This document shows, piece by piece, positions 1-44,687 of a stretch of DNA of 44,687 bases. The position numbers were made by a program, and so were the translations under genes. The stretch comes from Dimargaris cristalligena (lineage: Eukaryota), in assembly GCA_003614675.1 (NCBI GenBank), contig ML002306.1, positions 1-44,687 of the forward strand, written 5' to 3'. The notes under the pieces were generated by a model. It did no database searches, was not told the DNA's origin, and saw only the letters and a list, made by a program, of their open reading frames with translations. Each line of letters opens with the position of its first letter. Positions within the stretch are counted from its first letter, which is position 1.

Positions 1-1042
1 GTATTACTGCTTGAATTGATAAATAATGACGAGTTTACGAATATATCTGGCTAATGATGATATCAAATATAAATGCGAATGATATTTGATGTATTTCTCA
101 CTTGCTATGATATTGCAAGGCTATAAAATAACAAATCAGAATTTCGTTGATAAAAGGATATATGTGATTAATCAGGGAATACTATGGTTAACTAAGTGGT
201 CTCAGGTCCTACCACAACAATGTCAAATTTGGATTCAGATCCTATTCCGTATTGAGAAATCTTTGGTAACCGTTCCATCCTTTAAGGTGATGTTAATTAG
301 GTTTAAACCGCCTATTGCATTATGAATTCGCACCTAATGGGTAAATTTACCAGCTCTATGGTCGAATTTAGTAGGTTTTTTTTATTGTCGCTGTTTGTAT
401 TATTGAATCATTGCTGATTATTAGAATTAGCCATATTTTGCTAATCTTATTTCATATATCAATTTGTATTCAAGTCAAACTAGTGGGTGAACAACAAAAC
501 CCTACTCAGGTGGTATCTGCCTATATTATATTAAAGTTATTTTGGGACACCACAATGTTATTTGAAAACATTATAGGTTTGCGTTTAGGAAATGATGTTT
601 ACAAAAATGTAGGTTGGTTTTTGCGGGAGGTAATATTTATTTCTGCTATACCCTATCTAATTGAAGAATTGTTTATGGCAGGTTCACTAGGCTATTGGTA
701 AAAATGTCCCAATACGCCTAAAGCCGCGGATGCAAGGTGGGGAAAATCTTGGGTGCTCACATGCAAAAGTGGCCGAGAAACCCAGATTAAACAGACGATG
801 GAAGTCGGGGAAGCGGCTATTGCAATAAACGTGTTCGAGGTCAAATAGGTCTCAATATGTTACCTATTATATGGAAAGGTTAGCATAGGTATAGTAGATA
901 GGAAACAAAACCCTGGGGCCCATGTTAGATTACTGTAATTTATCAACCTTGAGGGGTTACTGGGTGTTTGTCGCACCCAGGGTGATTAAATCAGGCTGAT
1001 TAAGTGCCGAGGTCTATTGTACTACTTTTTCCCATCAACTAC

Positions 1043-1364
1043 ACATGTCATGTAAACAACCAACGTAGTGGGGAAGCCATTTGGATAGCCGATAATTTAT
1101 GTGTTTGTGTCAGACATCAGTTTACTGACTACCGCGGTATTTAATCATTGAATTGTATACCCTTGGGCAATATTATCCAACGGCACACCCCAGTTTCATG
1201 ACCCCATTCTATTCGATAAGCCCAATTTCAGTACTAGTTACCCGAGAATTGATGAGAAAGAGAGAGGTAATAGATTAGTAGACCAGGGAATCACCTGTTC
1301 ACACGTATTCAATTTGCCCTGCTTCAAACATAAAATTCACGGTTCCCGTTTAAAGGTATAAATA
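1043..1364 (+). promoter_or_regulatory. Copy 1 promoter: ACATGTCATGT palindrome (1043-1053) and TATAAATA (1357-1364)
   Basis: Motifs and spacing conserved across array units. Confidence 0.65.
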
Positions 1365-1518
1365 TGCACCTACATCCACTCGATTGTTTTCAATAACTAT
1401 TGTTTATAAATACTTGTTATTCGTCAATAGCAATTTCTACGTTATACTTGAATTATTCCACCGACCCCGACCCCAACCCCAATCCTGACCCTGACCCTAC
1501 CGCTACTCAGCCCTAGTC

Positions 1519-1953
1519 ATGCTAGTCCAAACATTAGATGGGGATTGGGAGACTTTGGAAGTTCACGGTAAGTAGCCTTATCTGATAAGCGTCAAACAGC
1601 TGATTCGCGTATCCCATTTTTCACATCCCCCATTTCGACTGTCTTGCATTTACCTGGCCTTCCAGTTGATTAGATTGTTACATGACTATACATCAGCACC
1701 TATACCCCGTTGGAGAATTGTTTTTCAGGAACATTTAAATAACCCATCACTAACCAACGTGTACTTATAAATTTTGTTCTTATTGTGTTTAGCAAATATT
1801 TATTGGACTTTTAGATTCTCAACCTATGTGCTGTACAAAGGCACCGTCACGGACATTCTCGAGGACCAAAACTTGGTGATTATCCAAAATACCCCTATTG
1901 GAAATGTCACCGTGAAGTCCGCGGATATCCTTATCAAACCATGTTCACTTTAA
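1519..1953 (+). CDS. Array micro-protein copy 1, 69 aa; exons 1519-1567, 1793-1953
   Basis: ATG, GTAAGT donor, CACTAAC branch site, TTTAG acceptor, in-frame join: MLVQTLDGDWETLEVHANIYWTFRFSTYVLYKGTVTDILEDQNLVIIQNTPIGNVTVKSADILIKPCSL; gap-free alignment with five paralogs. Confidence 0.88.
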
Positions 1954-4858
1954 TTCAGCTGAAACATATACTATGCCCTATTCCGATTTGGGTTACCATT
2001 AGGCTATTGGCTTGGCCTGCCAACTGGGAGTTAGACCGATTCCGGCCTCAACGAAGTGCATATCTTTCTCATTCAATTTTGGCAATAGTACTGTATTATT
2101 TAGTGTTTAATAATGGCTGTATGGAGATATTTGGCTACTATAATGCCTTGGTTAATACTGGGCAAGTGTTATAGGATCTATGTTTATTGATGGTATTTAT
2201 AATTGAACAACTGTCCAAAAAGACTATCATTATCTCCTGTGGGATTGTATTTAGCTAATATATCCAGTAGTGGGTTAGGGTCTTGTTTGACTATTCTAGG
2301 AAGGATTTGCAGTTATTGTTGTCAGTTATCGTGTGTATGAACACCAAAACTGGGCGCGCGGATAGCCTCATTATTGTATATATGGTGACCAACAGTGAAT
2401 TTGCAGTGCATGGTAACCACACCTTCAGTGTGCCTGGCATGAGAAGCTACAAAACGGCCCTGACATCCTTCCCGGACTGCTTCGATGTCACAATGAAGGG
2501 CCCGAACTTGACAGGCCTGGAGATGCTCTAGGACACAGCTTGAGTAATTTCAGGGGCGCTGGAACTCAAGATGGGCACCAGTTATGATAGTAGGGAACAA
2601 GGAAATTCAATTGCCCAAGTATTTAGAAATACTCGGAAAAATATTAAAGGTTTGATTAAAATGAATAATAGTTTCGAGAAGTTTGAACTTCAATTGATAA
2701 CCGACTCTTGGTTTTCTTTTGCAGGGCCCCAACGTCTTTTTATATTCCTATTCGATTATTATTACTATGTCCATATAAACACAGGACGGGTATAAAGGTA
2801 TTGAAAGTAAGGCTATGGTGAGTAATTTCATTGGTAATATATTAGCGATAAACGAATTGCAATATTTTTAATCATAGGAATCACGTAATAAATGCTATCA
2901 CAATAGACGTTGAAAGGATAAAAGCAAGCTAAAAATAGAGCTAGTGAATGGGCTATAAGCAGGGTGTGGTTTCAACTACTAACAATCAATCACGACATAC
3001 TGGACAATACCACAAATTAATACAAATATGATGGTGCAAAATTACGGAATCCATATAGCCGCTTGGTAAATCCGATGGTCAAAATGGATTCGCCCCCAAT
3101 AGATCTCGTTGTTGTCCCGGTTAACCCCACACTTGGCTTATCAATGGCCCCATAGATGGGTGTTTAATGAGAACCATGACCAGGGGGGCACTTGTCCAGT
3201 GATATCAGCACTTGATAGGTGTGGAAATAGGTATTCAGGACTGGATAACATAGGAATGGTGCTGAGAGCATACTCACTAGAATAAGTAGGTGAGTATATA
3301 GGGGATTCATTAGATAAACAAGGGGAAAAAGTAAGCTGAGTAACGAATGTATCATAACTTGACTAATCATTATATATAGAGTCCATTTGTAGGAAGCACC
3401 TGGGCAGGAATACTGAAGGATACTAATGATTAGGTAAAAAGGTCAGTCAGGGGTGCCAGTATCTGAATGTCACTAACGAAGACAGGGAGAGACTTTGTGA
3501 TCAGACCTGACCAAAGTCAGACATGACAACCTAAAGGGCTATTTAAGAATCCCAATATGAAATTCGTAACTGGGGCTGCTACCTAGTAGGTAACGCTGTG
3601 AGTTCCCAAATCACTATATATACCTCAAACCTGGCTAATTAGCCTTCAGTTTAATAATGTGTAAATAATTCTTTTAGAAATCTATCCACCTAACCTGGTA
3701 TTTCATTGCTGCCATTTCTGTCCTATTTGGAAGCTCGGTTACTTATTAGGACCTACTCGCCTTATATGTTATAATAGGACCATGTTTACTACAACCAATT
3801 TGGGTTTCGAAGACCTCTTTCTGATATTCTATGCGTGTCCAAATCAATGTGACTTTATTATCAGCCCTGTCGGAATACTTATTACTTTATTACCTACACT
3901 TATTTTAGTTTTAGAATCAAGTCGTGGTCAGAAAAAAATATGAATTTTGCTGCCAATTCGCACATTATGTTAATTTTAAATGGAATTAAACCAACAATTG
4001 CACGATGACTTCGCATCCAATAAGCATATTTATCAGCCCCATGGTTAAAGAAATAGTACATTTTCCAGTGTTGTTGATAACAATGCCGAGTCATTGCTGA
4101 TCATCAGAATTCACTATATTTTACCAATGGTGTTCTATATATCAATTCGTATACATTTCTAACTAGTGGATGAATGTCACAACGATAATCAGGTGGATTA
4201 TTGTATATATTTTATCAAGATAATTTAGAAACACTACAATATTATCAGAAAACGCGATAGTACTGCGGTTACAAAATGATGGCCTTTTCCTCCTGCCAGC
4301 CAGCCTATTTACTGACAATCAGGTGCTTTGTAGTCGCTACTAACTTAGGCCCCCCAACTTCAATTCTATAAATGGGTAATGGAGAAACTATTGGTGTTTA
4401 CTATCATGTAGATTAGTTTTTTTGTAATGTTAAATTTATTCCTGTTATGTTCCAACTTTTTGTGGAATGGTTATAGGCGGATTAAATTGTCCACTGGTCA
4501 TAATGGCCCAATTGGCCTAGAACTCCGTAGGCAGGGTGAGTTAAATACCAAGTGTTCGCAAACAAAAGTGACCAAGGTACTCAAATTTAACAGATAATAG
4601 AAGTCGGGAATGACTCTTATAATAAATCCGTTTGGGGGTAAATGGTTGTCAGTATGTTACTTGTTATATGGAAAGTCGGTAACTAGGAGTGGATTTCCCT
4701 GGTGCCTGGCGAGATCGCAACTTGAACCCTGATCGTCCAACGTTTGCATGTTCTGAGGGATACTGATAAAGAAAAGCTCGAGGCGGTGGTGTGGGTAACC
4801 AATACATTCGGGCAGCCTTACGGTAATAGGTTGTTAGGAAAAGTTGGCATCGGTATAA

Positions 4859-5000
4859 TATGGATGGGATTCGGACCAGCCGTATAAGCTTTTAAACGAT
4901 ACGCAAATGGGGAAATGGGAGGGTGATTCGTTGTTGGCCAATAGTAGTTGCCTCATCCAACGGATTTTATGTTATATAATCTGGTTGAACCTCTCCCATA
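4859..5000. mobile_element. ~140-bp MITE-like insertion with imperfect ~29-bp terminal inverted repeats
   Basis: Absent at this position in other units; ends tatggatgggattcggaccagccgtataa / ttatataatctggttgaacctctcccata; related copy at 11682-11822. Confidence 0.65.
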
Positions 5001-5142
5001 TATAGGAAACACTATATTGGTGCCTGAGTTTAGTGTAATTTATCAACTTTGTGGGATTACGGGGTATTTGTTTCACCCCAGACGATTCAATCGAGCGGGT
5101 TAAATGGCAGTGTCTACTGGGCAAATGTTGTCCATCAACTAC

Positions 5143-5464
5143 ACATGGCATGTAAACAGCTAACGTAGCGGGGAACCGATTGGAGCGGTAAGTGATTGAC
5201 GCGCTAGTTTAGAAAATTATGCGTCTGACTGCGTGATGTTCAATCACTATATTTTATCACCTTAGGCAGTCCTAATTAGCGGGAAATCACAATTAAATAC
5301 CGCTGTTCTATTTGAAAATCTCAATTTCGACACTAATCACTCGGGAATCAATGAACGTAAGGGAGGCAGAGAATTAGTAGATCGGGAACTTTCAGGTCGC
5401 ACATAACCTTTTATCCCTACTGTAATTATTTAGGTTTTATGGTTCCCTCTCAAAAGTATAAATA
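5143..5464 (+). promoter_or_regulatory. Copy 2 promoter: ACATGGCATGT (5143-5153) and TATAAATA (5457-5464)
   Basis: Same motifs, 314-bp spacing. Confidence 0.65.
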
Positions 5465-5615
5465 TGCCCTTCCATCCACTCATCTGTTTTTGACAATTAC
5501 CGTCTCAAACAACTAGCTGTTCACTATTAGCAACCTCAGAACCAGCCTTGGTTTATTCCTACGACCTTAACCCCCCCCCCCTCCCTCCCCCCCCCGCCGC
5601 CAATCAACCTTAACC

Positions 5616-6048
5616 ATGTTCATTCAAACATTCGACGGAGTTTGGAAGGATGTGGAATTGAACTGTAAGTAACTAGATCCAATAAACGCCAAATAGTCGA
5701 TTCGCACATCCCATATTCCATATCTCCTTATTGCCTCTCTTACATTGGCCTAGCCTTCGGGCAGATCAGATAGTTATATAGCTATTCATCGGCGCCTGTA
5801 CCCCGTTGCTGAATAATTTTCAAAAACACTTAAATAACCCATCGCTAATTAACACGGATTTCCCAAAACTATTCTTATTTTGTTTAGCGAGGATTTACTG
5901 GGCCTTTAAAACGACACCTAACAGAGTATACGAAGGCACGGTCACGGTCTTTATGGAGGAACAAAGCAAATTGGTTATCGACGATTTCGTTCTCGGAGAG
6001 GTCAGCATGTATTATGATGCTATCTATTTCAGACCCTGTTCACTTTGA
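5616..6048 (+). CDS. Array micro-protein copy 2, 69 aa; exons 5616-5664, 5888-6048
   Basis: GTAAGT..TTTAG intron; MFIQTFDGVWKDVELNSRIYWAFKTTPNRVYEGTVTVFMEEQSKLVIDDFVLGEVSMYYDAIYFRPCSL; AATAAA at 6144. Confidence 0.88.
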
Positions 6049-6353
6049 TTCGGCTGAAACATATACAATGCCCTATTCCGGTCAGCATTCTGTGAGGCGA
6101 TTGGCTTGACCCGTCAATTGGGAATTTTTTTGACTACGACTTCAATAAAGTACATGTTTTTTTCGTTCAATTTCGGCAATAGTGATGCGATAGCTGGTGT
6201 TTAAAAATGACTATACAAAAGTTTGGCTATTGTAAAACATTGGTTATGATCAGTCAAGTATTACGGCTTCTGTATCAGTGGATGGTAGTAAGACCCGACC
6301 AATTGCAAACATTGGCCATCATTGGTACCTGTGGGCTTATATTTGGATGATAT

Positions 6354-6613
6354 TGTTAGAATGATAAATTCAATGGTAAACGCAAGTGCCTTCGAATACA
6401 ACTGAAATAATTTAAAGAAGAGAAAAAGAACCGCAAGGAGCAGAGCTAGATGCCTGCAGTTAGTTTTATTGAGATGGATAACAGTAGTAATCAAGATTAG
6501 GACGAAGTCCCAAGTATAGAATAATATAGTAATAGCTAGAATATAGTCCCGAGTTGAGGACGAGCCAATCAGAGAGATGGGATCGGTGGTCGGGGGGAAA
6601 TGAATTTCCAACA
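6354..6613 (-). mobile_element. Solo LTR (260 bp) with 5-bp target-site duplication GATAT
   Basis: TGTTAGAA...TTCCAACA termini, GATAT on both sides (6349-6353, 6614-6618), interrupts the conserved 3' flank of copy 2; reverse-complement homolog at 8617-8837. Strand inferred from AATAAA orientation. Confidence 0.8.
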
Positions 6614-7353
6614 GATATAGCTAGTGATGATTTAAGGCGTTTTTGGAATATTCAGGTACTTGTGAGTATTGTTGTTGGGTTTCAGATGAATGTTCACCAA
6701 ACCAATCTTGGATGTAACCTCAGTTGATGTAAATAGAGACTAGCGGGTATTCGATATAAATCAGATGATACCAAATTTCAGGATCTGCATAGCAGGTAAA
6801 TTACTCCCAAGAACAAAATGTATCGAACTCCCATGCCTATTTTCTACCTCTTTTCAATCCCCAAGGTGCTACTTAGGTTTTTATCTGATAATTATATTTT
6901 GGTGGGTCATGAACTCCCCTATTGATATCAGGTCACGGGAAATATTGGTCGTGATTATCCGGGTAGTTGGATCATATGATAGTGGATGTATTCGCTGGTA
7001 AATAGCCATCGGTCTGTTACTTATTATTTGGAAAGGAGTCAGCATGGAGTTGGGTTCTCTAGTGCATGGCAAATCCGCAAGTTGAACCCTAGTTATTCAA
7101 TGGCTAAATGTTGTGAGTGTTACTGATAGGGAATAGCTCGAGGCGGTGGTGTGGGCAACCAATTTATCGGATCAGACTTACGGAAATAGCTATATTGGAA
7201 AAGTTGGTGTCGGTATAATAAATAGGAAACAGTATTCAGTGTATCTAGTTAGTTTAGCATAATTTATCAATTTCATGGGATTAGAGGATGTTTGGTGCAC
7301 CCCGAGTGATTAAATAACAGGATCTTCTGGACCACATTTTGCCTATCAACTAC

Positions 7354-7675
7354 ACGTGGCATGTAAACGACTAACGTAGCGGGGAAATGATTAGGGTGGT
7401 AGGTGATCGATGTGCTAGTGCCAAACGTCAAACAATCGGCTGCTGTGGAATCCAATCATTATTTTATCGACTTAGGCGGTCTTATCCAGCGGATAACCCT
7501 TGTATAATACTACTATTCCATTCATAAGACCCATTTTCGACATAAATCACTCAGGAATTGACGAGAAAAATAGAGGCAATGGATTAGTAGACCAGGGAAT
7601 CAACTGTCCACACTGAATCAATTTGCCCTTCTGATCTAATTTCAGGCATACGGTTCCCTTCCAAAAGTATAAATA
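7354..7675 (+). promoter_or_regulatory. Copy 3 promoter: ACGTGGCATGT (7354-7364) and TATAAATA (7668-7675)
   Basis: One mismatch in the palindrome, 314-bp spacing. Confidence 0.62.
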
Positions 7676-7808
7676 TTCCACATTATCTTTTCGACTTTCA
7701 ATAATTGCCGTCTCTAATAGTTGGCTATTCGCCATTAGTAATTTCTACACCCGACTTGTATTAATCCGCCGACCTTGTCACCCCCCCCCACCGCTACTCA
7801 ACCTCGAC

Positions 7809-8252
7809 ATGCTAGTGCAAACATTCAAAGGGGATTTTGTGGCTTTGGTAATGCACGGTGAGTAATTTGATATACTCTAAACCCATTATCCGACTCGCAC
7901 ATCCCATATTCCACATTCAACCCATTCATCTATTATACTCTCTCAACCTTTCGATTGTTTAGATAGTACTCTGGCCATTCATTAGTGTCTATAATCTGAC
8001 GCTGAATTAATTCTAGGGACACATAAATTACTCGCCACTTATTCACGCGGAATGTTTAATTATTGCTCTTATTTTTATTTAGAAGTGATCTATTTCGCCT
8101 TTAAATCTTTTCCCAAAATGATACACAAAGGCAGTGTCGCGAAAATTGACGAGTACTCAGATGTTGTGACCATCGAAGGTACCGCTCTAGGAACCTACCA
8201 CGCGAAGGCCACAGATATATATGTCAAAACCTCCCGCAATTTATTAAGATAA
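7809..8252 (+). CDS. Array micro-protein copy 3, 72 aa; exons 7809-7857, 8083-8252
   Basis: GTGAGT..TTTAG intron; MLVQTFKGDFVALVMHEVIYFAFKSFPKMIHKGSVAKIDEYSDVVTIEGTALGTYHAKATDIYVKTSRNLLR; AATAAA at 8339. Confidence 0.88.
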
Positions 8253-8616
8253 AATATGTAATGTACCTTATTCCGATTGGTATGCCAGTACGCGACCCGC
8301 TTGATCGGTGAATTTCTAGAAAGCCTGACTCCGGCTTTAATAAAGAATTTATTTGTGTATATATATAATTTCGACAAAAGTGGTGTAATAGTTAGTGGTT
8401 GAATATAGTTATATGACGAAATGTGGCTATTGTAAAACCCTCGTTAAGATCAGGCAGGTGTTTCAATTGTGTTTATTAAGGGTAGTTTTATTAAAAAAAT
8501 TGTCCACAACAGCTATCATTGTATTTTGTGGGATTATATTTGGCTGGTGTAACTGGCAGTGGTCTGAGATGATATTGAGATATTTAAGGGTTTGCGGGAG
8601 TCGTTGTTGAAAATTA

Positions 8617-8837
8617 TGTTGGAAATTCATTTCCCCCGTCCCACTGACTCCATCTCTCTAATTGGTTTGTCCTGTACTCGGGACTTCGTTTTTGTCACTA
8701 TTACTCCTATTATCCAACTCAATAAAGTCAACCACGGGCATCTAGATCTGTCCTTTGCGGTTCTTTCTCTCTTCTTTAAATCATTTTAGTTGCATCTGAA
8801 GGCACTTGCATTTACCATTCAATTTATTATTCCAACA
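8617..8837 (+). mobile_element. Solo LTR (221 bp), same family as 6354-6613 in opposite orientation
   Basis: Perfect 8-bp inverted termini TGTTGGAA/TTCCAACA, internal AATAAA ~8721; flanks AATTA/CAATA are not a clean TSD. Confidence 0.72.
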
Positions 8838-9281
8838 CAATATTCATCCCCCCAGTAAGCCAAGCTATTATCACACTTTTTCTGGCCGTGGCTGTAATAA
8901 ATGGGTTCACGGGTTTATTGGTCTCAGTATGTTATCTATTATATATAAAAGTGGCAACTAGGAGGTACGTCCTCTGGTGCCTAGAAAGTCCACATTTTGA
9001 GCCCTGATCAATCAGTTGTGAAATGTTGTGAGGGTTACCGATAAGCAAAGGCTCGAGACGGTAGGATGAGCAGCCAATACATTGGGTTGGCCTTACAGAA
9101 ATGGGTTTATTGAAAATGTTGGTGTTAGTATAGTAAATAGGGGTCACTATATTGGGGCATAAGTCAGTTAAGTATAATTTATCAGCTTCATTGGATTAGA
9201 AAATGTTTGGTGCACCCCGGGTGATTAAATCAAGCTGATTAAATGACAGGGCCTCTTAGTCTACTGTTGCCCATCAACTAC

Positions 9282-9603
9282 ACATGACATGTAAGCAGTT
9301 AACGTAGTGGGGAGCCGATTAGGTTGGTAGGTGATTGACGCGCTAGTCTCAAAAATGATGTGTCTGACTGTGTGACGTTCAACTACGGTATTTTATTTCC
9401 TTAGGCGGACTTATCCGCCAGATAACCCTGGTTTAATACCACTATTACATTTATAAGACCCAACTTCGACACTAATCACTCGGGAATTGATGAAAGTAAG
9501 AGAGACGCTGGATTAGTAGATCAGGAACTTTCATGTCGCACATAATCATTTATCCCTACTGTAGTCGTATAGTTTTTATGGTTCCCTTTCAAAAGTATAA
9601 ATA
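9282..9603 (+). promoter_or_regulatory. Copy 4 promoter: ACATGACATGT (9282-9292) and TATAAATA (9596-9603)
   Basis: Same motifs, 314-bp spacing. Confidence 0.65.
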
Positions 9604-9741
9604 TACATTTTGATCCATTCATCTGGTTTCGACAATTACTATATCCAATCACTAGCTATTGACCGTTAGCAACTTCTGCGCCACACTTGATTTATTCCGC
9701 CGACCTTAACCCCCCCCCCCCACCGCTAATCTACCCTAGCT

Positions 9742-10183
9742 ATGATCATTCAAACATTCGAAGGAGATTACACGACTTTGATATTGAACAGTAAGTAACT
9801 AGATCAGGTAAACTCCAGATAGTCGATTCGCATATTTTATAATTCAAATTTCCCTGCTGCCTCTCTTACAGTTCCCTAATCTTCAAATTGATCAGAAAGT
9901 TATATATATATATTCACCAGTGCCTATATCCTGTTGCTGTATAGTTTGCAGGATAACTTAAAGAAACTGCCCCTAATTAATACGGACTTCACAATATTGT
10001 TCTTTTTTTCTTTTAGCAAGGGTTGTTTGGGCCTTTAAATCGTGTCCCAGAATTACAAGCGAAGGCATTGTCAAGGAAATTAGGGAGAGCCAATATACAT
10101 TTCTTATCGACGATGTCGAAGATGGAGAAATCCTCTTGACTTTCGATACTATCTACGTTACACCCTACTTACATTTTAATTAG
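9742..10183 (+). CDS. Array micro-protein copy 4, 71 aa; exons 9742-9790, 10017-10183
   Basis: GTAAGT..TTTAG intron; MIIQTFEGDYTTLILNTRVVWAFKSCPRITSEGIVKEIRESQYTFLIDDVEDGEILLTFDTIYVTPYLHFN. Confidence 0.88.
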
Positions 10184-10680
10184 GCCTAGACATGTAATAT
10201 GCCATATCCCGGTTGGCATACCAGTAGGCAGCACAATTCACCCGTGAATTGCTAGTAAATCTGACTCCGGCTTCAATACAGTGTATATTTTGTTTCATTT
10301 AATTTTGGCAATAGCAATGCAGTAGTTGGTGTTTAAAAATGGCCATATGGCAAAATGTAGCTCTTGTAAAACCCTTGTTAAGATCAGGCAAGTGTTACGA
10401 TTTCTGTAATTATGAATAGTATTTATATTCAAACCATTATCACCTATGGTATTATATTTGGTCAATATAGCTGAAGGTGTCTTTGTTAGAAATTGCATGA
10501 TCTATCATGATTCTCTTTTAGCTCTTGTAAGCAGTATTTTATTCACCCTATTATAGCCACGTCCCCTTCATTCTTATGGGTGTGTCCTCTACTAAGAAAA
10601 AAAACAACTCAACCGGAGTTGTTGTTTTCATTTTGTGGCTTTCTTCTTTATTCATTACTATTTCTACTAATGATTATATC

Positions 10681-11400
10681 TTTATTCAATAAAGCTTATG
10701 GCTTGTCACCTGGGTTAACTGCTCTTAGTCTGTCAAGAATCCCAGAGGTAGGCTTCTAATGGTAGATGGAGCCTAGATATGGCTAAGCAGGTCTTAGTAT
10801 TAGGTTGGGGCATGGTACTAACTAATAAAAGCTATGAATGCAGGTATAAGCAAGGGACATGCAGTAAGCACACTTACTAGTCAAATACAAGGGGGTTAAA
10901 TATATATAGAGTTTATTGGGATAAACTAAGGGGGGAAGAATAAGCTGAGGAGTTAAATCAGTCCCAGTGGGGCCTGGTTATATATATGCAGGGATGGCTC
11001 CAGAGGGAGGTCCCAAGGGAAATACTACTAAGACTAAGGTATAGGCAGATAAAGAGTCCGACCAGACAGCTTCACATTGGGAAGACTCTTATGAGAATAG
11101 GAAAAGTCTTGGATCCACAAGTTGAGTGTTTGGGGTGTAAAGCACTGGGGTTGGAATGAGTAGGGGTATATAATAAATGATGACCCATAGTACCAGGGGT
11201 GACTATGGGAAGGTTAATAGGGTACTATAAGGCCTAATAAGGATGGGTAATCATTAGGTCTGGATTAAGTCAGATTAGGAGTGCTGATAGCTAGAAGATA
11301 CTACTCAGAGATATAATGAATGATAACTCATAATAGATGAGTAAAAAGAATATGATATGTAAAAAAGACAAATCAAGTGGTGGTGGATGGCTAATGGTAT
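10681..11400. mobile_element. CpG-depleted degenerate repeat/TE relic
   Basis: One CpG counted in 720 bp; partial similarity to ~3260-3420; not part of the array unit; no domain recognised. Confidence 0.4.
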
Positions 11401-11681
11401 GTGACCCTTCAATAAGGCGGAATTCCCACATCTTGTTGGTAAAACTAGGTGATTATGGTGCCTAGTCCTTCATGAATAGTCAGCTTTACCCCTGTTGATT
11501 ATGAAGCATGACAGTTATTGATAATATATGGATCAAGATGATGGTGTGGGCAATAAATATATTGGATTGGTCTTACGGATATGGCTTTATTGGAAAAATT
11601 AGCATCAGTATAAAAGATAGGTGCCACTATATTGGGAACTAAGTTAGCTTGGCACAATTTATCAATTTCGTGGGATTAGAA

Positions 11682-11822
11682 TGTGGGTGAAATTCGGCCC
11701 AGCTGTATAAGGGTTTAAATGATAAGTGTATGGGATAATATATGGGAGATTTATTTTTATCCAGTATTTTTACTTCATTTAACGGACTTTTCGTTATACA
11801 GCTCAGCTGAACCTCTCCCATA
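11682..11822. mobile_element. ~140-bp MITE-like insertion, second copy
   Basis: Ends tgtgggtgaaattcggcccagctgtataa / ttatacagctcagctgaacctctcccata are imperfect inverted repeats; inserted at a different site of the unit than the copy at 4859. Confidence 0.65.
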
Positions 11823-11886
11823 TGTTTAATGCTCCCTAAGCGATTAAATAATGGCGCCTATTAGACGAATGCTTCCCATCAACTAC

Positions 11887-12211
11887 ACATGTCATGTAAA
11901 CAGCTAACGTAGCGGGGAACCGGTTAGGGTGGTAGATGATCGATGTACTAGTGCCAAGAATTACACATCTTACTACGCATCATTCAATCATTGTAATCTA
12001 TCACCTTAGGTAATCTTATCCAGCGGAAAATCCCAATTTAATACCGCTATTCTATTCGGAAAACCCAACTTCGACACTAATCACTCGGAAATTGATGGAG
12101 AAAAAAGCAAGTCAGTGGGTTAGGACACCAGGAAACTTTCAGTTCGCACTGACTCGATCAGCCCTGCTGATATAAACTGAGGTATATGGTTCCCTTTCAA
12201 AATTATAAATA
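11887..12211 (+). promoter_or_regulatory. Copy 5 promoter: ACATGTCATGT (11887-11897) and TATAAATA (12204-12211)
   Basis: Same motifs, 317-bp spacing. Confidence 0.65.
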
Positions 12212-12350
12212 TTACACATTATCCATTCGACTGTCTTCAACAATTACCGTCTCTAACCACTAACTATTCGCCATTAGTAATTTCTACACCCGACTTGAAT
12301 TCCTACGTCGTCCTTGACCCCCCCCTCCCCACAGCTACTCGAGCCTAGAC

Positions 12351-12784
12351 ATGATAGCCGAAACATTTAACAGGGATTTGGTGACTTTGGAAATGTACGG
12401 TGAGTAATCAGACTATCCCTAAACCCATTAGGCGATTCGCCCTTCCCATATTTGATATCCAACGTCTCCCTCTCTTATATTATACTAACCTTTCAATCGA
12501 TTTGTTAGTAACATGGCCATTCATCATCGCCTATATCCTGACACTGGATAGGTTCTAGGAACACTTAAGTTACTCGTTACTTATTAACGCGGATCTTTTA
12601 ATGATTATTATTATTTTGATTAGAGTTGGTTGATTTCGCCTTTAAAGCTTATCCCAATAAGATATACCAAGGTAGTGTCGCGAAACTCGACGAGTACGAA
12701 GGTGTGGTGACTTTCCAAGGAACTTCAATGGGAACCTTCCGCGTGATGGCTAAAGATATATATATCAGACCCTTCGTCAACTGA
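12351..12784 (+). CDS. Array micro-protein copy 5, 69 aa; exons 12351-12399, 12624-12784
   Basis: GTGAGT..ATTAG intron; MIAETFNRDLVTLEMYELVDFAFKAYPNKIYQGSVAKLDEYEGVVTFQGTSMGTFRVMAKDIYIRPFVN; AATAAA at 12880. Confidence 0.88.
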
Positions 12785-14989
12785 GCCAGATAAAATCTAT
12801 AATATACCTTATTCTGATTGGTATACCAGTAGGCGACTCACTTGGACCACGAATTGCTAGTAAGCCCAATTCTGGCTTTAATAAATTACTTTTTTTTAAA
12901 ATTTACGTTGTGTCTAATAACCAACAATATTAAAGCCGACTAAACACGAAGAACCAGGCAACATCGTTGCCCAGTTCCATCAACGAGCCGCGGGAATTTG
13001 GCCTTATTGAAGGTTCACCTTTCTTCAGCTATGCATCACCACTCGATTCATCTATTCTATATATTCTATCATTTATACATGTCTACAATTATCTAACATT
13101 CATATTAATATTCAGTAGCGTCTTCCAGCAACCTCCATGCTTGTTCGACATCTATATCAGTCTTCTCGACTATATAAAACCGGGCTAATTCCTACAGCCG
13201 TTCATTAGTTAATTAGCATATAGTTCTATACCCTTTTCAATAATGAACTCAACCTATTTAGTATCTCCTGTATTGTATTCTATCAAACGCCCTTCGCATC
13301 AGCTGCTCATGTGTTATGTCTCATAACTCGTTCTAGGCGTAGGTGCTTGAGACATTATCTGGATTATTATGTACGACAAAGAGTAAAACTTGAATATAAG
13401 CCTCTCGCATCTCATCTTTACTTGCACCTGCGTTTACATCTTAAATTGTCGTCCTTGGAATAGGCACATGTTTACTATAACTGCCTTGAGGTTCTAATAA
13501 CTCATTGTTTTTATCACATTATCGTCTCCACCCGTGGGGCTTTATTTTCAGCCTCGCCGGAGTAGTAACAAAATTGCTGCACATGATTTCTTCGGGTTTG
13601 GAATTAAACTATAGTAAGAAAGACGGAGTCTTTTGCAGCCATGGCACCTTTTCAGATGATTATAATCAGGATTCAACCAACGATTGCGATATAATCTTAC
13701 ATATGCATCAGCTCCTTGCTGGAAGTTGATGTGGATTTTATTTTGTCGTGGTTGGCAATGGAAAATCATTACTGATTATCAGAATAAACCATACTTTTCT
13801 GATGTTATTTTATACGTCAATTAGCGTTCAAGTCAAGCTAGTGGGTAAATTCCAGAATAATACTAATACCGTCCTTGTCAGTATTATTTAAATGCTGTTT
13901 ATATACATTATAACACTATCTAAAAATACTATAGTTTTATATGTAGGAAATTTTACAGTTTTCCTCCTGCTAGAATATATAAATTTACCGACCATTAGGT
14001 ACTTCGTGATAGCTACAAAACTCCCCCCCCCCCGCAAACTCCAATTTTATAAATAAGTAATGGAGGATGAATTGCTTATTACTATAATGCAGGTCGGATC
14101 TTGTGCGATATTATATTTATTATTGCAATGCCCCATCTGTTTGTGAAATAGTTAAAATCGGACTAAAAAGACAGCTGGTCATAATGCCCTAATTTACATA
14201 AAAATCTATAGGAATAATGAGGAAAGAACCAGAGGTTCACAAACTAAAGTGATCATGGTGCTCACATTTAACAGATGTCAATATCCGAAGGGTGATTATT
14301 ACAATAAGTCTGGCTGTGGGTAAATAGTACTCGGTGTGTTACGTGTTTTTTTAGAAAAATGGCAACTAGGAATGGGGTTCTCCAATGCCCGACGAGTCTG
14401 CAACAATAACCCTAATCATCCAACGTCTGAATGGTGTAAGTGTTTCTGATGGGGAGTAGACCAAGATGGTGATGTGGGCAACCAGTATATCGGATCAGTC
14501 TTACGGAAATGGGTTTATCGGAAAAATTGGCATCGGTTTTGGCGATGGAAATCACTATATTGGAGTCCAAGTTAATTCAGTGTAATCTATCAACTTCATC
14601 GGATTAGAAGTTGTTTGGTTCACCCCAGATGATATAATAACAGGGCCTATTGGACGACCGCTGTCCATCAACTAAGTGACATACCAACACCTAGCATAGA
14701 GGGAAAACGATAAGTGTAGCTGATAATTTATGGATTATTGTTAAACATTCAATTAATGACTACTGTGACATTCAATCATTTTATTTTATCAACCTTGACA
14801 GTAATATCTAGCGGAACCCGCCAATGCAATGCCGCATTTCTATTTAAAAATCTCAATTTCGACACTAATCACTCGGGACTTGATGAAAGTAAAAGAAACA
14901 GCGGATTAGGAGATCAGGAACCTTCAGGTCGCACAGAATCTTCTTGCCATACTGTAATGATTTAGGTTTTATAGCCCCCCTTTCAAATG

Positions 14990-14997
14990 TATAAATA
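14990..14997 (+). promoter_or_regulatory. Copy 6 TATA box (upstream palindrome degenerate at ~14675)
   Basis: TATAAATA at the homologous position, 139 bp before the ATG. Confidence 0.6.
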
Positions 14998-15128
14998 TTA
15001 CACATTATCCATTCGACTGTCTTCAACAATTTCCGTCTCAAACAACTAGCTATTTGCCATTAGCAATTTCTGTACCGGACTTGATATATTCCGCTGACCT
15101 TAGCTCCCGCCGCCAATCAACCCTAGCC

Positions 15129-15574
15129 ATGAAAGTTGAACTATTCGAGGACGGTTACGCGATTTTGGAATTGCACGGTGAGTAACCTAGGTTCGGTAAA
15201 CGCCAAATAGTCGATTCGCACACCCCATGGTTTACATCCCCCTTTTGCCTCTCTTACATTTATCTAGCCTTCGGATTGATAAGATAGTTATATAGCTATT
15301 CATAAGCGCCCATATCCCAACCCTGAATAACTTCTAGGGGCACCTAGATTACTTACCACTTATTAACACGGCTTTTATGTATTTACTGTTCTTATTTTGA
15401 TTAGAGCTGTATTATTTTGTCTTTAAATCTTCTCCCGATACGATTTACAAAGGTAGCATCGCAAACATTGACGAGGACGAGGAGCTAGTGACTTTTGAAG
15501 GTACCGTGGTAGGAACTATCTGCGCGAAAGCCGAAGATATATATGTCAATCCCTGCCCCAAATTATTCAGCTGA
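15129..15574 (+). CDS. Array micro-protein copy 6, 72 aa; exons 15129-15177, 15405-15574
   Basis: GTGAGT..ATTAG intron; MKVELFEDGYAILELHELYYFVFKSSPDTIYKGSIANIDEDEELVTFEGTVVGTICAKAEDIYVNPCPKLFS; AATAAA at 15661. Confidence 0.88.
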
Positions 15575-16790
15575 ATTATATGCTATACCTTGTTCCGATT
15601 GGTATACCAGTAGACGGCTCACTTTGTCCGTGAATTGCTAGTAGGCCTGACACCGGTTTTAATAAAGTGTTTTTTTTATTTAATTTCGGCAATAGTGATG
15701 TAGTAACTGGTGTTTAAATATGGCCATATGGCAAAATTTGGCTATTGTGAAGCCCTGGTTAAAATCAGGCAAGTGTTACAATTTTTTATATTTTTGAATG
15801 GTATTTATATTCGAACCGTTGTTGACTGGAGCCATCGTTGTCACCTATGGGATTATATTAAGCCAATATAGCCAATGGTGGCTTGCGGAGTTATTAGACT
15901 ATTTCAATGGTTTGTAGGTATTGTTGGCGAGTATCATGCGGATAGCCGCCAAAGCTGAACTTGGGGATAGCCTCGTTATTGTATAGATGGTGACTAACGG
16001 GAAATCGATGTAAATCAGATGATATCAAATTCCAGGATATGCATAGTAGGTAGATAAATCCGACGAACAAAAGATATTCGCTTCCAATACCAATTACCCA
16101 CCCATATCCAAACCTCAATGGGCTATTTAGGTGTCTGACTGTTACCCAATCAATGGTATTGTTCAATTACTAAGTCAATATTGGCACATTCACTACCCTA
16201 ATATACGTATTACTTTACCAGCTATTGTCGGGGGCATTATATCGATACAGATTGCTTCCCCAACTTCAAGGTGGCAGTACTATTTTATCACCATGGCACC
16301 CAAAACAAGCGACGCGGCATTGTGCCTTAAAGGGAAAGAGACTCGAAGTAGGGAAATCTTCAAGGTATATTTACTATTGTTTCCACTTGTGGTGGAGCCT
16401 GAACGGAGAGACAATGCAATTGCCCATTGGACTATTGTTAAGTGGCGAAGTGTGGATACCAAAGCCCTAATCCATAATTTTTCAGCGATTCCCCGCTCCC
16501 GAACCAAGGAATTGGAAACCGTCATCGCCAAACCTATACAGCTAGGAATGGTCAACTGTATATAAAAGACACTGGCAAGTCCTTTTACCATTATATTGCC
16601 AATGAATTTGCTTTAGTAGCCGCTTTTTCCATATTCTCATATTTCCGCCATTCCATCAATTCCCTGGTTTGGTCAATACCACAGTGCTGCCCACTGATCC
16701 TCACGCTCAGCCAATTATCAATTTATTTTACTATCCGTTGACTGTCTCAGTGAATTCCATCGTGTTTTTCACCCACTCCATTCCTGAGCC

Positions 16791-17561
16791 ATGCTTTATT
16801 CGTCCTTTTCGGTCTTGACCTTGGCCGTGACTCTGGTAGTGTTTACTGCTTCCCCTGGATTCACCCACCCGGTCCAGACCACCTCCATCTACGGGAACGA
16901 CCAACCCATTCCACACCCAACTCCTGGGGACAAAACCCTACCCACCGTCACCACCATTAGTACCGGCACTCTTCCGTCACCCTCGGGCACCAGCACCGCC
17001 ACTACCAAGAAAGTATTTGTGCAGTACAGTGTCTTTGAAAGTACATATGCCGCCACCGACTCAGTTGGTATATCTCTGTGTTCCGATGCATCCAATAGTG
17101 CAATAAGAGTAAAGTCCGATTTCGCCAAGGACCTCGTCACAACGGGAGCGGGCTACACCCTTGCAGGGACGTGGCTGACCATTGAGCAAGGCCCAAGCAC
17201 CCAGTACCCCCACGGTTGCTTCGCCGTCACCCGGGGTCCGCTGGGCGAGAGTGGGGCGGTTCTGAACCCCTTTGTAAGCGCGTTTGGTCACGATTACGCG
17301 ATTGGCGACACCCTACTGGTTGCTGCTATAGTGGGCTTAGCACTGGGTAATGGCCAAACCCACAATGGCTGTTTGAAAATCGAAGGGAAAGGCACCGAGC
17401 CGGGTAACCTGACCATCTATATTTATAGTCCAAAGTACCAGTTCCTATTCACCAAATTTAACGGGGGACCCGCCAAAGGGGTCAGGAAGGCCCAGTGTAC
17501 TCCGGGTAACTACATGACTGTCGCGCCCAGCAAGAACATTGCCACCGCACCCGCCCACTAA
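16791..17561 (+). CDS. Secreted protein, 256 aa, Thr/Pro-rich linker plus 3D (MltA-like double-psi barrel)-like domain
   Basis: Hydrophobic N-terminal signal peptide; GPLG-x4-LNPFVS..D...G..L.V..I.G..L.NG.THNGC pattern recalls fungal 3D-domain proteins. Domain call is by recognition only. Confidence 0.75.
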   Translation: MLYSSFSVLTLAVTLVVFTASPGFTHPVQTTSIYGNDQPIPHPTPGDKTLPTVTTISTGTLPSPSGTSTATTKKVFVQYSVFESTYAATDSVGISLCSDASNSAIRVKSDFAKDLVTTGAGYTLAGTWLTIEQGPSTQYPHGCFAVTRGPLGESGAVLNPFVSAFGHDYAIGDTLLVAAIVGLALGNGQTHNGCLKIEGKGTEPGNLTIYIYSPKYQFLFTKFNGGPAKGVRKAQCTPGNYMTVAPSKNIATAPAH

Positions 17562-18105
17562 ACAGACACTGACACGGACACGGGCTCGTGATTTACTTGA
17601 ACAATTCCCTGTAATATATGTACATAGTTCAAATTATTTATATAGGTTTACAAAATAGGTTTACCTCCAGCCTCTCTCCAACCAGTTTTGATGTTGATAC
17701 AATAAATAACCGTGAGTAGATAAATGTGGTGACGTCGCAAATGAGAATGCCATTTTTTCCACTCGAATCGACCATTCGAATCAACAGAGTTTCCGGTCAG
17801 CCAAGGGCAAGACTCAAAGGGAAACAACATGGTGGGAATAGACACGGACTTCCTAATTGGAGAGATAGCAAAACTATCGAATGGCCAGCGGATAAGGATC
17901 ATTGACTACGGCGACTTATTACACTTAGTTGGATTAAAGTGATACCACCGGTATAGTGGGCAGATAAATAGGGTAATAAACCTTGGGCTTGAAATTGGAA
18001 TACAATAAGAATCGAAGGATATGGAAGCAACGCTGGTACAGGCGTTCCCAATACCAACATGGACTTGGGGAACGACAGTTAGTGAGGATAGCGGCATATG
18101 GCAGT

Positions 18106-20187
18106 TTAATAATCCGCGGCCCATTCGTTTCTGTATTTGAAATAAGAAAAATTGGAGTAGTTGGTTAATGATTCGATACGCCATTCAATATTCACACTAA
18201 AAATTGACCTGCTAAATAACGTCAGGTGTAAAGCATTGGAGGTAAGGGTATATATTTCCGGGTATTCCTGATACACGACCACCAATGGCCACAGTACCAG
18301 CTGGACTCATTGCCTTTATACCCTTTCATTTTACCAGATTAAAATAGCGCTTACTTCTTAACAAATTCGTCGATGGCCTCCCGAAGGGCTAGATTGGGGA
18401 CCATATCCTCTGTCGTCATAGGTTTCCGGGAAAGGGGATCAAAGTGTCCAATTTTATGCAAGTGCTCGGTCAAGGCACTTCGTTCGTAGGAAATGCCGCT
18501 GGGGGTTAACACTGGGTCATACATGATACTGAATGATATTTTATCGCAGAAATAGTCGGGCACTTCGCGTTCGGCGCTATTGGCATCAGCTTGGGCAAAG
18601 ATCTGCTCCATGCGGGAGTAGGTACTTTCCTATCGAAAAAGCAGGGTAGTATAGAATCGCGTCGGTTATAAAAAAGGTATAGGTGAAGTTAATAAAATAT
18701 ATACCGGGGATATGGTGTATATATAACGGGTCAATTCGGTATTTCATGGAGGCTCCTAGTCAAAGATTAACTTGGGCTTTTAAATAGTTAGGAATCCAGG
18801 CTCATTGGGTTGGGCTGGATTGAACCAGTAATTGGCATACCTCTTCTTCACGGATACTCTCTAAAAGGTAAGCATTATCCTTCGGGTTGTCACTTGCTGA
18901 AACATTCGTCTCGATCATTTGGAATTTGCTGGTAATGATGCAGTACAGGCAAAGGGTACAGTTCAGGGTTCCCCATTATTAATGTCGTAATGTTGGTGAA
19001 TCGGAGCTGATGTGGCGCGGACAGTATAGGCGGTTAGAATGATACTATCCCTTATACCACCCCAGTTAGCCCCATGGGGTAGGGGTAGGGCTCAATTAAT
19101 TTAGACATTCATTACACTTACTCTTTGAAATCCTCACTGACCAAGTGCCGCAAATACGTAAGCAATTCGGACTGTCTTTCGATGCGCTCAGTCTCCTTCA
19201 GTTTCCAACGCAGTTTCTTGGCTTGCTGCACCTTGGCAATAATGTCGGCGGAAAAGGTGTAGGGTTGCTTTTGTTCCTGACTGAGTTTATAGGCAATCTC
19301 GAGGTGCCCCACGGCCCGATTCAGGTGTTTCCCCTCCTCGGTAAGGGCCTGCCCTAAAAAATAATGCGCCTTGGTAGACTTGGGGTTCAGACAGAGGGCT
19401 TTATCGCAGTCAAGCGTAACTTTGGAGTAGTGTTTCATCTAGTAGAAATGGATGCCATGGGATATGCGGAATTGTTAAAAAAATACTCATACAAACACCA
19501 TGAGTCATGAGGACTGTCGTTCCGATCAAAGGATATTCGGGGTATACTTTGATGCGTAGAATAGGCTGATATGCAATACCATGGCCAAGGCCAAGGGTTA
19601 GGGGGCAATTGTTCCGGCAAATCGGCCATGGGGTGGCACTATCACCCATTTACAAAAACGTGTACACTGGTCACAATGTACCCACGCTGACACAGAGGGA
19701 GGCACTCTGGCACTGCGAGTGGGTCGTGTACTGGCAATACCGCGGTATGGGTGGCGAGGCACAAAATGGTTCAGATGCGCCGGGTTGCGACGCAAGGGTC
19801 AGTATAGCCTGATAAGCCACCCCTAGGTCCTTCAATTGCGAAAGGATTTGGCTGTTCCTCGGCAGATAACTTACCTTGAGATAGCACAGTGCACGGTTGG
19901 TATAGTAAATGTCGTGGGTTGGACTGGCTGTCTAGTAATGGTAATTACGTGTCCAATTCACATAGTATAGCTAAGCAGAATTATTTTTGGTGGCCGCTGC
20001 TTTGTCCAACAGAGTGATATTATCATTCATTCATCTACCACGGGTTATGCCAAGCCATTGGGGAAATAGGAGGAGGAGGGGTGTTACTTACTATTGCCTT
20101 AGTATATTCAGTAACGGCGGCATAGTAATTTTTCTCGGAAAAGAAAATGTTACCCTTGCGTTTGAACTGTTCAGCAGTGTCATTCAT
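18106..20187 (-). CDS. STUB1: TPR/U-box E3 ubiquitin ligase CHIP, ~285 aa; exons 20187-20092, 19931-19875, 19438-19122, 18928-18841, 18629-18355, 18130-18106
   Basis: TPR motifs (KRKGNIFF..YTKAI, YYTNRALCYLK, KAHYFLGQAL), U-box (VPDYFCDKISFSIMYDPVLTPSGISYER..GHFDPLSR), terminal NEWAADY; all introns GT-AG and in phase. Confidence 0.92.
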
Positions 20188-20802
20188 GCGGGGCCAAAAT
20201 AAAGGGGGAGGTGATAGAAGGCGTGGTAGGGTTCAGGGGAGGGGCGAACGACGCTGTTGAGCCGAAAGTCAGGGAATGGCAGGGGAGAAATAGCGGTTAG
20301 TTTGGGTGAGTATGCTTTTACAGGGACCGGGTGGGCGGGTGTAACGTAATGGACCGGACAAGAGGAGACTGAGCAGTGGGGCGACGTAAGCGATTAAGGG
20401 TGGCAAAGGAGAAGCAGAATAAAGAGCAGGGACTAAACCAAGGGGGCTGCCATGAGGCCTTATAAGGGAAAGGCAACGAATGAAGCCAGCGTTCTTCCTA
20501 TTTCCAAGGTTCAGCCCCCGCAAGACTTTCCTTGGCGAATAAGTTGGCCTAGATGGACCCGGCGCAGGTCAGGTGCTGGAGCCAGCCAACCAAACTGACC
20601 GCCCTTGCCTACTCTAATATAGAGAGAATGGCCTGCCTAATAAGACCGAAGTATATGCAGCAGCTCCCATTGCCAGGTTCAATTAGAAGTCCGAGCCGCA
20701 ACCCCTTCAGCCTGGATGAGTCAGGCGAAAGTGGAGGCCCTTCTTATTGCTAATTGTTTATCCTTTACTCACTGCTTTGTTACCAATCTATTCACAGGTA
20801 CC

Positions 20803-22782
20803 ATGGCCGCTACCGAACCTCTCCCTCCTTTTGTCCAGTACCATTGCCCATGTTTCCCGCTACAGTTGGAGCCTAAAGCCGACCCGGCGAATGGCGCTAG
20901 CGCAGCCTCGCCGGAAACCCCGGCCGATGCGCTCACCGAGGGTGCCCCGGTGGACGACGAACCACTCGAGGAAGATGGCCTTCCCTACGATCCCTTGTCC
21001 GACGACCTACTGCATCACACCCACCCGCTCTGCGACCTGTACTTCTGCGAGGATTGCCTCCAACTCCGCTGTGGCGGCTGTGTCTTTGAGGAAATCGCCA
21101 GCTACTACTGCCCCAGCTGTCTATTTGAGGTTCCTAGTGCGAGCGTCAAGGCCGAAAAGAACCGCTGTGCTCGAAACTGCTTCGAGTGCCCCCGGTGCTT
21201 CCATAACTTACTGGTCGTGGAAGATACGGATCAGTTGACCGCACCGCCTTTTATGTCCTCGACCGCCTCCTCCCCCCGCGAAGGAAGTGTAGGAGGAGGC
21301 AGTGGTGGTGGGGCAAACTCCCCCCCGGTCCAGCCGTACTACCTACAATGCACGCTCTGTCGCTGGAGTTCCCGCGATATCGGGATGGCCTTTGAAAAAC
21401 AGACTGGGCTAGCCGGCCAGATGCAAAAACTGGACCAGTTCCAAGCTCCCCTCCGGGAGTTTGACCACCTCAAGTCTCACCTCGAATCCATGCTGCGCAC
21501 CCACCAGGCCGGTGGATCTTCGCACCGACCCGGGGCGGGCTCCCACCACTCAGGCGGATTAGGAATGGGTCTGGCCCATGGCTCCCCGCATCCCATGGCC
21601 TCGGGCTCGGGTTCGTCGTCGGCCGCTCTGCTGGCCTCCCTCCGCTTCGGCTCCGGGTCCGATCCTCGATCGTCGTCAGGTTTGTATTCCTCTTCGACGC
21701 GTGGCCTCACCGCCCTCAACCAGCCGGGTACGGATGCTTCGTCCGGTCCCCCTACATACGAGGCCCTCCACCACTCCCCGGAGGACGACGATATGGTCAA
21801 CGAACTCATGAATCTTCGGACAGTCGACGATATTGCCACCGTCGCCCAACGGGTCCGTCAGAGCCAGGCCGGCAACTACCTGATCCGGCAACATGCCCCG
21901 CAGCGGGTAGCTCTACGGTCGAAACGGTCTAAGCGTTGCCGGGGCTGTCGCCACATTCTCATTAAACCGGAGCAAAAGGCCCAGGTAACCCGCTTTAAAA
22001 TCAAATTCATCGCCATGAATTTCGTGCCCACCATCACCATTGTGCGTAACCCCATTCTATACACTCCCCAACGGCGTCACCGATGCGCCATTCGCTTTGT
22101 GAACCCCCAGTACCATGAAACCCGCATCCAGTTGGCCATTCCCGACGACTACCCTAACCGCCTGGCCCAAGTTACCATCCTGGCGCCCAGCTTCGACGTG
22201 AGTGCCTATAACGATATTTGGGAGTACGATCAAAACCAGGACGGCGGTGATGACGGTGGGTCGGACCAAGACTCCATCGACGGGTTGGACGGGGATGATG
22301 ACGTCGATTACGACGACGATCCGGAATTCCAATCGGCCCAGCAGGCCAGTGGCGCCTCCAAGTTCCCCGAAGCTGCCGTGGACTACGGCGACGGGCCCGA
22401 CTTTCTTCCGCCCCCAACGGGAACACGATTCCCGCTGGCTGACTACCGTCGCAAACGCCAGCGCCAAAAACGGTTACTGACTACGGGTATTTATGACCGC
22501 AAAGCCAATGAAACTGCCATTGTGCTGGAAGTTACCCCACTCCAGCCCGTCCCCAACCTTATTATCCCCTTGCATGTCTCGTTCAATTATACATTGGATA
22601 ATCTGACCGATGACGAAGGCTCCGTAAGTGACTCGGAGCCTGACAGTAAAGCGGCTGCCGGGCGAACGGACGGTGGTTCGGCCACCGCGAAGGCCAAAGG
22701 CAAACCCAATCTGCCTCGGCGGGAATGTGGTTTTTGGACCTATTTGAATCTGGGCCGTGTGGAGCAAGTCCGGAGCCTTTAG
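20803..22782 (+). CDS. DCTN4: Dynactin subunit 4 (p62), ~659 aa, single exon
   Basis: LYFCEDC..RC..C..EEI..YYCPSCLFEVPSASVKAEKNRCARNCFECP and LRSKRSKRCRGCRHILIKPE motifs; start placed at ATG 20803. Confidence 0.92.
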   Translation: MAATEPLPPFVQYHCPCFPLQLEPKADPANGASAASPETPADALTEGAPVDDEPLEEDGLPYDPLSDDLLHHTHPLCDLYFCEDCLQLRCGGCVFEEIASYYCPSCLFEVPSASVKAEKNRCARNCFECPRCFHNLLVVEDTDQLTAPPFMSSTASSPREGSVGGGSGGGANSPPVQPYYLQCTLCRWSSRDIGMAFEKQTGLAGQMQKLDQFQAPLREFDHLKSHLESMLRTHQAGGSSHRPGAGSHHSGGLGMGLAHGSPHPMASGSGSSSAALLASLRFGSGSDPRSSSGLYSSSTRGLTALNQPGTDASSGPPTYEALHHSPEDDDMVNELMNLRTVDDIATVAQRVRQSQAGNYLIRQHAPQRVALRSKRSKRCRGCRHILIKPEQKAQVTRFKIKFIAMNFVPTITIVRNPILYTPQRRHRCAIRFVNPQYHETRIQLAIPDDYPNRLAQVTILAPSFDVSAYNDIWEYDQNQDGGDDGGSDQDSIDGLDGDDDVDYDDDPEFQSAQQASGASKFPEAAVDYGDGPDFLPPPTGTRFPLADYRRKRQRQKRLLTTGIYDRKANETAIVLEVTPLQPVPNLIIPLHVSFNYTLDNLTDDEGSVSDSEPDSKAAAGRTDGGSATAKAKGKPNLPRRECGFWTYLNLGRVEQVRSL

Positions 22783-25354
22783 ACATACCTGGGGCCACGT
22801 GGCCCGAATCGCCACTTCCAGACATTTTTATTTATATGCTGCATCTTTCATATATACGTTTAATTTCGTAACTTGATACTCCTCATCTAACCATTCCTTA
22901 CTGGATGCAAAATGGAAAGAGACTGGTGCAGTGAACAATAGGGGACTGCAGTATGCAGCCGGTGAATCATAGTGATGTCAAAAATACCAAGTTGGTTAAT
23001 TATTATTTGTGCCGGTGGTGGATAGAAAAGGGCGTGGCGCTCCTAAATGATGGGAATTATTTTGCCAATAACAATCCGGTCATGGGCTAGAGTAGGCTAT
23101 GTGAGGTAATTTATTTTACGGGTGGGGATAGTATTATGTGTTAAAGGGGTGGGGAGAATCCATGATCACCACCAGGTGGAGAGGTCATCCTGCTCATTTA
23201 ATGATCTATATTTAGCTGAGCAATAAAATGGCCCCTTGTTGGCGTTTGGACCATCTGAGCCCGCCACACAGAAATCCCGGCTTTTCATTGAACACTATAG
23301 CTTGTATATTACTCCCCTTGGTCATCGTTAAATGATATGGGTGTCGCAAAGAACATTCATATAAGGTAGTAATAAAAATGCAGTGATTGATGGGGTCAAA
23401 TAAAGCAAGTCGAACACAATGTGTCATAAATCGAGTTGCTTCGAAATGAGAAATTGGCGTTAAAGGCAGTATGACCTAATCGGGGCTGAATAAATGAGAC
23501 GAATATTTGCATTTTGGGAAATTACAACACTCGCTATATTTACCCGAATGGGCGGCAACCTATAGGCCTGATCTTTTAGGGCAACTGAGGCCAAGTCAAT
23601 CTTTATAATTAGCCGTCAAGGTCGGATTATGGAACTGGTATATGGACTAAGTCTGTCTGGCTGGCACTTTCCAGGTACCTTAACTATAATATACTCCAAA
23701 CTAGGATCGAACCAACTGTTTCAGAAACTCGAGGCTGGCGGATGAATGGTCATAATTCATCCCGTTACTGGTGTTCCAATAAGGGGAGGCCATCCCCCCC
23801 CATTTCTTTGTTAACCATCGAAGCTGGTCCTCGTCCCTGCTAGCCCCCGAAGGTTATTCAGTTAGTGACTGTTTATCATTATAAATTGGGTTTGGTGGAC
23901 CACACTCCCCCCCCCCATTGTTTTCAGGGGCAGTCATTGAGTAGGCTGAACAGTCGGATTATATTACCCCAACCTCCCTGACTGACAGTTCTCTGGTGCA
24001 AACCCTGTCTTCCTCCTGTACTCTTTTACCTGTTCCCCTTTATTAACAAATGAACTGCACCCTGGGCCGACTATCAACGGAATGTTGACCAAGCAGCCGT
24101 ATGACGACAGAGTATCCGTCGACTGCAGCAGCCATTTAAGCCCAAGTTAATTAAGGTGATGGAATGAAATAATCATCAGCATCTTGAATTGCATTTTGGC
24201 AAGAGACTCGCACTCGGGACCCTCGAGCCCTTGTGTGCGTGGGCAATATAGTAAGATGAACCGCCGGGTCTGACGCCAGGGTGCTCTATGCACGAGGCAG
24301 ATTAATAGAATTCGAGATGGAGGGCTTAATTAGTGCGGCCCATCACCCCTTTACCGTACCCCCTTTACTGTCTTTTCCAGCATCTCTCTCACTCTCTCCC
24401 ATTGCCCCCGCCTATCTCCTTCAACTCGCCAATGGTTGCTTCAACCGCACACTACGCCTTTCCCCCCAAGACAAAAATCATCTCCCACCAAACTGTCCGG
24501 GTCTATTATTAAAAGCACCACACAATAGTGGATCCGTTTCCCCCATCTATCTATAGAATGTCCTCTTCTCTCTTCCTCCGGCGCACTCTCCACAGAGCCA
24601 TTGGCCACCATCGTTTGGTCAGAATATAATATCTTTGCGATTGGTTCTAATTGTTCCTCGAATCCCGGGCCGTGATGGTTGACGGAGGAGCGGCGGCTCC
24701 CCTTATTTTAGGACCGGAAGCTAATTGGCTGCGTTGTGCACAACTGGAAGTCGTCGGGTAAAGGACGAGGAGGCCATTGTTGGCATTGGCGGCTTGTTGA
24801 TGGGGAGTCATACGGCTTCTGTTGGATTGCAAAAGAACCAATCAGTATACCATGCGAGATCCCCCCAAGCACGAATAGCATGTTGGCCCAGTTCACCCCT
24901 GACCACCACATTCGCTGGATCGCGCGGGTAGAAGGCGATAATTGAATAAAGATAGCCGCTGGTGGGGTGTAGTATAGGGTAGGGTGTGCGTAGCAGGGTA
25001 ATGGACAAATGGCACACACTCCATCCAAGCGGTCAGCACATCTGGTGGTCCCCCGTGTCTTTTTCCCCCTCCACACATGCATTCCTGGTCTACGAGCTAC
25101 ATTGCCTATATAAATATATATATAAATGGGTATAACTTAACCCTCACCGGCAGCCCGCGCCTATTCACTTGGATTCCTTTCGTTACCCTGATATTCTCGC
25201 CCCCCGGTCTACTTAGACCATAATTGCCCCTCTATTAACGCAGTATTTTCGATCCGATAGTTCTGTGTACCACTTAGTTTGCCTGCAGTGCTCTGCGCCT
25301 CTCTCCGTCCATTCCGCTGGCCAAACTGCCCGCTCTACTGCTCTGGCCAAGGTT

Positions 25355-25376
25355 TATATATATATATATATATATA
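25355..25376. repeat. (TA)n microsatellite
   Basis: Seen directly. Confidence 0.9.
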
Positions 25377-26198
25377 TTATTATAGACCCGCTTGGGCCTT
25401 GCTTTTATTCGTCTGCACTACGCCCCATTCTTCCGCCACAGCGTTGCACGGGAATTTATCCGGATTACTACCACTGCCCTTTCCCCTGCAGTTTTCCAGA
25501 ATTCTTGTTTTATTTTACCCCCCCCCGTCTAAAGGTATCCGGTTTTGCTTGGCGTAACTCATTCCGCGTACGGCACTACATCGAGTATAAATTTAGATTT
25601 CCCTTCAAAAAGGTAAGGACCACGCAGAACACCTCTGTATAAATTAGCACAAGGCAGCCTCCTATTCCTCTGGAGATACCCTGTATATAATCCGGCGCTG
25701 GCCCCACATATCCATACTACTAGTCTCCCTACACCTAATCACACATTTCCACGTTAAATTCCGAACCCGCCGAGTCGAAGACCACCGGCGGTTCGCTCAG
25801 CAAGGCCATTGAGTCGCTTTGCTATACATTTGTATATATTTATATTCATATTTAATTGACCTTTACCTATATGTTTACCTACTTATAACCACCACCGATC
25901 TAATTTATCCGTTACTTCCAGTAAACCGTTTAGGCATTACACACACAGTAGAGAAACACGTCGTGGTGCAACTTTTCTGTCGCTCTGTAATATCCCATCG
26001 GTGACTTCAATACCCTGACCGTTTCTTTCCTCCCTATATATAACACCATTTCCATACCGATCCGATTACGACCAGTTTTCACATCGATACTACATTATTT
26101 ACCTTGGACTGTACACTATATTACTATTTGCGTAATATACACCCCCCCTCCTCTCTCCTTCTCACATCCCACACCCCTTTCCTATCGACGGGTTCATC

Positions 26199-27455
26199 AT
26201 GCAGCTACCCTTACTGTTTCTGGCCCTGAGCCCCCTGCTTACCTACACCTCGGCCATCTGCGCCAAACTGGGCAAAAACTGCCCCAAGGAAGTCCCCTGC
26301 TGTAACCAGGGCTGGTGCTCCAACGAGGCCACCGCCTGCGGTCTCCAATGCGAACCGGGCAATAGTTACGAATCCGGCAGCTGCCAGCCCGAGCCCGTCT
26401 GCGTCGACCAAAGCGATAATTTCTCGGGCCAGTCCCTCGTGGAAGCGGCTGACTTCACGGGCAATCCCAACCGGTACATGTGGGTCAACGACTTCACCCC
26501 TAGCAAATCCGAAATCAGCAACGGGGAACTGCAGCTGTACATGACCAAGAACGACCCGGCGGATTCCAAAGGGTTTGGGGCCCGGGTTTCCTCCTCACGG
26601 TACCTGGACTACGGTACCCTGTCGGCGCGCGTCAAGTCCGCGTCCACGGGACTGGGGGCCGTATCGGCGCTTATCATCAAAAACGAACAGGGCGACGAAA
26701 TCGATTTCGAATGGGTCGGTTTAACCCCCGGCAAAGTCCAGACCAACTATTATTACAACGGGGTTCTCAACTGGGAAAACATGATCGAGTACGACGTACC
26801 CGGTGGGGATTCGGTTAACACCTACCACCATTACACCATCGAGTGGGACCCCGCGTTTATCGAATGGCGGGTCGACGGCCAAACCGTGCGGCGCCTCAAC
26901 AAGAAAGATACCTGGAATACGGCCGATAACCAATTCCATTTCCCCGCCCGTCCGGCCCGGGTGCAACTGTCCATTTGGGACGGCGGAAACGACGGCGAGC
27001 ATTGGACCGAACAGTGGGCCGGTACGCCGACCGATTGGGCCAACACTGACCGCTACACCATGTACGTCGACGATGTGGATATCAAGTGTTACTTCAAGGG
27101 TAATCAGTCCGGGGAGGCCTGGCCTTGGGATGACATGGCTGCCATGACCGGGGCCAAGAGCAGTAGCAGCAGCACCAGCACCGATGGCGATAGTAGTAGT
27201 AGTAGTAGTAGTAGCAGTAGCAGTGGTACCAGCACTAGCTCTAGCAGTAGTAGCCGTAGCAGTAACATTAACGGTGGCTCCTCCACTTCGTCGTCCTCTT
27301 CGTCCAGCTCTAGCAGCGGCAATACGGTCCCTCTGGTGGGATCGGGGCAGGACACTAGTGCCGCTTCTCACATTGGCGCTCTTTCGTCCCATGGCTTGCT
27401 TCTCTCTGCCATGACCACTACCATGCTGTCGGCCCTGCTCGCCTTTGCTCATTAA
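26199..27455 (+). CDS. GH16 Crh/Utr2-like chitin-glucan transglycosylase, GPI-anchored, 418 aa
   Basis: Signal peptide, Cys-rich chitin-binding-like N-terminus (CPKEVPCCNQGWCS), catalytic DEIDFE motif, Ser-rich stalk encoded by (AGT/AGC)n, hydrophobic C-terminal GPI signal. Confidence 0.92.
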   Translation: MQLPLLFLALSPLLTYTSAICAKLGKNCPKEVPCCNQGWCSNEATACGLQCEPGNSYESGSCQPEPVCVDQSDNFSGQSLVEAADFTGNPNRYMWVNDFTPSKSEISNGELQLYMTKNDPADSKGFGARVSSSRYLDYGTLSARVKSASTGLGAVSALIIKNEQGDEIDFEWVGLTPGKVQTNYYYNGVLNWENMIEYDVPGGDSVNTYHHYTIEWDPAFIEWRVDGQTVRRLNKKDTWNTADNQFHFPARPARVQLSIWDGGNDGEHWTEQWAGTPTDWANTDRYTMYVDDVDIKCYFKGNQSGEAWPWDDMAAMTGAKSSSSSTSTDGDSSSSSSSSSSSGTSTSSSSSSRSSNINGGSSTSSSSSSSSSSGNTVPLVGSGQDTSAASHIGALSSHGLLLSAMTTTMLSALLAFAH

Positions 27456-28682
27456 TTGGGCTCTGCAACCCTCTGTCTCTCCCTATCTCTCTCTTTTTTT
27501 CATTAGTTTTCAGCAGAGCGTAGATGGGGAAGTGATTTGTTTCCTCCTAATTCATATTGATAGTTTTTATTTTTTTGGCATCCGGGTCCGTCGTGAGGAG
27601 AGCTCGGCTCTTCGCTAAAGCACTCCCCGGTGCACTCGTCCCTAATACCTAATCTTAGTCACCCTCATTATCCCGTATTTTTTGTAAAGGAACACCTGGT
27701 AGATAATGTTACTGACTTTAAATACACCACTGTTACTTTGAGTGTTTGAAATCCACGTTTGATTTCGGCCTTTAGCTTAGGCTTTGTTGTGAGATTTCTG
27801 AATCATTTCAATCAATTGCACTATATAAATATACCATACCCCAGATTCAATCGGCAGGAATATCAAGGCAGTATACTATTCAGTGCCGAGCTATTGCTCA
27901 AACGACACAACCAGTCTCATACAGGTTCAATGGGAAAGGGGAGTAATATATATTACATGGGAAATGCTATAAAACCTGCCTCGTGACATTGGGAAGTTGC
28001 TCCAATAAGATTCAACCCAAATTGAGTGTGCTCCAATCACTCCAATCGTTTTATACCACAACGCCCCGGCTAAGATGTCTGGAATACGAATAGAGAGACT
28101 TCTACCCCTCCCCCCCATTCACCCCAATTTTTTTTTCATTTGCACCACAATGCACTGAGGAGGGACTCTGAAGCAAGGCAATCAATTGACGCTACACATT
28201 ACAAACCAGGGCCATCTAGAAGCCATTGCCCCAAGGGCTACTGTTGCCAAAGACGATATAATTAAACAAGCCAGCATTGTTTGTTGTTTGAAATTGATCC
28301 GAGCCTATCTCCCCGTCTCTCTTACCATATATATATATATATAAGAATTACATCATAGACACCAATCAAAGGATCTAACCAGACCCCTTGTACCAAGCTA
28401 ATTGAAAACCAAAGCGTATATAAATAAATAAATTCCAGAAGCACTGGGTCGCATTTATTGCTTTGACGCACAAAGGAAGGGAGTGAGAGAGATGGATAGA
28501 TAGAGAGAGTGAGACGCACAACTAACCGTTGGTTTTATTCTAGAAAATAGGAAAAATAGTGGCTGGCACAGCAGCCGTGGGTGGAATTACACCACGCGCG
28601 CACACCAACGGCATCCCCAGGTGTTTGTTCAGTGGGGGAACACTATGTAAAAGGGTGGAGAGATAAGAGTCACCCTATACCT

Positions 28683-30532
28683 TTACACGAAGGTCTTGAC
28701 GAAGTCGTTCAGGACCTGGCGGAGCTTCTTCTCGAGGTCCTCAGAGACCTTACCCTCGGTGCGGATGGCATCCAGGATGTCCTTGTGGTTGGAGACCATG
28801 TGGGGGATCAGGGCAGCTTCGAACTCGACGATGCGGTTCACGTCGATCTTGTCGAGGAAACCGTTGACACCAGCGAAGATGATCACGACCTGGTTCTCCA
28901 CAGACATGGGAGAGTACTGAGGCTGCTTGAGCAGCTCAGTCAGACGGGCACCACGGTTCAGAAGGAACTGGGTGGAGGCGTCCAAGTCGGAACCGAACTG
29001 GGCGAAGGCAGCGACTTCACGGTACTGAGCCAGGAACAGCTTCAGGGAACCGGCGACCTGCTTCATGGCCTTGGTCTGGGCAGCGGAACCCACACGGGAC
29101 ACGGAGATACCGACGTTAATGGCGGGACGGATACCCTTGAAGAACAGCTCAGCTTCCAAGAAAATCTGACCGTCAGTAATGGAAATCACGTTGGTGGGAA
29201 TGTAGGCGGACACATCACCACCCTGGGTCTCAATGATGGGCAGGGCGGTCAGAGAACCGCTACCGAAGTCCTTGTTCATCTTGGCGGCACGCTCGAGCAG
29301 ACGGGAGTGAAGGTAGAACACATCACCGGGATAGGCCTCACGACCGGGGGGACGACGCAGAAGCAGAGACATCTGACGGTAGGCCACGGCCTGCTTGGAC
29401 AGATCATCGTAGATGATCAGACCGTGCTTGCCGTTGTCACGGAAGTACTCACCCATGGCACAGCCGGAGTAGGGGGCGATGTACTGCAGAGGGGCGGCAT
29501 CGGAGGCGGTAGCGGCCACGATAATGGTGTACTTCAAGGCGTCGTATTCCTCGAGGGTCTTGACGAACTGGGCGACGGTGGAACGCTTCTGGCCAATGGC
29601 GACGTACACACAGTACAGCTTCTTGCTCTCGTCCTGACCGTCGTTCCACTTCTTCTGGTTCAGAATGGTGTCGAGGGCAACGGAGGTCTTACCGGTCTGA
29701 CGATCACCAATAATCAACTCACGCTGGCCACGACCAATGGGCAACATAGAGTCGACGGACTTGATACCGGTCTGCATTGGCTCGTGCACGGACTGACGGG
29801 GGATAATACCGGGGGCCTTGACCTGGACACGCTGGCGGGAGCTGGCCTGGATAGGACCTTTGCCATCGATGGGGTTACCGAGGGCATCGACCACACGGCC
29901 GAGCAGACCGGCACCGGTGGGGACATCCACAATGGAACCGGTACGCTTGACGGTATCGCCTTCCTTGATCAGACGATCGTTACCGAACACGACAATACCG
30001 ACGTTGTCGGCTTCCAAGTTCAGGGCCATACCCTGGACACCGCTGGAGAATTCCACCATCTCTTCGGCCTGGACGTTCTTGAGACCGTAGACACGGGCAA
30101 TACCGTCACCGACGGACAGGACACGACCGGTCTCCTGGATGTCGGCGGCGTTGGACAGACCAAGAATGCGCTCCTCCAGAATGGAGGACACCTCGGAGGC
30201 AGCGGGCTTGGCGGCAGCGGACTGCACGGAAGCGGTGGAGAAGGCACGGCTCATGGCACCGACGGCGGCGACAGAGGGGCGGACCTGGAAAGGGTGTGAC
30301 AAGAGTTGGAGGGATACAAAAGTGGATCGATTAGTATATCAGCCCTTCAGGGAATAGGAGGGATAGGGTTGGCCAGTTGAGCGGTCCACCCAACTGTTTG
30401 GAGCTAAGTTTGGATAGGCGCCACTCCAATAGGGGAACAGAGTTGTGGCACTCGGGCACAATTAAATAAAATAGTACTTACGGCCAGGGGGGCCTTAGTC
30501 TTAAGGCTCAGGCGAGCAGCGTTTCTAAGCAT
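28683..30532 (-). CDS. ATP1: Mitochondrial F1 ATP synthase alpha subunit, ~550 aa; exons 30532-30482, 30284-28683
   Basis: GDRQTGKT Walker [30 protein letters not shown]; exon 1 [17 protein letters not shown] is a targeting peptide followed by a GTAAGT donor. Confidence 0.97.
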
Positions 30533-31856
30533 TGTGGCTACGTTAAATATAGGGCTAGACAAGGGTAAAAGGCAAGATCGGCAGGGAGAGTAATCCGATC
30601 AGGAGAGGGTGGACAAAGTAAGTTTAGATAATGGCAGGGTAGGTTAGTTGGCTGGGTTGAGTTGGGATAATCCAAGAGAATGCCTCTAGTGCCTAGAGGT
30701 AAAGTGGACCAATCTCGGGTGGATCAGTGACAATAGGTAGGGCTATGGGGATTCCTAGCAGCTGTGCCCCCCCCCACTACTGTATGGGAGCGGAAGAGGT
30801 GGTTCGGTAGACTAGGATCAGTCCAAGCCAGGGCGAACAGTGGGATAGTGAGATGGGTAGTAGTGCGAAGGAGGTTGGGGGTATCTCCTCGAGGATAGTG
30901 GTAAAGGTAGTGAAGAGGCCTTACTTTACCCGACGATGGATCAAAGCGAAATGGGAGTTGGTATAAGAAATACCTAAAGGAATCAAAACAAAGCTAAGGG
31001 AAAGGACAAGGAAAGGTACGAAACAGAGCAACGGTCCAGAAGTAAAGGGGAGCAGCGGACGGTGGTCTACACTAGCGTTGAGTAAGAAACGTTGGGTGGG
31101 GTGGGCGGGAGGTTGGGTATCGGTGGTTGGTTGGATATATGCTGCTGGGAGGGGAGGGGGTCAGACTACTAGTAGTAGATAAGCGCATACAGCGGACCAC
31201 CGTGGGGTGAGATACTAATTAGGTTGGACGAACAAGCCAGCAGGAACGAAGGGGTCCCACTCAGTGGCTTCCGTCGATTGGGGCAGTCCGCCTTGTAGTG
31301 TACACTGGTACTTAACCTCCCGCCGGCTGTATATGCTGGGCTGGGGGCAGAGAGAGAGGACTATAACAGTTGCGTCGTCAGCAACCCCCACGTGCAGGTG
31401 GGGCGAAATGGGAGGCCTGGTGTACAGCACCGGCCATCCAAACCCCGTGACTACGTACTCAATCACGTGCCCTTGGACGAGGGCTTGGTGAATGTAAATG
31501 AGAGGTATTGTGGCGGTGGTCCTACTACTACTGGCTCGGATAATAAAAGGAGGCAGAGCCTGTGGTGGATACTATAAGTCGCCGGATACACTAGGTAAAG
31601 AAGAGTGGTCCTGTAAAAGAGATGATATAGGCCAACGGTAGTTTTACCACCATTTAAGTATATCGCCCAGTCCAGCGAGCAAATGCCCTGAGAGCACCAT
31701 TCATGCGATCTCCCCCCACTAGGCGACGAAGATTCCCTGTGCGTGCCTTCAACTAACTGCCTACTCGACTATACACACCTTGATTGGACCGAACCCCGCA
31801 CTATCTTTGACGAATATTGTATTTTTTCTTTTAATATTCCCCCTCCACCTTTTACA

Positions 31857-32456
31857 ATGCTGTCGCCTTTCACAACGCGTGCCGTCCTCCTTCGGGGTAC
31901 GACCGCCGCTCGTCTGACCGGCACAATCACTCCTAATGCCTGCCTTGCCTCGCACTCGTGGGGTGGAATCCGGGTTCTGACCACCACCAGCGCCCCCGTC
32001 ACCTCAGCGGTCGCCACCCCTACCCCCACTTCCACTGTATCCACCAGTGACTCCGCTACCACTCCCCAGACCTTTGGCCCCGATACCAAGGCCCTAGTCA
32101 ACCGACTCCGCAACCAAATCAACTACTTCGCCACCGTCCGAATCAAGGGCCGTCTGTTTACCGTGACGGAGGGGGATATGATTGTCACGGAGCGTATGGC
32201 TGACCTAGCTTTGGGTGACGTACTCCAGCTGGACCGCGTGAAGGAAATCGGGTCCCGCGATTTTTCCATCGTTGGCAAGCCCTACGTGTCCCCCGAATAC
32301 TACACTATCCGGGCCGTGGTGATGGAACATACCCTGAGTTCGCCCATCACCGTCGTTAAATTCAAGAAGCGCAAGGATTACAAGAAGACGATTGTCTACC
32401 AACACAAGTACACGCTGCTGCGGGTATCGAAACTGGACGTTAAAAAACTAGAGTAG
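31857..32456 (+). CDS. MRPL49: Mitochondrial ribosomal protein bL21m (L21 family), ~199 aa
   Basis: YFATVRIKGRLFTVTEGD..LGDVLQLDRVKEIGSRDFSIVGKPYV..KFKKRK..HKYTLLRV; presequence-like N-terminus. Confidence 0.88.
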   Translation: MLSPFTTRAVLLRGTTAARLTGTITPNACLASHSWGGIRVLTTTSAPVTSAVATPTPTSTVSTSDSATTPQTFGPDTKALVNRLRNQINYFATVRIKGRLFTVTEGDMIVTERMADLALGDVLQLDRVKEIGSRDFSIVGKPYVSPEYYTIRAVVMEHTLSSPITVVKFKKRKDYKKTIVYQHKYTLLRVSKLDVKKLE

Positions 32457-32854
32457 ATTTTGCTTCCATTCAAGTCGATAACCTTGTAACGAATGGATTG
32501 AGTACCGCTGTCTAATAAATATAAACATGGGTTTAGCTTAGGTGCATTGTTCAACCCTGATCATTCATAATACACAATTTAGTAGGCAATAAATTCACTT
32601 TGCATAGTCATTACTCGGATCATGGGTCAGTTCCAGCGATGTTAGTATTTTAAGAAAACGGAAATTTATATTCATAAATAGGTTAGTGGAGACTAATGGG
32701 TAGACTGCAGGATGCTGTTTGGTCCATCTAAAAAAAAAACAGATACGATGGTGTTCATGTAAAAGGAATTCTCTACAATTAAATAATTGAGGTACCCCTC
32801 CACTCTAGGGAAGGGTGCCACTCGCCACTCTATACAGGGAACTGGGGAGCTGGA

Positions 32855-33988
32855 TTACGAAGAAGGTGCCTTGAGGGCCTTGCGTTTCTTAACCGCCGTG
32901 ACGTAGGCCTGGCTCTCGGTCAGCGAGCATAGGGTGGAAGCACATAATGGGGCCGATGCGCCCGGGATGGCGATTTCGGGCACTTTATCGAAAAAGGTCA
33001 AGCCAGCCGCTTTTTCAATGGCGCTGATGGGCAGGACAAACGACTCCAGAGGGGCATCGTCGGGAATCACGGCATTGGGTAGCACAAACCCACCGGCGGA
33101 ATATTTACCTACCGCGTTCTTGACCAGAATCACCTTATAAAAATGGGTGGGCACGGCGATATTGGGGGGACTGCCAATGACCTCGTATTCCACCTTATAT
33201 TTGTTCGGGGAGCCGGGGATGGGTTTGGGCAGGTACAGCGGGCCGGTGAACACGTAGACATCCGAAAAGGATTTGGTCAGGCGCCGGGTAAAAGTTTCGA
33301 AATGGGACCAGTAGTCGCGGTTGAAGCCCATCCCGACCTGGGGGCACATGTTGGTCAGGAGGAACGTATCGTCCATGGCGCCCTGGGACCGTTTGGCGTC
33401 AGCCGCGGGGGCCATATGACCACGATCGTAACCGCTCTTGAAATAATCCTTGAGGCGCGCGCGGAATAACATGGGAATACGCGTATCCTCCCGGAACGCC
33501 GAGTTGGACCGGTCGGGATCTTTTTCACCCGCCTCGCGGCGCAGGTTTTCTGCCGTTAAATGCTCAAAAACCCAGTTAGGGTTCCGCAACTGCCGGTTGA
33601 AATTGCTCACGTAGGACCCAAAGTACCCGGTATCGGCAATAGGTCCCGGGTGCCCGAGGGCTTCGAGGACGCGGGCCGTCTCGTTTTTGACGGGGACTTT
33701 TGTTTCGTCAGTGGCGGGAGCCGGGGTATACGGTGGTGGTGGTGGCAGATGGGCTACAGGGGTGGCCTTCGGCCCGGTGAAGGGAGGGGGAGTACCGGGA
33801 ACCACTGCCACTGGTGGAGCCGGGCGTAGGGGGGCCGGGGGCTGGTAAGCGGGTGGTGGGTTGACACTCGGTGGGGGTGGAGGTGGGGTCTGCGTGGGCC
33901 GGGCACGTTGGTGATACACACTGGCCAAAAGTGCCCCGAACATAGAGCCCCCGACGAAAAAGGTGACCTTGGCGGCGTTGCGGTTCAT
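32855..33988 (-). CDS. NUC1: Mitochondrial DNA/RNA non-specific endonuclease (EndoG family), ~377 aa
   Basis: DYFKSGYDRGHMAPAAD active-site motif, TFLLTNMCPQVG.GFNRDYW, VPTHFYKV; first ATG at 33988. Confidence 0.93.
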   Translation of the reverse strand: MNRNAAKVTFFVGGSMFGALLASVYHQRARPTQTPPPPPPSVNPPPAYQPPAPLRPAPPVAVVPGTPPPFTGPKATPVAHLPPPPPYTPAPATDETKVPVKNETARVLEALGHPGPIADTGYFGSYVSNFNRQLRNPNWVFEHLTAENLRREAGEKDPDRSNSAFREDTRIPMLFRARLKDYFKSGYDRGHMAPAADAKRSQGAMDDTFLLTNMCPQVGMGFNRDYWSHFETFTRRLTKSFSDVYVFTGPLYLPKPIPGSPNKYKVEYEVIGSPPNIAVPTHFYKVILVKNAVGKYSAGGFVLPNAVIPDDAPLESFVLPISAIEKAAGLTFFDKVPEIAIPGASAPLCASTLCSLTESQAYVTAVKKRKALKAPSS

Positions 33989-34695
33989 GGCTAAACGATC
34001 CAAATGCTAGAGTGTAACTGGGTAAAGAACTGGGTAGCAGAAATGCGGGGAATGGGGAGGGTCTGCCGGTCTCGGGACGAATAGCGCGGGAATGGGAGGC
34101 CAGAGCTTTGGCGGCCAAATGGAGTATATATAGTTTAGAGGTAGTCTAGAGTTCCCGACAGAAGGCTCGTCAATATGAAGAATAGTATTCTTACTACTGT
34201 TACTACTGGTCTTGGGATCCTCTTCCCCTCACGAGGGTTTCCCAACTTGGCTAGTTTTTTGAGCCCCCAAGAGTCACAAGATCCCCCCGCACTTGAGTGG
34301 GTTGGTCAGTCTACCAGCGGAAAGGGCCATCTCCTCAGTTAGGCTGGGTAACGGAACCTTCCTCCTATATACCATATATGCTAGGCAGGGGGGGGCTTAT
34401 AGTAGTAGTAGTAGTATAGTATATATGCCTATATTTCGCAACTTGGTCTTCCTATTCCTATTCTCCTTTATTATTCCTGTCCCACGTGTAAATGCGCCGT
34501 GTCCATACTTCTCTTTGGACCATTGCCCATAACCCCTTCCTATTTGCGAAGCACTCTGCGCCTACTGCTCCTTTATTCGCCGCGCTACCCCTCGTTCCTT
34601 AAGCGACCCCGGCCCAGTAGCCCACAACCCCTTCGTTCCCCTGTCCAGGCCCAAAAAACCCCTCTCCGCCGGTGTTCTTCGAAGCTCCGCCCGCC

Positions 34696-36696
34696 ATGTC
34701 CACCCGCACTACCCAACACCTGCCCTGCTTGACCGTCCAGGCCGACTGGCAAAAGGACATACTGGACATTGCCCAAACTCCCAAACATCAAGCCTCCTTC
34801 TGGCTTTCGGAGTATCAGGAAGGTAAGTTTATTAACCGCAAGCATCCAATATGATAGTGGTACAACCAACCTGCCTAGATTGGTATGGATTCCGCCAAAT
34901 ACGACTGATTAAAGTGAGCATTTCCCAATATCTTCTACCCTTTTTTAAATATGAAAATACTAAATGATACTCGATGCTTCTAATCGCTTGCTTTCCAACT
35001 CGACTTCCCAGGCGAACCTGCCATCCACGGCACTATCCATGTTAAGCGTGCTCCCCAAGCACTTTACCGGCTAACCGGGAAGGACTTTCCACGCAATCTG
35101 ACCCCATTGACCCCGCTTAGTTTCGCAGTCGCCCCGGCTAGTCCCGGGCCAGCCCCCGCTGTCCGGGTATGCGCACCTTATCGCTTCACCACGTCGTCCA
35201 TGACGGGCCCCGTGCGCTCTTTCGATGTTGCTCCGACCAACCCCAATACCATCGTGTTAGGCGGTGACCATGGTCAAATGCAGGTGATCGACGCCGCCGA
35301 GGGTGGGGTCACCCGGGCAACCCTGCGGGGCCACCAGGGGGACATCACCATTTGCCGGCTCTTCCCCTCGGGCCAAGTCGTGCTCAGTGGTGCCATGGAC
35401 GGAACCCTTCGGATTTGGTCAGCCGAGGATGGTAGTAACCCCGTCGTCCTGCGGGGCCATACGGCTGCCATCACCGATGTCGCCATCCGGGGTGTAGGTC
35501 GAACCGTCCTATCCGCTTCGTCCGATGGCTCTGTGCGGCTATGGGAGTGCGGCACGCAACGGGAATTGGCCCTCTGGGACCTTTCACGAACGGTAACTGC
35601 TGAGGGGGGCTCGGCGAAACCAGACGATCAGGTCTGTAAAATTACCCTGGGTCAGAGTTTTACGGGCCACGACCCCCGAGCGGGCCACCAGGGCACACTC
35701 TGTGTAGCTGTTACGAAAAATGGGATGATTTATGGTCTCGATACCAGTGATCCGTCTGCCAAGGTAAGCCCCCATCCCCTTTTAATAGGGATGCAATAAT
35801 CAAATTTTGGTACATGCACCAAAATCACACTCCTTTACCAAGATTCGGACATAAGAATATACACCATTTCTAAGTGCCTGGGTAAACGGTATTAGTCCAT
35901 GCGCTCCATTGAACTTTTTTTACATTTTATTTATTTAATATAAGCCCGTTTTCGCCGTTCAATCCGCCGGAGCCACCGGCGACCTGTCTGCTGTTGCCTT
36001 TGACACCGACCATTCTCTATTGGTGGTTGGGTCGGACGATGGTCTCGTTGAATACTGGGATACGAAGTCCATGAAGTAAGTCGATATGTTCCCCATTTTC
36101 TGAGATGTCCATTAATAATCCGGCCCCATCACGTTTTGGCGACTGTCCTTATATTGAACCTCACACTATCAATATAATATGATTATTGGAACTATCCACT
36201 CTAGCCAACCACTGGGTTCTTTCCGGCGCAACAGGGCCAGCATCCATGACATGGTGTTTCTTGGGGAGTTTGCACCGGGGCGGACCAGCCTTGCATTAGC
36301 CACGGGTAAGTTCACCATTTATATGGGTTTTCACATAAGATTAATGTAGTTTATTGTTAAATACATGTAGGTGTTTCATCATCTCATATGGTTTTCCCCG
36401 ATGCCGTGGGTCTCATCTAACCAATGGTGTATTTAAATATGCTCTACCCATGCCATTATTCTTCAGCCGACGGTCTAGCCAGCGTCTTCTCAATCCCTTA
36501 CAGTACCGGTGCCAATAACACTTTAAGCGGTCCGGCCGACGTGTACGTGACACACGAACTGACGGGTACTGATATTGATCCACTCTATACGATTCGCGTC
36601 CTGCCCCAGGCGTCGCAGTACCTAGGTTCATCTGATCAGCCTTCATACCCAGGATTAGCGGTCGCTGGGCGAGATACGGTCATCAAGCAGTACTGA
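34696..36696 (+). CDS. RPN14: WD40 proteasome regulatory-particle assembly chaperone Rpn14/PAAF1, ~446 aa; exons 34696-34822, 35012-35763, 35945-36075, 36205-36305, 36467-36696
   Basis: LPCLTVQADW N-terminus, FPSGQVVLSGAMDGTLRIWSAEDGSNPVVLRGH, SSDGSVRLWECG; in-phase GT-AG introns. Confidence 0.85.
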
Positions 36697-37847
36697 ATCG
36701 TACGTGGGTGTAGTATAGTAGAGGGAGAGATACGCGGTCACTATTCTAAGCGTAGATCCCCCTGCTTATTATATCGGAGGGGGGGGGGCATATTAAAATT
36801 GAGTACCCCCTACCCCTACTTATATCCAGCATGACTCATTTTCCATCACTCTGTACCTGCATGGTTGGACATTTCTATTGGCTTCAAATTAAAAAGAGAG
36901 AGAGAGAAGAGGGTACTGATTAATACTTTAAGAGGGGATCCCAGTGTATTAAAAGTACATTGAAGGAGGGAAAATAGGGGGTATCCTCCAAATGCAAAAG
37001 AAATACATGGCCGAGCAAGTAGGAGTAAATAGGCCTCACATAGAATACTTAAAGTAGGCGAGAGACGAAAATTCGACAATGGCATTTGACGGTTACGGCA
37101 CACGATCAGCGAGGAGCGGTCGAGACAGCGTATATCCGTTCAAATCAATCAAATTTAACTAATACTAAAAATTGGTAATGATTGAATAATAAGATATCTG
37201 GTATAAGGAAATAAAAATGAATTTTAAAAAAAAGATATAATAAGAACGCAGTAGGGAAACGAATGCAGGTGAAATACGGTGGAAATGGAGCATAGCGTAC
37301 AGTAGGGTTGTAATAGCTAAGGAGAAAAAATAAATAATAAGTGATGGAAGGTAATAAAGTAGAGAAGGAAGGAATAATGGGCGGTATAGAATGGCAGTCA
37401 CAGGAAATAGGGCCCATTAATATTTTTTTGGGAATGGGTAATGGAAGGCGATGACCGGAGTAAGCAAGGGCGGAATAGGATTTGAATATAGAAAAAAGAG
37501 GCATGGCCAAACGAAAACTGCCGATGCAACAACTCTAAACCGGGCCTAGTCCTTCGCCCAAAGGCAGTCCATTCCAGAGTGGGGAGGAAGCCGTTTGGGC
37601 TGAATGGGCGCAGGTGAAGGAATTAGGACTACAGGCGAAGTAAAGTATCCAAAACGGGAGAAGGTGGTGATAGAAGCCAGCCCCAAAGTAAAATTAGGCA
37701 ATAAATTTAAGTGTAAGAGTAGGAGTTGGGTAGAAGAAACGTTGGAGACACGAGGGGAATGTTATAAAAATACGCGAAAACAAGCAACGCTAATGGATAA
37801 CAATGAACTATGAAATAGAAGGAGGATGCTCTCTTTCTCTCAATCTA

Positions 37848-39221
37848 TTACACAAGGACCAGCTCTAAGGTCCACATGCGGCGACACCAAATGCGCACAG
37901 GGATATCATCCATGGTGTTATTGACGTAAATGTCAATACCGTCCCACCAGCATTTGCGAGCGGGTTTCTTCCAGAAGAGCAGCAGTTTCTGAGCGGCAGC
38001 GGACTGGGCGGGCTGACCGGTGGGTTCCAGGCGCACCAGGGCCAGGCTGGAGACGGTGGAGCGGTTGGGTTCCCGCACCCGACAGCCCCAGTTGGCGTTC
38101 CGGGAGAAACCGGACACGCAGAGCATATCGATGAGCTGTTGCTCCACGCCGCCGGTGATATTGGGAATGGGCTGGCTCGCCGGGAGCGTACTATTTCCCC
38201 CCTCTTCGGCCGGGGGTGACGACGACTGGTCGTCACCGTCGTTGGGGCCCTGGTGCTGATGCATATTGCGTTCCAGGGCGGAGAAGACTTGGCGCTGTTC
38301 AAGGAGTACATCGCCGCAGCGAGTCTTGAGTTCACCCACCTTCAGGGGGGCAATCAGCGTGGAAGTGGGGGGTGGGGGCCCATTGGGGGTAATTTGGGAC
38401 TTGGGCGTGTAGGGTTTGACAATGGTGAAATAGTCTAGATCTTCACGTAAAACAATCACGGCCTGTTTATCTAAGAAGTACGGATGGGCGATGTTGCCGA
38501 AGAGCATATACGTGGACGACGCGAACGAGGGGGGCGTCTCGGAAGGCTCGGTAGCCTGGCTGGAGACCTGGGAGTGGTTCACGGTGGAGTTGTTTGCAGG
38601 GAGACCGTCCCGCGAATTACTCAGGGACGTCTGGGCGGTCACCATGGACGCGTCGCTCATATCCACCGTCGACGGGTACTCATCGTAGCTGGCGCCCAAA
38701 TATTCGGGGTCTTCGAGCTGTGAGTCCGCAGAGAAGCTTTGGCTAAGCTGGGAGCGCAGGGTGGCCAGGCGTTGGTAGAAGTCCAAAATATAGCGCAGCA
38801 TAGCCGGGTGGAAATCGACCCGGACCAAATCCATGGGTGGGTTGGCGACATAAGTAGGGGCGGTCGAATCAACGAGGTGGGGATCGGTGTCCGTGGACTG
38901 GCTACCGGTGGAGAGGTCCGAGGGCGCGTCACTGACGTTGCTGGTCCGGGGCTTAGCGGCTGCTTCGTCAACCGTAGCGGTGGTGCGGGCCACCACGGAC
39001 ATACCGTTAGGGAACATGGCGGCCAGGATACTTTCGGGGAAGCTGCCTAGTGAATCACGCTCGACGATGAACTCGGTGCCGCGCACATCGAGGTAGAGGC
39101 GACTGGGCAAGACCATGGGCTCAACGGGCTGGCCGTTGGGACCATAGCCGTTATGCAGAGGGGAACCCATACCGCCCTGGGGCTGTACCGAAGTGATGGG
39201 TGAGGCGGACATGTGGGACAT
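37848..39221 (-). CDS. WHI2: Whi2-like phosphatase activator/growth regulator, 457 aa
   Basis: BTB-like LDVRGTEF..FPESIL..FPNG, IVLREDLDYF, EQQLIDMLCVSGF, KLLLFWKKPARKCWWD..RRMWTLEL. Confidence 0.9.
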   Translation of the reverse strand: MSHMSASPITSVQPQGGMGSPLHNGYGPNGQPVEPMVLPSRLYLDVRGTEFIVERDSLGSFPESILAAMFPNGMSVVARTTATVDEAAAKPRTSNVSDAPSDLSTGSQSTDTDPHLVDSTAPTYVANPPMDLVRVDFHPAMLRYILDFYQRLATLRSQLSQSFSADSQLEDPEYLGASYDEYPSTVDMSDASMVTAQTSLSNSRDGLPANNSTVNHSQVSSQATEPSETPPSFASSTYMLFGNIAHPYFLDKQAVIVLREDLDYFTIVKPYTPKSQITPNGPPPPTSTLIAPLKVGELKTRCGDVLLEQRQVFSALERNMHQHQGPNDGDDQSSSPPAEEGGNSTLPASQPIPNITGGVEQQLIDMLCVSGFSRNANWGCRVREPNRSTVSSLALVRLEPTGQPAQSAAAQKLLLFWKKPARKCWWDGIDIYVNNTMDDIPVRIWCRRMWTLELVLV

Positions 39222-39833
39222 TTAAGAAGCAGGGTGGGGTGGGGTAGAAGTGCGTGTGGTACAGTAGAGGGTGGGGCCTAGGGAAGAAGACAGTGGGGGC
39301 TACAAAGCAGCCTGGGGGGTGGAAGCAAAACAGACGGCGAGCGGCTGTGTAGAGGTAAACGAAGTATAGAAGGTGTAACAAGCCAGGGGGTATTGGAGAG
39401 GTCGACGGCTTTCTACTAAAGTGGGTAAAGGAAGAGAGATTAACGAGAAGATGAAACGAAGAGTCGACGACAGGCGTGGAAAGGCAGCAAGACAACAAAC
39501 CCTTGTAAGTAGCATACATAGTGGGAACTCCCTCACTAACACTGCCCTTTTATCCTTTTATTATATGCCCTTCCCTTGGCTTCATCCGTTCAGTCCATTC
39601 CCCCTCGCTTGAAACCACTCGCCCCTCCTCCACCTCCACAATACCTGCCTAGTCCCTCTTTCCTTCTGGCCCGGAGTGCGTTCATCCCACCTACCGCATT
39701 CCTAACTTTGCATGCTTACATTATTCGTTTGCTTGCTTGTCTTTTTAATTCACAGTCCCCACCAACCTTCTCAATTCCCCCGTTCCGGGTTTTCCCACTA
39801 GACTGTTGAGTAAAATAATAGAATAATAGAGCA

Positions 39834-42800
39834 ATGTCAAACTCCGTCCGGGGCCCGCCGCCTCTAGAGACTCCCCGGTCTCCCCCTCATTCCACCGTAC
39901 TCTCGACCGACGTCTTGTCCGGCGATACCCTGGCTTCCAAATACCAGCGCCTGTTCGCCGACTACACCCGTATCAAAGCCCAGCAGGCCGTCCTGAAACA
40001 GGCTGTGGTACAAGTCCAGCAGAAGAATGAACTCCTCGCTCAGGAATGTTCTACTCAGCGGGCCGAGAGCCGTCAGTACCGCAATCAGATGGACACCCTC
40101 GAATTCAACAACCGCCGGCTCATCAAACGTCTCGACGTGCTACAGACCGCCGCGGCTCAACAGGCCAAGTCCCAGCGGGGCTGGCTTTTCGCTGGAACGG
40201 GTACCCGGCGTGACCTGTCCAGCACCCGTGAGGCCCTGGAGGCCATCAGCCATGAACTCCAGGCCAAAATCAACGAGAATGAGTCGCTTCACTCCGAACT
40301 ATCCGAGACTCGCGCCGCATTTGAGCGCCAGCTAAGCACGCTCCGCCGGGATATCGCCACGTTGAACAACGACAAGACGAAATTCCAGGAGCAGATTCAA
40401 CAGACCGAAGGGGCCGACCGCCCTAAACTCAAACAGTACCAGAAACGGGTCACAGAATTGACGGGGGAGCTGGATGCGTTACAGGCTAGCCAGGCCGAAC
40501 TGCAGACCAGTTTGCGGCACTCCGAAACCACGCTGGCGTATACCCGTGGCCAGCTCCAGATCAAGCAACGCTTCGTTAGTCACATCATCACTGTGCTTTC
40601 CTCAGTCATGGACAATACCCAGCGCTTTGATTCCGACATTCTGGCCTTTCCCATGGCCATCAAGAACCATTTTCTGACCACCATCACCACTCTCAAACAG
40701 ACCTGGGACGCCCTCCGCAAGCAGATTGGCCGCGCCTCGGCGTTTTTACCTCCCGAAGTGGCCCAGCGCCATGAGGCCCTTATGCAAGCCTGTATCGATT
40801 CCCTGGGTGGCTCCATGTTGACCGTGCCGCTGGACTTTCGCCCGCAGCTTCTGGATCACCTGGCCAAGTTCCTGCAGTGGTATTTTGGTTTCCTGTTGGA
40901 GACAGCCTCCACTACCGAATTCTACCGGGATACTTACCAGCAGCTTCTGCAGTGTGCCTCCCGCTTCACTCAGCGGGACGGCCATCCGGACTTCGCCCCC
41001 TACTTCGCTCTAGAGGAGGCCCAGCGTATCATCGCCGACAAGGTCATTGAGGTCCAGGCCTCCCCCCTCCGGGAAATCGCCGCCCTCATCGGATCCTTGA
41101 CTGCAGTATGCCTCTGGAAGCTCTACCCTTGGGTGGATTCGACCACCCCGTCCCGACCACCTACGGCCATGGATATCTTTGAAATCCGACCCTGGCCCAC
41201 CGAACTCACCGCTGCCCAACAACTGTACGACGCCTGGCGCCAAAACTACCTTACCCTCCGGGCCAACCACCGGAAAACCACCGAGTCGTTGAAGCAGGCA
41301 GAAGGTGACCGTGATCGGCTCGAGGCCGATTGCCGCCAGTGGCAGCGACGCTTCGATGAAGATAAAAAGAAGGCCCAGGCCGCCGAGCGCTTCGCCAACC
41401 AGAAACAGGAGAAACTGACCGCTACTTTACAACAGCTGTCCACCGAAATTGCCACCAAAGACCAGAATATCGCAAGCCTCGAAAGTCGGATGAATCGGCA
41501 GTTGGGGGCCAACGCGGACCTTAAGGTATGTTCATGTGTTACCTATTATTATTATTATTATTATTAAATCTGAAGGACCGATTAGGATAATTGCCTTATC
41601 ACCGGTTAATTTAGAATCGGGGTTGGATTTAGTGAAGGTCGGATGATCCTTGATTGATTACCGTCTGAGTAATAGGGATTCCCACCAACACTGCTCACCC
41701 ATTATTTGGACACCACTGCCTGGTATAGTCCTAACCACATATACTCCCCTCCACTTCACTCCTATCTACCGATATCACTACAGGATGCTCTCCAATTCCA
41801 TATTGACCAATTTGATGATGAGAAGCGACACCAGGCCGAAGTCCAGCAACGTTTGCAGAATGAGCTGAACATAGCCCAGCGTCGTTACCAGGAATTGGAG
41901 AAGCAAACCGTGGAACAGACCCGATTGGCCTTGGGTAAGCAAAAGGCCCAGTTTGACGCACTGCACCAGGACCAAGAGCAGCAACGTAACCGAGAACGCC
42001 AGCAATTAACGAGTGTTATTACCGAGCTGACCCAGCAATTGACGGATCTTCAAGAATCTATGGTCAAGTCGGCGGCCGCCACCGCCGCCACTGTCACCGC
42101 TCTCCCCGTGCCCAATGGCACCGGTGAGTTGAGTCGCTCCACTCCCACTACGCCGATGGCTAATGGCAAGGCGAACGTTAATGCGGTCAATACACCCCGA
42201 TCCCAAGTGTCCCCGGTTCCAACCGAAGAGGGTGACGTTGGTACCCTCTCCGAGCACGCCTCCCCAATTTTGCCGGCGGTGCCGGAAAATACCGATAGTA
42301 ATGGGTATATCGAACCCACCGACGTGGTCCTTGAGGAGAAGCCAGCATCACTGTCGCCCCAACCTAATACCGATGTCGATGTCGATAACAAACCCGAGTT
42401 ACCCTCGACTAATGTAAGTACATGACAGCTTTTATTTCTCCTTCGAGTCTCTAACCAAAGAGGTCAAAACGTGGTAGACTGGCTCTAGGCTCAATTTCTC
42501 GTTAAGTCTTTCGTGGATTATCGCCCGTTATATTCCCGTTATTGGCCAATTCAAACCCCCCCCCCGAGACTCTAATCTAACTACGCTGAATTGAATTATG
42601 TCCTTTGAATTTATGTTATGGTTGCTATGCGTGCAGCCTGACACCCAGGCCCAGTCTTCTGCACTCAGTGAGCAGCAGGCAGAGGTAAGTGCAGCACTAT
42701 TCTAATGCCACCATTATGCCCAGTTGTATTACATTTATTAGCTGTTTCTGACTATTGCAATGCCATTGGATCCGCACAGACATACCCCGGAGACTTACCT

Positions 42801-43697
42801 TATATCCCCAAACATTTCATACATACGCTACTCTCTGCGTTATCCCTTAGGCATTTATGCTCCGCGAGCAGGAAACTGCTGCCTACTTCCAGGCCCAGAT
42901 TGCCCGATTAAATGTCCAGGTAAATACCCAATCCAATCTACCATTGCGACTCTTACCAAAGTCATTCGTACGAATATTATAATAGGCCATTAATGCCACG
43001 GGTTTACCCATGTCGGAACATCTTGGGATATTTTTACACCCATATCTAACCCTATTAATAATGTCTATACCGCTCCGCGTAATTATCATACCAAATCGAC
43101 AGTTGGAAATTGCCGATAGCAAGGCGGTGGAATTCCATAAAGCCTGGGATCTCGCCAACCGTCAACTCTCGCAGGCTAACAGCGAAAAATCGGCCCTGGA
43201 ATCCCGGATAGACCAGATGGAGTCCCGAGTTGCCGAATTAGAGGTAAGCTTATGACAGATTATCCTATATGTACCGCTGGCTTTGTTGGCTATGGGTATG
43301 CCGTTAATAGTGTAGGCCCTACCATTAACCCGTAGAGGCCATCCTATCGATATGTACATTTTTATGAGGCTGGCCGAATTTTATTGGTACTGGTTAAAGA
43401 AATATATCACCAGCTCTACCAAAGAACATTTTACTTAAAACCGTATGCCAATTTATACTATATTGGGTTTATATTTCCTTTAGGATGAATTGAGCACAAC
43501 CAAGCGAGGTTACGAGGAACAGATTCAAATCATGACTGAATGTAAGTATTGTCCGATTTTATTTGTGCATTTTCATTATTGTGGTGGTTTTTATTGATTA
43601 CCAACGGAACGCCGGGTCACTGAACCATTGTAACTAATCTTCAATAATGTTGCCATTGTGGTTTTATATTATTCAACTAGCTCTGACCATGCTCTAA
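39834..43697 (+). CDS. PPP1R21: PPP1R21/KLRAQ1-like coiled-coil protein (FERRY subunit Fy-2), ~884 aa; exons 39834-41525, 41784-42413, 42637-42684, 42851-42919, 43103-43243, 43484-43541, 43681-43697
   Basis: N-terminal KYQRLFADYTRIKAQQAVLKQAV (KLRAQ domain), ADSKAV, C-terminal DELSTTKRGYEEQIQIMTE (TTKRSYEDQ domain); all junctions GT-AG and in frame. Confidence 0.85.
41544..41566. repeat. (TAT)n microsatellite in PPP1R21 intron 1
   Basis: Seen directly. Confidence 0.85.
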
Positions 43698-44687
43698 GTT
43701 GTTCTCCAACACTGCCTCGACTCACCACCATTTTAGTTTGCACTAGCCCGGAATCGCCCAGCATTCCAAGTAGGGGTATGGTAACGCCCCGTCGACTTAC
43801 CCTATCTAATACCAATATCATTTGACTGCATTGAATCCCATTGGCTTTTTTGCACTCATATAATTGTCACGATGATTCGAATTTGATTTGTACTGTATCT
43901 GCATCGCACTTTTCACATTATATTTAATCTATCCCACCCCCTTTTCTTTCACGCTCAACTTTTTAATCAACCATGGTGAAACACTCAATGCCCTATTTTC
44001 GATACTAGCGTCATCTATTAATACATACATTTATAATCATTTATCCTTACATTTTTGGCTAATGGCAGCATGGACAGTAACAGCCAGTCATTGCCTAATA
44101 AGTCGTGGATTCATCCAGCCGGGATTATAATGGTACGGATTACCTAAACGATGACAGCAACTAAAGTCCAAACCCAATCAGGCAATAATGCAAGCATGGG
44201 GGATAAATACTAGATATATACTATGATGTATTTGGTATTTATGGAAACAGGGAATAGGTATAGAGTAAAAAGGCCTTTTCAATAGGCACGTATAGGGCAG
44301 AGCGGTGTGCATGGATACTCCAACTAGTCTATTAGGCCGGGGGAGGAGGCTAGAAGGGACGGATACATCACAAACAGTTGACGTATATATTGACGAGCTG
44401 GTAACAATCTCGAAAATGGCGTCAGCAAGAAGAATCACGCCACCCACAGCAAAATATTAGGATATTGCTAAAATAGCTGGACAACATCGCAATAAGTAAG
44501 CCGTACACAGCCATACCAAAAACTACTGGGGGCGAGAGGATGGAAGGGGAGGGGGGGAGGTATAACGGATCCAGAATAAAAAAGCTCACTAATTAAAACC
44601 AGAATGTGTCTATTCGCCCCCAATTCCAACTCTGAAACCCAACTGCGGATATCCGGATTGAGAATCCAATGCCTTAAATTATTGGCC

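Follow-up and report, generated by a model that had tools for sequence, protein, structure and literature searches.

A tandem array of predicted two-exon micro-genes in Dimargaris cristalligena, with products modelled as Sm/LSm/Tudor-type barrels

The first 16 kb of contig ML002306.1 of Dimargaris cristalligena (GenBank assembly GCA_003614675.1) appear to hold at least six paralogous predicted protein-coding genes, arranged in tandem, that had not been called before. The six genes are a real, new and lineage-restricted family, and we infer their function only, as small binding modules. The window analysed here is the whole stretch of 44,687 nt, positions 1 to 44,687 of the forward strand of the contig.

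Gene models and shared signals of the array

The six units lie head-to-tail on the same (+) strand, and all of them follow a common plan of a TATA box, a first exon, a phase-1 GT-AG intron and a second exon. Exon 1 measures 49 nt in every copy, the introns are 223-227 nt long, and the products have 69-72 aa, which corresponds to a predicted protein of about 8 kDa without a leader peptide. In gene 1, exon 1 (the ATG start, 16 codons and one nucleotide) is located at 1519-1567, the intron at 1568-1792 (225 nt, phase 1), and exon 2 with its stop codon at 1793-1953 (69-aa product). In the same order, gene 2 occupies 5616-5664, 5665-5887 (223 nt), and 5888-6048 (69 aa); gene 3, 7809-7857, 7858-8082 (225 nt, with an in-frame alternative acceptor 3 nt downstream), and 8083-8252 (72 aa); gene 4, 9742-9790, 9791-10016 (226 nt), and 10017-10183 (71 aa); gene 5, 12351-12399, 12400-12623 (224 nt), and 12624-12784 (69 aa); and gene 6, 15129-15177, 15178-15404 (227 nt), and 15405-15574 (72 aa). 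An earlier note on this DNA had described six intact, same-strand, two-exon genes, and all six models were reproduced from the sequence. The same note had remarked that the track of open reading frames (ORFs) contains just exon-2 fragments of two copies, and the default listing does give these two fragments and no others (5806-6048 and 8052-8252). Its warning that annotation pipelines could miss the family is also justified, because ORF-based calling overlooks these two-exon genes. Intron-split micro-genes can slip past gene calling entirely.

The splicing signals are the same throughout the array: in all six copies, the donor is GTRAGTA, the acceptor is a TAG preceded by a pyrimidine run, and a branch-like site (CTAAC, CTAAT, or CTTAT) lies 38-41 nt upstream of the acceptor. 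Upstream of each gene, some 500 nt of promoter sequence are conserved; they include a TATA box and a leader rich in C and poor in G. The TATA box, TATAAATAT, stands 139-162 nt upstream of the ATG in each of the six copies, at 1356-1365, 5456-5465, 7667-7676, 9595-9604, 12203-12212, and 14989-14998 for genes 1 to 6, respectively (all +; in gene 5 its first base is T, not G), and the 10-mer GTATAAATAT occurs five times in the window, confined to these units. No ATG is present in any frame between the TATA box and the start codon, and the base at position -3 of the start codon is a purine, again in 6/6 copies. Farther upstream, a conserved 27-nt motif has five matches in the window against zero expected, so that five of the six units carry it: 1049-1075 in unit 1 (some 470 nt upstream of the ATG), 5149-5175 in unit 2, 7360-7386 in unit 3, 9288-9314 in unit 4 (with three mismatches), and 11893-11919 in unit 5, all on the + strand.

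The conserved core of a unit, which comprises the promoter, the gene, and the 3' flank, was located by nhmmer with a 1.3-kb core profile. The six cores (+) span 988-2261, 5088-6353, 7307-8549, 9227-10468, 11842-13098, and 14626-15869. Profile searches of the whole window returned exactly six copies, all at this one head-to-tail locus. The array is a gene-poor, AT-rich stretch that adjoins GC-rich housekeeping genes. Judged by its neighbouring genes, the contig lies near the Dimargaritales. A transposable element was also considered as the identity of the units and is disfavoured, with no transposase or reverse-transcriptase match in the 10 longest ORFs of the array, no bounding terminal repeats, and no dispersed copies in the window.

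Selection on the reading frame and rates of change

Selection keeps the reading frame of the family open despite heavy divergence. This had been argued earlier from the intact frames, and stop counts, neutral simulations, and a scan of the unit alignment agree on it: (i) frame +1 has no stops in any of the six copies, whereas each of the five alternative frames is interrupted by 1-9 stops per copy; (ii) when neutral evolution was simulated along the coding tree, starting from each real copy (24,000 runs), all the other five copies were still open in only four runs, and an average of 0.26-0.71 of the five remained open; and (iii) in the 3.9-kb unit alignment, exon 2 is the sole stretch that is open for at least 45 codons in all six copies. 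Exon 1 (49 columns) is free of gaps and exon 2 is gap-free until its last few codons, with 32 gap runs in the intron (232 columns) and 34 in the upstream region (528 columns). The six proteins had been said to align without gaps, which holds up to residue 66; the invariant positions are exactly those listed at the time (M1, F23, G33, E40, G53, and I62). Replacements are biased toward similar residues and are more conservative in frame +1 than in any other, the mean BLOSUM62 score of the mismatches being -0.27 in frame +1 against -1.07 to -1.37 in the five remaining ones. The GC content at third codon positions (GC3, 0.44-0.54) exceeds that of the intron (0.37); it is also far below the 0.61-0.74 of the neighbouring genes, which counts against a coding reading.

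The coding sequence changes at least as fast as its flanking non-coding DNA. Exon 2 has a mean p-distance of 0.421, compared with 0.331 for the intron and 0.301 for the upstream region, and column identity is 0.61-0.74 in the promoter, 0.62-0.68 in the intron, and 0.55-0.62 in exon 2; at the protein level, exon 2 is 21-37% identical to copy 1. The dN/dS ratio is 1.01 [0.72-1.43], not significantly greater than 1, and the ratio of dN to non-coding distance is 1.33 [1.07-1.65] overall and 1.46 [1.17-1.84] between subfamilies, values that exchange between units may have inflated by homogenising the flanks. Differences at the three codon positions (0.447/0.364/0.377) show no third-position excess, and the ratio of transitions to transversions (ts/tv) is 0.75-0.79 in the exons and 1.24-1.39 in the non-coding parts. 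A coding divergence greater than that of the promoter and intron fits diversification on a conserved core. A dN/dS ratio near 1 without a third-position excess is the pattern expected of non-coding sequence and counts against the coding reading, as does the lower conservation of the coding sequence relative to promoter and intron. The family is a clean example of a frame that is demonstrably selected although dN/dS = 1 and the flanks are more conserved than the exons.

Predicted fold and comparison with known proteins

Five of the six proteins are acidic (pI 4.2-4.85), and each contains 0-2 cysteines. A reading of the six N-termini finds acidic residues within the first 12 positions and no long hydrophobic run, which agrees with the earlier statement that there is no signal peptide; in the N-terminal segment, also by reading, hydrophobic residues alternate, unlike a helical pattern. 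The earlier note had not recognised the family, and searches of Pfam, protein clusters, and metagenomes likewise yielded no sequence relative. None of the six copies reaches any Pfam cut-off, and no relative was found among 5.8 billion protein clusters, 1.84 billion representatives, or metagenomes. It should be mentioned that the collection of 5.8 billion clusters lacks all six products, yet includes another protein of the same contig. Below the cut-offs, one of the six copies matches Pfam LSM14 (E 0.082, 13.4 bits, cut-off 30) and one of the six matches Tudor_FRX1 (E 0.041, 14.3 bits, cut-off 25.9), two weak signals in line with the fold predicted below, while the Pfam LSM model matches none of the six at E up to 10. 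The best PDB profile match is 3kuf (FXR1), at E 0.48, and Rfam has nothing in positions 1-17000 at E up to 1. A profile HMM had been suggested earlier as a check on copy number and known families; profile searches gave six copies in the window and no significant family match.

The part encoded by exon 2 (52 residues, beyond the first 17 residues of the protein) is predicted to form an SH3-like barrel with five strands, resembling the Sm/LSm/Tudor type. AlphaFold2, given exon 2 and the six-paralogue alignment, returned five strands with a pLDDT of 94.6, whereas copy 4 folded alone reached 43.5; the confidence of the model depends on the six-paralogue alignment. Structural matches of this model to Sm/LSm folds have Z scores of 5.0-6.2 and rmsd values of 1.4-2.4 Å across 44-51 of the 52 residues, and all structural Z scores are at most 6.2, in the range below 8 that the tool flags as possibly a mere common arrangement. 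The LSm domain of LSm14 (6f9w; Z 6.2, 1.4 Å over 48 residues) has the lowest rmsd among the matches listed; others are the Tral LSm domain (2vxe; Z 6.0, 1.7 Å over 50 residues), SmF (1n9r; Z 6.0), the RDM15 Tudor domain (Z 5.9), and 2vc8 (Z 5.5), and 30 of the 50 matches listed carry Sm, LSm, Hfq, snRNP, or Edc3/Scd6 in their titles. The top rows of Foldseek are instead Tudor domains (PHF1 Tudor: TM 0.59, rmsd 3.2 Å, E 0.079), with all E-values at or above 0.079. On the strength of this model, the fold type would be one already known and the sequence family new.

The divergent LSm domains of LSm14/Scd6/Tral and EDC3 give the best structural superpositions to the family model, without a significant sequence match. 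LSm domains of the EDC3/LSm14 type are described as monomeric, not RNA-binding, and without a long N-terminal helix (PMC3877753). Those of LSm14 and EDC3 sit at the N-terminus of long, conserved, single-copy proteins that contain FDF motifs, whereas the family described here consists of free-standing 8-kDa proteins encoded in a tandem array, with dN/dS near 1. Canonical Sm, LSm, and Hfq proteins have about 70 aa and a five-strand bent barrel, as is predicted for the family, which differs from them in its lack of a Pfam LSM match and its mostly acidic character. A reading of the paralogue alignment, with the Sm1 and Sm2 motifs placed by eye, shows no invariant Asn or Arg-Gly at the presumed RNA-binding places. 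Sm genes are not known to occur in tandem arrays. The Tudor/Agenet domains of the "royal family" (PHF1, FMRP/FXR1, and RDM15) have an SH3-like barrel in common with the family model, again without a significant match, and occur as parts of large chromatin or RNA-binding proteins, whereas the proteins of the family are free-standing.

Proposed explanation and its alternatives

We consider it probable that the locus is a tandem array of paralogous genes encoding Sm/LSm/Tudor-type barrel proteins that act as free-standing binding modules. Each module would present a fixed hydrophobic core bearing exposed strand and loop positions that vary among the paralogues, and by analogy with the monomeric LSm domains of EDC3 and LSm14, it might grip short helical motifs of its partners. 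The array would have expanded through tandem duplications and some exchange among its units, and the common promoter would allow the paralogues to be switched on together. If the fold prediction is right, the Sm/Tudor-type barrel would here be put to an unusual use, as a stand-alone, multi-copy, variable module. The Dimargaritales are haustorial parasites of other moulds, and we know of scarcely any molecular-level study of their parasitism; if the genes are expressed, they add to this order a co-regulated protein family that is specific to the lineage and diversifies rapidly. A bolder version of this explanation, to which we give only a slim chance, is that an early-diverging haustorial mycoparasite has a set of free-standing LSm14/EDC3-like barrels that is private to it and diversifies fast. 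These leaderless decoys would grip short helical motifs in the proteins of mRNA decapping and translational repression, or in other partners, either its own or those of its host. If that were true, it would be the first case in which an Sm-fold domain supplies a variable repertoire of effectors or immunity proteins.

Leaderless effectors or toxin-immunity proteins, diversified in an arms race between the parasite and its mucoralean host or between self and non-self and delivered without a classical signal peptide, are an unlikely alternative. Fast replacement is consistent with the recognition, immunity, effector, or unconventional-secretion roles proposed in the earlier note, and the effector or toxin-immunity reading also draws on the AT-rich, gene-poor setting beside GC-rich housekeeping genes, the dN values above the non-coding distance, the conserved promoters of diversified coding parts, and the restriction of the family to one lineage; the nearest named relatives of a neighbouring Nuc1-type nuclease, moreover, are from Dimargaris and Dispira, both mycoparasites. 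Some fungal effector clusters, such as the MAX or RNase-like families, are divergent in sequence but conserved in structure. The family resembles such clusters in its clustered paralogues, gene-poor DNA, single predicted fold at low identity, and fast replacement, but MAX and RNase-like effectors have signal peptides and often disulfides, and this family has neither a signal peptide nor more than a few cysteines. A full-text literature search found no Sm-fold fungal effector, dN/dS is not significantly above 1, and the homogenisation of flanks mentioned above may account for part of the dN excess.

It is very unlikely that the products are canonical Sm-like proteins, at least six paralogues of which fill the positions of homo- or hetero-oligomeric RNA-binding rings. 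Rings of Sm, LSm, and Hfq have 6-7 subunits, a number close to that of the paralogues, and the length and predicted fold of the products match such chains. However, the Pfam LSM model finds none of the six, even with its permissive threshold, a conserved Asn or Arg-Gly appears to be missing from the RNA-binding places (as placed by eye, not by a computed alignment), five of the six proteins are acidic, and a dN/dS near 1 is unexpected for the subunits of a fixed ring.

More improbable again is a selected element that is not a protein, with selection acting on the transcript, the intron, or the regulatory DNA of the unit and the open frame as a by-product. The column identities of promoter and intron above that of exon 2, the dN/dS of about 1, and the 27-nt motif retained in five of the six units would suit such an element, but a by-product frame would gain stops, and almost none of the simulated families stayed open. 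Conservative replacements in one frame only and a confident barrel model would also be unexpected of it, and the Rfam search of the array was empty.

A decaying relic, either a dead tandem repeat or a fragment of a mobile element, with frames open by chance, is disfavoured and scarcely credible, for although the composition of the array resembles non-coding DNA (GC 0.36-0.42) and no relatives were found, the frame statistics speak against chance, none of the 10 longest ORFs of the array has a Pfam match or contains a transposase or reverse-transcriptase domain, the non-coding ts/tv values show no transition excess of the kind left by repeat-induced point mutation, all six copies present in the window stand head-to-tail at a single locus, and the units are without terminal repeats, save one inverted 260-nt segment in two spacers.

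Six intact genes with a common promoter architecture

Six intact, co-oriented genes with a common promoter architecture and a reading frame under selection lie in the first 16 kb of the window. Their structure had been proposed in an earlier note, and we reproduced it: the start codons are at 1519, 5616, 7809, 9742, 12351, and 15129; exon 1 measures 49 nt in all six copies; the introns, in phase 1 throughout, are 225, 223, 225, 226, 224, and 227 nt long (copies 1–6); the products have 69, 69, 72, 71, 69, and 72 aa in the same order; and the invariant residues are M1, F23, G33, E40, G53, and I62. Default ORF listing yields merely two exon-2 fragments, as had also been noticed. All copies have the splice donor GTRAGTA and an acceptor TAG preceded by a pyrimidine run, with a branch-like CTAAC, CTAAT, or CTTAT 38–41 nt upstream of the acceptor. 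As read from the donor sequences, retention of the intron would lead to a stop within three codons in every copy.

The TATA-box motif TATAAATAT is found 139–162 nt upstream of the ATG in every copy, a purine occupies position -3 in all six, and AATAAA occurs 87–96 nt past the stop in four of them. The leader from TATA box to start codon is free of ATG in all frames (six of six copies), which is weak evidence, because G-poor leaders such as these (9–12% G) often have no ATG when shuffled (26–44% of the shuffles of each leader). Farther upstream, about 470 nt from the ATG, a 27-nt motif is present in five of the six units (1049–1075, 5149–5175, 7360–7386, 9288–9314, and 11893–11919 in units 1–5) and nowhere else in the window, with a chance expectation of 0; it is degraded in unit 6, and is a candidate for a common regulatory element. 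From the conservation of the TATA-type promoter, we would expect the paralogues to be switched on together.

The units are arranged head-to-tail with successive spacings of 4097, 2193, 1933, 2609, and 2778 nt. Their cores, that is, the best-conserved 1.3 kb comprising promoter, gene, and 3' flank, were located by a profile at 988–2261, 5088–6353, 7307–8549, 9227–10468, 11842–13098, and 14626–15869. This profile, searched over the whole window, gives a copy number of exactly six, and a profile of the exon-2 peptides run against the six-frame translation of the window returned the same six copies and no others; profile searches detected neither a degenerate copy nor a pseudogene in the 4.1 kb separating genes 1 and 2. 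Tandem Repeats Finder produced no rows, the units exceeding its length and divergence range. The inter-core spacers are mutually related and riddled with insertions and deletions. Because the left end of the contig falls within such a spacer (378–513 resembles 4061–4196 and 13736–13871), the array may extend past it, and the assembly may have broken within the repeat at this point. It should also be mentioned that a segment of about 260 nt after unit 2 (6354–6613) is an inverted repeat of 8617–8837 after unit 3, with 80–84% identity and no further occurrence in the window; a small inversion would account for this, as would a short mobile insert in the two spacers.

The GC content is 36–42% over these first 16 kb, against about 45–61% in the gene-rich rest, with a sharp shift at about 16000–17000, where the array gives way to the housekeeping region. 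Intergenic GC in the gene-rich part drops to about 41–44%, near the composition of the array. Repeat-induced point mutation as a source of this AT-richness was rejected because the transition bias is modest, the transition/transversion ratio of the non-coding parts being only 1.24–1.39 (0.75–0.79 in the exons).

Reading frame, divergence, and exchange between units

The open frame is more than chance, by several independent counts. In frame +1, the first 68 codons are free of stops in all six copies, whereas 1–9 stops per copy occur in every one of the five other frames. In neutral simulations on the coding tree with a reversible model, each run being seeded with one real copy and using the base composition of the coding sequence and the transition bias of the non-coding parts, all five remaining copies kept an open frame in 4 of 24,000 runs, and on average only 0.26–0.71 of the five were open. 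Across the 3.9-kb unit alignment, both strands considered, exon 2 is the sole stretch open for at least 45 codons in all six units. Alignment gaps are absent from exon 1 and, until the final few codons, where lengths vary, from exon 2, whereas the gap runs summed over rows amount to 32 in 232 columns of the intron, 34 in 528 upstream, and 27 in 319 downstream. At mismatched residues, BLOSUM62 scores average -0.27 in frame +1; for the remaining frames, with identity the same, the averages range from -1.07 to -1.37. The earlier proposal that these are real coding genes, because the frame has been kept, is well supported. GC at third codon positions (0.44–0.54) is above the GC of the introns (0.37) and well under the corresponding value of the neighbouring genes (0.61–0.74).

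Taken alone, the pattern of divergence would suggest neutrality. The best-conserved part of the unit is not the coding sequence: mean pairwise p-distances are 0.301 in the 528 nt upstream, 0.327 in exon 1, 0.331 in the intron, 0.368 downstream, and 0.421 in exon 2, and by codon position the copies differ by 0.447, 0.364, and 0.377. By the Nei–Gojobori method, dN is 0.57 and dS 0.56 (dN/dS 1.01, bootstrap interval 0.72–1.43), with a non-coding distance of 0.43. The ratio of dN to the non-coding distance is 1.33 (1.07–1.65), and 1.46 (1.17–1.84) between the subfamilies formed by copies {1}, {2,4}, and {3,5,6}, although the flanks, which may be constrained or homogenised, are not an ideal neutral reference. 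Within subfamilies, dN/dS is 0.70 (0.40–1.14). In combination with the statistics of the frame, the divergence agrees with a structural core held by purifying selection and fast change elsewhere.

Unit 6 is a mosaic (14626–15128 versus 15129–15574): in the upstream tree, it joins units 2 and 4 (support 92), whereas the intron tree (support 89) and the coding tree (support 100) put it with units 3 and 5. Unit 4, by its downstream region, falls with units 3, 5, and 6 (support 91). These groupings suggest unequal exchange or gene conversion between units.

Predicted fold and the search for relatives

All searches and fold predictions used the unaltered exon-2 translations (52–55 aa) rather than the full spliced products. 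From the six-row alignment of these translations, AlphaFold2 predicts a five-strand barrel with a mean pLDDT of 94.6 for the exon-2 part. Exon 2 of copy 4 folded without the alignment reached a pLDDT of 43.5 and was uninformative on the fold; the confidence of the model therefore derives from the pattern common to the paralogues. The best PDB rows in Foldseek were the PHF1 Tudor domain, Gemin6/7, the EDC3 LSm domain, the C-terminal domain of HIV integrase, and the Spt5 KOW domain, with query-normalised TM-scores of about 0.55–0.67 and every E value at least 0.079. A second, Foldseek-independent structure search of 48,161 chains was led by the LSm domain of Tral and by SmF, both with Z 6.0 over 50 residues (rmsd 1.7 and 1.9 Å, respectively), and by the RDM15 Tudor domain (Z 5.9); when the Foldseek list was re-examined, the LSm domain of LSm14 with a 4E-T peptide gave Z 6.2 and an rmsd of 1.4 Å over 48 residues. 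Among the 50 matches listed by the Foldseek-independent search, 30 have titles naming Sm, LSm, Hfq, snRNP, or Edc3/Scd6, eight are spliceosome, SMN, or NatC assemblies in which the matching chain was not assigned, and 12 are other folds of similar general shape. The predicted fold is an SH3-like barrel of the Sm/Tudor kind, to which no family membership is attached because the Z values are tied within 1 and all lie below the caution line of 8 of the tool. At the level of sequence, Pfam gave Tudor_FRX1 in one copy (E 0.041), LSM14 in one copy (E 0.082), and no row for the other four, and a PDB profile search gave FXR1 as its best match (E 0.48); these are echoes only.

The earlier note did not recognise the family, and we likewise found no relative among predicted proteins and metagenome contigs. 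Word-based searches with the exon-2 alignment in a collection of 5.8 billion clusters gave three candidates at near lengths and 5081 at longer lengths, none of which scored. This collection includes another protein from the same contig, and the six genes have therefore gone uncalled there. A profile search of 1.84 billion representatives returned two matches (E 3.1e-4 and 3.5e-4), which were rejected as relatives: both proteins (588 and 250 aa) are repetitive, and they align in three and five short stretches, respectively. The best score in the ESM Atlas was 0.75, under the lead level; NCBIfam gave chance-level rows only (best E 0.019, one of the six copies); and neither PADLOC nor Rfam (positions 1–17000, E up to 1) gave a match. 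In metagenomes, a 24-nt promoter pattern had no matches, and of the 592 patterns matched in a single-protein scan none was confirmed. On these searches and the modelled barrel, this is a new lineage-restricted family, in which a known fold would be put to an unusual use.

Possible role and genomic neighbourhood

The products have a mass of about 8 kDa and 0–2 cysteines each; five of the six are acidic (pI 4.2–4.85), and copy 3 has a pI of 9.0. A signal peptide had been said to be lacking, and the N-termini, read by eye, agree, with acidic positions among the first 12 residues. A predicted complex of two exon-2 parts of gene 1 scored 0.22 against a mark of 0.32, in a run without controls, and speaks neither for nor against self-association. 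The micro-proteins would most likely act as free-standing binding modules in which the core is fixed and the exposed positions vary; such a functional reading is a reasoned guess. The divergent LSm domain found in EDC3 and LSm14 offers the nearest working analogy: PMC3877753 describes it as monomeric and non-RNA-binding, with its N-terminal helix lost or shortened, and as holding short helical motifs via strands 2 and 5. A full-text search of the literature found no case of a fungal effector with an Sm-like fold, and a broader search on effectors gave nothing relevant by title or abstract. The Dimargaritales (Kickxellomycotina) are described as mycoparasites in PMC9866270, a study of Kickxellomycotina genomes in which a text search turned up nothing about introns or tandem genes.

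The gene-rich part of the contig carries ordinary eukaryotic genes, including those for dynactin p62, a GH16 glycosidase, a Nuc1-type endonuclease, mitochondrial ribosomal protein L21, a WD40 protein, and a KLRAQ coiled-coil protein. Among named matches that span most of the query, those with the highest identity to the endonuclease come from Dimargaris xerosporica (69%) and D. verticillata (68%); the match in Dispira simplex has 67% identity over 4% of the query only, and a Coemansia brasiliensis nuclease has a higher score (528 bits) at 50% identity. These matches put the source of the contig within the Dimargaritales or close to them, inside the Kickxellomycotina. Five candidate junctions for long GTAAGT introns were found in the neighbouring genes, the pieces upstream of them having no Pfam support. 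Such candidate introns join open frames at 34823–35011 (189 nt) and 42414–42741 (328 nt); if the candidates are true, introns of about 200–300 nt would be usual in this genome. Several long open frames with gene-like GC are unmatched in Pfam (E up to 0.001), namely 16788–17561 (257 aa) and 28560–30299 (579 aa), the latter overlapped on the opposite strand by a 551-aa frame (28683–30338), and further Pfam-less frames of this composition lie at 37848–39221 (minus strand, 457 aa) and 41676–42425 (249 aa).

Follow-up and report, generated by a model that had tools for sequence, protein, structure and literature searches.

Accelerated exons in a tandem array of six small orphan genes of Dimargaris cristalligena suggest, rather than prove, positive selection

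Why should the coding exons of a tandem gene family resemble one another less than the promoters in front of them? A preliminary description of one stretch of Dimargaris cristalligena DNA (44,687 nt, analysed here as a whole and referred to as the window) reported this inverted conservation and read it as a signature of diversifying selection. Following it up, we find that the accelerated exons fit an arms-race gene family, with positive selection suggested rather than proven.

Six intact copies of a two-exon gene

The window contains six tandem copies of a two-exon gene on the plus strand, with products of 69 to 72 aa. The copies were located through a TATA motif search of the whole window, which gave 7 matches against 0.69 expected, 6 of them on the plus strand within the array (at 1352, 5452, 7663, 9591, 12199, and 14985 for copies 1 to 6), and unit limits were taken from an nhmmer profile. 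Each copy shows the same layout, i.e., an ATG, a 49-nt exon 1, a GT[AG]AGT donor, an intron of 223 to 227 nt, and an exon 2 of 161 to 170 nt. Among the copies, the conserved promoter blocks are 87% (TATA block) and 81% (E-box-like block) identical.

All units lie on the plus strand. Unit 1 (669 to 2229) has exon 1 at 1519-1567, the intron at 1568-1792, and exon 2 at 1793-1953 (69 aa), with an upstream conserved block at 1032-1078, the TATA block at 1343-1365, and a poly(A)-like AACGAA at 2050-2055. Unit 2 (4469 to 6321; copy 2 of the preliminary description) has exon 1 at 5616-5664, the intron at 5665-5887, and exon 2 at 5888-6048 (69 aa), and its signals are the upstream block (5132-5178), the TATA block (5443-5465), a C11 tract (5571-5581), and AATAAA (6144-6149). 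In unit 3 (6885 to 8518; exon 1, 7809-7857; intron, 7858-8082; exon 2, 8083-8252; 72 aa), the upstream block at 7343-7389 carries a CACGTG variant and is followed by the TATA block at 7654-7676, a C9 tract at 7781-7789, and AATAAA at 8339-8344. Unit 4 (8783 to 10444; copy 4 of the preliminary description) comprises exon 1 (9742-9790), the intron (9791-10016), and exon 2 (10017-10183; 71 aa), together with the upstream block (9271-9317), the TATA block (9582-9604), a C12 tract (9710-9721), and AATACA (10275-10280). Unit 5 spans 11262 to 13080 (exon 1, 12351-12399; intron, 12400-12623; exon 2, 12624-12784; 69 aa), with the upstream block at 11876-11922, the TATA block at 12190-12212, a C8 tract at 12318-12325, and AATAAA at 12880-12885; an element of about 143 nt with 30-nt inverted ends (11681-11823) splits its distal upstream part. 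Unit 6 (14150 to 15836; exon 1, 15129-15177; intron, 15178-15404; exon 2, 15405-15574; 72 aa) has a degraded upstream block (14665-14709), the TATA block at 14975-14998, and AATAAA at 15661-15666, and the C tract is absent.

The ATG, donor, and acceptor are present in all six copies, a poly(A)-like signal lies 87 to 97 nt past every stop codon, and the exon 2 frame is the only one open at the same place across the six. All six ORFs are intact, an outcome that neutral simulation yielded in 0 of 5,000 runs when set to the coding rate and in 2 of 5,000 when slowed to 0.8 times that rate, and the 203 exon columns hold no gap runs, with 6 to 7 expected from non-coding DNA (P ~ 0.001 to 0.002). The six leaders contain no upstream ATG (6.4 expected, P = 0.001), compared with 11 in upstream-of-TATA stretches of equal length. 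Frame, start codon, splice sites, and leader have been preserved by selection and, since none of the copies is broken even at a synonymous tree length of 1.5, we argue that each copy is individually maintained.

A reading in which the unit is not protein-coding and its ORF is incidental, the unit being either a repeat-mutated duplication or the host of an RNA product from the conserved intron or UTRs, is already disfavoured, and we consider it highly improbable. It would suit an ORF less conserved than its non-coding surroundings, an intron length that stays at 223 to 227 nt, and the fact that two very large protein libraries gave no homologue; against it stand the retained frame, start codon, splice sites, and ATG-free leader, the single frame open at the same place in six copies, and the confident fold prediction for the exon 2 domain described below. 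An Rfam scan of positions 600 to 16000, covering described RNA families, returned no matches at E ≤ 1, and RNAalifold on the six introns gave no conserved structure (−2.6 kcal/mol, one compensatory pair). A RIP-mutated repeat was also considered and rejected: the composite index is negative in both 1-16000 (−0.21) and 16001-44687 (−0.18), the RIP indices of the array region equal those of the flanking housekeeping region, and the non-coding Ts/Tv ratio is merely 1.25 to 1.45, without a strong transition bias.

Sequence identity along the unit

Averaged over the 15 pairs of copies, identity is 0.69 upstream, 0.72 in the 140 bp up to the TATA box, 0.70 in the 5′ UTR, 0.67 in exon 1, 0.67 in the intron, and 0.65 in the 3′ flank, with exon 2 showing the lowest value (0.58). 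In 12 of 15 pairs exon 2 falls below the intron in identity (P < 0.05 in 7), and in 12 it falls below the upstream region (P < 0.05 in 10). Tree lengths are 1.78 for exon 2, 1.52 for the 3′ flank, 1.35 for the intron, 1.32 for the upstream region, and 1.13 for the TATA-to-ATG interval, which is the slowest, and Ts/Tv is 0.75 in exon 2 versus 1.25 to 1.45 in non-coding DNA. Faster divergence of coding exons than of promoters is thus borne out as an average over all 15 pairs, but not among copies 3, 5, and 6, whose three pairs reverse the contrast (exon 2, 70 to 75% identical; non-coding DNA, 66 to 73%).

The original claim was built on copies 2 and 4, which are sisters in every partition from the upstream region through exon 2, and recounting reproduced its values: 117 of 136 positions match in the ~140 bp ending at the TATA box (19 differences; 86%, a value from the part of the promoter that is best conserved in the closest pair, whose wider upstream region is 76% and intron 75% identical), 100 of 158 match in exon 2 (58 differences, 63%), the proteins share 28 of 69 residues, and only 3 of the 20 exon 2 codons for the same residue carry a synonymous change. 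The contrast with exon 2 is significant for both the promoter (Fisher, P = 9e-6) and the intron (P = 0.017). Protein identity was again 26/69 for copies 1 and 2, and that of copies 4 and 6 moved from about 19/71 to 20/71.

Exchange between copies

Segmental exchange between the copies is real. Tree topologies conflict along the unit (AU test, P = 0.045, 0.0002, and 0.02), with the upstream region, UTR, and exon 1 rejecting the exon 2 tree (P = 0.045) and the intron and exon 2 rejecting the upstream tree (P = 0.0002), and the 3′ flank of copy 4 groups with copies 3, 5, and 6, not with copy 2. In a sliding nearest-neighbour scan, copy 6 is a three-part mosaic, closest to copy 2 from the promoter to mid-intron, to copies 3 and 5 over the exon 2 stretch, and to copy 4 in the distal 3′ flank. 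The exchanged cassette in copy 6 lies at about 15300 to 15680 on the plus strand (approximate coordinates, estimated from switches near alignment columns 1720-1820 and 2080) and comprises the 3′ end of the intron, exon 2, and ~100 nt of 3′ UTR, with copies 3 and 5 as its nearest relatives. Since copy 6 has a promoter like that of copies 2 and 4 ahead of an exon 2 like that of copies 3 and 5, the contrast between promoter and exon is at its most extreme in pairs 2/6 and 4/6; in both, the two copies differ more at synonymous sites than in the intron. Such mosaic histories can partly produce exon-below-promoter conservation among tandem paralogues, and therefore the contrast alone is no proof of diversifying selection.

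Taken to its limit, exchange by gene conversion or unequal crossing-over would make the contrast mainly an artefact, exon 2 being older rather than faster, with flanks homogenised later or old exon 2 types shuffled among copies; we regard this as unlikely. It is consistent with the disagreeing topologies, the mosaic of copy 6, the synonymous excess in pairs 2/6 and 4/6, and branches that are not proportional between intron and exon 2 (2ΔlnL = 38.1, 9 df), including long deep stems in exon 2 (0.134 and 0.229, versus 0.008 and 0.070 in the intron). However, sisters 2 and 4 are still only 63% identical in exon 2, against 75 to 86% elsewhere; the flanks are merely 65 to 72% identical, which rules out recent homogenisation; a ω near 1 with intact frames is left unexplained; and the clearest mapped event carried an exon 2 cassette, not non-coding DNA. 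Exchange thus accounts for the extreme pairs 2/6 and 4/6 and not for pair 2/4.

A predicted small beta-barrel

Structure models cover the exon 2 domain of copies 1 and 4, which follows 16 to 17 residues encoded by exon 1. AlphaFold2 gives pLDDT values of 94.6 (copy 1) and 89.4 (copy 4), and both models have five strands that follow one another identically, the two sequences being 21% identical. The domain is confidently predicted to be an SH3/Sm/Tudor-like small beta-barrel, and the models show that this predicted fold persists between two strongly diverged copies. Among known structures, the domain comes closest to the Tral LSm domain, yeast SmF, the RDM15 Tudor domain, and Hfq (Z 5.5 to 6.0; rmsd 1.7 to 2.3 over 44 to 50 residues). 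VIA-align scores the match to LSm and SmF chains at Z = 6.0 (50/52 residues), a range (Z < 8) that, by the tool's own note, may reflect a common arrangement only, and Foldseek points to the PHF1 Tudor domain (TM 0.59, E = 0.079).

The likeness to Sm/LSm/Hfq and Tudor barrels consists of five predicted strands in a small barrel, and sequence-level membership is absent. In a Pfam scan of the six exon 2 domains (E ≤ 1), no curated cut-off was reached: LSM14 appeared at E = 0.082 in one of six members, short of Sm/LSm profile membership, and Tudor_FRX1 in one of six at 14.3 bits, below its cut-off of 25.9 and thus outside the Tudor profile. A PDB profile search returned nothing below E = 0.48. On inspection of the translations, neither an N-terminal signal peptide nor a cysteine pattern was seen in the six products; the 16 residues of exon 1 include several acidic ones and lack a long hydrophobic run, and the interval between TATA box and ATG offers no upstream ATG or upstream exon.

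Rates and tests of selection

Codon models were run with purpose-written code on the 6 sequences of 69 to 72 codons. M0 gives ω = 1.15 (likelihood profile, ~0.81 to 1.66) and ω ≤ 0.7 is rejected (2ΔlnL = 8.2), with tree-wide dN of 1.74 and dS of 1.51; pairwise Nei-Gojobori dN/dS ranges from 0.62 to 1.64, the values among copies 3, 5, and 6 being 0.62 to 0.69. Strong purifying selection on the protein is rejected, and a dN/dS clearly below 1, which would have spoken against the original proposal, was not found. Amino acids are replaced about as fast as expected under neutrality, or slightly faster. Positive selection was not significant in any test: ω = 1 is not rejected (P = 0.42), the site comparisons gave P = 0.26 (M1a versus M2a), 0.13 (M7 versus M8, one of the tests first proposed), and 0.054 (M8a versus M8), exon 2 alone gave P = 0.42, and the branch models gave P = 0.11 (two-ratio, ω > 1) and 0.40 (free-ratio). 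Diversifying selection on the family accordingly stands as plausible but unproven, strong purifying selection being rejected and site and branch tests remaining at P = 0.05 to 0.42. A two-strain comparison over 254-3922 listed 39 differences, none of which falls in the exons of copy 1.

On a shared tree, exon 2 evolves about 1.4 times faster than its own intron (P = 0.002 to 0.009). Replacement sites run at 1.43 times the pooled intron-plus-synonymous rate (P = 0.0023), or 1.37 times when the comparison is limited to the intron core (P = 0.009). Letting the whole exon run faster at ω = 1 fits nearly as well (P = 0.0035 versus 0.0023 for replacement sites), and the two cannot be told apart. Because branch lengths of the intron and exon 2 are not proportional, the intron gives no clean measure of the neutral rate, and the dN excess over the intron rate is confounded by inter-copy exchange.

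These rates bear on relaxed constraint, under which young, partly redundant paralogues would drift near-neutrally (ω ~ 1) while promoter, leader, and splice signals stay under purifying selection, so that slight constraint on the flanks would alone make the exons look "faster". We treat this as a possibility of some substance, though a doubtful one. A standing ω = 1 with non-significant site and branch tests agrees with it, as do a dS (1.51) close to the tree lengths of the intron (1.35) and 3′ flank (1.52) with the TATA-to-ATG interval slowest (1.13), and promoter blocks 81 to 87% identical. Invariant columns are not significantly commoner than a homogeneous model predicts, nor are retained hydrophobic columns (17 versus 11.9 expected, P = 0.078), which also suits drift. 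Yet six frames are free of stops and indels where neutral decay should break most, a fold is confidently predicted in two copies at 21% identity, replacement sites outpace the intron rate, and a folded, maintained protein with a whole-gene ω > 1 would be difficult to explain unless ω exceeded 1 at some sites.

Interpretation and significance

We tentatively favour, at a probability of about 0.45, a lineage-restricted six-gene family diversified by selection on the barrel surface, with exchanged cassettes providing a second supply of variation. Under this account, the six tandem genes are putatively co-regulated, the common promoter would keep the copies co-expressed, and their ~70-aa products would act without a signal peptide. 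The divergence would most likely be caused by diversifying selection that acted, once the gene had duplicated, on the exposed residues of a small binding scaffold, and cassettes moving between copies may add new combinations. A housekeeping gene neighbouring the array is closest to Dimargaris and Dispira, both haustorial mycoparasites, and from this lifestyle one may guess at a part in host or competitor interaction; an arms-race role of the family is putative.

The orphan family is new, and the "accelerated exon" pattern is already known. As outlined for crotaline snake PLA2 isozyme genes, UTRs and introns are better conserved than the coding parts of exons and KA is close to or above KS, and both features recur here (exon 2, 58%, versus non-coding DNA, 65 to 72%; dN/dS at or above 1, at 1.15). 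Compared with that outline, the contrast here is much milder (65 to 72% versus 58%), the family is fungal and lacks a signal peptide or known activity, and no test of positive selection reaches significance. Fast-evolving effector gene clusters of fungal and oomycete parasites offer further likenesses: lineage-specific small proteins in tandem, a gene-poor, AT-richer block with adjoining transposon remnants, and highly diverged paralogues whose fragments recombine between copies. Recombination is reportedly the topic of a study on Phytophthora CRN effectors (PMC3726527). Unlike classical secreted effectors, the six-gene family shows by inspection no N-terminal signal peptide or cysteine pattern.

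A more far-reaching version of the favoured account, which we put forward as a long shot, is that the genes encode a hypervariable, non-classically delivered binding scaffold of a haustorial mycoparasite, built as a small Sm/Tudor-like barrel and directed at variable host targets or serving self/non-self recognition, in which positive selection on the surface and exon 2 cassette exchange would act together under a shared promoter and leader C tracts of varying length would tune individual copies. If true, this early-diverging fungal lineage would thereby gain its first described effector-like arms-race family. Almost nothing is known of the molecular host interaction of zoopagomycete mycoparasites, and the locus is a compact test case for it, combining an orphan family, a predicted fold, six maintained copies, a whole-gene dN/dS of ~1, conserved promoters, and mapped cassette exchange, and prompting one to ask whether haustoria express the genes and what the individual copies may bind.

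The unit is a small two-exon gene

We find the six tandem copies within the first ~16 kb, a block of about 39% GC adjoining a region of 50 to 60% GC that holds housekeeping genes (dynactin p62, a GH16 glycosidase, a Nuc1-type endonuclease, mitochondrial L21 and a WD40 protein). Among named sequences, the endonuclease comes closest to proteins of Dimargaris and Dispira (67 to 69% identity), so that the window stems from a Dimargaritales-like fungus. The TATA-box motif occurs seven times window-wide, where 0.69 are expected, with six of the occurrences on the + strand within the AT-richer block, and each of these six heads one unit of ~1.6 to 1.9 kb (copy 1, 669..2229; copy 2, 4469..6321; copy 3, 6885..8518; copy 4, 8783..10444; copy 5, 11262..13080; copy 6, 14150..15836). 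A profile search of the window recovered exactly six copies and no partial copies, extra copies or fragments. All share a common layout, in which the ATG lies 144 to 167 nt downstream of the TATA box, exon 1 measures 49 nt and is followed by a GT[AG]AGT donor, the intron of 223 to 227 nt closes with TTAG, and exon 2 of 161 to 170 nt completes a product of 69 to 72 amino acids, with a poly(A)-like hexamer 87 to 97 nt past the stop.

Intact frames, exons free of gaps and leaders free of ATGs speak for a genuine coding gene. No frame other than that of exon 2 stays open at a shared position in every copy, and neutral nucleotide simulations at the observed divergence left all six frames open in 0 of 5000 runs (2 of 5000 at 0.8 times the rate). 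The 203 exon columns contain no gap run where 6 to 7 are predicted from the non-coding rate (P about 0.001 to 0.002), and the six leaders contain no ATG versus 6.4 expected by shuffling (P = 0.001), with 11 ATGs in the equal-length stretches that directly precede the TATA boxes. All of these P values are somewhat optimistic, since the copies are related to each other.

The family shows weak codon bias, with a GC3 of 0.44 to 0.54 in the six coding sequences (GC 0.38 to 0.43) and of 0.65 to 0.71 in four housekeeping open reading frames of the window. In the GC-rich part, long open frames at 28560-30299 (+), 37848-39221 (-), 16788-17561 (+) and 41676-42425 (+) have no match among Pfam families at E ≤ 0.001.

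Exon 2 is the least conserved part of the unit

The preliminary description had compared copies 2 and 4 by hand, and its counts proved exact: 117/136 identities in the promoter, 100/158 in exon 2 and 28/69 in the protein, with a synonymous change in 3 of the 20 exon 2 codons that encode the same residue. Its observation that exons are less conserved than promoters is confirmed by the means over all 15 pairs, with identities of 58% in exon 2 (the lowest), 65% in the 3' flank, 67% in both intron and exon 1, and 69 to 72% in promoter plus leader. HKY+G tree lengths run from 1.78 in exon 2 through 1.55 (exon 1), 1.52 (3' flank), 1.35 (intron) and 1.32 (upstream) to 1.13 between TATA box and ATG, so that the excess speed of exon 2 is real yet moderate, at about 1.3x. 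The contrast is not uniform: within the group of copies 3, 5 and 6, exon 2 matches or exceeds the flanks in conservation.

Repeat-induced point mutation (RIP) was rejected as a candidate, its indices being negative and equal to those of the housekeeping region, with a non-coding Ts/Tv of 1.25 to 1.45.

Strong purifying selection is excluded

Goldman-Yang site and branch models, run with our own code, gave an omega (dN/dS) of 1.15 under M0 (dS = 1.51 and dN = 1.74 over the tree; likelihood profile about 0.81 to 1.66); values of 0.7 or less are rejected and omega = 1 is not (p = 0.42), and near-neutral drift under relaxed constraint is in our judgment a possible, though doubtful, account of the exon-promoter contrast. 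No significant gain was obtained from M2a over M1a (p = 0.26; with omega fitted at 1.54 for 60% of sites and at 0 for 7%), from M8 over M7 (p = 0.13) or over M8a (p = 0.054), or for exon 2 by itself (omega 1.09, p = 0.42), and a two-ratio model with 1.48 for the lineages of copies 1, 2 and 4 plus deep stems versus 0.84 within copies 3, 5 and 6 did not reveal a significant difference. Nei-Gojobori pairwise ratios range from 0.62 to 1.64. These results exclude strong purifying selection on the family but do not demonstrate positive selection. Diversifying selection, which had been proposed from the contrast between exons and promoters, is thus plausible but unproven: omega is not clearly below 1 overall, but none of the tests for positive selection, M7/M8 included, reached significance (p 0.054 to 0.42).

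The intron provides a second yardstick. Because intron and exon 2 share their preferred topology, we tied both to a single set of branch lengths (MG94 x HKY), under which replacement sites evolve at 1.43x the pooled intron-plus-synonymous rate (p = 0.0023), or at 1.37x when the intron core only is used (p = 0.009). An alternative model in which the whole exon runs at 1.38x with omega = 1 fits nearly equally well (p = 0.0035), and the data do not tell the two kinds of speed-up apart. Proportional branch lengths are rejected (2dlnL 38.1, 9 df); the deep stems of exon 2 are long, those of the intron short, and kappa is 3.7 in the intron versus 1.8 in exon 2.

Copies have mosaic histories

AU tests show that histories are incongruent along the unit: the exon 2 tree is rejected by upstream region, leader and exon 1 together (p = 0.045), the upstream tree is rejected by intron plus exon 2 (p = 0.0002), and the 3' flank prefers a third tree. 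In a sliding nearest-neighbour scan, the closest relative of copy 6 shifts. It is copy 2 between the proximal promoter and the middle of the intron; over a cassette at ~15300..15680, which takes in the 3' end of the intron, exon 2 and ~100 nt after the stop, it is copies 3 and 5; and further downstream it is copy 4. The starkest contrasts, those of copy 6 with copies 2 and 4 (promoter 82%, exon 2 48 to 51%), are thus explained by an exchanged exon 2 cassette and not by fast exon evolution. That exchange produced the inverted conservation as a whole, as an artefact, is unlikely, since copies 2 and 4 are sisters from the upstream region through exon 2 and the contrast between them is not explained in this way.

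Diversity between strains is uneven along the locus. Run X5, from a second strain of this organism, departs from the window at 48 positions in 220-5178, 2 in 5685-7754, 4 in 7729-8643, 4 in 8798-10829, 7 in 12268-14876 and 19 in 15199-20000. The density of differences is about 1% around copy 1 (48 in 4959 nt) and 0.1 to 0.4% across the remaining array (5685-14876); among the 39 differences listed in 254-3922, none falls in the exons of copy 1 and 3 fall in its intron. Run X6 provided sparse pieces only, identical to the window. These fungi may be non-haploid, according to one account (PMC9866270).

Repeats and shared elements surround the genes

Summed contig depth reaches 25,000 to 41,000 in 1-667 and 10673-12006, versus about 160 to 490 in neighbouring bins, and both segments carry many contig joints and loose ends; this points to high-copy repeats, probably transposon remnants, that flank and interrupt the array. 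A ~143-nt element with 30-nt inverted ends lies at 11681-11823, upstream of copy 5, and contig joints connect 11724-11746 with 4938-4953, upstream of copy 2, which suggests a MITE-like element shared by the two promoters and by other parts of the genome. Two inverted-repeat pairs (171 nt at 80% and 69 nt at 84%) at 6354-6613 and 8617-8837 bracket copy 3 and, given the raised contig depth in the same bins, represent either a repeat of moderate copy number or the edge of an old inversion. A search for transposon proteins in the spacers found no Pfam family and no recognisable domains in 10 ORFs.

The best-conserved distal promoter block (81% mean identity) lies ~290 to 320 nt upstream of the TATA box and ~470 to 490 nt upstream of the ATG, at 1032-1078, 5132-5178, 7343-7389, 9271-9317 and 11876-11922; in copy 6 it is largely lost (degraded at 14665-14709). 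It has an E-box-like CAC[AG]TG beside CATGTAA, then TAACGTAG and a G run, and may be a shared transcription-factor site. Tracts of C8 to C12 lie ~20 to 35 nt upstream of the ATG in copies 2 to 5 (5571-5581, 7781-7789, 9710-9721 and 12318-12325) and are missing from copies 1 and 6; between-run length differences fall exactly at these tracts (+C behind 7780, -3 at 9710, +CC behind 12317) and may reflect either true polymorphism or assembly error in homopolymers. Upstream of the poly(A) signal, a conserved 3'UTR stretch (read off the alignment at about 2000-2060, 6095-6130, 8290-8330, 10225-10260 and equivalents) holds a 10-nt palindrome of the TGGTATACCA type between complementary CCTA and TAGG, which may form a hairpin. 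No intronic snoRNA or other structured RNA was found: Rfam gave no matches, and no conserved structure is common to the introns.

Exon 2 is predicted to encode a small barrel

Folding and homology searches used exon 2 alone, without the 16 to 17 residues from exon 1. AlphaFold2 predicts a five-stranded barrel for copy 1 (pLDDT 94.6) and copy 4 (89.4), with identical strand order at 21% identity between the domains. Among solved structures, the closest are LSm, Sm, Hfq and Tudor barrels, with scores (Z up to 6.0, TM about 0.59) that indicate only a common SH3-like arrangement. A test of hydrophobic-core conservation was not significant, and by inspection the translation has no signal-peptide-like N-terminus.

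In protein libraries, from which small spliced fungal genes may be absent, the exon 2 alignment yielded three candidates from a word-indexed set of 5.8 billion proteins, none at E ≤ 0.01, two matches at E about 3e-4 to repetitive unrelated proteins in an exhaustive HMM search of 1.84 billion representatives, no sequence relatives in Pfam, NCBIfam or PDB sequences, and no relative in the ESM Atlas (best score 0.75). Among metagenome contigs, one scan with exon 2 patterns gave no matches and another gave 271 stretches, none of which was confirmed.

Comparison with known systems

The array bears a likeness to the tandem effector clusters of parasites. A second parallel is the "accelerated evolution" of snake venom PLA2 genes, for which a review (PMC7285919) describes UTRs and introns that are better conserved than coding regions, with KA close to or above KS; among the six copies, too, non-coding parts exceed exon 2 in conservation. 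The contrast is milder here, in a new family whose protein does not look classically secreted. Dimargaritales are described as haustorial mycoparasites with genomes of ~20 to 30 Mb (PMC9866270), and a literature search, with supplementary material outside its scope, listed no paper naming the order in connection with effectors, positive selection or tandem arrays. Our best reading, to which we give a probability of roughly 45%, is that diversifying selection and cassette exchange would together have shaped a small binding barrel under a shared promoter.
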